Shown: positions 1 through 64,000 of the stretch, piece after piece
How the letters are laid out: the number at the start of each line of letters is the position of its first letter
How positions within the stretch are numbered: position 1 is the stretch's first letter
Assembly: GCA_900315095.1 (NCBI GenBank)
Contig: OMXS01000018.1
Location: 21,801-85,800 of the forward strand
DNA from: an uncultured Prevotellaceae bacterium
Lineage (GTDB): Bacteria > Bacteroidota > Bacteroidia > Bacteroidales > Bacteroidaceae
Reading direction: 5' to 3'
Length of the DNA stretch: 64,000 bases
Program-made: the position numbers and the translations under genes
The notes under the pieces: generated by a model
The model's database searches: none
What the model was told of the DNA's origin: nothing
What the model saw: the letters and a program-made list of their open reading frames with translations, nothing else

Positions 1-1
1 T

Positions 2-817
2 AAAAAAGGTGTCGTCTTAAGGAACGGTGATATTTGGTGTTTTAACGATTTTACCTATTATAAGAGAGAATTGACGGACATTGAATTAGAATTGTGGTTC
101 ACACCTACAAATGTTCATGAATATGTAGAGTTCATATCGCCCAGTGTAATATTTATTTCAGAAGGAGATCATGTGAATATTAATTATAATCCACAGGACA
201 AAAAGGCATTAGAACTGAAATTTCCTCGTAATAAATTGGCAGAAACTATTGATTTATTTTTTGAAGATATATCATATGAACAAATTTTAGATGAAATCAC
301 ACGAAAAGTAGATGAACTTGATATAGATGCTATAATTGATTCATATGAGACTAAATTTAGTCATGAAAGTTTTCAGATGAATTCTGATACTGAAGGTGAA
401 AGATACCGTCTTGACCGAGATGCCATTTATACAGATGAATATCTCGCTAAACTTCTACCTCCTATTCATGACTATTACGATGATAGAACAGCTTGTCACG
501 CACGCTATCCAGACCACACAAATCCTTATAAGAAAAAATATGAATTTGGACAAATCCTGAGCACTTTCGATAAAAAGGAAGGAGATGATTTATTACATTC
601 TTTTCGCGGAACTGGTAACATTTTTAGAGATGCACACAATTTAAAAACTAAAGATGCTGAGGTACGTAAAGAAGCAAGAGAAAAATATAGCAGAAAAGGC
701 CACATGGATTTTTTGGTCAATTGTAGAATCTCGGAAATCATAAATAAAAAGTTGGAAATAGAATCAAGACTTCACATAAAACAAGCAGAAAATGAATCTT
801 ACAATCATAGTAGATGA
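2..817 (+). CDS. Low-GC hypothetical protein, 5'-partial (frame open from window start)
   Basis: ORF track starts at TTG 71, but the same frame is open from position 2 (KKGVVLRNGDIWCFNDF...). AT-rich, acidic, no recognisable motif. Confidence 0.7.
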   Translation, partial: KKGVVLRNGDIWCFNDFTYYKRELTDIELELWFTPTNVHEYVEFISPSVIFISEGDHVNINYNPQDKKALELKFPRNKLAETIDLFFEDISYEQILDEITRKVDELDIDAIIDSYETKFSHESFQMNSDTEGERYRLDRDAIYTDEYLAKLLPPIHDYYDDRTACHARYPDHTNPYKKKYEFGQILSTFDKKEGDDLLHSFRGTGNIFRDAHNLKTKDAEVRKEAREKYSRKGHMDFLVNCRISEIINKKLEIESRLHIKQAENESYNHSR

Positions 818-1214
818 CAGACATACTACATAGGTATCACTATATAGCAATCTCACATAAGGTTTATTCATGTCAATCCTGAATATTTGCCAACCATTTC
901 CTATAGTAAAAAGGGGGCTTGTGTTGGATTAATAATTTAATCACGGTTGACAGCAGAGGAGCCCCAAACTAACATTCAGAGGTAATGCAGATTGTAAGTA
1001 GGTTAATTGTTCCCAAAATGAAGCCCAAAAGCAATGATGGGAACATTAGATGACTAGAGCCATTTGCCAACCAGCATGACTACCACGACATCAGATATGA
1101 AGAATCCCAGGACGAAGAAGAACCAGAAGAACCACTGGGCATAGTGGCCCTAATTGCTTGCTATTTTATCTGGTCAATCTCCCAAACAACGATAGTAGAT
1201 AGGGGTATTAGGCT

Positions 1215-2000
1215 TCACTCGCCTTCAGGTCGGGGGCGGAAGATGTCATCAAGATGTTTCTTTGAGTAATAGGTCCTCCCATATTCTCGCTTGGTGGGAA
1301 TATGACGGCGGTAGGCTTGGGTGCACAAGGATTCCTTGGTCGTGGAATAGAGGGATTCTGCCTCATCCGTTGTTAGCCACTCTGTCAGGGCTTCAATCTC
1401 GGCAGAAACTCCGAAGAGCGCATCCATGTGCTTGCGGCTATAATAGTTCTTGCCAGCAATCTTGCAAATGGGTACTTGGTTATTCTTGGCAGAAGTGTAG
1501 AGCCATGAACGCTTTACTTTGTAAATTGCCATAACATCCTCGCCTGAGATGTATTCAAGAGGCTCGATGTTCTGAACAGAATCCTCTTTTCTCGCTGGCT
1601 TACTTGAAGCACGTCTTTTCAACGAAAGGGAAGAAAGAATCATAGGCTTGTATGTTGGCAATACTCTATGATAAGGATTGCCAGCAAGCATCTTCTCGAT
1701 GTCAGCCTTGCGGATGAAAGCCATACGGTTGCTGATTCGTGATGCAGGGAGTTTACCCTCGTTTACCAACTTGTAAACGTACTGACGGGAGCATCCCATG
1801 AGGATTGCAGCCTTGGAGAATGTAAGATACTCCTGGCTGGCGATGTCTATAACTGGCTGGACTGCCTTCAAAAAGTCCTGCTGTTTCTTCTTGCGCTGAG
1901 CCTTTGCCGCCTCGGCACAGTGTTCTGAACAATACCTCTGCGAGCCGCTGTTACAAGTGAACTCCTTGCCGCAGAAGGCGCATTTTCTTGTCTTTCTCAT
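1215..2000 (-). CDS. Excisionase-like protein: N-terminal CxxC..CxxxC zinc finger plus three HTH_17 (MerR-like) repeats, probably C-terminally truncated
   Basis: CAFCGKEF..YCSEHC; HTH repeats YLTFSKAAILMGCSRQYVYKLV, YISGEDVMAIYKVKRSWLY and WLTTDEAESLYSTTKESL. Ends abruptly at RPRPEGE. Confidence 0.8.
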   Translation of the reverse strand: MRKTRKCAFCGKEFTCNSGSQRYCSEHCAEAAKAQRKKKQQDFLKAVQPVIDIASQEYLTFSKAAILMGCSRQYVYKLVNEGKLPASRISNRMAFIRKADIEKMLAGNPYHRVLPTYKPMILSSLSLKRRASSKPARKEDSVQNIEPLEYISGEDVMAIYKVKRSWLYTSAKNNQVPICKIAGKNYYSRKHMDALFGVSAEIEALTEWLTTDEAESLYSTTKESLCTQAYRRHIPTKREYGRTYYSKKHLDDIFRPRPEGE

Positions 2001-2339
2001 TTGACTCCTTTTAATGTGGTTTTACAATCAATTTCTTGCAAACCGCCACGGAGTGAACTTTCGTCAATCATTGACACCTATTGTCAAATTATTCCACGAT
2101 GTCACGTACTTCAAATGAGGTCACTTCCTTGTTCTTTTCCCTCTCGTTCATCAGTCAACCTTTGTACACACTTGTAAACCCTTGTCAACCCTGTCCACGA
2201 GATGACAAAATAAAAGCCCTCAAAATTCTCCGCGGTAGAAATGCGTTGCAAAGGTAAGCGGATTTTTGAGAACCACCAAAAAGCAAGTCTGAAGTGTTAA
2301 AATCTTTCATTGTTTATAGTTGTTTAGAGGTCTCTAAAT
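1215..2339 (-). mobile_element. Remnant end of a Bacteroidales integrative/mobilizable element (excisionase gene, its promoter region and the element end)
   Basis: Excisionase-like gene with -7 promoter (caaaggta 2249-2256 on +). Abrupt junction with the LRR gene at ~2339/2340. No integrase in the window. Confidence 0.55.
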
Positions 2340-2747
2340 ACAACCTGCAAATGCGAAAGTGCCTATAGATGTTACCGAATTAGGAATTGTTATTGACGTT
2401 AGACCATTACACAAAAAGAAAGCACTACTGCCAATTTCTGTAACTGTATTAGGTATAGTTACGGATGATACACCACTCCAGTAAAATGCTTCACTGCAAA
2501 TTTTAGTTACTGTATATGTTCGGTTTTTATAAATAACCTCAGACGGAATAACAACCGAACCCTGATAACCTGAATTAGAGTCACTTTTGGGTGCTACTGC
2601 GAGTTCGGTTCCATCATTTATATATATATAATAGATGGTTACACCTTCAGAATTTTCAACTGCGATGTCATAGGCGTAAGTTTTTGCTCCTGTAAGGATC
2701 AGAAGGAGCAATAAGAGCATATAACGATAATAATTGTTTGTTTTCAT
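2334..2747 (-). pseudogene. BspA-type leucine-rich-repeat surface protein, truncated after ~3 repeats
   Basis: Signal peptide, YDIAVENSEGVTIYY N-terminal domain and TIPNSVTSIG-AF-GC repeats. The frame stops mid-repeat (FAGC-I-stop), with no C-terminal domain. Confidence 0.8.
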
Positions 2748-2798
2748 GATGTTTTGATGTTTATAGTTAGTGTTTACGTTATTTCAAAGGTATACGAA

Positions 2799-2962
2799 AA
2801 AAAACGTGGACTGTTTACTAAGTCTACGTTCTATCAGGTATCGCCAAACACCATAGCAGCCTAAACTTGTAAAAGCCCACGCCATCTGGCGTGAACCATT
2901 TACTTTATACCATAGGCATATTTTTTAAAAGTTAATACTTACGAATGCAAAGATAAACATTT
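2799..2962 (-). promoter_or_regulatory. Promoter + MPMV uORF + attenuator-like leader, copy A
   Basis: -7 box TATCTTTG (2948-2955) and ATGCCTATGGTATAA (2905-2919). A 64-nt block (2799-2862) ending in a hairpin plus T-tract is 63/64 identical to 10424-10487. Confidence 0.75.
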
Positions 2963-3088
2963 TATTTTATAAGATGTGGTTTTGAAGAAGTTTTTTTCAA
3001 AGAAGAGGAAAAGAAGTACATGATAAGGGGGATTTCTTCCTCTTAGTCGCTCAACCCTTTAGGGGTGCTTGTTCCCGAAGGGTCTCAA

Positions 3089-3189
3089 GAAGGGGGAGTT
3101 GAGGGGGATTGTCTTGTATAGGTCTACTTTATAATGAAACACTAGCTTTACAATCCCCGCCTAGCCTCCCCTTACTAAGGGGCGGAAAT
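3089..3189. repeat. REPIN-like inverted repeat doublet 1
   Basis: Partial left arm AAGGGGGAGTTGAGGGGGATTGT, 37-nt spacer, and 40-nt right arm ACAATCCCCGCCTAGCCTCCCCTTACTAAGGGGCGGAAAT. Confidence 0.85.
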
Positions 3190-3235
3190 GTTGCACCGGT
3201 TAATCATAAGAGATTGATGCAACATCTCTGTACAA

Positions 3236-3274
3236 TTCTCCCCTTTACTAGGGGGCGGAAATACCGCAATCCCC
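3236..3274. repeat. Degenerate REP copy overlapping the DUF559 stop codon
   Basis: TTCTCCCCTTTACTAGGGGGCGGAAATACCGCAATCCCC contains the CCCYTTACTARGGGGCGGAAAT motif. Confidence 0.7.
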
Positions 3275-3676
3275 TATATACATGTCTTTAACATATCCTT
3301 TTATTTGTTGCGGATTCTCTCTAAACCACTTTATACTCTCTGTAATAACCTCAATATTATTGAATACGACATTATTACTAAACCTCACTACGGTGATACC
3401 CTCTTCATTTATGTATTTAGTTCGTTCCATGTCAGCATTATATTGCTCGGAATTGTCATGGGGTTCACCGTCAAGTTCTATGCAGAGCTTTATTTCAGGA
3501 CAGTAAAAGTCCATAATATATGGTCCTATGCTATGTTGCCTGCGGAATCTCAATCCCTCTATTTGTTTGTTTTTCAACACTTTCCATAATGTACTTTCTG
3601 CTGCGGTAGAGTTGTTCCTCAGACTATTTCTTTTGATTTTGGCATCTGCTAGTGTGAAAACTCTTTCTTTTGACAT
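3248..3676 (-). CDS. DUF559 family (Vsr/PD-(D/E)xK-like) endonuclease
   Basis: LRNNSTAAESTLW..FRRQHSIGPYIMDFYC..CIELDGEPH..D.ERT....G..V.RF.N family signature. Confidence 0.9.
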   Translation of the reverse strand: MSKERVFTLADAKIKRNSLRNNSTAAESTLWKVLKNKQIEGLRFRRQHSIGPYIMDFYCPEIKLCIELDGEPHDNSEQYNADMERTKYINEEGITVVRFSNNVVFNNIEVITESIKWFRENPQQIKGYVKDMYIGDCGISAP

Positions 3677-3709
3677 TATTCTTAGCGTTTTAAATTACGT
3701 TTCTATTAT

Positions 3710-3817
3710 ATTTCTCCCTCTTAGTAAGGGGGAGTTGAGGGGGATTGTATTCTGCAAGAATCAGGGACATGTGTTTTACAATCCCCGCCTAACCTCCCCT
3801 TACTAAGGGGCGGAAAT
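3710..3817. repeat. REPIN-like inverted repeat doublet 2
   Basis: Left arm 3710-3748 and right arm 3778-3817 are inverted repeats. The right arm is 39/40 identical to 3150-3189. Confidence 0.9.
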
Positions 3818-3871
3818 GTTCCTGACTTGGTTTTGCTGCTTGGCTTGTCCAAGAACTACTAGACGGAAATA

Positions 3872-6106
3872 TTACACTCTCGTCACTTGCTTCACTCCCT
3901 TCACTGTCCTCAGCTTCTTTATCAATGCTTCCAGACGCTGGGTGTCTTCTACATTTACTGAGAGGGTGCCACTGAAGAGGCCGTCATTACTGTCGATGTT
4001 TATGCTGCGCATCATTATCTTTTCCTCTTTGGAGATGATGCTGGTGATGTTGTTCACTATGCCGATGTCATCATTGCCTATGATACGCAGGGAGGTGCTG
4101 TACTGTGAAGTGCCTTTTCCACTCCATCTTGCCCTCACTATCCTGTATCCAAACCTACGACGCATCTCTGGAGCATTAGGGCAGTCAGTACGATGAATCT
4201 TGATGCCTCCATTCACTCCTACAAAGCCAAACACTGAGTCTCCATAGATAGGGTGGCAGCAACGTGCCAGTTGATAGTCAAGTCCCTTGATGTTCTTGTC
4301 TATCACCAGCTCATCGTCACTTACATGTTCACTCAGTTCATTGGGGTTGTCATAGCTGAACTCCTCTGCACTTCGTGCCTGCATGGCAGTCTGAGTCTGC
4401 AGTTCAGGATTCTTCAGAAGGTTGTATTTCTCTATGATGAGGTTGAGGTCGAGAGTGCCATCAGCTATTTGATGATAGAAGTCTGTGGTCTGCTTGAATC
4501 CCATTTTCTTGATGAGTTGGTTCATCACAGCCTCGTCCATCTCTATCTTCTTGTTCTTCATCCTTCGCTCCATCATCTCCTTTGCCATCAGGCTCTCCTT
4601 CACCTGAGTCTCCTTGAGTGCAAAGCGAATCTTGCTCTTGGCATGACTTGTCTTTACATAGGTGAGCCAGTCACGCTTGGGTTTCTGGTTGTTCGAGGTG
4701 ATAATCTCTATCTGGTCTCCACTCTGCAGTACATGGCGGAAGTTCACTATCTTGTTGTTTATCTTTGCACCAGTACACCTGTTGCCCACATTGGTGTGTA
4801 TCATATATGCAAAGTCGAGCACTGTGGCACCCTTTGGAAGCTTGAAGAGGTCGCCCTTTGGAGAGAAGACATACACCTCATCCTCATAGAGATTCATTCG
4901 GAACTCATCCATCACCTGCATGTCATCACTGTTCTCTATGGCATTGCGGATGTTCTTGAGCCACTCATCCAGTCCACTCTCTCCCTTCACTCCCTTGTAA
5001 CGCCAGTGGGCAGCCACACCTTTCTCTGCCACTTCATCCATTCTCTCAGTGCGTATCTGCACCTCAACCCACTTTCCTTCAGGACCAAGCACCGTGATGT
5101 GCAGACTCTCATAGCCATTGGTCTTTGGCACAGAGAGCCAGTCACGCAGTCTCTTGGGGTTGGGCTGATACATGTCTGTGATGATTGAGAACACCTGCCA
5201 GCACTGTGTTTTCTCCAGGGCATGGAACTTCTTCTCGTCATCCAGTTCAGGAACATCAAGAATGATACGTATTGCAAAGAGGTCATAGATGCCGTTGAAG
5301 CCACACTGTTGTTTCTTCATCTTCTGCCAAATGCTGTGAATGCTCTTGGTGCGGCCCTTCATGTGGTATTTGAACCCTGCAGCGTTAAGTTTCTCTGCAA
5401 TAGGACCTATGAACCTCTCTATATAGGCATCACGGCTCTTCTTTGTGGCATTCAGGTTGTCCTTAATCATGTAGTAGGCATCATGCTCAAGGTATTTCAG
5501 CGAGAGGTCTTCCAGTTCACTCTTCAGCTTGTACAGTCCCAGCTTATGAGCCAGAGGTGCATAGAGATAGCTTGCCTCTTCAGATACACGATGCTTTGCT
5601 TCAATGTTCTCAGCATCACGTATCTGTCTCATGAGGTTCACTCGCTCAGCAATCATAATCAGGATAACCCTCATGTCCTCAGCAAAGGAGAGCAGCAGGT
5701 TACGGAAGTTCTCACTCTCTATGACAGGGTTTTTCTTGTATAGTGTCTGTATCCTCACCAGTCCGTTGATGATGTTTGCCACACCCTCTCCGAAGCTCTC
5801 CTTCACAGCCTCCTTGTCGAACACCTCATTATTATATGAGCAGTAGAGCAGGGTGGCTATGATGGCATCCTTGCCCAGACCTATCTGTTCTGTGCCTAAG
5901 AGTGCTGTCTGCAGACTCTTCACTATGGGGTTCAGCCCGAAGGCATCTCTCTGCAGTTCATCATTGGCATAGGCCTCGTTGAGCCTTCTTATGATGTGTC
6001 TCTTCTCATCCTTGCTCAGCGAGGGACTCATCACTCGTGAGAGACTTCTTACCAGTGCATAAGCCTCATGACGCTCTTCAACAGTGAATATGAAACTCTT
6101 GGTCAT
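3872..6106 (-). CDS. relA: Long RelA/SpoT homolog, (p)ppGpp synthetase with degenerate HD domain, TGS and ACT domains
   Basis: GRTKSIHSIWQKM, YDLFAIRII, PKTNGYESLH, EVQIRT, AAHWRYK, TGS (GATVLDFAY) and C-terminal ACT domain. Confidence 0.9.
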   Translation of the reverse strand: MTKSFIFTVEERHEAYALVRSLSRVMSPSLSKDEKRHIIRRLNEAYANDELQRDAFGLNPIVKSLQTALLGTEQIGLGKDAIIATLLYCSYNNEVFDKEAVKESFGEGVANIINGLVRIQTLYKKNPVIESENFRNLLLSFAEDMRVILIMIAERVNLMRQIRDAENIEAKHRVSEEASYLYAPLAHKLGLYKLKSELEDLSLKYLEHDAYYMIKDNLNATKKSRDAYIERFIGPIAEKLNAAGFKYHMKGRTKSIHSIWQKMKKQQCGFNGIYDLFAIRIILDVPELDDEKKFHALEKTQCWQVFSIITDMYQPNPKRLRDWLSVPKTNGYESLHITVLGPEGKWVEVQIRTERMDEVAEKGVAAHWRYKGVKGESGLDEWLKNIRNAIENSDDMQVMDEFRMNLYEDEVYVFSPKGDLFKLPKGATVLDFAYMIHTNVGNRCTGAKINNKIVNFRHVLQSGDQIEIITSNNQKPKRDWLTYVKTSHAKSKIRFALKETQVKESLMAKEMMERRMKNKKIEMDEAVMNQLIKKMGFKQTTDFYHQIADGTLDLNLIIEKYNLLKNPELQTQTAMQARSAEEFSYDNPNELSEHVSDDELVIDKNIKGLDYQLARCCHPIYGDSVFGFVGVNGGIKIHRTDCPNAPEMRRRFGYRIVRARWSGKGTSQYSTSLRIIGNDDIGIVNNITSIISKEEKIMMRSINIDSNDGLFSGTLSVNVEDTQRLEALIKKLRTVKGVKQVTRV

Positions 6107-6135
6107 ACAGTTTTTATTTTAAAGTAGTTTTTTTA

Positions 6136-6175
6136 GGAAGATAGAGGAAGGTAGAGGAAGATAGAAGGAGATAGA
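6136..6175. repeat. 4 x 10-bp tandem repeat (GGAAGATAGA)
   Basis: ggaagataga ggaaggtaga ggaagataga aggagataga. Confidence 0.8.
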
Positions 6176-6203
6176 GGACATCGCCTTACAGCATATAGCC
6201 ATT

Positions 6204-6350
6204 AACCATCACCCAACACCTAACATCCATCAACCTTCAACCATCACCCATCATCCTTCACCCTTCACCCCTCAACCTTCAACCCTCAACCCTCAACCTT
6301 CAACCCTCAACCTTCATCCTTCACCCCTCATCCTTCACCCCTCACCTCCC
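6204..6350. repeat. 21 x degenerate heptamer tandem repeat (consensus AVCCHTC)
   Basis: aaccatc acccaac acctaac ... aaccttc aaccctc ... acccctc, in register throughout. Confidence 0.9.
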
Positions 6351-6359
6351 TTTTTCTTG

Positions 6360-6418
6360 CAAAGTTATGAAATTTTCCTTCATTTCTTTCTTAATTCAGA
6401 AAAAAGTAACTATATTTG
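6360..6418. promoter_or_regulatory. Divergent Bacteroidetes promoters for relA and the DUF4301 gene
   Basis: -7 boxes TAACTTTG on - (6360-6367) and TATATTTG on + (6411-6418). Confidence 0.65.
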
Positions 6419-6457
6419 CGTGAGTTTTTCAACGTAACTACTAAAAATACCATAATT

Positions 6458-7975
6458 ATGCTATCAAATTCAGACCTTAAACAACTAGCTCAGAAAGGAA
6501 TAACACCTGAGCAAATCGAGAATCAACTGCAAGAGTTTAAAACTGGTTTCCCATTCCTTCGACTGGAGGGACCTGCTGCTGTGGGCAATGGCATCGTGGC
6601 TCCTACAGAGGCTGAGTGTCAGGACTATGTTAAGACATGGAACGACTACAAGGCTGAGGGAAAGAAGATTGTGAAGTTTGTTCCTGCCAGTGGAGCAGCA
6701 AGCCGTATGTTCAAGGACATGTTTGCATTTGTTGATGCTCCCTATGATGTGCCTACAACAGACTTCGAGAAGGAGTATTTCAACAACATTGAGAAGTTCG
6801 CCTTCTACGGTGCTCTGGATGAGGTGTGCAAGAAGAACAATGGCAAGGGAATCAAGGAACTCATTGCTGAGGGCAACTATAAGGCTGTGGCAAAGAACAT
6901 GCTCGACAAGAGTGGACTCAACTATGGTCAACTGCCTAAGGGACTTCTCCTGTTCCACAACTATCCTGAAGGACCACGCACTCCAATGGAGGAACATCTC
7001 GTAGAGGGTGCTCTCTATGCTGAGAGTGGGGCAGAGGCTAATGTTCACTTCACTGTGAGTCATGAACACCTGCAGCTCTTCGAGCAGAAAGTGGCTGACA
7101 AACAGGCTCAGTATGCTCAGAAGTATGGAATAAAGTACAACATCAGCTTCTCTGAGCAGAAACCAAGCACAGACACTGTGGCTGCCAACCCAGACAACAC
7201 TCCTTTCCGTAATGAGGATGGCTCACTATTGTTCCGTCCAGGTGGACATGGAGCACTCATCGAGAACCTCAATGAAATCTCTGCCGATGTAGTGTTCATC
7301 AAGAACATTGACAATGTGGTGCCAGACCGTCTGAAGCCTGAGACAGTGACATACAAACAGGTAATCGCAGGTATCTTGGTTGCTCTTCAGAAGAAAGTGT
7401 TCCACTATCTTGAGGTGCTTGAGAGCGGTGCCTACAGTCATGAGACTCTTGAGGAGATCATCCGCTTTGTAAAGAATGACCTCTGCTGCAAGAAGAATGA
7501 CATCAAGGAACTTGAAGATGCCGAGCTGGTAATCTTCCTCAAGGAGAAACTCAACCGTCCTATCCGTGTTTGTGGAGTGGTTAAGAATGTGGGTGAACCA
7601 GGTGGTGGACCATTCCTCACATACAACCAGGATGGCACTGTCAGCCTGCAGATACTTGAGAGCAGTCAGATAGACAAGAACAATGAGGAGTACATGCGCA
7701 TGTTCAAAGAGGGAACACACTTCAACCCCGTTGACCTCGTTTGTGCCATCAAGGACTACAAGGGAAAGCCATTCAACCTGCCTGAGTATGTCGACAAGAC
7801 CACAGGCTTCATCAGCAGCAAGAGTAAGAACGGCAAGGAACTCAAGGCCCTTGAGCTGCCAGGACTGTGGAATGGTGCTATGAGCAACTGGAACACCATC
7901 TTCGTAGAGGTTCCCCTTGGCACCTTCAACCCCGTGAAGACAGTCAATGACCTGCTTCGTGAACAGCATCAGTAA
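6458..7975 (+). CDS. DUF4301 family protein (UDP-sugar pyrophosphorylase-like motifs)
   Basis: KFVPASGAASRMFK, FRPGGHGALIENL, FIKNIDNV, GEPGGGPF, THFNPVDLVC, KALELPGLWNGAM. Start moved to ATG 6458, downstream of the promoter. Confidence 0.9.
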   Translation: MLSNSDLKQLAQKGITPEQIENQLQEFKTGFPFLRLEGPAAVGNGIVAPTEAECQDYVKTWNDYKAEGKKIVKFVPASGAASRMFKDMFAFVDAPYDVPTTDFEKEYFNNIEKFAFYGALDEVCKKNNGKGIKELIAEGNYKAVAKNMLDKSGLNYGQLPKGLLLFHNYPEGPRTPMEEHLVEGALYAESGAEANVHFTVSHEHLQLFEQKVADKQAQYAQKYGIKYNISFSEQKPSTDTVAANPDNTPFRNEDGSLLFRPGGHGALIENLNEISADVVFIKNIDNVVPDRLKPETVTYKQVIAGILVALQKKVFHYLEVLESGAYSHETLEEIIRFVKNDLCCKKNDIKELEDAELVIFLKEKLNRPIRVCGVVKNVGEPGGGPFLTYNQDGTVSLQILESSQIDKNNEEYMRMFKEGTHFNPVDLVCAIKDYKGKPFNLPEYVDKTTGFISSKSKNGKELKALELPGLWNGAMSNWNTIFVEVPLGTFNPVKTVNDLLREQHQ

Positions 7976-8056
7976 AGAACAATCTCTGCCACCTATTGCC
8001 AAAACTCCCTTTCTGTTAGGGTGCGGGTAGGGCAGAGCAAAATATTCATCCACATT

Positions 8057-8093
8057 GAAGACTGAGGACATTGTTCTTCAGTCTTCTTTGTTT
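8057..8093 (+). terminator. Intrinsic terminator hairpin between convergent genes
   Basis: GAAGACTGAGGAC-ATT-GTTCTTCAGTCTTC followed by T-rich tail. Confidence 0.75.
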
Positions 8094-8168
8094 ATTATCT
8101 ATATTCGTTATTTGCAAAAACTATAATCTAATAATATACCATACCATGTTGACGATAACCTGATAAAG

Positions 8169-8924
8169 TCAGTAGTAAAGAGAAAGCATAGAAGAGAGTA
8201 AGGCAGGTGGAATAGAGTAGGTGTTAGGCAAAACAACGTATAAATTGTTCTTCGTGGCAAAGGTAAAGTTCTCAGGGACATAGTAATTGACGCCATTAGC
8301 ATAGGTTTGCACATAATGTCGATGTTTTATGATCCACCCATGATTCACCGCAAATTTTATGGTTTTTATGACCGTGACACCGCTACACCCAAGTTCCTTT
8401 TTTAGCCTTTCGATGCTTATTCCATACTCCTCATACACTTGATTTGGCGAGTTAAGCACCCCATTACGCACCATTTTCTTCACCATTTTCTTTACCGCTT
8501 TATAGTCGGTATTCGGTTTGGGACTACTGTTTTCTTTAAGCACATATTTTATGAACTCCTTCCTTAATTGTACTCTAATTATAATAAAGGACCTAAGTGA
8601 ACTGATTACATGCTTGTAAGAAGAAAAATCGAAAAAACTGATGTCAATATTCCCTTTGATATTGCGTGAACTGAGACTATTCAATACCAATATCTTGTTC
8701 TTGCCAGAACCTTCGAAATGGATGAACTTGTTTTTCTCTAAAATTGGCATATAATTCTTCAGCGTATTATAGGGCACCCTTGTCACAGAACAAAGTCTGT
8801 GAAGGTTGTAACGCTTTAAACGTGATTTTTTAATGATGCTTTTCAGGTAGATGGCAAGCGCAACTATCTTCTGGTCATCTTTGTTACCCCTACATTTGTC
8901 AAGTAATTTTTGTTTAATATACAT
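8169..8924 (-). CDS. AT-rich basic hypothetical protein with two putative wHTH regions, resembling Bacteroidales prophage replication-region proteins
   Basis: Lys-rich. HTH-like segments YNLHRLCSVTRVPYNTLKNYMPILEKNKFI and GISIERLKKELGCSGVTVIKTIKFAVNHGWI. The family assignment is from memory. Confidence 0.6.
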   Translation of the reverse strand: MYIKQKLLDKCRGNKDDQKIVALAIYLKSIIKKSRLKRYNLHRLCSVTRVPYNTLKNYMPILEKNKFIHFEGSGKNKILVLNSLSSRNIKGNIDISFFDFSSYKHVISSLRSFIIIRVQLRKEFIKYVLKENSSPKPNTDYKAVKKMVKKMVRNGVLNSPNQVYEEYGISIERLKKELGCSGVTVIKTIKFAVNHGWIIKHRHYVQTYANGVNYYVPENFTFATKNNLYVVLPNTYSIPPALLSSMLSLYY

Positions 8925-9199
8925 TCTTGTCTTTTAATTAATTCGTAATTGTTATTCCGTTCTCTGCCAGAGTGTTACCCTGCTTTACTTTCACAATAGA
9001 AAGGGTGGTAATTCTTAACATAAAAACGAATGAAATTTAATTAACTCTCAAATATTTTTCTGTCTCCTAACGTATCCTCATTTCACCCGCAATGTTTGTA
9101 GGTAAAAGCCCCACAAGCTAATGTTCTTAAACCTGTGGGGCAAGGATTCAAACTCTTAAACAAGAATTCTCCGCAGGCATGAAAAGCCGTTACTGTCTT

Positions 9200-9643
9200 T
9201 TAAGGTGTCACCTCATCATCACCCTTGTCCACATCGTTCTTAGGAAGTTCCTTGACTGTGGAACCTGAGGTTAAGACATTCCGGCGCTGGCCATTCTTGT
9301 CAACAGTCACAACGGGTTGGAAATTGACGTGCAATCCCTTCACATTCTTTGCTGCAGAAAACTCCTTGGCGGTGGGTGCTGGAGATGTGGAGAGCCCCAT
9401 CTTGAATGTACCCAGTCCGTCAATTCTTACAGCATAAGACTTCTGAATGAAATCCTTGATTACCTCAACCATCTCAGTAAGCACTGCTAGAGCATCAGCC
9501 TTCTTTGCTGTGGTGTTGTCCTGAATGCGTTGAGCAATCTCATCAAGATTGATGGTGTCAATCATCTTGGCACGTGCGTACCACTCTCCCTTGTGCGTGG
9601 AGTTGACCCTGTTGTCCTGAACTAATCTGTAAAATACTGCCAT
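9200..9643 (-). CDS. HU-family histone-like DNA-binding protein (Bacteroidetes expanded type)
   Basis: GEWYARA....TINLDEIAQRIQDNTT.K.AD..AVL....EV......V.IDGLGTFK.G signature. Confidence 0.9.
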   Translation of the reverse strand: MAVFYRLVQDNRVNSTHKGEWYARAKMIDTINLDEIAQRIQDNTTAKKADALAVLTEMVEVIKDFIQKSYAVRIDGLGTFKMGLSTSPAPTAKEFSAAKNVKGLHVNFQPVVTVDKNGQRRNVLTSGSTVKELPKNDVDKGDDEVTP

Positions 9644-9998
9644 AACATACTAAAGTTTATTGGTAAAAAATTAAGTTATCCTTGGACACAATCCCTCTTG
9701 TATCCAGTTACAAAGTTACAAATTATTCTCGACATAACAAAATGATTCTCAAATATTTACGGTTAAAAAGGGTTAATTTCCCAATCGGATTACATTTCAA
9801 TCTGAAACGTGCTCCAAGTAAGCACAAATTGCATTCCAACTAACCATTAACAGGCCTGCGATTTGTATACAAACCATCACCTAGTTTATATACAAACTGC
9901 ACTCCGTTTTATATATAAACTGCATGCTATTTGGTTGCTTTTTGCATCCCCGAAAGCCATCATTTACATTGCAACTCATTGGCAATATGGCTGGAGAA

Positions 9999-10040
9999 GG
10001 GTAGGGGCATGCGTCATGTATGCCCTTTACCTATTTTTTG
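9999..10040 (+). terminator. Terminator-like hairpin immediately upstream of REPIN 3
   Basis: GGGTAGGGGCAT...ATGCCCTTTACC followed by TATTTTTT. Confidence 0.45.
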
Positions 10041-10060
10041 TAGATAAATAAGAGGCAAAT

Positions 10061-10190
10061 CCAAGTCAGGAATATTTCCGCCTCCTAGTAGGGGGAGGTC
10101 AGGAGGGGATTGTGATGATAGTGTTTCATGATAGAGTAGACTTACACGAAACAATCCCCCTCAACTCCCCCTTGCCAAAGGGGAGAAAAT
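10061..10190. repeat. REPIN-like inverted repeat doublet 3 (inverted relative to doublets 1 and 2)
   Basis: Arms 10074-10113 and 10151-10190. The first arm is 35/40 identical to 3778-3817, the spacer is 28/37 to the doublet-1 spacer, and flank 10061-10072 is the reverse complement of 3819-3830. Confidence 0.9.
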
Positions 10191-10282
10191 CTCTTATCAT
10201 GTATATTTTTTTCATTCCTCTGGAGCTTCAGTTGCTTTCCATATTGAAAATTTCTCCTCAAAAGAGTACTTCATATAAAAAT

Positions 10283-10487
10283 AAATGTTTATCTTTGCAT
10301 TCGTAAGTATTAACTTTAAAACCGTATGCCTATGGTATAACGAAATAATTACATAAGGAAGAAGCGTTTGCTTTTTGTTCTTGTTCTATCGAAATCGCCA
10401 ATTTCAACAAAGCAGCAAGACTAAGGCTGCTATGGTGTTTGGCGATACCTGATAGAACGTAGACTTAGTAAACAGTCCGCGTTTTTT
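10283..10487 (+). promoter_or_regulatory. Promoter + MPMV uORF + attenuator-like leader, copy B
   Basis: 35/35 promoter block shared with 2928-2962 and uORF at 10326-10340. 10383-10401 is complementary to 10439-10458. A hairpin plus T-tract ends at 10487. Confidence 0.75.
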
Positions 10488-10516
10488 GTATTTTATATTT
10501 TTTTAAATTTTAAATT

Positions 10517-10762
10517 ATGGATAATAATAACAACACCAAGTTCTCATTCAATTCGGATGATATTGTAGCAAGCATCCTATCTGGTATCGGCGTTCTTGGA
10601 ACACTCGCGGGACTATTTATTGTGATTGTCTCACTCTTTGGCAGAAATACACATTACGCATCGGGATTTTCTGTGCTTTTTAGCTCCCTTTTCATGCTCG
10701 GATTCTCAATCTTAGTCAGGGCTGCTGTTAAGTATTTAAATCAGAGAGAAGAGCAAAAATAG
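10517..10762 (+). CDS. Small two-TM membrane protein
   Basis: Two long hydrophobic segments. A-rich translation initiation region downstream of the leader. Confidence 0.75.
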   Translation: MDNNNNTKFSFNSDDIVASILSGIGVLGTLAGLFIVIVSLFGRNTHYASGFSVLFSSLFMLGFSILVRAAVKYLNQREEQK

Positions 10763-10774
10763 TGAATATGTATT

Positions 10775-11227
10775 ATGAATAATATTATTAAGAAAAGTCT
10801 TTTATTGATAGCTACCATTCTACATCTTGCATCATGTTCAGATAAAACACCTGAACAACCAAGAAATATTAAAGTAGAAACGTGGGCAGATAAGGCAGAA
10901 GCTTTTTTTCCTCAGGCACTTGACGAGGCTGTTCCTCATGACTGGCAGACACAACCTTATATCACCGATGTCGATATTTGGTGTAACAATGACAGTACAA
11001 AGACATACGTCAAAAGATTTCATATGAAATATTACAACCAATTCGGTGGCATGTCTAATGGACGTTTTTTCTATGTGTACGTATGGGATAAAGATAAGGG
11101 AGTCATAAGGTACAATATAAGTGAGAATGGAAGTTCGTATTTACTGAGAGATGGCAATGATGATGAATGGGCGTATCAGGACAAGGCAGTTACATATTGC
11201 ATTGTTTTCGGCGGCTCATATAATTAA
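10775..11227 (+). CDS. Hypothetical lipoprotein
   Basis: Signal peptide II MNNIIKKSLLLIATILHLASC-SDK. Confidence 0.75.
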   Translation: MNNIIKKSLLLIATILHLASCSDKTPEQPRNIKVETWADKAEAFFPQALDEAVPHDWQTQPYITDVDIWCNNDSTKTYVKRFHMKYYNQFGGMSNGRFFYVYVWDKDKGVIRYNISENGSSYLLRDGNDDEWAYQDKAVTYCIVFGGSYN

Positions 11228-11361
11228 ATAATTACGCAGTAGAGGGAATACATTCTATTTTATGTGCCTTTTTTGTATTAATTAATGGTTCCTTCTTTGA
11301 CTCAATAGGGGTATATTCAAGCTTTTCATTTATGCTATTTATCATAATGTCGAATCATGAA

Positions 11362-11477
11362 TAACTTTAAACTTTGAACTTGTAACTTTGAACATTAAAC
11401 AATATATATTGCTTTCACTCGTAGGTAATCATAAAGTTACAAGTTCAATGTTCAATGTTCAAAGAAAAAGAATGTTC
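11362..11477. repeat. Inverted heptamer-repeat element
   Basis: (taacttt/aaacttt/gaacttg/gaacatt)n facing (aaagtta/caagttc/aatgttc)n around a ~35-nt core. Confidence 0.75.
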
Positions 11478-11480
11478 AAG

Positions 11481-11520
11481 AAAAAATGCCCGGACACTTT
11501 AGCATGTCACGGGCACTTTG
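11481..11520 (-). terminator. pgm terminator
   Basis: AAAAAATGCCCG-GACA...TGTC-ACGGGCA hairpin with T-tract on the - strand. Confidence 0.7.
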
Positions 11521-11546
11521 TTGTTTAAGGTTTAAGGAATTCAGGA

Positions 11547-13295
11547 TTACAGTCCGAGGTCTTTCTTTATTAACTCAATCTTCTCAGCTGCTGCATTTGA
11601 GCAACGCTCATAGCATCCTGCACACTTCATTGTGTTGTCCTTAACCTCTGTGTAGAACTTGATCTTTGGCTCTGTTCCTGATGGACGTACACTAATCTTG
11701 GTGCCATCCTCACAGAACCACTGCAGTACGTTGCTGGTGTCTGGCATGTCAATCTTTGTAACAGTACCATCAGCATTCTTCTGCTCAAGTGTCTTGTAGT
11801 CCTTCCACAGGCACACTTTAGAGCCGCCAAGCTCCTTAGGAGGATTGTTGCGGAAGTTCTCCATCATGGCCTTAATCTCATCAGCACCGCTCTTTCCTGG
11901 CTTTACTACGTTGATAGTCACCTCTTTAGAGAAGCCGTACTCCTGATAGATGTTCATCAGAAGGTCGTAGAGAGTCATGCCATTGTCCTTTGCCCATGCT
12001 GCAATCTCACAGATGAGACAGATGCTGGCAGGTGAATCCTTGTCACGTACCTTGTCAAATGGCAGGAATCCGAAGCTTTCCTCACCACCACCGATGTATT
12101 TCTTCACACCTTCATTGACGCGGATTTCATTGGCAATCCACTTGAATCCTGTGTAGCAGTCCTTGAGTTCTACACCGTTCTTGTCGGCAATCTTCTTGAT
12201 TACCTCTGTTGTAACGATGGTCTTCACAAGGAACTCGTTGCCCTTGAGTTGTCCCAGTTTCTTCTTGTTTGCTATGATATACCAGCAGAACATCATGCAG
12301 GTCTGGTTGCCATTGAGGATTTCCCACTCACCCTTGTCATTACGGCATACAATAGCCAGACGGTCAGCATCAGGGTCACTAGCAATCACAAGGTCTGCAT
12401 TGAGACGTGTTCCAAGCTTCATACCCAGTGTCATTGCCTCTGCATTCTCTGGGTTTGGAGAAACAACTGTCGGGAAGTTACCATCGATTACCATCTGCTC
12501 TGGCACCACATGGATGTTCTGGAATCCCCATGAACGCAGTGCCTCAGGGATAATCACACGACCTGTTCCATGCATTGGAGAGTAAACAATGTTGAGGTCT
12601 TTGTGGCGAAGAATCACATCCTGGTCAACCATTGCTTCCTTAACAGCCTGCAGGTAGTCCCAGTCCATCTCACCACCGATAATCTCGATGAGTTCCTTGT
12701 TAGGCTCAAACTTAACATCTTCAATCTTCACCTTGTTCACTTCATCGATGATGCCCTTGTCATGTGGAGCCAGAACCTGTGCTCCATCATCCCAGTAAGC
12801 CTTGTATCCATTGTACTCCTTCGGGTTGTGAGAAGCTGTAACATTTACTCCAGCCTGAGCTCCTAACTGCCTGATAGCGAATGAGATTTCAGGTGTTGGA
12901 CGAAGACTTTCAAAGAGATAAGCCTTGATGCCATTGGCAGAGAAGATGTTAGCCACAGTCTCAGCAAACTGACGTCCATGATTACGACAGTCATGACCTA
13001 CAACCACAGAGAGGTCTTTCTTTCCCGGGAAAGCCTTCAGTATATAGTTGGCAAAGCCCTGAGTGGCCATACCTACGATATAAACATTCATGCGGTTGGT
13101 GCCTGCTCCCATGATACCACGAAGTCCACCAGTGCCAAACTCAAGTGAGCGATAGAAACTGTCTATGAGTTCTGACTTGTCAGGATTGTCCAGCATAGCC
13201 TGAACCTCCTTGCGTGTTTCCTCGTCGAATGAAGGAGAAAGCCACTGCTTGGCAGCCTGTTCACACTGAGCGATAAGTTCTTTGTTATTTTCCAT
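11547..13295 (-). CDS. pgm: Phosphoglucomutase / phospho-sugar mutase
   Basis: FGTGGLRG, TASHNP phosphoserine loop, DPDADR, GEESFG, RPSGTEPKIK. Start at MENNK. Confidence 0.92.
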   Translation of the reverse strand: MENNKELIAQCEQAAKQWLSPSFDEETRKEVQAMLDNPDKSELIDSFYRSLEFGTGGLRGIMGAGTNRMNVYIVGMATQGFANYILKAFPGKKDLSVVVGHDCRNHGRQFAETVANIFSANGIKAYLFESLRPTPEISFAIRQLGAQAGVNVTASHNPKEYNGYKAYWDDGAQVLAPHDKGIIDEVNKVKIEDVKFEPNKELIEIIGGEMDWDYLQAVKEAMVDQDVILRHKDLNIVYSPMHGTGRVIIPEALRSWGFQNIHVVPEQMVIDGNFPTVVSPNPENAEAMTLGMKLGTRLNADLVIASDPDADRLAIVCRNDKGEWEILNGNQTCMMFCWYIIANKKKLGQLKGNEFLVKTIVTTEVIKKIADKNGVELKDCYTGFKWIANEIRVNEGVKKYIGGGEESFGFLPFDKVRDKDSPASICLICEIAAWAKDNGMTLYDLLMNIYQEYGFSKEVTINVVKPGKSGADEIKAMMENFRNNPPKELGGSKVCLWKDYKTLEQKNADGTVTKIDMPDTSNVLQWFCEDGTKISVRPSGTEPKIKFYTEVKDNTMKCAGCYERCSNAAAEKIELIKKDLGL

Positions 13296-13469
13296 ACTAT
13301 TAATTTGTTTATGATTAGTGTTTAATGTTCTAAATGCAAAGATAATCATAATTTTTAAATTATAGCAGAACATGTGCCGATTTTTTATTTTTTAATATAT
13401 TATTTACAAATCTATGTTGCTCAAACGAACTAAAAATGCTACCTTTGCGGACAAAATAGACAATCAATA

Positions 13470-13844
13470 ATGGAAATCTACTTCACAGGCGTAATCATAG
13501 CAGTAAGCACATTCCTCATCATCGGACTGTGCCATCCACTTGTAATAAAGACAGAATACTACAGCGGCACAAAGCTATGGTGGACATACCTTGTGGCAGG
13601 ACTGGCATTCGTGGCAGCAGCATTCTTCATCGAGAATGTCATCATATCATCCATACTTGGAGTGACAGGAGCATCACTACTGTGGGGCATCGGAGAACTC
13701 TTTGCACAGAAGAAACGAGTGGAGAAAGGATGGTTCCCCATGAATCCAAAGAGGAAACATGAGTACAAAGTGGGCAACAACGAAGGCCTCTGCCCTATTC
13801 ATGGCAAGAAAATGGAACACCCGGCAAACTACCATAATAAATGA
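13470..13844 (+). CDS. DUF4491 family membrane protein
   Basis: TFLIIGLCHPLVIKTEYY ... ELFAQKKRVEKGWFPMNPKR. Confidence 0.85.
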   Translation: MEIYFTGVIIAVSTFLIIGLCHPLVIKTEYYSGTKLWWTYLVAGLAFVAAAFFIENVIISSILGVTGASLLWGIGELFAQKKRVEKGWFPMNPKRKHEYKVGNNEGLCPIHGKKMEHPANYHNK

Positions 13845-14311
13845 AGACAACACTAGTCCTCATAGGAAAAACAGACAACAAACACATCTCAGCATGCATC
13901 AACGACTATGTTGAACGCATAAGCCACTACATGCCCTTCGACATCACCACCCTACCCGATATAAAAAACACCAAGAACCTCACCGAAGAACAGCAGAAAG
14001 AACAAGAAGGAAAGGCCATCATGAAGCTACTGCAACCATCCGACTATGTAGTGCTGCTCGATGAACATGGCAAGGAACTCCGCAGCATAGAGTTTGCACA
14101 ATGGATAGAAAAGAAACAAATCACAGCCCGACGACTCATATTTATAATAGGAGGACCATACGGCTTCTCCCCCACCCTATACCAACGTGCCAATGAACTC
14201 CTCTCCCTTTCCCGCCTCACATTCTCTCATCAGATGGTACGACTGATATTCACAGAGCAAATATACCGGGCATGCACTATTATAAAAGGTGAACCTTACC
14301 ATCATGAATAA
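13841..14311 (+). CDS. rlmH: 23S rRNA (pseudouridine-1915-N3)-methyltransferase
   Basis: SPOUT motifs FIIGGPYG, LSLSRLTFSHQMVRL, EQIYRA, GEPYHHE. Confidence 0.95.
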   Translation: MKTTLVLIGKTDNKHISACINDYVERISHYMPFDITTLPDIKNTKNLTEEQQKEQEGKAIMKLLQPSDYVVLLDEHGKELRSIEFAQWIEKKQITARRLIFIIGGPYGFSPTLYQRANELLSLSRLTFSHQMVRLIFTEQIYRACTIIKGEPYHHE

Positions 14312-14342
14312 TACATATCACATAACATAAAACCGTTAACCT

Positions 14343-15458
14343 ATGAAGAAACTATTATCGTTAATTGCCCTTGTGGCATTCGTGTTAACTCCATGTCTGG
14401 CACAGACTGGGAAAGTGAACAACTTCAAAATCAAGCGAGGCACCAACGTGAGCCATTGGCTTTCACAGTCAGAGGCCCGTGGAGAGATGCGCCGTCTGCA
14501 TATCCAGGAGGAAGACTTCGCAAGACTGGAGAAACTGGGTTTTGACTTCGTGCGTATTCCTATTGATGAAGTGCAGTTCTGGGATGAGCAAGGCAACAAA
14601 CTGCCTGAGGCATGGACTCTGCTCACTAATGCTCTCGACTGGGCTGGAAAGCATCATCTGCGTGCAATTGTCGACCTCCACATCATCCGTTCACATTATT
14701 TCAATGCCGTTAATGAAGGAGGCGCCTCTGCCAACACTCTCTTTACATCAGAGAAAGCACAGCAGGATCTCATCAACCTTTGGTATCAGTTGTCGGATGT
14801 CTTGAAAGGCTACAGCACCGACTGGGTGGCATACGAGTTTATGAACGAGCCTGTAGCAGATGATCATGAGCAATGGAACCAACTGGTGGCAAAGGTACAC
14901 AAAGCACTGCGAGCACGTGAGCCACAGCGCACACTTGTTGTAGGTTCAAACCGCTGGCAGGGATATGAGACAATGAAGTATCTGAAGGTGCCACAGAATG
15001 ACAAGAACATCGTGCTGTCCTTCCACTACTACAACCCGATGATACTGACTCACTACAGCGCATGGTGGACTCCTATAGGCAAGTACACAGGTAAGTTGCA
15101 CTATCCTGGCATTATGGTGTCGAAAGAGGATTATGATGCTGCTCCTGATGACATCAAACCCGAGCTGGAGCAATATACCAAGCAAGTGTGGGACATCAAC
15201 AAGATTCGAGAGGACTTCAAGGATGCTATTGCTGTTGCAAAGAAATATGACCTGCAACTTTTCTGTGGCGAATGGGGTATCTACGAGAAAACTGACAAAG
15301 AGTTGGGCTACCAGTGGACAAAAGACATGCTCACCGTATTCGATGAGTTTAATATTGCTTGGACCACATGGTGCTATGATGCAGACTTCGGTTTCTGGGA
15401 CCAGCAGCATGACTGCTTCAAGGACAAGCCTATGGTTGACTTGTTGATGGGTAAATAA
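14343..15458 (+). CDS. Glycoside hydrolase family 5, secreted
   Basis: Signal peptide; RGTN, FDFVRIP, IVDLH, YEFMNEP (acid/base), FHYY, CGEWG (nucleophile). Confidence 0.9.
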   Translation: MKKLLSLIALVAFVLTPCLAQTGKVNNFKIKRGTNVSHWLSQSEARGEMRRLHIQEEDFARLEKLGFDFVRIPIDEVQFWDEQGNKLPEAWTLLTNALDWAGKHHLRAIVDLHIIRSHYFNAVNEGGASANTLFTSEKAQQDLINLWYQLSDVLKGYSTDWVAYEFMNEPVADDHEQWNQLVAKVHKALRAREPQRTLVVGSNRWQGYETMKYLKVPQNDKNIVLSFHYYNPMILTHYSAWWTPIGKYTGKLHYPGIMVSKEDYDAAPDDIKPELEQYTKQVWDINKIREDFKDAIAVAKKYDLQLFCGEWGIYEKTDKELGYQWTKDMLTVFDEFNIAWTTWCYDADFGFWDQQHDCFKDKPMVDLLMGK

Positions 15459-15473
15459 TAATCCTATATCCTT

Positions 15474-15519
15474 CTTTGCAGCTACCGAGTGATGATAACA
15501 TTGCTTAGTGGCTGCAAAG
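15474..15519. terminator. Terminator hairpin after GH5
   Basis: CTTTGCAGCTACCGAG...CTTAGTGGCTGCAAAG. Confidence 0.7.
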
Positions 15520-15627
15520 TGTTTTTACATAATACTAACATTTATATAAAAAAACAGTCATTTCTTTTGTGAATTCATTTCTAAATATTACTTTTGCATG
15601 TTAAATTGCAACAAAAGGTAAAAAACT

Positions 15628-16116
15628 ATGAACAAGAAAACAGTCTTAATGACGTTGTTGTTGCTGACATTAGCCATATCTGGTTATTGTCAGTTGCCCC
15701 AAGTAACTGTAAAGACAATGAACGGAAAGACCATCCGTACAGACACTTTGACCAATGAAGGAAAACCCATCATCATCGATTTCTTTGCCACTTGGTGTAA
15801 GCCGTGCAACCGCGAACTGGATGCCATTAGTGAGGTTTATGCCGACTGGCAGGAGGAAACAGGAGTAAAACTCCTTGCTGTATCAATAGACGAAGGGCAG
15901 AATATAAACAAGGTAAAACCCTTTGTCGACAACCACGGATGGGAGTACGAGGTACTGTTAGACCCCAATGGAGATCTGAAACGTGCTCTGGGCATCCAAA
16001 TGATTCCCTATGTGCTTATTGTTGACGGCAAAGGTGAAATCGTTTACCGTCATGCCGGCTATACTGACGGCGCAGAGTTCGAGTTGATTGAAAAGGTCAG
16101 GGAACTGACTAAATAA
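15628..16116 (+). CDS. TlpA/ResA-like thioredoxin-fold disulfide reductase, exported
   Basis: Signal peptide; DFFATWCKPC; IP..L cis-Pro loop. Confidence 0.9.
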   Translation: MNKKTVLMTLLLLTLAISGYCQLPQVTVKTMNGKTIRTDTLTNEGKPIIIDFFATWCKPCNRELDAISEVYADWQEETGVKLLAVSIDEGQNINKVKPFVDNHGWEYEVLLDPNGDLKRALGIQMIPYVLIVDGKGEIVYRHAGYTDGAEFELIEKVRELTK

Positions 16117-16139
16117 AACCAAGTAATACAGGAACACTA

Positions 16140-17702
16140 ATGAACAAACTGGTATTGTCGCTGATTGCCATCTGTTGCTGTCTGACAATTGGTGCCCAGA
16201 CGCAACAAGGCGTGACGTTACACGGAACAATACAGAGCGATATGCTGTTGCCTCAAAACGACAGTGAGATAGGAGCAGAGAAAACTGGCGACTTTCTTAC
16301 AAACACCTACGTTGACCTGCAGCTGCAAAGTCAATATGTCGATGCAGGTGTAAGAATGGAATATTTGGATCACCCCTTGCCAGGTTTTGAAAGTGATTTC
16401 AAAGGCTGGGGTGTCCCCCACTTCTGGGTAAAAGGACGTCTTGGATGTGCCGAGCTGACAGCAGGTACATTTTATGAGCAGTTTGGCTCAGGCCTTATCC
16501 TGCGTACTTACGAGGAACGCTCATTAGGAATTGACAACTCTTTGCTGGGTGGAAGGCTTGTTGTGAAGCCATTGAAAGGCGTGACGTTGAAAGCCCTGTC
16601 AGGTAAACAACGCAGGTATTGGAAATGGAACAAGTCTCTGGTGAGCGGCGCTGATGCAGAGGTTGCCCTGAACGAATGGATTCCAGCATTAAAGAAGTCG
16701 GAAACAGAACTCACGTTAGGTGCCTCTTGGGTGAATAAATACGAAAAACAAGAGGATATCTTCGTGGATGCCACACACAAGCTGAACCTTCCTAAATTCG
16801 TAAACGCATGGGATGTACGTGCCACGTTGAACAAAGGACCTTGGAGTCTGCTTGCTGAATATGCCCAGAAAACACAAGACCCATCATTCGATAACGGATA
16901 CATATATAAGAAAGGAACTGCTGCACTTTTCTCTGGCTCATACTCGAAGAAAGGACTGAGCCTCCTGTTGCAGGTGAAACGCAGTGAGAACATGTCGTTC
17001 CGCAGTAAGCGCTCTATGATTGGTTCTTCATCGTTCATCAACCATCTGCCGGCATTTACTCAAGAACACACCTATGCCTTAGCAGCCCTTTATCCCTACG
17101 CCACCCAACTTGCAGACGGTGAATGGGCGTGGCAGGCAGAAGCAGGATATAATTTCAAAAGGAATACGGCATTGGGCGGACGCTATGGAATGAACGTGAA
17201 ACTGAACTTCTCGCATGTACGTTGGGAGGGAACAACCAACTATCAAGACATTGACGTGCAGGTGACGCGCAGACTGTCTAAAGACTTCAGGCTGACACTT
17301 ATGTACATGAACCAGATATACAACAAAACTGTTGTAGAAGGTGAAGGCGGCAGGGTTCACAGCAACATCTTTATTGCCGACGGCAAGTGGCAGATAGCTC
17401 CCAAGACATCTTTGCGCACAGAGTTGCAATACCTCACTACTTCTGACGACCAGGGCGACTGGGCTTACGGACTCATAGAACTGTCTTTGGCACCCCATTG
17501 GATGGTTTCCGTTAGCGATATGTATAACGTGGGAGAAACACATATTCACTACTACATGGGTGGCGTGGCATTCAGCACAGGAGCACATCGTCTGCAACTG
17601 GGTTATGGACGCACCCGTGCCGGTTATAACTGCTCTGGAGGTGTATGCCGCTATGTGCCTGCCAGCAAGGGATTCACCCTGTCGTATCACTTTAACTTCT
17701 AA
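16140..17702 (+). CDS. DUF6029 family outer-membrane beta-barrel protein
   Basis: Signal peptide; FYEQFGSGLILRTYEERSLGIDNSL.G; C-terminal G.NCSGGVCRYVPA.KG and terminal Phe. Confidence 0.8.
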   Translation: MNKLVLSLIAICCCLTIGAQTQQGVTLHGTIQSDMLLPQNDSEIGAEKTGDFLTNTYVDLQLQSQYVDAGVRMEYLDHPLPGFESDFKGWGVPHFWVKGRLGCAELTAGTFYEQFGSGLILRTYEERSLGIDNSLLGGRLVVKPLKGVTLKALSGKQRRYWKWNKSLVSGADAEVALNEWIPALKKSETELTLGASWVNKYEKQEDIFVDATHKLNLPKFVNAWDVRATLNKGPWSLLAEYAQKTQDPSFDNGYIYKKGTAALFSGSYSKKGLSLLLQVKRSENMSFRSKRSMIGSSSFINHLPAFTQEHTYALAALYPYATQLADGEWAWQAEAGYNFKRNTALGGRYGMNVKLNFSHVRWEGTTNYQDIDVQVTRRLSKDFRLTLMYMNQIYNKTVVEGEGGRVHSNIFIADGKWQIAPKTSLRTELQYLTTSDDQGDWAYGLIELSLAPHWMVSVSDMYNVGETHIHYYMGGVAFSTGAHRLQLGYGRTRAGYNCSGGVCRYVPASKGFTLSYHFNF

Positions 17703-17707
17703 CACCC

Positions 17708-26643: not shown

Positions 26644-29061
26644 TTACAAGTGTGCTGTAACTCCTAGTCGCAGTTCAAAGGTATTGCACTTCACGTCTTT
26701 ATAGTACTTATAGTGAGTTCTGCGGACAAAGTATGAGCCTGACAGTTCGATGCTCCAGTTGCGAGTGATATCGAACTCTGTCTTCGGGTTAATTACTAGC
26801 AGAGCTGCATTTCCTTTATCTCCTTGCGAGTTCAGGTGAAGCATTTCGTCTTCCGTAAGACTCGACATGTCAAGATCTGGGTCGTATCCCTTCCATGTGT
26901 ATATGCGGTAGTAATGGGCATTGAGTATGAATCGTCCGAAGTGGCGCAGTTCCATGTGCGTCTTTGACTTCACGCTATAGCCGCTACCCATGTTGTAGTC
27001 GCGGTCGATGATGCTGTAGTAGTCGCTCTTAGTGCCACCAAGCAATATGCCGTTGATGAAGACACGCTGTTCGAGATGTGAGAGTGCACCAACTGCCGGC
27101 ATCTGTATGATGGCACCTGGTCCGAAGGCTGCTGCCTCGCTGATACGATAAGGAGTGAGGTCAGAACCATCCTTCACGGGCTTTGAATCGAAATAATCGA
27201 AGTGCTGATAGATACCGAACTCGGCTCTGATATGCTTACGCTCAATCATCGGTGTGCTCCAAAGACGTCCCAAAAGGTGTATTTGATTGAGGATGGGTTG
27301 GTTCTTTGAAAGACCGAACACTAGTTGTGTCTCAAAGAAGTCGTAAGGTGCGTTATGCTCATCCTCGTTCACAGGGTCACCATATTGCATAGAGAGGTCG
27401 ATATATGGATTGTGCTCGCCCTTTGAGAAGTTACCTTCGTCTGCCAGATAACGGTCACCTACCGCGATAGAAACCTCCACAGGATTGCGGTTGTAGTCGT
27501 GATAGCGGTAATGGTCATGTCTTACTCTCCAAGCATCGCCTGTAGCAAAGCGCTTCAGTTGGCCCATGGGATTGAAGATTGTAGCACCCAGTTCACGCCA
27601 GAAGCGTGGCCATCCTCGTTTAGAGTCATCAAGGAATATACGGCTTATGCGGTTAGTGATTTCACCTATGCAGATACCTCCGAATGTCGTGGCAATAAGG
27701 TCGTTGATGGCTGGCGGCTCTATCTCGCCAAGGAACTCCCACTCAAGCGAACCTATCATGGCATATGGAGCAGACTCCCAGAAGTTCAATCCCTGCGAAC
27801 GGGCGGAGTTGAAGTAAAGGTTGCCATGATATGGGTGCATGAAGAGGTTTGTTGAGAACTGGTCATTATCCCATACAAAGCCGTTCTTAAAGTTCTCTTT
27901 CCATGTGTTCAGAGTGGTTTGCGCAAAGTCTTGATTTGTAATAACGCGGTCGAAGAGATGAACAAAGACATTCACTCCAGTTACCTGAGCAAGTGCCCAC
28001 CAAGGATGCTTCTTGCCAAGACCAGGTGCCATGAGAGAGTCTGCAGGTGCTACATCCTCGCTTCTGTGCACCAAAGCAGTCTCGCGGTTTGCATTATGAG
28101 GATAGCGGAAAGTGAGTCCTGCCTCTGCCAACAGGCGGTTGCGGTATCGCTTGGCGTGATGATAGTGGCGTGTGTCGCCATAACCTATAGAAGCGAATGC
28201 CCCTATCGTGCGTGACAACTGATAGTCGGCATTCAGGTGTGCCTGTATTGAGAAGAGACGCTCAGGGGTTTCTTCACTATGTTTCTTGAAAGTCTCGATA
28301 TGATAGTAACCTAAGTCAGCACTTAATGAGAGCTTTGGCGTGATTTGGAAATACTGTCCGAGGCGATAGAACAAGGCACCGGAGAAGTCTTCATCGAATC
28401 CCATATAGTGTGTGCCCAAACCAATGATGCTGTAGGTGCTGCGGTTACGGAAGCGTATCGCACTATTCAGTTTAGAACTAGTACCGGCAAAAGCCATCAC
28501 ATCGATAGTGGTTTCGGGGTTTACGTTCACCAGTCCTATCTTGCGTGCTCGGGTGTCCTTGGTGTAGTTTATGATACCGATCTGCCAACCCTTTGGATGT
28601 GATTCAGCCACGTTGAAGACACCTATCTGTACTCCGTTCAGTTGGTCGGCATAGTTATACGTACCCAACTGTAGGCCGCGCATCATGCCCGATGATATAT
28701 TCAATATCGCAGCTATCTGCGCTCCTTTGTCCACACCCATAGAGATGTTGGTGATGCCACAGAGTTGCATGCCTTTCAACGGAGAACTTGAAATGTTTGA
28801 GAAACCAGACAACTGCAGTCCCTTAACACTTCGTGCATAGTTCACAGCAGCATTCAGTTGCACACCCTTCAGCGTGTCTGTATTGCTGGCAACACCTAAA
28901 CTGAAATTAGTAACATGCGTAGTGTCCTCCTTATGGTTCTTTCCAAAGTCTATAGCAATGCCATGCTGAGCCGAAACTGTTGTTACTGACATTTGCATGA
29001 TGACAGTCAATAATGAAGTAATTGTTATATTACTGAACCTATTAATTGTTAGTTTCATCAT
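26644..29061 (-). CDS. Large OM protein: LA_2272-like GxQ repeats + beta-barrel + DUF3943 domain
   Basis: GVQL/GLQL/GMQL/GAQI repeats; WDNDQFSTNLFMHPYHGNLYFNSARS..; E.PAINDLIATT.GG. Start at MMKLTI. Confidence 0.8.
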   Translation of the reverse strand: MMKLTINRFSNITITSLLTVIMQMSVTTVSAQHGIAIDFGKNHKEDTTHVTNFSLGVASNTDTLKGVQLNAAVNYARSVKGLQLSGFSNISSSPLKGMQLCGITNISMGVDKGAQIAAILNISSGMMRGLQLGTYNYADQLNGVQIGVFNVAESHPKGWQIGIINYTKDTRARKIGLVNVNPETTIDVMAFAGTSSKLNSAIRFRNRSTYSIIGLGTHYMGFDEDFSGALFYRLGQYFQITPKLSLSADLGYYHIETFKKHSEETPERLFSIQAHLNADYQLSRTIGAFASIGYGDTRHYHHAKRYRNRLLAEAGLTFRYPHNANRETALVHRSEDVAPADSLMAPGLGKKHPWWALAQVTGVNVFVHLFDRVITNQDFAQTTLNTWKENFKNGFVWDNDQFSTNLFMHPYHGNLYFNSARSQGLNFWESAPYAMIGSLEWEFLGEIEPPAINDLIATTFGGICIGEITNRISRIFLDDSKRGWPRFWRELGATIFNPMGQLKRFATGDAWRVRHDHYRYHDYNRNPVEVSIAVGDRYLADEGNFSKGEHNPYIDLSMQYGDPVNEDEHNAPYDFFETQLVFGLSKNQPILNQIHLLGRLWSTPMIERKHIRAEFGIYQHFDYFDSKPVKDGSDLTPYRISEAAAFGPGAIIQMPAVGALSHLEQRVFINGILLGGTKSDYYSIIDRDYNMGSGYSVKSKTHMELRHFGRFILNAHYYRIYTWKGYDPDLDMSSLTEDEMLHLNSQGDKGNAALLVINPKTEFDITRNWSIELSGSYFVRRTHYKYYKDVKCNTFELRLGVTAHL

Positions 29062-29074
29062 AATATTTTTTCTC

Positions 29075-30280
29075 TTATTTATTAGCATATTTCTTTGCCA
29101 AACGGAACTGGTGGCGATACACAAGACAGGCCATGCCGAGATAAATTGCAGCCTGTATCCAAAGGATGCGAATCTCAGGGAGTATCTGACTGAAAGATGC
29201 GCCCATTGAGTTAACACGGATAAAGGCGCGAACTCCAAATGTACTTGGGAAAAGCCAGGAAACGCCCTGCCAATAACTTGGAATACTTGTCTGTGGCCAT
29301 GACACACCGGTAAGGAATAGTAATGGTACAGAAACGAAGACCATAATAAGCATCACATTCTCACGATAACGTACGAGACAGGACACAGTCATGCCGAAGA
29401 AAATGCTTGCCATAGTGTATGGAAGCAACATCAGGAATAACGTCCATCCATTTGCCAGTTGCGGGAATGAGAACATACAAGGCACGGCCATTGAAAGATA
29501 GGCAGCTGCCACAGCACCAATCATTCCGTAGCAAAGTGCCTTGCCCCATACAATACGGTAGGCTCCGCGATAATGTGGGTCATCATCAGGGATTAACTGG
29601 CCATTGCGATGACGCTCTCGAGCTGTACCCGCAGCCATTCCTACTCCTAATGCTATAGCCTGTTGCAAGAGAAGCATAAGCACGGCAGGCAGAACGCATG
29701 AGCCGTAACCACCAGAGGGATTGAACATAGCCACACCGTCAACGGCAAGTAGCTGTGCTGTGATAGCATCCTCGCGTTTGGTATAGTTGCCGCTTTTCTT
29801 AATATTAAGTCCTGCTCCAAGTCGTCCTGCCTCTACCATTGCTGTCTGATAGACTGCCTTATAGGCAAGCATGAGCGACATGTCACAATAAACACTAACG
29901 GTAGCCTGTTCACCTCGATTTACTTTTGTAGCGAAGTCTGACGGTATGAGGTAGATGCCCCTAACCAGTTGTCGACTTACAAGTGAACGTGCTTCGTCAA
30001 GATCTTGAGCGTAGTATTTCACATGAACATCGGGCGTGGCATCACAGTCATTAATGAACTGTCGAGAGAGCGAAGAGTGCGACTGGTCAACCACCGCCAC
30101 AGCTGTCTCTGTCAAGGTCTCGTTGTTGTATATCCATGAATAAAGCAATGGATAACCCAACGGCACTACAACAAGGAACATCAACACGCCCTCGTCCTTG
30201 ATAACCTTCACCATTTCATTACGCCAGATATGAAGTACATCGGTGAAGTGCTCGCGTATTCTATTAAGGAATGTAGACAT
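29075..30280 (-). CDS. ABC-2 type permease
   Basis: VAVVDQSHSSLSRQ..., multiple TMs, WLFPSTFG. Confidence 0.88.
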   Translation of the reverse strand: MSTFLNRIREHFTDVLHIWRNEMVKVIKDEGVLMFLVVVPLGYPLLYSWIYNNETLTETAVAVVDQSHSSLSRQFINDCDATPDVHVKYYAQDLDEARSLVSRQLVRGIYLIPSDFATKVNRGEQATVSVYCDMSLMLAYKAVYQTAMVEAGRLGAGLNIKKSGNYTKREDAITAQLLAVDGVAMFNPSGGYGSCVLPAVLMLLLQQAIALGVGMAAGTARERHRNGQLIPDDDPHYRGAYRIVWGKALCYGMIGAVAAAYLSMAVPCMFSFPQLANGWTLFLMLLPYTMASIFFGMTVSCLVRYRENVMLIMVFVSVPLLFLTGVSWPQTSIPSYWQGVSWLFPSTFGVRAFIRVNSMGASFSQILPEIRILWIQAAIYLGMACLVYRHQFRLAKKYANK

Positions 30281-31436
30281 AATTCAGCATTGCGTTTTTA
30301 ACTTTACGAAGAACGAACCAAGGCAGCAGAGTGAAAGCCACAAGTGCAACAAAGTGGAACCATACATCGATGATTGGAAATCCATTGAGTACTGTTGCCT
30401 GATAAATCATCCAGTAGTGGCGCAGAGGGAACAGCCATGACATAGCCTGAAGTGGTGCATCCATGCCAGGAACAGGGAACGCAGAGCCACACATGGATAT
30501 GCCAAGTACCGACCATAACGAACTGATACTCATAGACATGCGTAGCGATGGCATCAGACCAAAGGCGAATATGCCAAAGCCGAGTGAACTTGCCACCTGT
30601 AATAGAGTGAGTCGTACGATGCTCCACACGCCACCAAGACGTGGGAAATCGAGCACTTCAAAGATATAATACTGATATAGGAATATCACAAGCAAGAATA
30701 TCACAGCATGCACGAGAAACTTACCGAGAATGGCCACCACGATATTGTTATCGGCACGTGCAAGCCACTCCTTGCCTGTGTCAAATTTCATCTCCATACC
30801 AATGGCATAGGCAGAAAGCAGGGCCATGAAAAGCATCAGTATTCCAGGCACGAAAACTGTGGTAAGACTGTAGTTGTAACTGCCTTCAGGATTGGCTATC
30901 ATGTGAGCATCAATAGTGACTGGCTGGAGTGCTGCCTTAATCTGATTAGGTGTTGCACCCTTAGCACTAAGCGTGGCCTGCCCTACTGCTGCCGAACCAA
31001 GCATGCCGATGGTCTTCAAGTCTTTTGACGCCATTGAACCAGCTGCCATACACGTCATCGTGTAATAGTACGAGATTTTCGGTTGTCTGCCCGACATCAG
31101 TTTTGCCGCTGTGTTTTCGGGAATGTATAGATAGGCATATACCTTTCCTTCCTGCATGGCACAACGAGCCTCTGTAACTGATGCAAAGCGATACATCACA
31201 CGCGAGTTCTGCATGGCGTCGAGATTGCGTATGAGGCTACGAGACGTGGAACTATTGTCGTGGTCAACCACTCCAATGGGCAAGTCCTGTGGCAGTCCTT
31301 CGTCGAGCATCGTGGTGAAGAAGAGCACCAACAAGGCGGGGAACACAATCATGCAGAAACCATAGATACGGTTCTTTCGCACGATGATGTCCAACTCTCG
31401 CAGCGCGATGTCGAATATTTGAGAAATATACTTCAT
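30264..31436 (-). CDS. ABC-2 type permease
   Basis: PIGVVDHDNSSTSRSL, NYSLTT..VPG, WLFPLRHY. Confidence 0.88.
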   Translation of the reverse strand: MKYISQIFDIALRELDIIVRKNRIYGFCMIVFPALLVLFFTTMLDEGLPQDLPIGVVDHDNSSTSRSLIRNLDAMQNSRVMYRFASVTEARCAMQEGKVYAYLYIPENTAAKLMSGRQPKISYYYTMTCMAAGSMASKDLKTIGMLGSAAVGQATLSAKGATPNQIKAALQPVTIDAHMIANPEGSYNYSLTTVFVPGILMLFMALLSAYAIGMEMKFDTGKEWLARADNNIVVAILGKFLVHAVIFLLVIFLYQYYIFEVLDFPRLGGVWSIVRLTLLQVASSLGFGIFAFGLMPSLRMSMSISSLWSVLGISMCGSAFPVPGMDAPLQAMSWLFPLRHYWMIYQATVLNGFPIIDVWFHFVALVAFTLLPWFVLRKVKNAMLNYVYIP

Positions 31437-31465
31437 TAACTAACTTAACTTCTCTAACAACTTGA

Positions 31466-32458
31466 CTATTTCTTCATAATAACTGACATACCTGGTCTTA
31501 CGCCTTCAATCTTCTCTGCTGGGCGTGCCTTAACCTCAAAGGTCTTCTGGTCATACTGACCGCTTGCTTTTGTGGCTTTCCATACAGCATACGAGCCCTT
31601 ATCCTTCATGTAGTAAATCTTCATCTTGAGGTCTTTCTCAAGTACAGGAATGTTTACAGTAACCTCTGTACCAATCTGTAGACCTTTCAATTGGTCCTCA
31701 CGGATGTTGAACGTAGCCCACTGGTCTTTCATCACAGCAATAGAAATGATAGGACTGCCAGTACCTACGAGTTCACCAACCTTGGGATAAACATCGGTTA
31801 CTTCACCATCCATCTGTGCTATCTGAACAGTCTCTCTAATATAACTATTCACCTCTTGTATAGCACCACGTGCTTGACCAACTGTAGCCGATGCTGCACG
31901 TCGCTCCTCAAATCGTGCTCCGTTAACAGCCATGTCATACTGGCTCTTTGCTGCTTTCACTTGTGCCTGAGCCGTCTTATACATCGCCTCTGCCTCGTCA
32001 AATTTCTGAGCGCTTATGACCTCCTCCTCATACAGGATCTTCATACGATTATATGACTTCTCGGCAACCTCAAGACCAGCCCTTGCCTGCTCTAAGAGCT
32101 GATATGCAGCCTGTATCTGCTCTTTGCGGGCACCATTTTTTGCCATCATCTCCATAGCAGATGCTGCATCTGCAGCACTTTGAGCCTGTGACATCTTTGC
32201 CTGCACTTCAGGAGCTTCCAGAATGGCAAGTGTGTCACCTGCCTTCACCATATCACCTTCCTTCACTTTGAGTTCGAGAATACGTCCTGGCACCTTGCTG
32301 GACACACGATACTCCTCTACTTCAATCTCGCCCTGAATCACATCTGCATCTCGTCCAAGGGCGAGGAAACCGATAAGGGCTACAATAACTACTACTGCTG
32401 CGAAACCTGCTACGGCCAACAGAATATTGTTATGCTGTTCTTTTGCTTTGTCTGACAT
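31466..32458 (-). CDS. HlyD family periplasmic adaptor
   Basis: N-terminal TM, VSSKVPGRI..V.EGD.V..GD.L lipoyl motif, coiled coil, RPGMSV. Confidence 0.92.
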   Translation of the reverse strand: MSDKAKEQHNNILLAVAGFAAVVVIVALIGFLALGRDADVIQGEIEVEEYRVSSKVPGRILELKVKEGDMVKAGDTLAILEAPEVQAKMSQAQSAADAASAMEMMAKNGARKEQIQAAYQLLEQARAGLEVAEKSYNRMKILYEEEVISAQKFDEAEAMYKTAQAQVKAAKSQYDMAVNGARFEERRAASATVGQARGAIQEVNSYIRETVQIAQMDGEVTDVYPKVGELVGTGSPIISIAVMKDQWATFNIREDQLKGLQIGTEVTVNIPVLEKDLKMKIYYMKDKGSYAVWKATKASGQYDQKTFEVKARPAEKIEGVRPGMSVIMKK

Positions 32459-32512
32459 AATTGTATTGTTATTTTTATTTTTATGATTAAACTATTTGAA
32501 CTATATAATTGA

Positions 32513-34006
32513 TTATTGTAAGGTACCCAGAGCCTTCTGCAATTCCACTTGTGATAGTTTAACACCTATCTCTGCATCGATCTTCTGTGTTTGCGCCTGT
32601 TGCCAAGCGGTCTGCGCTTCCATTACTGTAGTGTATGATGCAGTGCCTTCTTTGAATGCTAGGTTAGCCATACGAAGGTTCTCGTCAGCATTAGCAACAT
32701 TAGACTCGGCCATCGTGAGTTTCTTCTTGGCTTCCTTCACTTTGAAGTTGCTTTGCCTTACTTGAAGGTTAATCTTTTCGCGGGCATCCTCCAACTCCAT
32801 GTTGGCTATGGCTGTGGCACCTTTAGAGGCACGCACCTTGTGCTTCACGTCGCCCCAGTTCCAAATAGGAACACGCACCAGCAAGCCTACATTCCAGAAA
32901 CCGCTAAATTTCTTCTCGAAACCATTGAACGTATTAGGATTAGATACTGCATAACCGCCTGTCAGCAGCACCTGAGGAAGGTTGCCTGCCTTCAGTACAT
33001 TCGTCGTCTGCTTACTTAGGTCAACATTATTTTGAAGAACCTTCAATTCTGGTCTGTTTGACATCGCCACATCTGCGTTATCCATTTGTTGGAGTTCACT
33101 TGAAACATTTCCTAAAGTGCCTTTATTCTCATCCGCAAGAGTGATGTCTTCATCCTCAGGCAGTCCGCACAACTGGCACAAGAGCATCTTTGACAAGGCC
33201 AGGCCGTCAGATACTTGAGTCAAAGCCATCTCTGCCTCATTCACTCTCACACTAACGCTCAGTCCATCACCCTTAGTGGCCATGCCTTGGTCAATCATCT
33301 TCTGCACATCGCTCTTCAGCTTCTTTACCAATGCCACATAACTTTCGGCAAGTATCTGCTTATGGCGCAACGAAACAACCTGCCAATAGGTCAGGTCTAT
33401 ATTATATAATGTGCCTTGCCGCTTCATCTCAAGCGTGTTGGCAGCAATCTCCTCGTTGATGTCAGCTATCTTGTTAGCAGCCGTAATGGCTCCACCCATG
33501 AACACAGGTTGCGTTACCATAACTGAACCGGCAAACATATTGTGCGTGTCTGTTCGCAAGGAGTTCACAAGTCCATGTCCGGTATTGTCGAGTGTGCCAG
33601 CAAACTCCGACAAGTCCTCGGCAATCTTCATTTGAGCAGCAGCTGGCAACTGGGAGATAATAGAGCCCAAACTGCTTGTGAGACTCGCGGCCGCATTCGT
33701 GCCAAGGTTATTCAGCGCATCTTTCTTGTCGTCACTTAGCATCGAAATCTCTTTGCTCATCCACACATAGCCTCCAATAGCGCTTACATGTGGCAGATAC
33801 TTCGTGCGAGCCGACTTCTTCAAGTGTGCATTTACCTCCTGCTTCATCCTTGCCACTCCCATCTGTTTGTTGTTACTAAGTGCCATTGCCCTGCAACTGT
33901 CGAGTGTCAACAGTCTTTGAGCCTTGCCCGTCATAGGCAACAGCACCAACACCCCGAGCCATATAGCCCGAGTCATCAATGTTCCTTTCTTCCTAATCTT
34001 ATTCAT
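32513..34006 (-). CDS. TolC family outer-membrane efflux protein
   Basis: LTLDSCRAMALSNN, QPVFMGG, RPELK, PIWNWG, L..ALG C-terminus. Confidence 0.92.
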   Translation of the reverse strand: MNKIRKKGTLMTRAIWLGVLVLLPMTGKAQRLLTLDSCRAMALSNNKQMGVARMKQEVNAHLKKSARTKYLPHVSAIGGYVWMSKEISMLSDDKKDALNNLGTNAAASLTSSLGSIISQLPAAAQMKIAEDLSEFAGTLDNTGHGLVNSLRTDTHNMFAGSVMVTQPVFMGGAITAANKIADINEEIAANTLEMKRQGTLYNIDLTYWQVVSLRHKQILAESYVALVKKLKSDVQKMIDQGMATKGDGLSVSVRVNEAEMALTQVSDGLALSKMLLCQLCGLPEDEDITLADENKGTLGNVSSELQQMDNADVAMSNRPELKVLQNNVDLSKQTTNVLKAGNLPQVLLTGGYAVSNPNTFNGFEKKFSGFWNVGLLVRVPIWNWGDVKHKVRASKGATAIANMELEDAREKINLQVRQSNFKVKEAKKKLTMAESNVANADENLRMANLAFKEGTASYTTVMEAQTAWQQAQTQKIDAEIGVKLSQVELQKALGTLQ

Positions 34007-34041
34007 TGTTAATGTGTTAATGTTATTTCGCTTAAAATCTA

Positions 34042-34956
34042 TTATTCGCTTTTAACTTCCCCGTTTTGATACTTCACACGATACTCCAATGGTGTCATGC
34101 CGGAGTATTTCTTGAAGTATTTGCCGAAGAACGACGCGTTAGGGAAATTCAGGTCATTAGCTATCTCCTGCATGGTCATATCGGTATAGCGCAAGCGATG
34201 CTCTATAGCCTTCATCGTGAAGAAATGAATCATATCACTAGGCCTGCGGTTCATGGTTTCCTTAAGTATCGTAGATAGATACTTAGGCGTGATGTTCAGT
34301 TCGCTGGCAAAATCATCTACCTTACGAACTCGCCCGTCACTCTGCTCTAACATCTGCATGAATTTCTCAGCTAAACGTCTTTTGTGAAAACCAGGAAGAC
34401 CACCCTCTTGCATATCTGATTCATCCTTTTGTCCCTCAGAACGGCGCAACATGGCCAATATTTCCAACATCATAGTGCATGAAAGCGAGCGTACGATATC
34501 GGAATAAAGTATAGGAGAATTGTCCTTCATCCTTCTACACAGCAGCTGGAAATAGTCGTCGAGCAGCGTCACATCATCCTCAGTAAGATGAACAACAGGA
34601 TGCTGCTTGAGATAGGTAAGGTCTGACAGACTTGTTCTTGCATATAGATTAATGTCCCAAAGTTCACCTCGAGTAAACCACACCTGCCTGCAGTTGAAAT
34701 CGGATGATGTCATAAAGTTCTGGACAATACTATGGGACATATATAGAAACAAATCGTCCTTTTGCAATTTAATCACGACACCATCGTATTCAAACTGTGC
34801 TATTCCTTGCGTAACAATAATAATGATGCCATGACTCTGCAGGCAAATCTTGCCTGAAGGTACGGTGGCTATGCTCTCCATCACCACAAGGTCGTCACTA
34901 TCGCCTATTCGATAAGTGTCATTTCCACTACGAGGTATTAAGTCTTTTATGTCCAT
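34042..34956 (-). CDS. AraC family transcriptional regulator
   Basis: FASELNITPKYLS ... QEIANDLNFPNASFFGKYFKKYSGMTPLEYR. Confidence 0.93.
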   Translation of the reverse strand: MDIKDLIPRSGNDTYRIGDSDDLVVMESIATVPSGKICLQSHGIIIIVTQGIAQFEYDGVVIKLQKDDLFLYMSHSIVQNFMTSSDFNCRQVWFTRGELWDINLYARTSLSDLTYLKQHPVVHLTEDDVTLLDDYFQLLCRRMKDNSPILYSDIVRSLSCTMMLEILAMLRRSEGQKDESDMQEGGLPGFHKRRLAEKFMQMLEQSDGRVRKVDDFASELNITPKYLSTILKETMNRRPSDMIHFFTMKAIEHRLRYTDMTMQEIANDLNFPNASFFGKYFKKYSGMTPLEYRVKYQNGEVKSE

Positions 34957-35278
34957 TGTGTTCTAATTTTGCTTTTCATGCTGCGAAAGTAGCCATATTT
35001 TCCCAATAATCAATGTTCTATTTATCCACAAATATGTTCATTTTACTTTCTAATGACCAATATTTCGTATATTGTATAATCTTTAAAGAAATATTGACCA
35101 TTGCATTTTACATTTAGTAATTGTGTGTTTTGCTCATTATGGTTCAATTTTCCTTTGTTGGTGTAATATTGAACAGAGGTATATACAGATATGGAAGGGA
35201 TGAATATCCTTTATGTTTTTCTCGTTATAGCATAGACATCTTTTACGTGTATTAGATATATAATAATAAGTGGCGCGC

Positions 35279-35434
35279 TCAGAAGATACTAATGGAACGC
35301 TCAGGAAGCACTCCTGAGATGCTCAGGTATATACATCTTAGGTGGTCAGATATATACACCTGAGGTGGTCAGGAGGTACAAGTGAGATGGTCAGAAAATG
35401 CAAGTAGCATCATCAGGAAACACATGTGCGAGCA
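35279..35434. repeat. 22/23-bp repeat array, locus 2 (7 units)
   Basis: Units start TCAG at 35279, 35301, 35323, 35346, 35369, 35391 and 35413. Confidence 0.85.
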
Positions 35435-35441
35435 ACAGTTC

Positions 35442-36659
35442 TTACTCAACACATAACGACACCTTCATGGGAGTTTGCAGAGCATCAAGAGTTTGCTCTG
35501 AACGGAGTTTCCACTCATCAAATGTGCGTACATCATTCTTGCTCCATGCAGAACCGAAGTAATATGTGAAGCGAGTGCCTGGGGTGTATGACTTCACGCC
35601 AATCACATGACCGGCGTTGCCGTTCTGACGGTCTTGCTCAGTATAGAGATAGCGTGTGTAGTCGATGACTTCCGGGAATAACAAACCTACGAAGATTTGG
35701 AAATTCTGTTTCGTGGGATTATCTGTGGGGTCGGCATAGAGTGCCATGTTACTGGCAAGATGCATCGTCTCGGTGTCCTCAGGATGAACCACGATACCTG
35801 CTGCCAGGTCGCGCTTTTCTGATAGTCCGTCATACCATACCGTGCAGCGGTTGTAGTTGGAGCCCTTGTCAAGACTGATGATGCGATGTTCCACAACATT
35901 CTTGTCCTTACCTATTGCCGTAGGGTTATAGTCAACACGTACGGTGAAACGCAGTGGCCCGTTGTCAAGAATCTGATAGTCTTTGTAGCAGTATGGCAGC
36001 ACCAGTTGACCGTTGTCCATCAGTGCCGGGGCACCGCCTCCCAGCGTCGGTCCCACCTTATAGCAGTCGAGTCCATAGCCGTGGTCGAAGTGATAGGTTG
36101 TGGCCTCTTCCATATCGAGGGCCTCCTGTGTCTTGCCTTCTTTCTTAAGAGCCTCGATGGCAGAATGGTTAGAGAGTTCTGTCACATAACGTTTCTCAAC
36201 CTCAAGGTCGGGGGTGTTCTTCACCCACACATCAACGCCGAAAGCACGTTCCTTATTACGCTGGAGGGCTGGTCCATAGATGCGGTATGCGGTACGGTCA
36301 TTCTCCCATGCTATGTCATCCACGCGCTCAGGATACTGCCTTCCAGTGACATATATCTTAGGCTGACGGGGAGTGCCTTTCTCAACAGAGAACTCTGCCG
36401 TTCCACATGGGCGCACGCTGGCATCAACGAGCAGCAGGCTGTCGTGTGTGAGTTGGTAACCCACCTGCTGACCTAAAGCGTTCTTCACTATCACAGGCGA
36501 GCCATAACTAATGCCCATCTTCTGATAGAGTTGTTTTGCGCATACTTCAACGACCTCTTGCCGTTGCACTTTCTCGTCATTACTGACGATGATTTTCACG
36601 TTTTGTGCCCCAGCACTTGTAGCAAGTAGGCAAAGGGCGATAATGTTTAGCAGTTTCAT
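35442..36659 (-). CDS. DUF4861 family protein
   Basis: PERVDDIAWENDR.AYR.YGPAL, DVWVK, DCYKVG.TLG.GA, GPLR, YYFGSAWSK. Confidence 0.88.
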   Translation of the reverse strand: MKLLNIIALCLLATSAGAQNVKIIVSNDEKVQRQEVVEVCAKQLYQKMGISYGSPVIVKNALGQQVGYQLTHDSLLLVDASVRPCGTAEFSVEKGTPRQPKIYVTGRQYPERVDDIAWENDRTAYRIYGPALQRNKERAFGVDVWVKNTPDLEVEKRYVTELSNHSAIEALKKEGKTQEALDMEEATTYHFDHGYGLDCYKVGPTLGGGAPALMDNGQLVLPYCYKDYQILDNGPLRFTVRVDYNPTAIGKDKNVVEHRIISLDKGSNYNRCTVWYDGLSEKRDLAAGIVVHPEDTETMHLASNMALYADPTDNPTKQNFQIFVGLLFPEVIDYTRYLYTEQDRQNGNAGHVIGVKSYTPGTRFTYYFGSAWSKNDVRTFDEWKLRSEQTLDALQTPMKVSLCVE

Positions 36660-36693
36660 TATTAGTCTTTAAGTTTATTTGTTTTCTTTTTTC

Positions 36694-38898
36694 TTATTTC
36701 AGCGTATCAAAGAAGTGCTGTGCTATCTGCCTGAGCAGATGGTAACGCGTGTTGCCGCCATAGATGCTGTGGTTGCGGTTGGTGTAGATGTTCATCTTGA
36801 AGTCCTTGTCTGCCTGCACCAGTCGCTCCGTATATTCAAATGTGTTCTGAGGATGCACGTTGTCATCTGCCAAACCGTGACATATCAGCAGCGAGCCATG
36901 CAAGTTGCTGGCACGATTCATGGGATTGATGTCATAACCAGTTGGATTCTCTTGTGGCGTGCGCATATAACGTTCGGTATAAATGGTGTCATAGAAACGC
37001 CAGTCTGTTGGTGGAGCCACAGCAACGCCGGAAGCGAACGCTCCCCTGCCCTCACTCATGCTCATCAGGGTGTTGAAGCCGCCGTAACTCCATCCCCAGA
37101 TACCGATACGACTGCCGTCGATGTATGGCAACGACTTGAGATATATAGCAGTCTCAGCCTGGTCTTTCGCTTCCAGTTCGCCGATGTGGAGGTATGTGCA
37201 CTTCTCAAACTCAGCACCTCGTCCGCCCGTACCACGGCCATCAACACACACAATAATGAATCCTTGCTGTGAGAGATAATGGTCATAGAGACATCCTTGT
37301 CCCATAGAGCCAACACGCCATGAGTTCACAACCTGCTGACTGCCAGGACCGCCATACTGCCACATTATTACAGGATATTTCTTCGATGTGCTAAAGTCCT
37401 TCGGCTTTATCATTATGCCGTTAAGTTCCACACCCTCAGAGGTCTTGAACTTGAAGAACTCTTTTTCTCCCAAACCGAGACCGGCCAAACTATTCTTCAA
37501 CTGGGCGTTGTCAACAAGAGTGGCTATAGTCTTGCCGTCACGACTCTGAAGAGTGTATTTATAAGGTGTGTTGCAGTCGCTCCATGTATTCACGAAATAC
37601 TGATAGTTGCTGCTGAATGTTGCGCTGTTCCATCCTTTCTGCTGAGTTAGTCGGCTCACCTTTCCCTTCTTGTCTGCAGAATACACCTCACGGTTCATCG
37701 GGTCGATGCCTGCCGCCTGATAATAAACGGTAGCCGTTGCCTCGTCGTAGCCGTAAAGTTGTGTCACTTCGTACTCTCCGCTTGTGAGTTGTCGCTCCAT
37801 AGTGCCGTTTATGTCATAGAGATACAGTTGCATCTTGCCACTCCTGTCACTCGGCATAATAATATGCTGCTGCGTCATCATTATGCCGTCCATCGCCTCC
37901 TCCTTGACATACTTGTCCACCTTCTCCTTTATGAGCAGCTGACTTAGCGTTGAAAGCGGATTAACAGCATAGAGGCACAGTTCGTCTTGATGGCGGTTCA
38001 TGGTGTAAACCACAATCTTACTGGCATCAGAGGTCGGCTTTATTCTTGGAATATAACCCTCTGCAGGAACTGGAACCTGAAGTGTACGTGTTTGATGCGA
38101 CTTCACATCATAACTCATCACACTTACTTTCGAGTTCTCCTGCCCCGCCTTGGGATACTTATATGAATACTCTCCAGGATAGGTTATCAATTCAGTACGT
38201 TCAGGATAACTACCCTTGAACATTTGGAGAGCGTATGTCTTCACGCGACTCTCATCATACCTTATCCAACAGAGCACCGTTCCATCGGCATTAAAGGTCA
38301 TTGCTGTGCTGAAACCGAACTCTTCTTCGTTCACCCAGTCGGGTATGCCGTTGATTATCTCGTTGCGTTTTCCGTCTTTAGTCACTTGACTCTCAGAGTT
38401 ATCATAGAGCAACTTCACGAGAAATATGTTATTATCTCTAACAAAAGCAACCTGAAGTCCATCTTCCGACCATACTGGCGATTGCTGTGGACCGTTGTCA
38501 GAAAGACGCTCAAGTCGTTTGCTTGCTATGTTGTAAATGTAATAGTCGGCTGTAAAAGAGTGACGATAGATGCGCTTGGTATTTGTTCGGATGAGCATCT
38601 TCTTGCCGTCAGGACTCATTATATAACCGTCAAAATCCTTTATGGTAAGGTTATTGGTTGCATTTACATCAAATAGAACAGCCGTCTGCTTGCCTGTCTT
38701 GAACGAATATTGCACTATACTTTTGCCGTCATCACTTATCTGAGCATAACTCTCGCCATCGGGCATAGGAGTGATGTCACTAAGATACTGTGGCGCATAT
38801 CTGCCACTTGTAATGTTTCTGAGTTCGAGAGACTGCTGGGCCATCATACTAGCAGCAGAAACTAATACTGTAAGAAAGAAGAAAAATATTCTTTTCAT
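36694..38898 (-). CDS. dpp4: Dipeptidyl-peptidase IV (S9B)
   Basis: GIPDWVNEEE, YPKAG, GWSYGG nucleophile, DDNVH, NHSIYGG. Confidence 0.92.
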   Translation of the reverse strand: MKRIFFFFLTVLVSAASMMAQQSLELRNITSGRYAPQYLSDITPMPDGESYAQISDDGKSIVQYSFKTGKQTAVLFDVNATNNLTIKDFDGYIMSPDGKKMLIRTNTKRIYRHSFTADYYIYNIASKRLERLSDNGPQQSPVWSEDGLQVAFVRDNNIFLVKLLYDNSESQVTKDGKRNEIINGIPDWVNEEEFGFSTAMTFNADGTVLCWIRYDESRVKTYALQMFKGSYPERTELITYPGEYSYKYPKAGQENSKVSVMSYDVKSHQTRTLQVPVPAEGYIPRIKPTSDASKIVVYTMNRHQDELCLYAVNPLSTLSQLLIKEKVDKYVKEEAMDGIMMTQQHIIMPSDRSGKMQLYLYDINGTMERQLTSGEYEVTQLYGYDEATATVYYQAAGIDPMNREVYSADKKGKVSRLTQQKGWNSATFSSNYQYFVNTWSDCNTPYKYTLQSRDGKTIATLVDNAQLKNSLAGLGLGEKEFFKFKTSEGVELNGIMIKPKDFSTSKKYPVIMWQYGGPGSQQVVNSWRVGSMGQGCLYDHYLSQQGFIIVCVDGRGTGGRGAEFEKCTYLHIGELEAKDQAETAIYLKSLPYIDGSRIGIWGWSYGGFNTLMSMSEGRGAFASGVAVAPPTDWRFYDTIYTERYMRTPQENPTGYDINPMNRASNLHGSLLICHGLADDNVHPQNTFEYTERLVQADKDFKMNIYTNRNHSIYGGNTRYHLLRQIAQHFFDTLK

Positions 38899-38975
38899 CG
38901 TAGATTAATCGTTTAATTTGTGGCAAAGTTAAGAATTATTTGGTACATTTGCAAAGTTTATGCCTAAAAACACTT

Positions 38976-39887
38976 ATGGAAGAAGCGAAACACTACAACG
39001 ACTTCAGCACATGGCTGAGACATGTACTTGGATGCAAGGTGCAAAAGATTAGCATCGATGCCGGCTTCTCGTGCCCCAACAGAGATGGCACGTTGGCCAC
39101 AGGCGGATGCATCTTCTGCGACAACAAAGCTTTTTCTCCTGCTTATTGTAGAGGCGGCAAGAGTGTGAAAAGACAAATGGAAGATGGTATTTCATTCTTC
39201 AAGAGGAAGTATAAAGACATGAAATATCTTGCATATTTCCAAGCGTTTACAAATACCTATGCCTCTGTAGAACGACTGAAATGTCTCTATGAAGAAGCGC
39301 TTGATGTTGAGGATGTTGTGGGCATAGTGATTGGGACACGTCCCGACTGTGTCTCAGACGAGATTCTTGATTATCTTGAACAACTCAACCGACAGACTTT
39401 TATGATTGTGGAGTATGGTATAGAAAGTACCAATAACCAAATGCTGAAACGCATAAACAGAGGTCATACGTACGAATGTTCTGTTAGGGCAATAGAAAGG
39501 ACAAGAGAGAGAGGTATTTATGTTGGCGGTCATGTTATTCTCGGGCTGCCAGGGATGACAGAAACTGACTGCATCAGAGAGGTGGAGAGGCTCAACAAGA
39601 CAAGTCTCGACATACTTAAACTCCATCAGTTACAAGTAGTAAAGGACACACGTTTAGCAGAAGAATACCTTGAAAAACCGTTTAAAGTGTATGGAGTTGA
39701 AGAATACATAACGCTTGTAGCAACACTAATACAGCACATCAGGCCCGACATTATACTCGACAGGTTCATTTCTCAGTCGCCAGCAGAAATGCTAATAGCT
39801 CCCAAATGGGGGATAAAGAACTATGAGTTTGCTAATGCCCTTGATAATTATCTCGCCAAGAACAACATTTATCAAGGGGTGAAGTAG
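38976..39887 (+). CDS. TIGR01212 family radical SAM protein (YhcC-like)
   Basis: GFSCPNRDG...GGCIFC; YFQAFTNTY; GTRPDC; H.ILGLPG; KLHQL. Confidence 0.9.
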   Translation: MEEAKHYNDFSTWLRHVLGCKVQKISIDAGFSCPNRDGTLATGGCIFCDNKAFSPAYCRGGKSVKRQMEDGISFFKRKYKDMKYLAYFQAFTNTYASVERLKCLYEEALDVEDVVGIVIGTRPDCVSDEILDYLEQLNRQTFMIVEYGIESTNNQMLKRINRGHTYECSVRAIERTRERGIYVGGHVILGLPGMTETDCIREVERLNKTSLDILKLHQLQVVKDTRLAEEYLEKPFKVYGVEEYITLVATLIQHIRPDIILDRFISQSPAEMLIAPKWGIKNYEFANALDNYLAKNNIYQGVK

Positions 39888-39890
39888 TTT

Positions 39891-40706
39891 TTATTGAATT
39901 CCCGTTTCTTTGATAATATCGTTATACTCGTTGTTCACAAGCAGTTGGAGAATGGTCTTTGTTGAGTTTTTCAGCATGTATGTGTTTATGCTGTCAACAT
40001 ATTTTGTTGTGTACATTTTGTTTCCTGTAATCATGTTCACAACCCACATTATCTTGCCAAAGTGAAGGTCACGCTCCACTTGGGGACGGTTCTCAAAATT
40101 GTCAAGTGGATAGACGCTAAGTAAGTAGAAACACAAACAATCTGGCACGATATAACTACGTGTCATGCTTTCACGTTGACTCTGGCTATAGTACTTACGA
40201 TAGATGGAATAATTCTCGCCCATATACTTATCGAGAGAAATGCCCACTACCCCATCTCCTATTATAATACTATGCTCCAAGTCGCCTATCTGAGCGTAAA
40301 AACCAGGAACTGTAAGGTCTGGAATGTATGTCTTCAACTTGTCAAACGCATCGTTAAGACTTACATTTATATCATCCATATTGGCATATTCTGCCTCCAC
40401 ATCAGAAATAAGCACCTGCAGAGTGCTGTCTTGATAGTATTTGAGAAAAGTCCTGCTTATTTCAGGGTCATTCACTTCTCCTATGTGAAGAATGTCCTCT
40501 ATCAAAGTGCGTGTCTCAATGGGGAACTCTGTGTTCATCTGCTGAAGAGCGGCAAAATCACCTGTCGTAAGATACTGGCTCTGCAGTCTGTCATAGCGTT
40601 TCACCTCTATTCTTTGAGGCATATCATCATCGTTTGGACGCAACTTATATTCGCATCCAGAGCATAGCAATATTATTGAAATTACAATAAGAATGTACTT
40701 TCTCAC
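39891..40706 (-). CDS. GldB-like lipoprotein
   Basis: Lipobox CSGC; RYDRLQ..YL.TGDF.ALQQM; GISLDKYMG.NY..Y. GTG start. Confidence 0.75.
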   Translation of the reverse strand: MRKYILIVISIILLCSGCEYKLRPNDDDMPQRIEVKRYDRLQSQYLTTGDFAALQQMNTEFPIETRTLIEDILHIGEVNDPEISRTFLKYYQDSTLQVLISDVEAEYANMDDINVSLNDAFDKLKTYIPDLTVPGFYAQIGDLEHSIIIGDGVVGISLDKYMGENYSIYRKYYSQSQRESMTRSYIVPDCLCFYLLSVYPLDNFENRPQVERDLHFGKIMWVVNMITGNKMYTTKYVDSINTYMLKNSTKTILQLLVNNEYNDIIKETGIQ

Positions 40707-40835
40707 AACGACAATTTATTAAAAACTGTTGCAAAAGTACAAATAATATTTTAAACCTCCAAACTTTTATTAAAAATAATTAAATTTGGATGACTGATTA
40801 ACGCAATAGCATTCAATATATAGGTGATAAAGCAT

Positions 40836-40870
40836 AAAAATCCCCTTCTAAAAGTAGAAGGGGAAATTTT
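40836..40870 (-). terminator. Terminator after fcl
   Basis: AAAAATCCCCTTCTA-AAAG-TAGAAGGGGAAATTTT. Confidence 0.75.
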
Positions 40871-40876
40871 AACTTG

Positions 40877-41977
40877 TTATGTCGTGAGATGGTTCATGCA
40901 TATGCCCTGCTTATACCACTCATATAGTCGATGAATACCTTCGTCTATCTCTACCTTATGATGCCATCCGAGATTGTGCAGCTTAGTAACATCAGTAAGT
41001 TTTCGAGGTGTTCCGTCTGGTTTTGATGAATCCCATCGCAGTTCACCCTTGAAGCCAATCTCCTTGATTATCTTCTCGGCAGCTTCCCGAATAGTTACTT
41101 CCTTGCCCGTGCCGACGTTGATATGGCAATTGCGTATCTCCTTTTGTCCTGGTTCATATGTGTCCTTGAAGTCAACGTTAAGAAGTACATGAACACTAGC
41201 GTCAGCCATTTCCTCACTCCAAAGGAACTCACGCATAGGAGAACCTGTTCCCCAAAGGGTTACGCTCTCTGGACGAATACCGAACTTTGCCAGTTTATCG
41301 AGAATCTCCTCATTTGTATTACTGCCGTTAACGCCCTCGACAGGACGAAGATTTATATCCTTACGAACTGCATCCCAGTCACCTTCATTAAGACATTTAG
41401 CAAGATGCACTTTTCTTATCATAGCAGGCAGCACATGACTGTTCTCAAGATGGAAGTTGTCATTAGGACCATAAAGGTTTGTTGGCATAACAGCTATGTA
41501 GTTGCAACCATACTGTATGCTGAAACTCTCACACATCTTGAGGCCGGCTATCTTTGCAATGGCGTAAGGCTCGTTGGTATATTCCAGTTCGCTTGTTAAC
41601 AATGCCTCTTCCTTCATTGGCTGCTGCGCCATACGTGGATAAATGCATGTAGAACCAAGGAATAGCAATTTCTTAACTCCATGACGATAACTCTCCCCTA
41701 TCACATTCTGCTGAATCTGAAGGTTCTGATATATAAAGTCAGCACGATATTGAAGGTTTGCCATGATGCCACCCACATGAGCAGCAGCAAGTACTACTGC
41801 GTCTGGTTTCTCCTCATCGAAGAATTTCTTAACGGCAACAGGGTCAAGAAGATCAAGTTCTTTATGTGACTTGCCTATAAGGTTATTGTAACCACGGCTT
41901 TTCAGGTTGTTCCAAATAGCAGAACCCACAAGACCATGATGTCCTGCTACATATATCTTTGAATCTTTGCTTAACAT
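40877..41977 (-). CDS. fcl: GDP-L-fucose synthase
   Basis: YVAGHHGLVGSA, AAAHVGGI, LGSTCIYP, YAIAK, PTNLYGPNDNF, KPDGTPRK. Confidence 0.95.
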   Translation of the reverse strand: MLSKDSKIYVAGHHGLVGSAIWNNLKSRGYNNLIGKSHKELDLLDPVAVKKFFDEEKPDAVVLAAAHVGGIMANLQYRADFIYQNLQIQQNVIGESYRHGVKKLLFLGSTCIYPRMAQQPMKEEALLTSELEYTNEPYAIAKIAGLKMCESFSIQYGCNYIAVMPTNLYGPNDNFHLENSHVLPAMIRKVHLAKCLNEGDWDAVRKDINLRPVEGVNGSNTNEEILDKLAKFGIRPESVTLWGTGSPMREFLWSEEMADASVHVLLNVDFKDTYEPGQKEIRNCHINVGTGKEVTIREAAEKIIKEIGFKGELRWDSSKPDGTPRKLTDVTKLHNLGWHHKVEIDEGIHRLYEWYKQGICMNHLTT

Positions 41978-41988
41978 ATCTGTTATGT

Positions 41989-43074
41989 TTATTCTGCCAC
42001 CTGAGCTTTCAAGTACAACTTCTTAACGAACTTCATATCGTGGTCTACCATTATCTTCACAAGCTGCTCGAATGTTGTCTTGCGTGGATTCCATCCGAGA
42101 ACATCCTTTGCCTTCTGTGGATTACCAAGCAACTGGTCAACCTCTGCAGGACGGAAATACTTAGGATCAACCTCAACAATTACCTTGCCTGTCTTCTTGT
42201 CATATCCCTTCTCATCAACACCTTCGCCCCTCCACTCAAGCTCGATGCCTACATGATGGAACGCTAATGTGGCGAACTCGCGAACTGTGTGGTATTCTCC
42301 TGTTGCAATAACGAAATCATCTGGTTCTGGCTGCTGAAGGATGAGCCACATGCACTCGATGTAATCCTTAGCATATCCCCAGTCGCGAAGAGAGTTAAGG
42401 TTTCCAAGATAAAGCTTGTCCTGCATTCCTTGAACGATTCGAGCTGCAGCAAGTGTTATTTTGCGTGTAACAAAATTCTCACCTCTGCGCTCACTCTCAT
42501 GGTTGAAGAGGATACCGTTGCAGCAAAACATATTGTAAGACTCGCGATAGTTCTTCATTATCCAGAAGCCATAGAGCTTAGCAACAGAATACGGACTGCG
42601 TGGATAGAATGGTGTTGTCTCCGACTGAGGAACCTCCTGTACCTTGCCATAAAGCTCGGACGTAGATGCCTGATATATGCGGCAACTATGCTCCAAACCG
42701 CAGATGCGTACGGCCTCAAGCAGACGAAGCACACCCACAGCATCTGTATCGGCAGTATATTCAGGAACATCGAAACTTACCTTTACATGACTTTGAGCTG
42801 CAAGATTGTAAATCTCGGTTGGTTTTGTCTCTCCAATAATACGGATGAGTGATGATGAGTCTGTCATATCAGCCCAATGGAGATTAACCAGTCGTGCCTT
42901 TTTCATGTCTCGAACCCACTCATCAAGATAGAGATGTTCAATTCTTCCCGTGTTGAAAGAACTGCTTCTACGCAGAAGTCCGTGAACTTCATATCCCTTT
43001 TCGATGAGGAACTCTGCAAGATAAGAACCGTCCTGACCTGTTATACCTGTTATAAGTGCTACTTTCTTTTCCAT
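41989..43074 (-). CDS. gmd: GDP-mannose 4,6-dehydratase
   Basis: [56 protein letters not shown]. Confidence 0.96.
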
Positions 43075-43098
43075 TTGTTATAATTGTTTTTATCGTTT

Positions 43099-44157
43099 TT
43101 AATTTCTGAAATCTTTTATTCTTTGTTCTTCAGACAGTTTGCATATTAGCAATTTGCCGTCTTGTTCTGCTACAATATAGCCGTCGAGACCCTGAATTAC
43201 CACTTTACTGTTCTGCATAGTATGAATGATGCAGTTGTGAGTTTCATATAATTGAACGTTCTCTCCTATCACGCTATTACCATATAGGTCGTGCTTTGTC
43301 TGCATAAGCAAAGAGCCCCAAGTGCCAAGGTCACTCCATCCGAAGTCTGCAGGACATACAAATATCTCCTCCACCTCTTCCATGATAGCATAGTCAACAG
43401 ATATGTTCTGACACTCTGGATATCGTTTGTCTATCATCTCCTGCTCCTTGTCGGTGCCGTAGATGGGCAGCATGCTCTCGAATATCTTACTCAGCACGGG
43501 CTGGAAAACGCGGAAGGCGTTGACGATAGTACTAACATTCCATATAAAAATGCCTGCATTCCAGAAATAGCTCTTGTCTTTGATATACTCTGTTGCTGTC
43601 TCAAGATTTGGTTTCTCCTTGAAACTGTCAACGCGGAAAATCTCCTTGTTGCGCATGCTGCTCATAGAAAGATCCGCCTGAATATATCCGTAACCAGTCT
43701 CTGGACGCGTAGGCTTCATTCCGAGAGTAACGATGGCGTCGCTATCTTCTGTAAATTCAAGACATTGCTTGATTACTCTTCTGAACTCATCAACGTTTGT
43801 AACTATATGATCGCTTGGCGTAACCACTACGTTTGCCTTGGGGTCTTGGCTCTTAATGCGCCAGCTGACATAGGCAATACATGGTGCTGTATTTCTGCGA
43901 CAAGGTTCACATAGCACATGGTCTGCAGGCATTTCAGGCAGTTGCTCCCTTACCACATCGGCATATTTCTTGTTGGTTACCACCCATATGTTCTCCTTTT
44001 CTATAACACCTTCAAACCTGTCCATCGTAAGTTGAAGCAAAGACCTGCCCACTCCAAGGACATCTATAAACTGCTTTGGTCGTTCATCGGTGCTCATAGG
44101 CCAGAACCTGCTACCTATTCCACCGGCCATAATTACCAAATGATTCCTGTTCTGCAT
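43099..44157 (-). CDS. manC: Mannose-1-phosphate guanylyltransferase
   Basis: IMAGGIGSRFWPMS...PKQF, EPCRRNTAP, ETGYGYI, FWNAGIF, WSDLGTW. Confidence 0.93.
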   Translation of the reverse strand: MQNRNHLVIMAGGIGSRFWPMSTDERPKQFIDVLGVGRSLLQLTMDRFEGVIEKENIWVVTNKKYADVVREQLPEMPADHVLCEPCRRNTAPCIAYVSWRIKSQDPKANVVVTPSDHIVTNVDEFRRVIKQCLEFTEDSDAIVTLGMKPTRPETGYGYIQADLSMSSMRNKEIFRVDSFKEKPNLETATEYIKDKSYFWNAGIFIWNVSTIVNAFRVFQPVLSKIFESMLPIYGTDKEQEMIDKRYPECQNISVDYAIMEEVEEIFVCPADFGWSDLGTWGSLLMQTKHDLYGNSVIGENVQLYETHNCIIHTMQNSKVVIQGLDGYIVAEQDGKLLICKLSEEQRIKDFRN

Positions 44158-44170
44158 GCTACAAATAAAA

Positions 44171-45160
44171 TTACTTTATGAAAATCTTTTTACCATTCCT
44201 TATATAAATACCTCTTGTGGGATACTGCACGCGACGCCCTTGCAAATCATATATTGCATTATCTTGCGCGCTTCTTTCTGTGTCCTCTACCTGTATTATT
44301 GCATTTGCTGCCTCATAATTATCGTACGAGAAAGGTACGTTAACCTTACTTCCCCATATATATTCCTCGAGTCCTGGATAGTCAATGAATGGGTTGCGGT
44401 TGTTCTGAATCTCATGAACCGCATTGTTTCTTGCAATTTCTTTCTCGCTTACCGGGTCTTCTCTTGACCAACGCATTAGCATGTTCATGTGCCATTCAAC
44501 ATATGGTTTGTATGAAGAATTTGTAAGGACAGGAGAACTCCAACTTGTGATTTCATTCTCATAACGTGTTGCCATGTAGAAATAGTTGCGTGCAAGGTCA
44601 CCCTTATACTCATCGTTGGGCTCAAATACTACATCCGAATACCCCGTTGTTTTACAATAGCCTCTTTTGCTATATCCGTTTGCGCTCTTGTAATTAATCT
44701 TTTCACTTCCATTTGCATCTGTCTCTCCGTAAGGATAGTTGCCACGCATGCTATTTACATATCCATCGGATGGCATAACATGAAATAGGTCAGTATACAT
44801 GGGATAGCCATCATTGAACCAACTTTTAGGAAAAGTATGCTCACGATTATAAACATCTCCTTCCTTTTTATAATTGCCAGCCTGATCGGTACGGAAAACG
44901 AAATTGGTTATATTACTATATATGTCATAAATGTGTATCCCGTCTGGTTTTATGTCTGTTGTCTCATAAGCATCCCACACCTGCTTGTATGTCTGCTGGT
45001 CATAATTAGCAGATATAATGTTGCGAAGTGATGTTTTCAACGAACTGCCCTTCTTGCCGTCAGCATTCCAATAGTAATCATTAGAACCATTAGGCCCTTG
45101 TGCAGAAACACTTATGCCAAAAGCCAACAATATAAGTAGTGAACATAACCTTAAATTCAT
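44171..45160 (-). CDS. T9SS-secreted endonuclease I (His-Me finger) nuclease
   Basis: YNREHTFPKSWF, DLFHVMPSDG.VN..RGNYPYG, FEP.DEYKGDLAR, D.VS.KE..RNN, Q.NRNPFID; CTD IYDLQGRRV...GIYIRNGKK. Confidence 0.9.
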   Translation of the reverse strand: MNLRLCSLLILLAFGISVSAQGPNGSNDYYWNADGKKGSSLKTSLRNIISANYDQQTYKQVWDAYETTDIKPDGIHIYDIYSNITNFVFRTDQAGNYKKEGDVYNREHTFPKSWFNDGYPMYTDLFHVMPSDGYVNSMRGNYPYGETDANGSEKINYKSANGYSKRGYCKTTGYSDVVFEPNDEYKGDLARNYFYMATRYENEITSWSSPVLTNSSYKPYVEWHMNMLMRWSREDPVSEKEIARNNAVHEIQNNRNPFIDYPGLEEYIWGSKVNVPFSYDNYEAANAIIQVEDTERSAQDNAIYDLQGRRVQYPTRGIYIRNGKKIFIK

Positions 45161-45276
45161 AATCGATGTATTTATATAAGTAATTGAAACTATGAATGTA
45201 GGTTGCAAAATTACAACATATTTTTGAACTATGCAAATTTTGTTTCAAGTAACAAGATATTTTATGTGTTGAATAG

Positions 45277-45310
45277 AAAAAGGACAGCCCATACATAATG
45301 GACTGCCCTT
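45277..45310 (-). terminator. xylA terminator
   Basis: AAAAAGGACAGCCCAT-ACATA-ATGGACTGCCCTT. Confidence 0.7.
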
Positions 45311-45336
45311 ACAATTATGAAACAATAATATGCTTA

Positions 45337-46656
45337 TTATTTAGCGAACCAAGCAACGATTGTCTCGTAGAGCTCCTGCTTGCCAGAAGTTGTCTTTGGC
45401 TCGTTAACTTCCTTGCCATAAGCGTAAACATCCTCGAGAGTAAGCTTGCCTTCCTCGAATTCCTTACCCTTACCAGCGTCGAAGCTGCTGTAACGCTCCT
45501 TAACCATGTTGCAGATAGTGCCGTCCTCGATGATTGCTGCTGCATTCTCAAGAGCGCGTGCCATAGCATCCATACCGCTGATGTGAGCGATGAATACATC
45601 CTCAGGATCAGTAGAGTTACGACGCATCTTAGCATCGAAGTTTGTACCACCTGTGCCAAGACCACCGTTACGGATGATCTGGAGCATAGCCATTGTGAGG
45701 TCGTAGTTGTCGATTGGGAACTGGTCTGTATCCCATCCGTTCTGTGCATCACCACGGTTAGCGTCGATAGAACCGAGCATACCGTTGTCAACAGCGCAAG
45801 CAAGCTCGTGCTCAAAGGTGTGACCAGCAAGTGTAGCGTGGTTAACCTCGATGTTCACCTTGAAGTCCTTCTCAAGACCATGAGCCTTCAAGAAACCGAT
45901 AACAGTCTCTGTGTCAACATCATACTGGTGCTTTGTTGGCTCCATTGGCTTTGGCTCGATGAGGAATGTGCCCTTGAATCCCTTAGCACGTGCATAGTCG
46001 CGTGCCATAGTCAGCATCATAGCCATGTGCTCCTTCTCACGCTTCTGATCGGTGTTCAGCAGGCTCATGTAACCCTCGCGACCGCCCCAGAATACGTAAT
46101 TCTGACCACCAAGCTTGATAGTAGCGTCGATAGCGTTCTTAATCTGAACGATAGCGCGAGCCACAACATCGAAGTCAGGGTTGGTAGAAGCACCATTCAT
46201 ATAGCGCTTGTTGCCGAATACGTTAGCTGTACCCCAAAGAAGCTTAATCTGAGGATTCTCAGCCATCTTCTGCTGTGCATAGTCAGTAATAGCCTTGAGG
46301 TTTGCCTCATATTCCTCTACAGAGTTGCCCTCCTCAACGAGGTCAATATCATGGAAGCAGAAGAACTCGATACCGAGCTTGTTCATGATCTCGAAGCCAG
46401 CATCCATCTTGTCCTTAGCACGCTGTACAGCATTGTCTGCTTTGTCCCACTCGTAAGAACGAGTCTGGCCGCCGAATGGGTCAGCACTTGCCTGTCCCAG
46501 AGTGTGCCACCATGCCATAGCGAAGCGGAGCCACTCCTTCATTGTCTTACCCATCACAACCTTATCAGCATCATAATAGTGGAATGCTAACGGATTCTTA
46601 CTGTCCTTTCCCTCGAAAGGAATCTTACCGATTTGTGGAAAATACTCTTTTGCCAT
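45337..46656 (-). CDS. xylA: Xylose isomerase (class II)
   Basis: AWWHT, FCFHD, WGTAN, FWGGREG, IEPKP.EP.KHQYD, NIEVNHA, DANRGD, GWDTDQF, NFDAK.RR. Confidence 0.97.
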
Positions 46657-46714
46657 AATTGTTTAAATAATTGGTTTGTTATAATTAAATCCTTTTAATT
46701 GATTAAATTCTTTT

Positions 46715-48211
46715 TTATCGTATGTTCTTCTCAAGCTGCGCCTTCCAATTGTTGTATGCAGCCAAGTAGGCATATCGGTTGGCCAGGTCAGGTTCTATGA
46801 CAGCGAGCTTCTTCAACGTATGGAACGCCTCCTCGTTGTCCTTATATATACCGCAACCCATACCAGCACCCTTGGCAGCACCTACAGAACCGTCTGTCTC
46901 ATAGAGTTCGATGGTTGCGCCACTAACGCCTGCAAGGGTATTCCTGAATATCTCGCTGAGGAACATGTTAGCCTTTCCTGCATGAATCTTCTTGATATCC
47001 ATACCCATCTGGCTCATCACTTCCATTCCATAGCAGAAGCTGAAAACAATACCCTCCTGAGCAGCACGCATGATGTGAGCCTTAGAGTGCTTGTTGAAGT
47101 TGATGCCGCTGATAGAGCATCCTATCTCCTTGTTCTCCAGCACACGCTCTGCGCCATTGCCGAAAGGAATAATGGTAACGCCCTCACTACCGATTGGAAT
47201 ATTAGCCATCATATCATTCATCTCGCTATAACTGATTCCCTCAGGTGCAACATTACGACGAACCCAGGCATTCAGTATACCTGTACCGTTAATGCACAAA
47301 AGAACGCCGAGGCGGTCGAGGTCTGTAGTATAGTTGACATGAGCAAATGTGTTCACGCGACTCTTCTTGTCGTAGTTTGCTTCACCCAGCACACCATATA
47401 CAACACCAGAAGTTCCTGCGGTAGAGGCAATCTCGCCCGGGTTGAATACATTAAGTGAGAGGGCATTGTTTGGTTGGTCACCACCACGATAAGAAATAGG
47501 TGTGCCTTCCTTAAGACCTAACTCGTCGGCTGCTTCCTTGGAAACAACGCTTTGTACAGCGAATGTCGGCACGATATCAGCAATCATATCCTCGGAGAAT
47601 CCGAAATAGTCGAAGAGGAACTTAGCGGGTTTCTTTTCCTTGAAGTCCCACATCATACCTTCCGAAAGACCGCTTATTGTGGTGTTCACGGTTCCGCTAA
47701 GACGCATAGCAAGATAGTCACCAGGGAGCATTACCTTATAAATCTGGTCAAATATCTCAGGCTCATTCTCCTTTACCCAAGCCAATTTAGCGGCTGTAAA
47801 GTTACCTGGAGAGTTAAGAAGGTGTGTCAAACATTGCTTTTCTCCAAGTTCGTTAAACGCTTTTTCACCATAAGGAACAGCACGAGAGTCACACCAAATG
47901 ATACTCGGGCGAAGCGCCTTGAGGTTCTTGTCTACACAAACAAGGCCGTGCATCTGATAACTGATACCGATAGCCTTGATATCCTCACCTTTAGCACCAG
48001 TATCTGCCATAATCTTTTGCAGCGACTGCTTAGCATAATTCCACCATGATTGAGGGTCTTGCTCGGCCCAACCTGCCTTAACAGCAAGTATTGGCGCTTC
48101 CTTCTCTGGAAAGAACGCCGATGCAGCCATCACACCAGTATCGGCATCAACAAGCGATGCCTTTACTGAAGAACTGCCTACATCGAATCCTAATAAATAT
48201 CTGTTAGCCAT
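46715..48211 (-). CDS. xylB: Xylulokinase
   Basis: LGFDVGSSSVKA, EQDP..WW, YQMHGLV, IIWCDSRA, GDQPNNA, AGTSG; adjacent to xylA. Confidence 0.93.
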   Translation of the reverse strand: MANRYLLGFDVGSSSVKASLVDADTGVMAASAFFPEKEAPILAVKAGWAEQDPQSWWNYAKQSLQKIMADTGAKGEDIKAIGISYQMHGLVCVDKNLKALRPSIIWCDSRAVPYGEKAFNELGEKQCLTHLLNSPGNFTAAKLAWVKENEPEIFDQIYKVMLPGDYLAMRLSGTVNTTISGLSEGMMWDFKEKKPAKFLFDYFGFSEDMIADIVPTFAVQSVVSKEAADELGLKEGTPISYRGGDQPNNALSLNVFNPGEIASTAGTSGVVYGVLGEANYDKKSRVNTFAHVNYTTDLDRLGVLLCINGTGILNAWVRRNVAPEGISYSEMNDMMANIPIGSEGVTIIPFGNGAERVLENKEIGCSISGINFNKHSKAHIMRAAQEGIVFSFCYGMEVMSQMGMDIKKIHAGKANMFLSEIFRNTLAGVSGATIELYETDGSVGAAKGAGMGCGIYKDNEEAFHTLKKLAVIEPDLANRYAYLAAYNNWKAQLEKNIR

Positions 48212-48300
48212 AATTGTTATATTGTTTAACTTTTAATTATAATACGATTGAAAACAGAATTCCCCCTATTTTTTTGAATTATTTTTATCATTTTTTATTG

Positions 48301-49890
48301 TCAACTCACTTCAAGCAACATTGGAACGCTTGTTTCTTGCTCGAAAAGTGCTGTAAAACAAGTGCTTAACTCCTCATGACTGCTTGCTGAAAGATATTTC
48401 ACTCCGTATGATTTACATAACCCTTCAGCCGTCGTGTTGTGTGATGCGGCAACACATTCATCCCTCGAAGGACTGTTTTCAAGTCCCTTCAGCTTGCTGA
48501 AAATACCGCCGCAGCCGTTATTAAGAAGTATTATTCTGAGATTCCCATCTATGTTCTTGTTCCACAAGGCATTCGCATCATAGAAAAAAGAAAGGTCGCC
48601 TATCACGATGAATGTCTTCTCCTTGACAGCAACAGAATAGCCGGCAGCAGTAGAAAGAGAGCCTTCTATGCCGTTCACTCCCCTATTTACATATATATAA
48701 TGCGAAGAATATAGACAACCGTAGCGAACTGATGAACTGTTGGCATAATGAACATGACACTTCAAAGCACGTCTCTCTATCTCTTGCTCAAACAACCTTA
48801 CGGTTTCTTTTAATATGTTTTTCGATGAAATGGGCAAAATCTGACTTCTGCATCGCTCAATTTCCCCATTCCATCGGGTTATGAATTGCTGGTCAACATT
48901 GTTGTACTTGCGTTCTATAATGACATTAAGGATATCCTTTGCTGGGCAAACAACCAACATGTTCATGTGCATCGTCACATCATGCACACCTCCGTCTTCA
49001 CTCGCCATGTAAACATTTGAACATGAGAGAGTTCGCAGATATAGTTTAAGTAACTTACTAACAACGGTATCGCCAATATAGAGTATAAAGTCAGGAGAGA
49101 ATGAGTCGTCGCCTATAACATCATCGTACATCTTGTCAAACCATGTTGCGCCTCCATCAATAGATAATGGTTCATACAATACCACGAAACTTTTCTTCAC
49201 TTCATTTATAATCTCTGACAAATGCTCATCATGCTTCAACTGCCCTATTACGATAATTGGGCGACGGGCATCAAACAGAGGTTTTATGTCGATTTCATCG
49301 ATATGACATGTCGGAACGGACATTTCTATCTTGCGTTCTGCAGGAAGTGAAAGCGTGGTGAAATCAAACAACGGCTCGCTTATCGGCACATTGATATGCA
49401 CGGGCACGCCACCTTTCTTATGTAAAGACAAGAGTGCCTCGTTAACAAGTCTGTTACAATACCATCGACTCTCATCGTCCGTTACCTCAGGAAGGCACAC
49501 ACTCTTGCCTACAAACACGCCAAAAGCGTTGTTTTGAGGCATAGTTTGACCATCAAGTTGCTCTATCCATGCTTGTGGACGGTCAGCACTAATCACGACA
49601 AGCGGTCTATGCTGATAAGACGCCTCTGCAACCGCAGGCGACACATTGAGAAGTGCTGTGCCTGATGTCACGCATACTGCCACAGGCATGTCGGTCGCCT
49701 GAGAAATGCCTAACGCAAAGAAACCTGCCGAACGCTCATCGGTCACAGGATAACATTGCAGTTCCGGACACATGTAGAAGTTGTGAACCAGCGGAGCATT
49801 TCTGCTTCCTGGGCACACAACCACATGTTTCACCCCGTGTGCAACGAGCAATGCGGTCAGTATGTTTACGTTTTCTTTGCTGCTATACAT
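48301..49890 (-). CDS. menD: SEPHCHC synthase
   Basis: VCPGSRNAPL, DERSAGFFALG, TSGTA, SADRP, NRGVNGIEG..STA.G, GDLSFFYD.NAL, NNG.GGIF. Confidence 0.93.
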   Translation of the reverse strand: MYSSKENVNILTALLVAHGVKHVVVCPGSRNAPLVHNFYMCPELQCYPVTDERSAGFFALGISQATDMPVAVCVTSGTALLNVSPAVAEASYQHRPLVVISADRPQAWIEQLDGQTMPQNNAFGVFVGKSVCLPEVTDDESRWYCNRLVNEALLSLHKKGGVPVHINVPISEPLFDFTTLSLPAERKIEMSVPTCHIDEIDIKPLFDARRPIIVIGQLKHDEHLSEIINEVKKSFVVLYEPLSIDGGATWFDKMYDDVIGDDSFSPDFILYIGDTVVSKLLKLYLRTLSCSNVYMASEDGGVHDVTMHMNMLVVCPAKDILNVIIERKYNNVDQQFITRWNGEIERCRSQILPISSKNILKETVRLFEQEIERRALKCHVHYANSSSVRYGCLYSSHYIYVNRGVNGIEGSLSTAAGYSVAVKEKTFIVIGDLSFFYDANALWNKNIDGNLRIILLNNGCGGIFSKLKGLENSPSRDECVAASHNTTAEGLCKSYGVKYLSASSHEELSTCFTALFEQETSVPMLLEVS

Positions 49891-51001
49891 TTCCTTCTGT
49901 AATGATTCTTCTTATTGTTTCGAGCTTTGCCTCTGTCTCCTCCCATTCCTGTTGTTCAATACTGTCTGGGAGCAAGCCGCCACCTGCATAAAGCAGGAAT
50001 TTGCCCTTAACCATCTGCAGGCATCTTAGCGACACGAACAAATGTGTTCCCGATTCACTCAAAAGAGGTCCGCTGAAGCCGCTATAATAACTTCTTGGTG
50101 CAAATTCGTTATGAATTATGAACTCTTTAGTGTCGTTCTTAGGCAATCCGCATACTGCAGGAGTGGGATGAAGAGTAGCGATTAAATCGCCCAAAATTGC
50201 ATTTTTGTCAAGAGAAAAGACAAAATCGCTCCGCAAATGGATAAGGTTTCCCGCTCTTGTTGTCTTTGGTCCTAACTCCTGGATATTCTCCGAGAAATGC
50301 TCAAGGCATTCCATTATATATGTTGCAACTATGCGTTGCTCTTGTATGTTTTTCTCACTCCACAGTATATCGGCAGAACGCAAGGTGCTGTTTTCCATCG
50401 ATGGCGTGTCGAAAGACATCATCTTGCCGTCGAGTTTCATAGTTCCTGCAAGTGCTATTGTCCTCCATGAGTCTCCGTCACTTTCGAGAAGTGTCTCAGG
50501 AGTTGCTATCAGCCATGTGCCGGAGAATGGTGTTGAGAAAAGCGAGATATACATTCTGGGGTAATCCTCACATGCCTTGCAGAACATGCTGAACGCGTTG
50601 TCCGTCTCACTAACCACCTCTGCCTGTCTGGCAAGCACTATTTTCTTGAACAACCCTTGTGAGAGTTGCGAGTGAAAGTTCCTGAAATCTATGCCGTATC
50701 TTGTGCGCTCACCTGTATCGGAATTGTTGTTTATATAGTCAACTCTATTCCTTTCAGCACATTCATTAATCTCTTCAACCGTCTTCTGGTTAACTTCTGA
50801 AAATGAATGACATACAAACGACTCATTAGGATGCAATAGAAGCAACGGCGTTTTGTCTGAGATGTAAAAGGGAGCGATGACAAAACCGCTTTTCTCATTC
50901 AGTTCGTTATATGACAAGACACGCTCCACCTCGCCCTTTGTTTGCATCAGAAGGGTGAACTTTTCTTCTCTTGGGAGTCTGTATAGTGCAAAACTTGTCA
51001 T
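49883..51001 (-). CDS. menF: Isochorismate synthase
   Basis: KIVLAR, ATPETLL, ALAGT, KNIQEQ..V, HL.S, LHPTPAVCG.P, R.YYSG, YAGGGLL..S....EW.ET..K. Confidence 0.9.
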   Translation of the reverse strand: MTSFALYRLPREEKFTLLMQTKGEVERVLSYNELNEKSGFVIAPFYISDKTPLLLLHPNESFVCHSFSEVNQKTVEEINECAERNRVDYINNNSDTGERTRYGIDFRNFHSQLSQGLFKKIVLARQAEVVSETDNAFSMFCKACEDYPRMYISLFSTPFSGTWLIATPETLLESDGDSWRTIALAGTMKLDGKMMSFDTPSMENSTLRSADILWSEKNIQEQRIVATYIMECLEHFSENIQELGPKTTRAGNLIHLRSDFVFSLDKNAILGDLIATLHPTPAVCGLPKNDTKEFIIHNEFAPRSYYSGFSGPLLSESGTHLFVSLRCLQMVKGKFLLYAGGGLLPDSIEQQEWEETEAKLETIRRIITEGNV

Positions 51002-51423
51002 TCTGCTGATTTCTTCTTGGGTGATATAATATAGTTAGTTACATGAACAGTTGAAATGAGGTCACCCTCAGAGTCGGTAATCTTAACATCCCAAACGTGC
51101 AGTTTTCGGCCTTTGCTAACGATTTGCGCCAATGCCGTAACAGTCTCTCCTTCTGACACGGCCTTAACATGCTCGCCGCTGACACTTATTCCTACGCATA
51201 TCTTGCCAGGACAGAGAGCCGACGAACCCACGCCTGCGAGATTCTCAGCAAGTGCGAGAGAGGCACCTCCGCTTAAGAACCCGAATGGCTGGCGGTTTCT
51301 TTCGTTCACCTCCATTGTGGCCATGCACATGTCATCATCAGGCGTGCTGATGAATTTCATACCCAAAGCAGTAGACAAATTAGGTTGTTTTTCAATTATC
51401 TCTTTTATCGCTTCAACATTCAT
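50998..51423 (-). CDS. menI: Hotdog-fold thioesterase (1,4-dihydroxy-2-naphthoyl-CoA hydrolase)
   Basis: RQPFG.L.GGASLALAE..., H.W.V.I; first gene of the men cluster. Confidence 0.8.
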   Translation of the reverse strand: MNVEAIKEIIEKQPNLSTALGMKFISTPDDDMCMATMEVNERNRQPFGFLSGGASLALAENLAGVGSSALCPGKICVGISVSGEHVKAVSEGETVTALAQIVSKGRKLHVWDVKITDSEGDLISTVHVTNYIISPKKKSAE

Positions 51424-51485
51424 TTTCTATATGATTACATCTATTGTCGTCATCTATATATGTGCGTTTCATGATTTCTTGCTGT

Positions 51486-51616
51486 CTCAGGTGTGTCTCC
51501 TGAGCTCCTCACTTGTGCCTCCTAAGCACCTCACTTGTATACATCTGAGCACCTCACTTGTATACATCTGAGCACCTCACTTGTATACATCTGACATCCT
51601 CACTTGTGCCTCCTGG
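51486..51616. repeat. 22/23-bp repeat array, locus 3 (opposite orientation; three perfect 23-mers)
   Basis: GCACCTCACTTGTATACATCTGA x3 at 51526-51594, flanked by 22-mer variants. Confidence 0.9.
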
Positions 51617-51648
51617 CAATCTCATTGATGTCTTTTGCAGAGTCAAAG

Positions 51649-52353
51649 TTATGGTTTCGCTTTAGAATAGTATTCTTCTACGAAATCCATAAACATCATC
51701 GGATTGCGCGGCACTTCGTTCCAAAGCTTTGAACCACCCTTCAGTATGCGCTTGTCAAGATACTCTATGAGGTCTTTACGCTCAGTTTTCTTATAGGTGA
51801 TGCGCAGCGCATTCAGCGAAATCACATTGCCTGTGAGGAACGGAACGATTATGTTCTCACCCTCAAAGCATACTCCGTAAATGGTGGACATCGTAACCGC
51901 GCCCAGTTGCATCTGCTGACTGTCAATGGCATTCCACCAATATATCACTCCGCGAGATGTGCTGTCCTCGATGTGAACGAACTGTTTTTTAGAGCGGTGT
52001 GGCTTGAATGTGGATGGATTTGCCACCTCTGCCGATATTACATGCTCGTAGTTGCGGTCGGAAATCTTAACGATGAAATCGATACTTTTCACTTCATCGG
52101 CGCTGTATCGCTTGGGATTGTTGCCGTCGATGCCGCTTGCAAGCCAGAAAACACGGTTCATCGAACTGAACGTAGATGGTTCCGACCAGTACTTGGTGAC
52201 ATAGCCCTCTATCTGAGTGCCGTCATTAAGCGTCACAAGCACATGATCTTGCTCGGAGAGTCCTTTTCCCCAAGCCACGCAATTGACCATCAATGCCAAT
52301 ACGAGAATTAATGTCTTTATTACCTTGTTTTCCACGTTGCAAAAGTAGCACAT
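51649..52353 (-). CDS. Exported hypothetical protein (true start uncertain, likely slightly downstream)
   Basis: Signal-peptide-like N-terminus. The annotated start overlaps a TACTTTTG promoter box. Confidence 0.7.
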   Translation of the reverse strand: MCYFCNVENKVIKTLILVLALMVNCVAWGKGLSEQDHVLVTLNDGTQIEGYVTKYWSEPSTFSSMNRVFWLASGIDGNNPKRYSADEVKSIDFIVKISDRNYEHVISAEVANPSTFKPHRSKKQFVHIEDSTSRGVIYWWNAIDSQQMQLGAVTMSTIYGVCFEGENIIVPFLTGNVISLNALRITYKKTERKDLIEYLDKRILKGGSKLWNEVPRNPMMFMDFVEEYYSKAKP

Positions 52354-52377
52354 TATTTTCTAACCGCAAAATATTTG

Positions 52378-53715
52378 CTAATCATTTTGTGCCAATGTTA
52401 TCATGAGAACCTCTGTTGTGGCGGCATCAACCCTGAAACGATTGTCCGTGCGCTCCCCCACCAGCCATATTATTCTGCCATCAGCATCTTCTACTACCAT
52501 CTGACTTCTTTTCTCATTCAGCGAGCAATGTCTGTCTGTAAGATAATCACTTACGAGTTTCGAGCCCTTCATACCGAAGGGAACAAACCTGTCGCCGTTT
52601 CTTGCATTCCTGAAAATCAGCGGAAACCGGATGTCCCGCGCGTCGAGAGTGGCTGTATTCTTGCCTTTTGAGATTGTAAAAGTGCTGTCTTTCGTCTTCA
52701 ACTCCACCTTCAAAGCCTCTCCTTTGTCGTCCAAAACATACTTGCCTGTCTCTGGAATCTTAAGTGAAGTGGCGTTATTTGACCTCTCGGTCACAATAAT
52801 CTTGCCTCTATTGAACAACAACTGATGGCTCTCGGAGAGATAAATAGTTCCTGTAGGTGCCTCGAGGTTCGAGTCAATAGCTTCAATTTGGTCGGGATTG
52901 AAACCGTAGTTCTTTAATATATTAAATAAGGTGTATTCTGTAGACACCTCCTTTTTCAGTTTTTCGATGTCTATGACAAAACCATCTGCGGTGGAATCGC
53001 TCACTCTCATAGATGCCTCTTCGATGGAATGGCTGAAAACCTTGTTCGCCTCGCTCAACCTTATTGCTGTCTTAACAATATTCTGTACGGCGGCAGGATT
53101 TATCTTTTCCATCATCGGAATTATGTTCAGACGAATCTTGTTCCTCACATAAAGGTCGTCAAGATTTGTGCTGTCGGTAATGAAGTCTTGTCCCTCGCGT
53201 GCGAGAAAACTCTCGATTTCATCGCGACTAACGCATAAAAGAGGTCTCACGATATTGTCTCTCTTCGGCTGAATGCCCGCAAGTCCCTGAATGCCTGTGC
53301 CTCTAACGAGATTTAGAATAACCGTTTCGGCGCAGTCATTTTGATGGTGCGCCACACAAACGGCATCTGCCCCGATGTCTCTTCTAAGGTTATCAAAATA
53401 AGAATAGCGCAGTTCGCGTGCCGCCATCTCTATGCTTATCTTGTGAGAAATGGCGTAGAAATTAGTGTCAAAATGCACGAGATGAATCTTAATGTCGTTC
53501 TTCTTGCACAGTTCAACGCAAAATTGCTCATCCCTATCGGCTTCTTCGCCCCTTAACTTGAAGTTGCAATGGGCAGCCTCTACGTCATAACCCAGACGTT
53601 GCAACACCAGCAGAAGGCACACGCTATCTGCCCCGCCAGAAAGAGCAACGATATATTTCTTGTCTTTGCTGAGCAGTTTGTGTTGTTCGATGAAATGGGC
53701 AATTTTCTTCAACAT
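52378..53715 (-). CDS. tilS: tRNA(Ile)-lysidine synthetase
   Basis: VALSGGADS, AHCNF.LRG.E, ELRY, AHHQND.AET...NL.RGTG, RPLL, DSTN, RN.IR. Confidence 0.95.
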   Translation of the reverse strand: MLKKIAHFIEQHKLLSKDKKYIVALSGGADSVCLLLVLQRLGYDVEAAHCNFKLRGEEADRDEQFCVELCKKNDIKIHLVHFDTNFYAISHKISIEMAARELRYSYFDNLRRDIGADAVCVAHHQNDCAETVILNLVRGTGIQGLAGIQPKRDNIVRPLLCVSRDEIESFLAREGQDFITDSTNLDDLYVRNKIRLNIIPMMEKINPAAVQNIVKTAIRLSEANKVFSHSIEEASMRVSDSTADGFVIDIEKLKKEVSTEYTLFNILKNYGFNPDQIEAIDSNLEAPTGTIYLSESHQLLFNRGKIIVTERSNNATSLKIPETGKYVLDDKGEALKVELKTKDSTFTISKGKNTATLDARDIRFPLIFRNARNGDRFVPFGMKGSKLVSDYLTDRHCSLNEKRSQMVVEDADGRIIWLVGERTDNRFRVDAATTEVLMITLAQND

Positions 53716-53719
53716 GTCG

Positions 53720-54901
53720 TTATTCGATGTATAGAACGAGACCTTTAAGATACTCACCTTCAGGGTGATAGATGTTTATCGGATGGTCGGCAGGCTGATG
53801 GAGTTGATGTAATATCCTTACCTTCCTGCCCGCTAAGGCTGCGGCAGTAAAGACGGCATTGCGGAAATTGTCTTTTGATACAACCTGACTGCAACTGAAC
53901 GTGAACAAGATACCGCCCGGACGGATACGCATCATCGCCTTGTGGTTGAGTCGGGTGTAACCTTTCAAGGCATTATGAAGCGCTCCGCGATGTTTCGCAA
54001 ATGCAGGAGGGTCAAGTATAATGAGGTCGTATACGTTATCAGCATTATCCAGAAACTTGAATGCATCTTCACAATATGCCTGATGACGTTTATCACCTGG
54101 GAAGTTCAACTCTACGTTTGCGTTAGTCAACTCTATTGCTTTTGCGCTACTGTCAACGGAATGTACCACCTTCGCTCCGCCTCTCATAGCATAAAAAGAG
54201 AAACCACCTGTATAGCAGAACATGTTGAGTACAGTCTTGCCTTTTGAATACTGTTCGAGCAAGGAACGGTTTTCTCGTTGGTCAACAAAGAATCCGGTCT
54301 TCTGCCCTCTTAGCCAGTCAACATGAAAACGAAGTCCGTTTTCAACGGCAGTATTGTCTTCGCTGCCTCCAACAATAAAGCCGTTTTCCTGTCCGAGTTC
54401 TGCCTTGAACGGCAAAGTTGTCTCGCTTTTATAGAACACATGCTTAATCCTGTCGGCCATAACGTCAACAAGAGCCTTTGCAACAACATCTCTGCAAACG
54501 TGCATGCCAACGCTATGAGCTTGCATTACGGCCGTTTCGCCATAGCAGTCGATAACAAGTCCTGGCAGATTATCGCCTTCCCCATGCACCAAGCGATAAG
54601 TGTTGTTGGCAGGATTGTCAGCAACTCCTATGCTCAACCGCATATCCAAGGCAGCCTTCAAGCGCTTGGCGAAGAAATCATAGTTTATCTCTATGTCGTT
54701 GAAAGATAACACTCTGACAGCAATAGAGCCAACCTGATAATGGCCAACAGCGATGAAATCGCCCTTTTCTGTCAGCACTCTAACCACTTCACCCTCCTCA
54801 ATGCCTTCCTCAAGGCGCATAATTGCGCCAGAGAAAACCCATGGGTGGAATCTCTTCAGACTCTCTTCCTTGCCTCGTTTAAGCGTAATTGTCTTGTACA
54901 T
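53720..54901 (-). CDS. RlmI/RlmK-type rRNA m5C methyltransferase (PUA + class I SAM)
   Basis: HPWVFSGAI, GQKTGFFVDQRENR, NMFCYTGGFS, LDPPAF, TFSCS. Confidence 0.9.
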   Translation of the reverse strand: MYKTITLKRGKEESLKRFHPWVFSGAIMRLEEGIEEGEVVRVLTEKGDFIAVGHYQVGSIAVRVLSFNDIEINYDFFAKRLKAALDMRLSIGVADNPANNTYRLVHGEGDNLPGLVIDCYGETAVMQAHSVGMHVCRDVVAKALVDVMADRIKHVFYKSETTLPFKAELGQENGFIVGGSEDNTAVENGLRFHVDWLRGQKTGFFVDQRENRSLLEQYSKGKTVLNMFCYTGGFSFYAMRGGAKVVHSVDSSAKAIELTNANVELNFPGDKRHQAYCEDAFKFLDNADNVYDLIILDPPAFAKHRGALHNALKGYTRLNHKAMMRIRPGGILFTFSCSQVVSKDNFRNAVFTAAALAGRKVRILHQLHQPADHPINIYHPEGEYLKGLVLYIE

Positions 54902-55561
54902 TTATACTTGTTCGTTTTTGTTATTCATGTTTGTTTCTGGTTCAGGAACCTTTATCAAGGTGTAATCTCCTGTGGTCTTGAGCCTTAAGAGTTCCTCATA
55001 AAGCATGATGCAGGCCCACGCATCGGTGGCGGCATAGCGTTTCTGGCGTTCTTGCAGGATGTCACTCTCCCAGTTAGAGAGCCGTTGAGTCTTGCTGATT
55101 CGTTGCCCCATAAGGTTAGCGTAGAGTTTCTGAAGACTCAAGTCCTCCACACCTATCTCGTTCACATGCTTCTGCAGGTCGATGAAATTGCCTGGAGTGA
55201 AATCCTTTCTTGACTTCAGCGAATGGATGTCATCATGCAGAGAAAGGCCTATTTTAGGCACTTTAGTGTCTTCAAGCAACCTTATTATCGCTGGTGTAAG
55301 GTCAGTATAGTTGAGACGGAAGAGGAAACAAGTGTCTTTAGTTGATACTTGCAGCAAAGACACCTTGTTGCTCACACCTTTCTTGAACGCAGGTTTTGTC
55401 TCCGTATCAACGCCTAGAATAGGTTGAGAGAGCAGATAGTCAACGGCTTTTTCTGTTTCTCCTTCAGTCAATATCGTTATGATTCTGCCTTCAAAAATTG
55501 CCCTCGGCAGTTCTGATATATGCTTCTTGTCGAACTTATTATATATCGTTTTTTTCATCAT
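54902..55561 (-). CDS. DEDDy 3'-5' exonuclease (WRN/RNase D-like)
   Basis: GVDTETKP, LLQVS, FIDLQ, ISK..RLSNWE...L...Q..YAATDAW. Confidence 0.9.
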   Translation of the reverse strand: MMKKTIYNKFDKKHISELPRAIFEGRIITILTEGETEKAVDYLLSQPILGVDTETKPAFKKGVSNKVSLLQVSTKDTCFLFRLNYTDLTPAIIRLLEDTKVPKIGLSLHDDIHSLKSRKDFTPGNFIDLQKHVNEIGVEDLSLQKLYANLMGQRISKTQRLSNWESDILQERQKRYAATDAWACIMLYEELLRLKTTGDYTLIKVPEPETNMNNKNEQV

Positions 55562-55675
55562 TTGTGCTTTACAAGATGCAAAATTAGCAAAAAAAAGCGA
55601 TTTTGTGTTCATTTCTAATATTTTTCAATTAATTTTGCAGCAAATAAAGTAAGTTTTGTTACACGACAAGTAATT

Positions 55676-58123
55676 ATGGCTAGGAAAAAGAAAGAACAGA
55701 AGCCTAAAAACCTGATGGAAACTGTGGGCTTCAAAAACATATTTCAAAATTATATATTTAACTTCTTGTTTGGTTTCGTGCTGGTGCTTCTTGCGGTTTT
55801 GATGGTCATTTCCTTCATCTCCTATTTTAGCACCTGTGATGCTGACCAAAGTCTTGTTTCCGAGATGAGAGCGGGCGACTGGCTTAATAGCGGCAAGGAG
55901 TTTCAGAACAGTTGCGGCTCTATTGGTGCTATAGTGTCCAATTATTTCATTGCCAAATGTTTCGGTTTGGCGGCATTTACTATACCTTTCTTCATCTTTT
56001 TAACCGGTCTTAGGCTGATGAAGGTTTACAATATCAACCTTCTGAAATGGTTCCTTTGTCTCGCAGTCATCACCATCTGGTGCTCTGTAGCATTCGCCAA
56101 ATTCCTTTCTGTGCCTTTTGAGAGTCAGGTATATAACCCTGGTGGCGGTCACGGACTTTACATCAGCCAATGGCTAGAGAACGTGATTGGTTCGCCAGGA
56201 CTCTATATTGTGCTTCTTTTTGTTGCCATCGCGTTCTTGACTTACTTAAGTTCGGAGACGATAGAAGTGATGAAGAAGATTCTCAATCCTTCATACTATC
56301 TTTCTAACAGGGTAAAGTTTACCATCACAAACTTTAAGAAAAAGACTGGAGAGATTATCAACGATGACGATGAAAAGGACCCCGATACGGCTGTAGTTTA
56401 TGATGACCCGGCACCGCAAACTGTCGATTTCACCGATGAGGGAATACGTGTGAATGCCCCGGCAAATACCGATGTGGACACATTAAACAGCGATAAGAAG
56501 CCTAAGGAGAACGCTCCTGCCAATGACCCGGGCATTGAGATTACTGTAGGTGAAGGTGATGAGAAGGCCGGAGGCAAGACTGTTGCAGGAAAGGTTGACC
56601 TGAACACTCCTATAAATCCTAAAGAGCCGTGGACAAGATACAAGTACCCTACCCTCGACTTGCTCAAGAAATACGACGATGGAGGCAAGGTGTTTGTAGA
56701 TGAAGACGAGCAGTTGGCGAACAAGAAACGTATCGTTGACGTGCTGGCATCATTCGGTGTGCAGATAAAGTCTATCCGTGCAACCGTAGGTCCTACCATC
56801 ACGCTTTATGAGATAACACCTGCTGAAGGCGTAAGAATATCAAAAATCAGAGGACTTGAAGACGATATCGCCCTCAGTCTTTCTGCTCTTGGCATTCGTA
56901 TCATCGCTCCTATCCCCGGCAAGGGTGCCATAGGTATCGAGGTTCCGAATGCTAAGCCGAGCATAGTGTCGATGGAGAGCATTCTCAACTCACGCAAATT
57001 CCAGGAGACAAAGATGGAACTGCCTATCGCACTCGGCAAAACTATCACCAACGAAGTTTACATGGTGGACCTTGCGAAGATACCTCATCTGCTCGTAGCA
57101 GGTGCTACTGGTCAGGGAAAGTCTGTAGGTTTGAATGCAATCATCACTTCCCTACTCTACAAGAAGCACCCGAATGAGCTGAAGTTTGTGCTTATCGACC
57201 CGAAGAAAGTGGAGTTTCCGGTTTATAACCCGATAGCAAACCACTTCCTTGCAAAGGTTCCTGACGATAACGAAGAGCCTATCATTACAGATGTAACCAA
57301 GGTTATACGCACGTTGAACAGCCTTTGTACTTTGATGGACGACCGCTACAGCATGCTTAAGAAGGCTGCCGTGAGAAACATCAAGGAATATAACGCCATG
57401 TACGTCAACCACCAGTTGAATCCCGAAGAAGGTCATGAGTACATGCCATATATCGTTGTTATCATCGATGAGTTTGGCGATTTGATTATGACAGCGGGTA
57501 AAGAGATTGAGATGCCTATAGCTCGTATCGCCCAGCTTGCACGCGCCGTGGGTATCCACATGGTAATTGCGACACAACGACCTACCACAACAATCATCAC
57601 AGGTAACATCAAGGCGAACTTCCCGGGACGTATGGCGTTCAAGGTAAGTGCCATGATCGACTCGCGCACAATTCTCGACCAGAAGGGCGCGGAACAACTG
57701 ATAGGACGCGGAGACATGCTCATTCTCAACGGCAACACACCTGTCCGCGTGCAATGTGCATTCGTAGATACTCCTGAAGTAAAGCGCATCAACGAGTTCA
57801 TAAAAGACCAGCCAGGTCCTATAGAGCCAATGGAACTGCCCGAACCGGCAGTAGATGAAGGCGGAGTCGGTGCAACAAGCATCAGTACTGATGACCTTGA
57901 CCCGCTGTTCACGCAAGTAGCGCGCACTATAGTGCTCAACCAACAAGGCTCAACAAGTATGATTCAGCGTAATTTCTCAATAGGTTTCAACCGCGCAGGA
58001 CGACTTATGGACCAGATGGAAAAGGCAGGTATCGTAGGTGCTGCACAAGGCAGCAAGCCTCGTGAGGTGCTTATTGCAGATGAAAATTCGTTAAACAACC
58101 TTTTAAATAACCTTCGCCATTAA
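55676..58123 (+). CDS. ftsK: DNA translocase FtsK
   Basis: N-terminal TMs; GPTITLYE, PHLLVAGATGQGKS, IIDEFGD, ATQRP, gamma domain IGFNRAGRLMDQME. Confidence 0.96.
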   Translation: MARKKKEQKPKNLMETVGFKNIFQNYIFNFLFGFVLVLLAVLMVISFISYFSTCDADQSLVSEMRAGDWLNSGKEFQNSCGSIGAIVSNYFIAKCFGLAAFTIPFFIFLTGLRLMKVYNINLLKWFLCLAVITIWCSVAFAKFLSVPFESQVYNPGGGHGLYISQWLENVIGSPGLYIVLLFVAIAFLTYLSSETIEVMKKILNPSYYLSNRVKFTITNFKKKTGEIINDDDEKDPDTAVVYDDPAPQTVDFTDEGIRVNAPANTDVDTLNSDKKPKENAPANDPGIEITVGEGDEKAGGKTVAGKVDLNTPINPKEPWTRYKYPTLDLLKKYDDGGKVFVDEDEQLANKKRIVDVLASFGVQIKSIRATVGPTITLYEITPAEGVRISKIRGLEDDIALSLSALGIRIIAPIPGKGAIGIEVPNAKPSIVSMESILNSRKFQETKMELPIALGKTITNEVYMVDLAKIPHLLVAGATGQGKSVGLNAIITSLLYKKHPNELKFVLIDPKKVEFPVYNPIANHFLAKVPDDNEEPIITDVTKVIRTLNSLCTLMDDRYSMLKKAAVRNIKEYNAMYVNHQLNPEEGHEYMPYIVVIIDEFGDLIMTAGKEIEMPIARIAQLARAVGIHMVIATQRPTTTIITGNIKANFPGRMAFKVSAMIDSRTILDQKGAEQLIGRGDMLILNGNTPVRVQCAFVDTPEVKRINEFIKDQPGPIEPMELPEPAVDEGGVGATSISTDDLDPLFTQVARTIVLNQQGSTSMIQRNFSIGFNRAGRLMDQMEKAGIVGAAQGSKPREVLIADENSLNNLLNNLRH

Positions 58124-58175
58124 ACCATTTGTACACGGAGGTCTCTAAAAGGAAAAAGGTTAAACAGGATAGAAT

Positions 58176-58784
58176 ATGAAAAAGAGTTTTATTATAACAT
58201 TATTGTTGGCTTTGGTGTCAACATTATCTTTTGGCCAGAATGCATCACAAGCACGCAGCATATTAGACAAAGCAGCAAGTGTGATAGGACGTAAGGGAGG
58301 CGCAACGGCCAACTTCTCCATCTCAGGAAAGTATGGTAATTCTAGTGGTACCATTGCAATAAAGGGCAATAAGTTCCGTGCCACTACCCCTGATGCTATC
58401 GTATGGTATGATGGCAAAACCGAGTGGACTTACATAAAGAAGAACGAAGAGGTTAATGTAAGCACTCCCACGGAGGCTCAGCAGCAAGCGATGAATCCCT
58501 ATAAGTTCATTACTATCTACAAGAATGGCTTCAACTTGAGCATGACTTCTACCGCTTCTGACCATAGCATTCATCTTGTGGCGCAGAACCAAAGCCGCAC
58601 CATCAAGGAGATGTACATCATCGTGGACAAGCGCACCAATCTTCCGAAGCAGGTAAAGATGCGCCAGCAAAACGGCTGGTCAACCATCAACATATCCAAC
58701 TTCAAGGCTGTAAACCAGAGTGATGCAACATTCCGCTTCAACTCTAAGGATTTCCCGCATGCCGAAGTAATTGACCTAAGATAA
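58176..58784 (+). CDS. lolA: LolA-like outer-membrane lipoprotein carrier
   Basis: G....KGNKF......WYDGKT.W.Y....EV.VS; conserved position after ftsK. Confidence 0.8.
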   Translation: MKKSFIITLLLALVSTLSFGQNASQARSILDKAASVIGRKGGATANFSISGKYGNSSGTIAIKGNKFRATTPDAIVWYDGKTEWTYIKKNEEVNVSTPTEAQQQAMNPYKFITIYKNGFNLSMTSTASDHSIHLVAQNQSRTIKEMYIIVDKRTNLPKQVKMRQQNGWSTINISNFKAVNQSDATFRFNSKDFPHAEVIDLR

Positions 58785-58841
58785 CTTATAATATTTCTTT
58801 ATCACATAACCCGTTACCAAATATCCTTCACCTAAGCAATA

Positions 58842-60341
58842 ATGAACCGCTTTCAAATATACCGCGCCCTATACAATCACGACAAGTTAAAGAACCGCAG
58901 AAGCCCGATTTTCGGGCAGAACATGGTTGCAAAGGTTTTTGTAGGCATAGGCACGGCTACCACAATACTGTATCTTGTATTTCTCGCGATAATATTAGCG
59001 CTGGCAGCCAACAGCAGTTCCTGGCTTGAAGGCTACGAACTAATGTTCTCGGTATTGCCTTTTGTTCTTGTTGCCGATTTCTTATTCAGGTTCATAGCGC
59101 AGCAAACGCCTATGCAACTTGTGCATCCTTACATGCTGTTTCCAATGCCCAAGAGCGCTTGCATCGAGTCGTTCGTCATATTCTCGATACTTAGTTGGGG
59201 CAATCTCACATGGCTTGCGCTGTTCCTCCCATATGCAATAATGAGCGTACTGTTCCAAACAGGCGTTCTCTGCACATTGTCTTTTCTTATCGCCTTGCAG
59301 CTTTTCATCGTGCTGAACAGCCTTTGGTACATGCTCTGTCGTACACTCATCATCAGCAAGATATGGTGGTGGATTCTGCCGATAACTGTATATGCAATTA
59401 TTGCCCTGCCTTGGATACTAAAAGACGTTGAACATTTCTTCGAGTTCTATGCTCGTTTTGGCGATTGGTTCACACATGGAAATGTGCTGGCATATCTGGC
59501 ACTTTTTGCCGCTATTGCCTTGCTATTCTACATCAATCTCAAAGTTCAGGGACACTATATATATAAAGAGGTGACCGACCAAGGCACCAAGAAGATGAAG
59601 AGCGTGACTACATTCAACTTCCTAAACCGTTTCGGTGAGACAGGCGAATATCTGAAACTGGAGGTTAAGAGCATAATGAGGAATAAGAATGTACGCAATT
59701 CTTTCATCATGGGAACATTGCTAACATGCATGCTCAGCCTTCTCATCGCCTACACAGACCTCTACAGCGACAGTTTCTCCACGAAGTTCTGGCTTGTGTA
59801 TGTCTTTGTTCTTTACGGCGCAATCACGCTGATCAAGGTGATGAGTTATGAAGGCAACTACCTCGACGGACTTATGGTTTACAAGGAAAACATACTCGTT
59901 CTGCTTCGCGCCAAGTACTTTTTCTATATTTTCCTGCTTGCTCTGCCGATGCTTTTGATGCTCCCTACTGTGTTTATGGGCAAGTACTCGCTACTTAACC
60001 TTATATCTGTAGCGACTTTCACGGCCGGACCTGTGTTCTGCCTTCTTATGCAGATGGCAGTATATAACAAGCAAGCCACCCCGCTGAACACCAAGATGGT
60101 AAGCCGCGGAAGTGTCGAGACAAACTGGATGCAGGTAGTTTTCGAGCTTGTTGCAATGTTTGTTCCTGTTGTCATCATCAGCATTCTGATGGCATTATTC
60201 AGCGAGACAGTCACCTATATCATTCTTCTTGTTATCGGTCTAGTCTTTGTTGTCTTCCATGAGTACTGGCTTCGCCACATATACAAGCGCTTTATGAAGC
60301 GCCGTTATATCAACATGGATTCCTTCAGGGCATGCAGATAA
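58842..60341 (+). CDS. DUF5687 family multi-pass membrane protein
   Basis: About 12 TMs; DF..RF..QQ.P......PY...P; GEYLKLE.KSI.RNK; M.YEGNY.DGL. Confidence 0.78.
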   Translation: MNRFQIYRALYNHDKLKNRRSPIFGQNMVAKVFVGIGTATTILYLVFLAIILALAANSSSWLEGYELMFSVLPFVLVADFLFRFIAQQTPMQLVHPYMLFPMPKSACIESFVIFSILSWGNLTWLALFLPYAIMSVLFQTGVLCTLSFLIALQLFIVLNSLWYMLCRTLIISKIWWWILPITVYAIIALPWILKDVEHFFEFYARFGDWFTHGNVLAYLALFAAIALLFYINLKVQGHYIYKEVTDQGTKKMKSVTTFNFLNRFGETGEYLKLEVKSIMRNKNVRNSFIMGTLLTCMLSLLIAYTDLYSDSFSTKFWLVYVFVLYGAITLIKVMSYEGNYLDGLMVYKENILVLLRAKYFFYIFLLALPMLLMLPTVFMGKYSLLNLISVATFTAGPVFCLLMQMAVYNKQATPLNTKMVSRGSVETNWMQVVFELVAMFVPVVIISILMALFSETVTYIILLVIGLVFVVFHEYWLRHIYKRFMKRRYINMDSFRACR

Positions 60342-60543
60342 CATCTTTTTCATGTTTCACTATCAATATCGACACCATTTGCGACAATTTTTAGAGGCAT
60401 CTGAACGATTTGTCGTAACATAATGTTGTTGTCGCAACAATTACGTCATTCTTGTGCCATTTTTGTTTGTGACGAATTCAAAAACTGCTAACTTTGCACC
60501 AGAAATGAAAACAAATAGTATAATTAAAGTAAAAATTAAAGTT

Positions 60544-60975
60544 ATGAAAAGGATTTATTCAACATTGATGATGATTGCCATGATGGCAGTAGCAACTATT
60601 TCTCTCAACTCATGCAGCGTTGCTGACGACATTGGCAAAAGTATTGACAAAGCGATTGACAAAATTTCGTTGAACGGAAAAACATTTTCTAACTATTCTG
60701 ACGAGACAATGGCTAACAACACATGTAAGATTTTCAAGTTCTACTCAAATGGTTCTGTTATACTTCTCGAAATTGTTGATGATGTTGCTCAAAAGAGTGA
60801 AGGCGAATGGAATGTATCTGGCAACAACGTGACAATTAACATGAAAAGTGGCAAAAGGAACAAAGGAACATTCAAAGGTACAGTTGGAAGCAACACATTA
60901 CGCCTGACAATAGACGGAAAGTCTTATACTTTTAGCGACGGCTATAATGACTTATTTAATCAATATAATAAATAA
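60544..60975 (+). CDS. Hypothetical lipoprotein (lipocalin-like beta fold possible)
   Basis: Lipobox SLNSC; G.W.VSGN.VTI. Start moved to MKRIYS. Confidence 0.75.
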   Translation: MKRIYSTLMMIAMMAVATISLNSCSVADDIGKSIDKAIDKISLNGKTFSNYSDETMANNTCKIFKFYSNGSVILLEIVDDVAQKSEGEWNVSGNNVTINMKSGKRNKGTFKGTVGSNTLRLTIDGKSYTFSDGYNDLFNQYNK

Positions 60976-61014
60976 GATTTCCGAAAAGAAATAAAGTGAA
61001 ACATAGATAAAGTT

Positions 61015-61050
61015 ATCCCCAGAGTTTATTTGCAAACTCTGGGGATTTCT
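61015..61050 (+). terminator. Intrinsic terminator
   Basis: ATCCCCAGAGTTT-ATTTGC-AAACTCTGGGGAT + TTCT. Confidence 0.8.
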
Positions 61051-61228
61051 GTTTGTGTTAGTCGGACACTTCTGAAAACGTTTTCGTTTTATTATCTTTA
61101 CCTTATTAATATATATTGTAAAATAATTATTATCTTTGCAGCGGTAACATATACATATACTATCAAGTAAACTTAAACTCGCAAACTTATAAACTTAAAA
61201 CTTAAAAACATATAATACTAAAACGAAA

Positions 61229-61678
61229 ATGAACAAGAAAACTTTACACATTTTTCTTTTGTTGTTGCTCTTCGCTACTTCTGCCTTCGCAGATACTACG
61301 CAGACAATCACCATAAACGGTGAGACGGTGGAGCAAGTGGCAACAAAACTGACATTCAACGGCGACAAGGTTATAATCACCTACAGCAACGGTGAGAACT
61401 CTGGCGAGGTTGATATGGAGAGCGTGGTGATAACATTCACTACGTCAACAGGCATCGGTGCCATCAGCACCTATCAGTTCAACAGCATCGTTGACGGCAC
61501 TTTGAATATCGGGAATATTGCCGACGGCACTCCTATCGTTGTTTACAACACCTCTGGTTCGATTGTGGCATCGGTGAAATCTTCAGGCAATAGCGCACAA
61601 ATAGATATCAACGGACAGCCATCGGGTATCTACTTGCTGAAAGCAGGAAAACAAGTTGTGAAATTCGTAAAACGCTAA
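61229..61678 (+). CDS. Small T9SS cargo protein (type A CTD)
   Basis: Signal peptide; CTD IVVYNTSGSIV....IDINGQPSGIYLLKAGKQVVKFVKR. Confidence 0.85.
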   Translation: MNKKTLHIFLLLLLFATSAFADTTQTITINGETVEQVATKLTFNGDKVIITYSNGENSGEVDMESVVITFTTSTGIGAISTYQFNSIVDGTLNIGNIADGTPIVVYNTSGSIVASVKSSGNSAQIDINGQPSGIYLLKAGKQVVKFVKR

Positions 61679-61694
61679 TTGGGGAGGAATGATT

Positions 61695-64000
61695 ATGAAA
61701 AAGTTATTATCTTTTATACTTGCAATAATTGCAACACTTTCAGTTAGCGCTCAGAGCATTGACCTTAACTTTACATCATTCAGTAGTGCTGACCAAGCAC
61801 TTGTAGGTGATGACGCCACAAACTGGTATCACCAGACAGGCAGCAACAACCGCTGGCATCACATTACCGCTATCAACAGCGAAGCACTCACAGCCAACGG
61901 CACCGAACTCGACTATGCCAAGGGCCTGATCTTCACGGTTGGTAGTGGAAGTGAAACTAGTGGTAACCTCCGTATTGACATCAAGAGCAAACGCATGTGG
62001 GTTAGCGGAAGCTCGAAGATTGTCATTCCTAATGTGGAAGAAGGCAAAGAGATTTATGTCTCTGCTAAAACCTCTGCCGGCAACGATGTCCCCGACAATG
62101 AAAAAGCACGCAGCGTGAACATCTCAAGCAACGTAACCCCTACCTCAGGCTCGTTCAACGTGGCAAGCGATGCTGCTGTTGACAACTACGGAATAGTAAA
62201 TGCGGCAGGTGATGTGACTATTACTTTCTCTGGCGCCATGTACATCTACGCCATTTCTGTAGGTGAACCAAGCAGCGAGGAAGGCGGTTCTGACACTCCC
62301 GTAATACCGAGCGTCACGGACAACGCGTACTCAGTATCATCTAACCTTTTGGCCAATCAAGTGCTCATCAACGCCAATGACGACGTGAAGTTCTATAATT
62401 CCGCCGACGTGACGAGCATCGACATCAACGGCAACCAAGTGAAAGTGTCACAGGGAAACAATGTTGACACATACGCAGGAACCGTTTCTGAAATTTCCTT
62501 CCGTAAGGCAAATGAAGGTGACAAAGCAACAGTAGCAAACGAAGAAGGCAAAGTGAACATCACAGAGTCGAAAGGTTGGTTTGAGTCTGCTTATGTTAAG
62601 TTCGACAAGTTCAATGGTGCAAGTAAATATAACGTATATATCAAGGGCGGTAAATATGCTGATTATACCAAGATAGACGAGCAACTTGTCCGCGAATACA
62701 AGACTTATATCCGTGCTGATGTTGTCGGTTTGGTGGCAGGCGAAGGCTATGAGATAAAAGTTATTCCTGTTAATGAATCTGACGCAGAAATGTCATCTGC
62801 AGCCAATAGCGCAACAGACATCAAGGTAACTGCCTATGACCGCAACGGCTTTGCTCACAAGGGTGCAACCGAGGGCGTAGGTGCATACAATAATGATGGT
62901 TCGTTGAAGGCAAATGCTATTGTGCTTTATGTGACCAAGAACAATGCAAAGACCGTGAGCGCAGACATCAAGATGAGTTCTTCTGGCACCACAAAGTGCA
63001 CCGGATTACAGAAAATCCTCCTTGCATATCAGAAAGGTCTTGAGACAAGACCTCTCGACGTACGCATCATTGGAACAATAAACGCATCTGATTGCGACTA
63101 CTTTGAAAGCAGCGAAGAAGGCATACAGATTAAGGGAAAAAACTCTTACTCAAAGCTTAACATCACCATCGAGGGCATCGGAGAGGATGCTGTGACCAAG
63201 GGATTCGGCTTCCTAATCCGCAATGCAGGCTATGTTGAGTTCCGCAACTTTGCCAATATGCTCTGCATGGACGATGCTGTTTCAATAGATACCGACAACG
63301 AACACATCTGGATTCATAACCTCGACATGTTCTACGGACAAGCAGGTGGTGACTCTGATCAGGCAAAAGGTGACGGTACTATTGACCTCAAGGGTGACTC
63401 TCGCTATATTACCATCTCGTATAACCACTTCTGGGACAGCGGAAAGTCATCGCTTTGCGGTATGAAGAGTGAAACAGGCCCTAACTGGATAACCTATCAT
63501 CACAACTGGTTCGACCACTCCGACTCTCGTCATCCACGCATTCGCACCATGAGTGTTCACGTTTATAATAACTACTATGACGGTAACTCAAAGTACGGTG
63601 TGGGCGCTGCTTACAAGAGCAATGCATTCGTTGAGAACAACTACTTCCGCGGAAACAAGTGCCCGATGCTTATCTCTCAGCAGGGTTCAGACATCTCAAG
63701 TGATCCCGATGGCACATTCTCTGGCGAAGACGGAGGTATGATTAAGTCGTTCGGAAACGTTATGGTTGAGAACACCAAGTACTTCAAATACGTTACATAC
63801 CAGCAGAATAACACTCAGTTTGATGCGTACGAGGCTTCTTCTCGCGACGAGAAAGTGCCTGCAAATGTAGTCGCATTAAAGGGAGGCCGCGGTTATGACA
63901 ACTTCGATACTGATGCCAGCATCATGTACGAATATGATGTTGACGACGCCAACGCCGTTCCTGACATTGTAACAGGATGGCTCGGAGCAGGAAGAATGAA
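61695..64000 (+). CDS. Multidomain secreted pectate lyase (PL1), 3'-partial
   Basis: Open frame from ATG 61695 to the window end (absent from the ORF track). Signal peptide; GVGAYNNDG; D.KGDG..D.KG...ITISYNHF; TYHHNWFDHSDSRHPRIR; VHVYNNYY. Confidence 0.9.
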   Translation, partial: MKKLLSFILAIIATLSVSAQSIDLNFTSFSSADQALVGDDATNWYHQTGSNNRWHHITAINSEALTANGTELDYAKGLIFTVGSGSETSGNLRIDIKSKRMWVSGSSKIVIPNVEEGKEIYVSAKTSAGNDVPDNEKARSVNISSNVTPTSGSFNVASDAAVDNYGIVNAAGDVTITFSGAMYIYAISVGEPSSEEGGSDTPVIPSVTDNAYSVSSNLLANQVLINANDDVKFYNSADVTSIDINGNQVKVSQGNNVDTYAGTVSEISFRKANEGDKATVANEEGKVNITESKGWFESAYVKFDKFNGASKYNVYIKGGKYADYTKIDEQLVREYKTYIRADVVGLVAGEGYEIKVIPVNESDAEMSSAANSATDIKVTAYDRNGFAHKGATEGVGAYNNDGSLKANAIVLYVTKNNAKTVSADIKMSSSGTTKCTGLQKILLAYQKGLETRPLDVRIIGTINASDCDYFESSEEGIQIKGKNSYSKLNITIEGIGEDAVTKGFGFLIRNAGYVEFRNFANMLCMDDAVSIDTDNEHIWIHNLDMFYGQAGGDSDQAKGDGTIDLKGDSRYITISYNHFWDSGKSSLCGMKSETGPNWITYHHNWFDHSDSRHPRIRTMSVHVYNNYYDGNSKYGVGAAYKSNAFVENNYFRGNKCPMLISQQGSDISSDPDGTFSGEDGGMIKSFGNVMVENTKYFKYVTYQQNNTQFDAYEASSRDEKVPANVVALKGGRGYDNFDTDASIMYEYDVDDANAVPDIVTGWLGAGRM

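What the first reader, a model, noticed from the sequence alone, without database searches (positions are those of the whole stretch)
3089..3830. DUF559 nuclease cassette inserted in a REPIN, with its apparent empty site 6 kb away
Seen: the DUF559 gene lies in a 628-bp unit bounded by 40-bp direct repeats (3150-3189 and 3778-3817, 39/40 identical), each the right arm of an inverted-repeat doublet. Removing that unit would join the doublet-1 spacer, one arm and the flank TTCCTGACTTGG. That arrangement is what occurs inverted at 10061-10190 (arm 35/40, spacer 28/37, flank 12/12). The arm hairpin CCCCTT-ACT-AAGGGG shows a compensatory T-A to C-G change in the 10 kb copy, and the gene's stop codon lies inside a further degenerate REP. 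Known: REP/REPINs are normally tied to HUH (RAYT/TnpA-REP) transposases, whereas DUF559 is a Vsr-like PD-(D/E)xK nuclease. Inference: this may be a REP-mobility system in which a DUF559 nuclease propagates REPINs and/or homes into the REP arm.
Basis: partly seen in the sequence, partly recalled or inferred. Interest (0 to 1): 0.8.

Follow-up and report, generated by a model that had tools for sequence, protein, structure and literature searches.

The report
DUF559 nuclease cassette among triplex-type repeats
A small Vsr-like (DUF559) nuclease gene in a Prevotella genome sits in a fixed 670-bp block of folded DNA repeats, and across 151 related genomes each such gene occurs together with its own repeat family, which suggests an undescribed enzyme-and-repeat partnership like RAYT/REPIN, although the proposed "fresh insertion with an empty site 6 kb away" does not hold.

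Summary
- the DUF559 gene at 3248-3676(-);
- 46-nt direct repeats 628 bp apart;
- two inverted doublets;
- the stop codon inside a hairpin;
- a compensatory hairpin change;
- an inverted copy near 10 kb that lacks the unit.

The insertion story fails. The 10-kb copy is an old paralogue of about 450 bp that also exists in the sister species, and that species already carries the gene at the relA flank. Contigs from other strains keep block 3150-3817 while their surroundings differ. The two flanking arms also change subtype between strains, so they are not a target-site duplication.

The broader idea gains support.
- Both DUF559 genes of this genome are bracketed by arms with the C-stem/loop/G-stem/loop/G-stem build of published intrastrand-triplex (TMECO/BoxC) repeats.
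- Each arm family is multi-copy only in the genomes that hold the cognate DUF559 subfamily.
- The genome's RAYT belongs to a different REP, and no RAYT is found in three genomes rich in the second family.
- The protein is under purifying selection (dN/dS 0.065).
- At sufC|sufD the states are empty, gene-bearing and gene-less.

No biochemical evidence exists, and read-level tests were closed.

The parts
3248..3676 (-). DUF559 (Vsr-like, EDxHD-type PD-(D/E)xK) nuclease gene, 142 aa; motif ...MDF...IELDGEPHD... is intact.
   Evidence: Pfam PF04480 at E 2.4e-32. PDB 3HRL at E 3.7e-16. dN/dS 0.065 against the sister-species orthologue. The identical protein is found on 18 metagenome contigs.
3778..3817 (+). 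A-type arm, direct-repeat copy 2 (the full repeat is 3775-3820). It is the outer arm of doublet 2 and abuts the relA 3' flank.
   Evidence: The orthologous arm in the sister species is 39/40 identical to this arm and 40/40 to the arm at 3150-3189.
3749..3777 (.). Spacer of doublet 2 (type 2). The same spacer type occurs in the doublet at C41:133945-134054.
3710..3748 (-). B-type arm, the inner arm of doublet 2, 33 nt upstream of the DUF559 start codon.
   Evidence: (I1, I2).
3235..3262 (+). Minimal hairpin (ATTCTCCCCTTTACTAGGGGGCGGAAAT) at the 3' end of the gene. It contains the stop codon at 3248-3250.
   Evidence: (D2, D3).
3190..3234 (.). Linker ('sp38') between arm 3150-3189 and the hairpin. 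A copy lies beside a doublet at C19:93195-93249. In contigs L127 and L130 a copy in the same orientation lies upstream of the gene.
3150..3189 (+). A-type arm, direct-repeat copy 1 (the full repeat is 3147-3192). Its outer end (3150) is the limit of the block shared by all strain variants.
3113..3149 (.). Spacer of doublet 1 (type 1), homologous to the spacer of the 10-kb copy and of C56:26998-27034.
3032..3112 (-). B-type arm of doublet 1, split in its loop by a nested 42-nt hairpin module (3048-3089). It is part of the strain-specific islet side.
   Evidence: The module is absent from strain contigs L123 and L125 and from the 10-kb copy.
3818..3841 (.). 24-nt flank between arm 3778-3817 and the end of relA, paralogous to 10050-10073.
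   Evidence: (I4).
10050..10190 (.). It is an old paralogue that is also present in the sister species.
10268..10500 (+). Remainder of the right paralogue: a Bacteroidetes-type promoter-like site (TATCTTTG at 10290-10297) and a conserved leader that ends in a terminator-like hairpin. Its inverted counterpart on the left is 2786-2977.
   Evidence: (I2, I3).

Best explanation
**What it is.** Window 3150-3817 is a stable module of about 670 bp. It holds a functional DUF559 (Vsr-like) nuclease gene set between 40-nt 'arms'. On the G-rich strand each arm reads C-stem / 3-nt loop / G-stem / 3-nt loop / second G-stem. This is the build of the published intrastrand-triplex repeats (TMECO/BoxC/PIT).

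**Its setting.** The module lies in a mosaic, BIME-like repeat cluster behind relA. It was already there in the common ancestor with the sister species.

**Partnership.** I read the gene and its arm family as one gene-repeat partnership, analogous to RAYT/REPIN but with an unrelated nuclease.
- Shown: the arm family exists as about 25-40 mostly gene-less copies.
- Shown: in the genomes sampled it is multi-copy only where the cognate DUF559 subfamily occurs.
- Shown: arms are gained, lost and swapped on the time scale of strains.
- Shown: rearrangement breakpoints fall at arm ends.

**Mechanism (inferred, not shown).** The nuclease recognises the folded arm, a hairpin with conserved mismatches and/or a triplex on single-stranded DNA. 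It nicks there, and repair or recombination then copies, converts or relocates arms and, more rarely, the whole cassette.

**The 628-bp unit.** It is the fixed spacing between the two outer A-type arms of the module. Its absence from the 10-kb copy reflects paralogy and arm-to-arm recombination, not a recent insertion.
For: **Architecture**
- Both DUF559 genes of the genome are bracketed by inverted arms of two different sequence families but the same build.
- The second cassette, at C49, pairs an arm whose second loop is CCG with an arm whose second loop is TTA. Holder et al. report the same pairing for inverted TMECO pairs in E. coli (PMC4666352).
- In the genus, 28 of 41 DUF559 loci have flanking inverted repeats at E<1e-5, against 0 of 81 shifted control intervals.
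- One flank (L044) fits the E. coli TMECO consensus letter for letter.
- The same arrangement flanks homologues in Acinetobacter, Sphingobium and Tidjanibacter.

**Co-occurrence**
- The family-1 arm motif gives 25 hits in this genome and 20 in G072. These are the only two of 151 genomes with the orthologous gene (94% identity). All other genomes give 0-3 hits.
- The family-2 motif gives 55, 37, 30 and 18 hits in G149, G133, G130 and G116. These are four of the five other genomes whose DUF559 is at least 67% identical to the C49 gene. Fisher p = 5e-7.
- By sufC identity these four are not this genome's nearest relatives.

**RAYT is not the partner**
- The one RAYT-like gene is flanked by a different, GTAG-tagged REP with about 55 copies.
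- No RAYT homologue was found in G130, G133 or G116.

**The protein is functional**
- pN 0.018 against pS 0.233, so dN/dS is 0.065.

**Mobility and turnover**
- Family-2 cassettes sit in at least 4 different loci.
- The sufC|sufD junction is empty in 27 species, gene-bearing here (488 nt), and holds gene-less repeat pairs in G072 and G106.
- Arms are present or absent at orthologous sites between G000 and G072.
- The identical protein occurs in 4 strain contexts whose breakpoints lie at arm ends.
- Arm subtypes are swapped between strains.

**Hairpin**
- The arm hairpin has three covarying pairs.
Against: - No nuclease activity, binding site or cut site is known for any DUF559 protein, so the link is correlative.
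- For family 1 the co-occurrence rests on two sister genomes. It cannot be separated from shared ancestry, and both genomes also share the RAYT orthologue (83%).
- Family 2 has exceptions. G055 has 7 repeat copies but no close DUF559. G110 has a 69%-identical gene but no motif hit. Several genomes are incomplete MAGs.
- The window's gene never appears absent from its site in any strain or species found, so it behaves as vertically kept.
- Gene-less family-1 doublets mostly have the opposite arm orientation (ACAAT ends facing inward) to the pair that brackets the gene. They are therefore not simple deletion derivatives of the cassette.
- No target-site duplication was seen.
- The cassette's low synonymous divergence against G072 (pS 0.23, against 0.61 for relA) lies within a very heterogeneous background of 0-0.69 over about 20 genes. 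It does not prove separate transfer.
- Triplex or hairpin repeats are reported to be unstable in themselves (PMC4666352), which could explain the breakpoints without any enzyme.
Confidence: 0.45

Rival explanations
1. Passenger model. The arms are self-unstable hairpin/triplex repeats that spread and recombine through host replication and repair alone. DUF559 is a small host or selfish gene that happens to sit in, or be carried with, repeat-rich intergenic DNA and does not act on the repeats.
For: - Holder et al. found higher genetic variability around TMECO sites and no mobility gene nearby (PMC4666352).
- The clusters here are mosaics of several unrelated modules.
- G055 has 7 family-2 copies without a close DUF559.
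- G072 and G106 keep gene-less pairs at sufC|sufD.
Against: - It does not explain why 28 of 41 DUF559 genes, against 0 of 81 control intervals, are bracketed by inverted arms.
- It does not explain why two unrelated arm families each follow their own DUF559 subfamily across 151 genomes.
- It does not explain why the same build flanks DUF559 in other phyla.
- It does not explain why the protein is under strong purifying selection.
Confidence: 0.27
2. A 628-bp DUF559 cassette recently homed or transposed into the right arm of a REPIN doublet and duplicated the arm. The doublet at 10061-10190 shows the site's empty state.
For: - The right copy lacks exactly the repeat-bounded 628 bp, and homology resumes in a shared 24-nt flank.
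- The two repeat copies are 45/46 identical.
Against: - The 10-kb copy is a paralogue at another locus and is conserved in the sister species.
- The sister species already has the gene and doublet 2 at the relA flank.
- In other strains the two flanking arms are as little as about 32/40 alike, with the same spacing.
- Spacer 1 and the left arm belong to a strain-specific islet that is absent from other strains.
Confidence: 0.08
3. RAYT model. The arms are ordinary REPs or REPINs mobilised by the genome's HUH/Y1 transposase (RAYT), and DUF559 is irrelevant.
For: - A RAYT-like gene exists at C26:61351-61887.
- Its REPs lie in the same mosaic clusters as the arms.
- G072 shares both the RAYT (83%) and family 1.
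Against: - The RAYT gene is flanked by a different, GTAG-tagged REP with about 55 copies of its own.
- G106 has a 60% RAYT orthologue but no family-1 arms.
- G130, G133 and G116 hold 18-37 family-2 copies and no RAYT homologue at E<=1e-10.
Confidence: 0.07
4. Regulatory or structural model. The arms are terminators or mRNA-stabilising hairpins kept by the host around a small repair-nuclease gene, and the co-occurrence reflects co-inherited operon architecture.
For: - The arms lie behind relA and around gene ends.
- The hairpin is conserved with covariation.
- Arms diverge less between species (95-100%) than the relA coding sequence does.
Against: - There is no T-run after the arms.
- The arms occur in both orientations and as doublets, inside coding frames (the sufD N-terminus reads through one), and at different loci in different species.
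- PIT/TMECO motifs showed no promoter or terminator activity in the work cited by PMC4666352.
Confidence: 0.05

Closest known systems
REPIN-RAYT systems (Bertels & Rainey 2011, PMC3116915; PMC3337134)
   Same: - Short hairpin repeats occur as inverted doublets with spacers, at tens of copies per genome.
- A low-copy nuclease-type gene is flanked by its own repeat family.
- The gene is kept vertically at a fixed locus in sister species.
- Each gene subfamily goes with its own repeat family.
   Different: - The enzyme is a Vsr-like PD-(D/E)xK/EDxHD nuclease of about 125-140 aa, not an HUH/Y1 transposase.
- The arms lack the GTAG/CGTC tag and carry a second G-run (triplex build).
- The genome's true RAYT has its own, different REP.
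- In the genus the DUF559 cassettes are also patchy and multi-locus, and often sit in frame inside host genes. This is unlike RAYTs.
Intrastrand-triplex repeats TMECO / BoxC / PIT (Holder et al. 2015, PMC4666352)
   Same: - The build is the same: C-stem of about 9 nt, loop of 3-6, G-stem of 9, loop of 3, second G-stem of 7-9.
- Repeats occur as inverted pairs. At the C49 cassette a TTA-loop arm is paired with a CCG-loop arm, as reported for E. coli.
- Copy number is patchy between close relatives.
- The repeats are linked with local rearrangement.
- One Prevotella DUF559 gene (L044) is flanked by the TMECO consensus itself.
   Different: - The sequence of the window's arms does not fit the TMECO consensus.
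- The arms have conserved extensions (ACAAT... and ...GGAAAT).
- The published work found no associated protein, whereas here a DUF559 gene sits between the arms.
- Triplex folding of these arms has not been tested.
Vsr-like (EDxHD) homing endonucleases such as I-Bth0305I (from my own knowledge and earlier scan notes; not read here)
   Same: - The catalytic fold and motif (E-x-D-G-x2-H-D) are the same.
- It is a small free-standing selfish gene.
- There are filled, gene-less and empty states at the orthologous sufC|sufD junction.
   Different: - There is no intron or intein context.
- The gene carries folded inverted repeats at its ends, and gene-less repeat copies exist.
- No empty allele was found for the window's own locus.
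Autonomous TIR transposon plus MITE pairs
   Same: - A gene lies between terminal inverted repeats.
- Family 2 has gene-less elements of 130-135 bp with the same ends in the same orientation (C26:645-790, C56:13250-13385, C52:6632-6760).
   Different: - There is no DDE, HUH or recombinase gene.
- No target-site duplication is seen.
- The interiors of the short elements show no homology to the cassette.
- Family-1 doublets have the opposite arm orientation.
Vsr very-short-patch repair endonuclease; PDB 3HRL 'endonuclease-like protein'
   Same: - The fold family is the same.
- 3HRL aligns over residues 23-120 at E 3.7e-16.
- The arm hairpins carry recurrent mismatches (T.C in 11 of 21 arms, C.A in 13 of 21). 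A mismatch-reading nuclease could recognise these (inference).
   Different: - There is no adjacent cytosine methyltransferase gene.
- The gene is repeat-bracketed and patchy in distribution, unlike a housekeeping repair gene.

Membership tests
DUF559 / Vsr-like EDxHD nuclease | Pfam PF04480 match above the gathering score | tested here: met
   111.5 bits against a cut-off of 20.6, E 2.4e-32.
DUF559 / Vsr-like EDxHD nuclease | Conserved acidic/His motif (D ... E-x-D-G-x2-H-D) present | tested here: met
   The sequence reads ...YIMDFYCPEIKLCIELDGEPHD... and aligns with 3HRL ...YIVDFMC...IVEADGGQH. The catalytic role of these residues is inferred.
DUF559 / Vsr-like EDxHD nuclease | Nuclease activity | not testable with these tools
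   A biochemical assay is needed.
REPIN-RAYT system | Hairpin repeats as inverted doublets, multi-copy, mostly intergenic | tested here: met
   22 near-full-length arms and 44 nhmmer hits; doublets at C14, C19, C39, C41 and C56.
REPIN-RAYT system | The repeats flank a single-copy HUH/Y1 (RAYT) gene | tested here: not met
   The only Y1_Tnp gene (C26) is flanked by a different REP. The arms flank DUF559 instead.
REPIN-RAYT system | GTAG or CGTC tag at the REP end (PMC3733652) | tested here: not met
   The arms start with ACAAT and end with GGAAAT. The RAYT-linked REP does carry GTAGGGGCG.
Intrastrand-triplex (TM/TMECO/BoxC/PIT) repeats | C-stem / loop 3-6 / G-stem / loop 3 / G-stem build (PMC4666352) | tested here: met
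   - A-type arm: CCGCCCCTT-AGT-AAGGGGAGG-(C/T)TA-GGCGGGG.
- B-type arm: CTCCCTCTT-AGT-AAGGGGGAG-TTG-AGGGGG.
- C49 arm: CCCCTCCCT-CAC-AGGGAGGGG-CCG-GGGGAGAG.

Intrastrand-triplex (TM/TMECO/BoxC/PIT) repeats | TMECO consensus CCCTCNCCC-N3-6-GGGNGAGGG-N3-GGGNGAGGG | tested here: not met
   The window's arms differ in sequence. The flank of another Prevotella DUF559 gene (L044) does fit the consensus.
Intrastrand-triplex (TM/TMECO/BoxC/PIT) repeats | Triplex forms in vitro | not testable with these tools
   CD or NMR on arm oligonucleotides is needed. My attempt to read a parallel third-strand code in the 10-kb arm gave only 5 of 9 matches.
Homing endonuclease gene | Filled and empty alleles of one site with precise boundaries | tested here: inconclusive
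   - Window locus: the gene is present in every strain and species found.
- sufC|sufD: empty in 27 species, gene-bearing in G000, gene-less pairs in G072 and G106. The boundaries overlap the sufC end and the sufD start.
TIR transposon with MITE derivatives | Gene-less copies with the same ends in the same orientation | tested here: inconclusive
   Met for family 2. Family-1 doublets are mostly in the opposite orientation.
TIR transposon with MITE derivatives | Target-site duplication and a recognised transposase | tested here: not met
   No target-site duplication at the C49, C26 or C56 elements. The 46-nt repeat varies between strains. The only ORF is DUF559.

The most novel reading that the evidence does not exclude
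DUF559 nucleases are the missing enzyme partners of the intrastrand-triplex (TMECO/BoxC/PIT-type) repeats. Together they would form a second repeat-and-enzyme system in bacteria, independent of RAYT. In this reading a Vsr-like nuclease reads the folded, mismatch-bearing arm and nicks it. That drives the copying, conversion and relocation of arms and of its own cassette, including in-frame lodging in host genes such as the sufD N-terminus here.
Probability: 0.3. Interest if true: 0.85.

Novelty: new variant of a known kind. Interest (0 to 1): 0.62.

Why it matters
DUF559 is a very large family of unknown function. The triplex-type repeats (BoxC/PIT/TMECO) have been known for about 30 years without a protein partner, and the 2015 survey states that no mobility function was found near them.

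If the partnership is real, three things follow.
- It gives both orphans a function.
- It adds a second, mechanistically different counterpart to RAYT/REPIN.
- It explains rearrangement hot spots and small in-frame insertions in housekeeping genes of gut and rumen Bacteroidota.

This window makes the question directly testable. It offers a 142-aa protein, two defined arm types, a second cassette with a different arm family in the same genome as a specificity control, and natural strain variants.

Tried and rejected
- **Rfam.** Scan of window 1-14000 at E<=0.1 gave no match, so the arms and the conserved leader are not a curated RNA family.
- **'Relatives' search.** It returned only species with about 70-74% identity in relA and no DUF559 at that site, so it was uninformative for alleles. 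My attempt to inspect their flanks first failed on a file-layout error.
- **Recent horizontal arrival of the cassette.** pS is 0.23 against 0.61 for relA (p = 4e-10). The background over about 20 genes runs from 0 to 0.69, so the result is suggestive only.
- **Short elements as deletion derivatives.** I looked for homology between the interiors of the gene-less family-2 elements and the C49 cassette and saw none. An apparent match in G072 turned out to be the sufD start codon region.
- **Pyrimidine-strand triplex code.** I tested whether the outer C-run runs parallel to the G-stem. It fits the window's arms (8 of 9) but not the 10-kb arm (5 of 9), so I rely only on the general build.
- **Literature.** 25 papers mention DUF559 and none links it to repeats or mobility.
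- **Technical failures.** Two regex scans timed out and were redone with simpler code.
Full report
**1. Observation**

- ORF 3248..3676(-) encodes a 142-aa protein. It matches Pfam DUF559 at E 2.4e-32 and PDB 3HRL, an 'endonuclease-like protein', at E 3.7e-16.
- Two 46-nt direct repeats, 3147-3192 and 3775-3820, are 98% identical and 628 bp apart. Each holds a 40-nt arm, ACAATCCCCGCCTA(G/A)CCTCCCCTTACTAAGGGGCGGAAAT.
- Each arm is the right half of an inverted doublet.
- The 22-nt core matches 5 times in the window against 0 expected.
- The stop codon lies inside a further hairpin, 3235-3262.

There are two corrections.
- The left arm of doublet 1 is complete (3032-3112) but is split in its loop by a 42-nt nested module at 3048-3089.
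- The similarity to the 10-kb copy covers about 450 bp. 2786-3192 plus 3818-3841 is an inverted paralogue of 10050-10500, in blocks of 73-91% identity, and it is the only such pair in the genome.

None of 500 shuffles reaches the observed score.

**2. The repeats in the genome**

The assembly is 3.24 Mb in 58 contigs, and the window is C11:21801-85800.
- A profile of the arm finds 44 hits, 22 of them near full length. They form an A type and a B type.
- They often stand as doublets: a B-type arm on the minus strand, a spacer of 23-37 nt, then an A-type arm on the plus strand. There are three spacer types.
- The clusters are mosaics that also hold other modules, BIME-like.
- On the G-rich strand an arm reads C-stem / 3-nt loop / G-stem / 3-nt loop / second G-stem. 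An example is CCGCCCCTT-AGT-AAGGGGAGG-TTA-GGCGGGG.

Holder et al. (PMC4666352) define this same build for intrastrand-triplex motifs (TMECO, formerly BoxC/PIT). They showed triplex folding in vitro. They also state that they never found transposase or integrase remnants near these motifs.

**3. Not RAYT**

- The genome has one Y1_Tnp/RAYT-like gene, at C26:61351-61887.
- It is flanked by inverted copies of a different, GTAG-tagged REP (GGGCGCACACGGTGGTACGCCCCTAC) with about 55 copies.

**4. A second DUF559 cassette in the same genome**

- The only other DUF559 gene, at C49:53365-53736(-), lies between sufC and sufD.
- It is bracketed by inverted arms of another sequence family: AAGACTCTCCCC-NNN-CCCCTCCCT-loop-AGGGAGGGG.
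- One arm has CCG and the other TTA in the second loop. This is the A+B pairing reported for E. coli TMECO pairs.
- The family has about 12-17 copies. They include gene-less elements of 130-135 bp with the same ends in the same orientation, at C26:645-790, C56:13250-13385 and C52:6632-6760.
- The sufD frame appears to start inside the cassette and to read through the right arm (the start codon is inferred).

**5. Generality**

- Homologues from other lineages are tightly flanked by 20-35-nt inverted repeats of the same build but different sequence. These lineages include other Prevotella, Tidjanibacter, Acinetobacter and Sphingobium.
- In 151 genomes of the genus, 65 carry DUF559, with 1-7 copies each.
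- Many of these matches lie in open frames of 300-1300 aa.
- Of 41 usable loci, 28 have flanking inverted repeats at E<1e-5, against 0 of 81 intervals shifted by 1 kb.
- One flank (L044) is CCCTCGCCC-TGT-GGGAGAGGG-GTA-GGGTGAGGG, the TMECO consensus itself.

**6. Co-occurrence**

- Family 1: the arm motif gives 25 hits in G000 and 20 in G072, and 0-3 (with a mismatch) elsewhere. G072 is the only other genome with the orthologous gene, at 94% identity.
- Family 2: the motif gives 55, 37, 30 and 18 hits in G149, G133, G130 and G116. These are four of the five other genomes whose DUF559 is at least 67% identical to the C49 gene. Fisher p = 5e-7.
- By sufC identity, many closer relatives of G000 have none.
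- RAYT homologues occur in only 20 of 151 genomes and were not found in G130, G133 or G116.

Caveats:
- Family 1 rests on two sister genomes that also share the RAYT.
- G055 has 7 copies but no close gene.
- G110 has the gene but no motif hit.
- Many of the genomes are incomplete MAGs.

**7. History of the window's locus**

- In Prevotella sp. UBA4330 (L013 = G072) the gene and doublet 2 lie at the same relA flank. Synteny breaks at the 3' end of the gene. There the sister species continues with EamA, truA and further genes. In G000 those genes lie 7 kb further on, beyond an islet with LRR_5 and HTH_17 genes.
- The 10-kb copy is present in G072 as well (L117). It is therefore an old paralogue, not the empty allele.
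- Against G072, DUF559 has pS 0.233 and pN 0.018, giving dN/dS 0.065. The protein is therefore functional.
- Its pS is well below that of relA (0.61). The background is too heterogeneous (0-0.69) to call this a separate transfer.

**8. Strain variants**

The identical 142-aa protein is on 18 metagenome contigs, in four contexts.
- (I) As in the window.
- (II) The gene, then the 3150-3189 arm, then an unrelated 163-aa ORF and EamA, with no islet.
- (III) As (I), but with other arm subtypes and without the 42-nt module.
- (IV) Two short contigs join the cassette, through another doublet, to the intergenic region on the DUF4301 side instead of to relA. This last case is unresolved. relA may be deleted or moved, and these are short assemblies.

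In all variants the block 3150-3817 is kept and homology breaks at arm ends. A-type arms always stand upstream of the gene (at -141, or -142 to -222 in some contigs) and at +487. Their mutual identity ranges from about 32/40 to 40/40.

So the 628-bp spacing is a fixed feature of the module. The near-identity in this window is recent arm conversion, not a target-site duplication.

Between G000 and G072, arms are present or absent at orthologous intergenic sites.

At sufC|sufD, 27 species are empty (gaps of 4-182 nt, most under 80), G000 has the 488-nt cassette, and G072 and G106 have gene-less pairs of 115 and 143 nt.

**9. Reading**

Shown:
- a conserved, selected nuclease gene in a fixed repeat module;
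- an arm build equal to that of triplex-type repeats;
- family-specific co-occurrence of gene and repeats;
- turnover of arms and cassettes;
- independence from RAYT, at least for family 2.

Inferred:
- the nuclease recognises and nicks the folded arm;
- the recurrent hairpin mismatches (T.C in 11 of 21 arms, C.A in 13 of 21) are a plausible handle for a Vsr-like enzyme;
- repair then spreads or converts arms.

The main rival is that DUF559 is a passenger in self-unstable repeats.

Earlier notes of this scan pointed me to BoxC/TMECO and reported similar cassettes elsewhere. I treated them as leads and tested the TMECO link against the paper and my own loci.

The library holds no paper that links DUF559 to repeats.

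**10. Verdict**

- The insertion and empty-site story is not supported.
- The nuclease-repeat partnership is supported by comparative evidence but remains unproven.
- I class it as a new variant of the RAYT/REPIN kind of system.

Noticed in passing
window 3048-3089 (also C35:1836-1917, C41:133801-133864, C13:135-210, C50:13303-13351): A 42-nt hairpin module (CGCTCAACCC...GGGTCTCAAG) sits exactly in the loop of both A-type and B-type arms. At this site it is absent from strain contigs L123 and L125 and from the 10-kb paralogue. It is therefore a filled/empty polymorphism of a nested mini-element that seems to target arm loops.
   Followed up: partly
window 2786-2977 (-) and 10268-10500 (+): A duplicated module holds a Bacteroidetes-type promoter-like site (TATCTTTG at 10290-10297) and a conserved leader of about 190 nt. 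The leader ends in a terminator-like hairpin plus U-run, about 25 nt before the start codons at 2747 and 10517. Pieces of about 100 nt recur several times in congeners at 75-86% identity. There is no Rfam match, and the fold z-score is only -1.5. It may be an attenuator or a small RNA.
   Followed up: partly
window 6171-6360: A C-rich tandem array (7/14-nt period, CCNTCAAC-like, about 9 copies of 14 nt) lies between the divergent relA and DUF4301 genes. In contigs L127 and L130 it directly abuts an arm doublet.
   Followed up: no
genome C49:53301-53795 (outside the window): The second DUF559 cassette lies between sufC and sufD. The sufD frame appears to start inside the cassette and to read through the right arm in frame. 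G072 and G106 hold gene-less arm pairs at the same junction, and 27 other species are empty.
   Followed up: yes
genome C26:61351-61887: A single RAYT-like Y1 transposase gene is flanked by inverted GTAG-tagged REPs (GGGCGCACACGGTGGTACGCCCCTAC, about 55 copies). This looks like an ordinary REP/RAYT system living beside the DUF559-linked arms. Orthologues occur in G072 (83%) and G106 (60%).
   Followed up: partly
window 1-3149 and C11:17975-21800: A strain-specific islet of about 7 kb lies between EamA and the DUF559 module. It holds a 485-aa ORF, 375-aa and 599-aa ORFs, an HTH_17 protein and an LRR_5 fragment. It is absent from G072 and from strain contigs L122 and L126, and its right end is the promoter-plus-doublet module.
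   Followed up: partly
loci L127 and L130 (metagenome contigs): Two contigs from different samples join the DUF559 cassette to the DUF4301-side intergenic region without relA. In L122 a doublet-2-like doublet also lies upstream of relA, so relA may be flanked by direct doublets in some strains and lost by recombination. Alternatively the contigs are misjoined.
   Followed up: partly
genus-wide, table: Many DUF559 matches in congeners lie in open frames of 300-1311 aa with no stop. The cassette therefore appears to be read in frame inside larger host genes.
   Followed up: no
locus L044 (G102:C43:37345-37740): A Prevotella DUF559 gene is flanked by inverted repeats that fit the E. coli TMECO consensus exactly (CCCTCGCCC-TGT-GGGAGAGGG-GTA-GGGTGAGGG).
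   Followed up: partly
G000 C39:1793-2428 against G072 C32 (L114 1-636): A 636-bp stretch is 99.7% identical between two species that are otherwise about 83-92% alike. In G072 it lies inside a 4.8-kb insert bounded by arm clusters. This points to recent exchange between the lineages.
   Followed up: no

Follow-up and report, generated by a model that had tools for sequence, protein, structure and literature searches.

The trp, his and pheA leaders are ribosome-mediated attenuators, and the Bacillus subtilis pyr leader, which includes an anti-antiterminator, is mediated by the protein PyrR. In these classical systems four RNA segments make the mutually exclusive pairings 1:2, 2:3 and 3:4; the 3:4 hairpin abuts a U-tract, 2:3 precludes 3:4 and 1:2 precludes 2:3, and the whole device has a promoter to itself and is placed in the 5' leader of the gene that it controls. 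The leader RNA described here is alike in all of these respects. It differs in an additional pairing of segments S1 and S4, which makes the antiterminated form a continuous rod of ~45 bp, and in having a very long terminator hairpin with an invariant apex hairpin. It also differs from the classical attenuators in having no leader peptide that overlaps segment 1, in preceding heterogeneous accessory cargo instead of a biosynthetic operon, and in occurring in many copies per genome and in phages. Terminating riboswitches resemble it as structured, covarying leaders with a terminator as expression platform, but the present leader has neither a match in Rfam 15 nor a coherent metabolic cargo theme, and its most conserved nucleotides lie in a helix and an alternative hairpin with no obvious ligand pocket. 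The FopS/GibS small RNAs (sRNAs) are likewise multicopy promoter-to-terminator RNAs in Bacteroidota. In FopS, a trans-acting regulator of susC mRNAs, the terminator comes after a 5' seed that is single-stranded (PMC11697453), and its sequence has been noted in a phage (PMC11697453). The present leader family is also found in phage contigs; in contrast to FopS/GibS, it takes the form of a long two-state rod whose position before ORFs is fixed, and the GibS model (RF04182) gives 18.1 bits on the locus against a gathering score of 115, which places it outside FopS/GibS.

We analysed a 64,000-nucleotide stretch of an uncultured Prevotellaceae genome, hereafter the window. Two of its stretches, copies A and B, are members of a widespread leader RNA family of ~175 nt with a 5' extension of ~55 nt. 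The family is absent from Rfam 15 and new to the catalogues, and its members are probably two-state transcription attenuators. Terminator/antiterminator leaders are a known kind of device; the family, its rod/twin-hairpin design and its cargo spectrum are new.

A promoter and leader shared by two stretches of the window

Direct reading of both strands together with alignment upheld the proposal of a sequence-only reading that two stretches of the window share one unit. The shared and neighbouring elements are as follows.

10061-10490, + strand: copy B, by reading and alignment
about 2797-3200, - strand: copy A, by reading and alignment
10283-10317, + strand: 35-nt block of copy B, identical in copy A
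10290-10297, + strand: promoter -7 box TATCTTTG (TAnnTTTG) of copy B, inside the 35-nt block
2948-2955, - strand: promoter -7 box TATCTTTG of copy A
10326-10340, + strand: ATGCCTATGGTATAA in copy B
2905-2919, - strand: ATGCCTATGGTATAA in copy A
10482-10487, + strand: T-tract of copy B
2797-2804, - strand: T-tract of copy A, the U8 tract of its RNA
10070-10203, unstranded: REP/REPIN-like inverted repeat upstream of copy B, a dispersed repeat
3090-3192, unstranded: REP/REPIN-like element upstream of copy A
3711-3821, unstranded: third REP/REPIN-like copy in the window

The 35-nt block AAATGTTTATCTTTGCATTCGTAAGTATTAACTTT, which contains the Bacteroidetes -7 box TAnnTTTG, is identical between the copies at 35/35 positions, and by BLAST their 3' blocks, each with the T-tract at its end, are 64/65 identical. 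Upstream of both copies lie CTTATCATGTA and the inverted-repeat element. The latter had been counted as part of the unit but is a separate dispersed repeat, with 19 matches in the genome, as doublets and as 40-nt singlets, three of them in the window. Other strains have the same leader without this repeat upstream, and where a mobile element (with a VapE-like primase) stands upstream instead, similarity to the window starts only at the -7 box. The arms of the inverted repeat differ by one base, and a repeat search with a seed of 9 did not report it. The character of a REP, REPIN or MITE element is found in this upstream repeat alone, and not in the leader, with its fixed orientation and spacing and its varied helices.

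A leader RNA family across Bacteroidota

BLAST of the 3' block against related genomes returned loci with a longer RNA that contains both the piece found only in copy B and the piece found only in copy A. A covariance model (R1) was built from eight such full-length-type sequences and comprises 176 positions and 51 base pairs. R1 matches 176 of 301 genomes of the genus, with a maximum of 9 copies in a single genome, and across the phylum 30 of 401 sampled genomes, in 15 of 180 genera. Among the complete genomes of the genus sample, those with and those without the RNA number 74 and 66. In the genome under study, the 64-nt block occurs just twice by BLAST; the model finds four sites, namely copies A and B and two divergent full-length members on other contigs. 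The idea that only these two copies might exist is thus overturned by four members in this genome and hundreds elsewhere.

To place true members taxonomically, named genomes were scanned for the invariant 16-mer GGTGTTTGGCGATACC and then with R1. True members were found in Prevotella/Prevotellaceae, Paraprevotella and Bacteroides; in Alistipes, Rikenella, Odoribacter and Butyricimonas; in Barnesiella, Coprobacter, Parabacteroides and Dysgonomonas; and in Muribaculaceae and Paludibacteraceae. Outside Bacteroidales, the same procedure placed members in Tenacibaculum, Maribellus, one Chitinophagales MAG and one Cloacimonadales MAG. R1 matches many Bacteroidales families as well as genomes of Flavobacteriales, Marinilabiliales and Chitinophagales type.

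At gathering score, Rfam 15 has no match in the window, of the c4 type or any other, and on ten loci with full-length members it gave only unrelated tRNA and TPP matches. A permissive Rfam scan of the locus returned matches at chance level, among them GibS at 18 bits and mir-H1, the latter on the REP element. An analogy with antisense-controlled phage leaders (c4/CI type), put forward earlier as a possibility, gained no backing from these results, in which no antisense partner came to light. In the literature searched, we found no description of this leader RNA.

A covarying rod

The 5' half of the leader pairs with its 3' half in an irregular rod of five helices (P1 to P5), which is preceded by a small hairpin, P0. 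Copy B retains the following parts.

10359-10489, + strand: leader RNA of copy B (98.6 bits)
10362-10373, + strand: hairpin P0
10383-10391 with 10451-10458, + strand: helix P1
10394-10401 with 10439-10446, + strand: helix P2
10412-10416 with 10426-10430, + strand: helix P3
10435-10450, + strand: block GGTGTTTGGCGATACC, invariant across Bacteroidales

The pairing of 10383-10401 with 10439-10458, pointed out before, is therefore real and equals helices P1 and P2 of the covarying rod. On 41 sequences, 92.7% of the cells that the rod predicts are paired, against 35-44% for controls with slid partners. Compensatory double changes occur in 38/51 pairs, a level reached by 0/500 shuffles; the members are phylogenetically related, so that such shuffle counts are not probabilities. 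P1 and P3 are unrelated in sequence between copies, even inside one genome, and their pairing is kept. P2 (AUCGCCAAA/UUUGGCGAU) is invariant in Bacteroidales and covaries in distant members, for example as UCGGCAAA/UUUGCCGA, CUGGUA/UACCAG and UUGGCC/GGCCAA. The aligned rods contain 187 G.U pairs against 36 A.C, an excess indicating that the sense-strand RNA folds and that the element is not a symmetric DNA palindrome.

By minimum free energy, all full-length members fold into the rod. In a Prevotella-type subgroup, a tentative extension of the rod over the U-tract (AGACA/UGUCU) is conserved, but it is only weakly member-specific (z = -2.2, 180/10000 permutations). Two further candidate elements were discarded on inspection of the alignment: a K-turn in the GAAA/ACC internal loop, whose required G.A pairs are not conserved, and pairing of the conserved 5' ACAUAU motif with a UAUAUG internal loop, which is inconsistent between members.

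A competing fold with a predicted terminator hairpin

Segment b, the 9-10 nt that abut the U-tract, is complementary in nearly every member to a', which is the apical hairpin's 3' strand, and both co-vary. Examples of a' and b are AGUCCGCGC with GCGCGGACU, CGGCUCACG with CGUGAGCCG, GGAACACCC with GGGUGUUCC and GAGUUCGUGC with GCACGAGCUC. Duplexes of a member's own a' and b have a mean of -12.6 kcal/mol versus -10.0 for cross pairs, and 0/10000 permutations were as low; among 19 members with divergent a', the summed a':b value was -251 for own and -147 for cross pairs, again with 0/10000 permutations. The a':b duplex is stronger than any local hairpin in 59/62 members, and outside Prevotella there is usually no local hairpin before the U-tract.

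When a':b was forced and the remainder refolded, every member tried adopted two hairpins. In H5, the 5' half is folded on itself with GAAAUCGCCAAAUUU in the loop. In H3, the 3' half is folded on itself over about 25-30 bp, ending directly at the U-tract, and its apex is the invariant block as the hairpin GGUGUU-UGGC-GAUACC. The block GGTGTTTGGCGATACC has two roles: in the rod it serves as the 3' strand of P2, and in the terminator fold it closes on itself as GGUGUU/GAUACC, the apex hairpin. Counted on an alignment of 70 sequences fitted to the rod, the two-hairpin fold is 77.3% paired against 39-57% for slid controls, a percentage inflated relative to these controls by the derivation of the structure from one family member. 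Double changes occur in 46/56 of its pairs; pairing amounts to 91% in the a':b helix and to 93.8% in the apex hairpin (helix 12). Covariation in both the rod and the two-hairpin fold indicates that both are under selection. An H-type pseudoknot in which the rod and a':b would coexist was rejected on geometry, by judgement and not by computation, as a linker of 0-2 nt would have to span a helix of ~24 bp.

The family therefore has two hallmarks of a four-segment attenuator: mutually exclusive helices (1:2 and 3:4 versus 2:3), each kept in evolution, and a predicted terminator hairpin with U-tract before an ORF, with hardly ever a promoter motif between them. A switch next to the terminator had been suggested for copy B. 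Alternative pairings do adjoin the terminator, but P1 and P2 are not by themselves its competitor; the whole RNA would isomerise between the rod and two hairpins, and the partner of the segment before the U-tract is a', from the apical hairpin. For each full-length member that was folded, the rod is ~10 kcal/mol more stable than the two-hairpin state, so that termination would need kinetics or a factor. H5 alone, which is transcribed first, has -21 to -27 kcal/mol.

Position, cargo and phages

An ORF in the same orientation follows the leader in 103 loci, and distances from U-tract to ORF cluster at 41-69 nt. The motif TAnnTTTG lies within 130 nt upstream of the leader in 68/105 members and in the spacer between terminator and ORF in just 2/92. 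Since a separate promoter for the downstream gene is so rare, transcription of that gene would depend on the fold that wins.

These features bear on a different reading, namely that the leader is the gene of a trans-acting sRNA, a multicopy family like FopS with the invariant loop as seed, and that the downstream genes are neighbours or receive incidental read-through. The leader does have its own promoter and U-tract terminator and is multicopy, with 2-9 per genome. Its 16-nt block is invariant across an order and would be exposed, when terminated, as H5 loop and H3 apex; multicopy sRNA families are moreover known in Bacteroides (PMC11697453). An sRNA gene would however leave unexplained why orientation and spacing to the downstream ORF are fixed and why so few terminator-ORF spacers contain the promoter motif. 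A cis switch requires two covarying folds around its terminator, which an sRNA can do without; FopS/GibS moreover differ in architecture, and the GibS model stays far below its gathering score. We therefore consider an sRNA gene unlikely as the primary identity of the leader; the terminated leader may nevertheless act in trans besides its proposed role in cis as an attenuator.

By a crude heuristic, applied to the downstream proteins alone, 64/97 of them have a signal-peptide-like N-terminus. Pfam assigned BspA-type LRR_5 to 17 of 93 downstream proteins. The other matches are scattered over dockerin, MORN, BACON, OMP beta-barrel, TM2, DNA methylases, MmeI and DUF1896, and many downstream lipoproteins have no Pfam match. 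The fourth leader copy of the genome under study precedes an MmeI-family restriction-modification gene. The Pfam scan of the 93 proteins revealed no common theme related to a pathway or ligand, as would mark a riboswitch. This cargo weakens the attenuator reading in so far as it argues against a conventional metabolite riboswitch.

The exact 16-mer is present in >111 IMG/VR contigs, and 63/80 of the loci fetched are true model matches. Leaders in phages precede moron-like genes, including those for an Mrr-type type IV restriction enzyme, nuclease-like proteins with an HSDR_N domain, lipoproteins and small membrane proteins. A blastn search with a full-length member found no match in the GenBank phage and PLSDB plasmid collections. 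Of the earlier notion of a mobile expression platform that captures envelope genes, what stands is a promoter/leader/terminator unit before unrelated, mostly envelope-related cargo. Its portability is borne out by leaders before accessory genes in phage and prophage contigs, but no transposition signature was found for the leader family.

A minimal ORF upstream of the leader

Both copies carry a minimal ORF between promoter and leader.

10332-10340, + strand: mini-ORF AUG-GUA-UAA of copy B, nested in ATGCCTATGGTATAA
2905-2913, - strand: mini-ORF AUG-GUA-UAA of copy A, within the outer ATGCCTATGGTATAA at 2905-2919

The tetrapeptide Met-Pro-Met-Val, previously taken as the shared product, is not conserved; only the nested AUG with 0-2 codons and a stop is kept. 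In 61/105 members, versus 11.9 +/- 3.3 in shuffles, an AUG lies at -24 to -46 from P0 and is followed after 0-2 sense codons by a stop. The frame of 80/92 such AUGs reaches a stop within four codons; for the two remaining frames the counts are 15 and 22. The mini-ORF stops at least 20 nt upstream of P0/S1. In Flavobacteria-type members it is absent and the promoter lies right before P0. With 0-2 sense codons, all upstream of S1, it is not a trp-type leader peptide that overlaps segment 1 with regulatory codons. Its distance from segment 1 and its absence from the Flavobacteria-type members identify it as an accessory module.

The mini-ORF also enters into a reading in which the rod would function post-transcriptionally, being cut by RNase III or bound by a protein and so setting the stability or translation of the cargo mRNA, with a U-tract that is no regulated terminator; the mini-ORF might then bring ribosomes past the rod. 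This would suit the rod as the minimum free energy fold of every full-length member, its possible extension over the U-tract in read-through transcripts (AGACA:UGUCU, weak at z = -2.2), and a conserved mini-ORF whose end lies about 10-12 nt upstream of the extended rod's base. It does not account for the covariation of a' with b or for the conserved, covarying apex hairpin of H3, and Flavobacteria-type members do without a mini-ORF. This reading strikes us as quite improbable; a post-transcriptional role of the rod and attenuation are compatible and can coexist.

Proposed mechanism

On the attenuator reading, which we favour, a Bacteroidetes-type promoter would drive a transcript of four pairing segments, S1 to S4. 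In the read-through state (state 1), S2:S3 and S1:S4 would form one long irregular rod with helices P1-P5, leaving segment b, the 8-10 nt before the U-tract, free or weakly paired. In the termination state (state 2), S1:S2 would form H5, with GAAAUCGCCAAAUUU displayed in its loop, and S3:S4 would form H3; the base of H3, a' paired with b against the U-tract, would constitute an intrinsic terminator, and transcription would end at the U-tract. The layout would be the one of classical attenuators, with anti-antiterminator, antiterminator and terminator. During transcription H5 would presumably form first. Some factor would then tip the balance, be it a protein, RNA or ligand that stabilises H5, translation of the mini-ORF, or the speed of transcription. 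Our preferred guess is a factor that stabilises H5 and thereby favours termination.

More speculatively, and with considerable doubt on our part, the family may represent a new class of RNA switch specific to Bacteroidota and their phages. In such a switch, isomerisation of twin hairpins and rod would start with kissing of the invariant, complementary apices AUCGCCAAA (H5 loop) and UUUGGCGAU (H3 apex). This handle does not vary among the copies of a genome, in contrast to the copy-specific helices on either side, so that either a single global factor or a trans action of terminated leaders could co-regulate a whole set of surface-protein, membrane and restriction-modification/defence genes, including prophage morons. 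Recurrent excision of one or the other hairpin, as in the window and in other assemblies, would in addition lock single loci ON or OFF.

If the attenuator reading is true, a large part of the variable cell surface, namely BspA-type adhesin-like proteins, lipoproteins and small membrane proteins, is under the control of a single RNA device, together with several restriction-modification and defence genes, in organisms that are among the most abundant gut and rumen bacteria and on their phages. The family could then point the way to a regulator that is still missing from the picture of surface variation in Bacteroidota, and its size and strong covariation for two folds make it a tractable model for co-transcriptional RNA switching.

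Apparent deletion variants in the window

As assembled, neither copy in the window is full-length. The parts that bear on their predicted states, and the cargo, are as follows.

10457-10487, + strand: weak local hairpin (-5.5 kcal/mol) and U6 tract of copy B
10517-10762, + strand: copy B cargo, 81-aa small membrane protein, no Pfam match
10775-11227, + strand: copy B cargo, 150-aa protein, no Pfam match
2797-2965, - strand: leader remnant of copy A (77.7 bits)
2875-2897, - strand: apical hairpin a:a' of copy A
2837-2852, - strand: invariant block of copy A
2805-2812, - strand: segment b of copy A
2805-2883, - strand: H3 hairpin (terminator state) of copy A, -29 to -32 kcal/mol, abutting the U-tract
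2785-2792, - strand: promoter-like TACCTTTG between terminator and ORF of copy A
2334-2747, - strand: copy A cargo, 137-aa BspA-type LRR fragment

Proteins identical to the 81-aa and 137-aa cargo proteins are encoded in the same neighbourhoods in other assemblies, on rumen-type metagenome scaffolds, one of which has both loci. There both loci hold a full-length 174-nt leader (130-135 bits), and the two leaders are nearly identical. Compared with this leader, 43 nt are missing from copy B at about 10423/10424, precisely the P4+P5 hairpin at the apex and with it a'; copy A lacks 82 nt, precisely S0 and H5, from a junction just after the mini-ORF, so that S0, P0 and the 5' strands of P1-P3 are gone. 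The two deletion junctions read gacta|aggctgc and ggtataa|agtaaatgg. The stretch between mini-ORF and 3' block, earlier held to differ between the copies, is therefore not a case of divergence.

The removal of exactly one hairpin, as from slippage on DNA hairpins, would also fit a selfish palindromic repeat at the DNA level, of MITE, ERIC or Correia type, which would spread through genomes and phages with hairpins that count only as DNA, if they count for anything, and with effects on neighbouring genes as a by-product. Such a repeat would likewise be multicopy and palindromic overall and could be expected in many phage contigs, as the leader is, and a true REP-like repeat adjoins the leader in the window. 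Against it, copies in the same genome differ in helix sequence with pairing kept by compensatory changes, G.U pairs exceed A.C in the sense strand (187 vs 36), and the leader always stands in one orientation to the next ORF and at a set distance from it, behind a promoter. It is also conserved across the phylum and not near-identical within a genome. We regard a selfish repeat as highly improbable.

Recurrent natural excision of hairpins by slippage is one possible origin of the deletions in copies A and B, and a systematic weakness of assembly is another. Further variants in other assemblies have one breakpoint at the same spot (gacta^aagtaaatgg). Among them are a deletion of the copy A type at the B locus, a different deletion at the A locus, a gap of Ns in a scaffold, and contigs whose first base lies within the leader.

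Provided that the deletions are real, the copies are predicted to differ in state. H3 is the minimum free energy structure of copy A, which retains the terminator hairpin only and, lacking H5, is predicted to be locked OFF. Copy B, which has lost segment a' along with the apical hairpin, cannot build the strong terminator and is predicted to be locked ON or leaky. Natural deletion variants of this kind, if real, are ready-made locked-ON and locked-OFF mutants. The ORF starts 30 nt past the T-tract in copy B and 50 nt past it in copy A. The copy A cargo is a truncated BspA protein, in which the LRR_5 profile is matched over positions 1-56 of 127 and ends at the C-terminus of the protein. The spacer of copy A, with TACCTTTG, is one of the only 2/92 family spacers that contain a promoter-like motif.

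Possible mobile-element traces beside the two leader copies

In some strains (L294-L296 and L299, positions 1-1000), a gene for a BT4734-like_N/VapE-like primase, a hallmark of mobile elements, is located immediately 5' of the copy B leader. Resemblance of these strains to the window begins only from the -7 box, TTATCTTTG, so an insertion or recombination event may have its boundary at the promoter-proximal edge. After the truncated BspA fragment comes a protein with a helix-turn-helix of the excisionase type, suggesting that a mobile-element remnant lies behind copy A, itself the remnant of a leader.

1215-2000 (-): 261-aa HTH_17 protein

The genes adjoining both copies in the window are ordinary.

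3248-3676 (-): DUF559 endonuclease-like protein
3872-6106 (-): RelA/SpoT
6416-7975 (+): DUF4301
9200-9643 (-): HU-HIG DNA-binding protein
11547-13373 (-): phosphoglucomutase-family protein

The REP/REPIN-like repeat has the unit TTTCCGCC..TAGTAGGGGGAGG..GGGGATTGT, with frequent inverted doublets, and matches the source genome of the window 19 times, including three copies in the window itself.

3090-3192: REP/REPIN-like repeat
3711-3821: REP/REPIN-like repeat
10070-10203: REP/REPIN-like repeat

Internal deletions share one breakpoint

Compared with the window junctions at ~10423 (copy B) and ~2904 (copy A), the same two leader loci in public assemblies (L298, L303, L306 and L304/L308) are interrupted by an N gap, cut by a contig end or shortened by internal deletions that vary from one assembly to another. 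All of these variant assemblies have a common breakpoint within the leader, gacta^aagtaaatgg. The shared-breakpoint variants reflect either recurrent excision of a hairpin or a systematic assembly weakness.

Leader cassettes elsewhere in the genome, in tandem and in viral contigs

The source genome contains two further family members, both full-length and divergent, one standing before an MmeI-family type IIL restriction-modification gene and the other, at a contig end, before an LRR-like signal-peptide protein.

C54:1928-2106: family member L050
C45:239-413: family member L049

Several genomes have leader pairs 1.7-3 kb apart on a single contig, forming tandem arrays of leader-plus-gene cassettes, for example:

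G097:C34:12127-14073: tandem leader pair
G324:C5:19049-21627: tandem leader pair
G185:C32:28594-31693: tandem leader pair
G042:C15: tandem leader pair (L011/L015)

Many related viral contigs from IMG/VR (L182-L261) bear the leader 5' of a gene for an HSDR_N-domain protein (360 aa) or for an Mrr-like type IV restriction enzyme (285 aa; PADLOC PDC-S02). These downstream genes look like prophage defence or moron genes gated by the leader.
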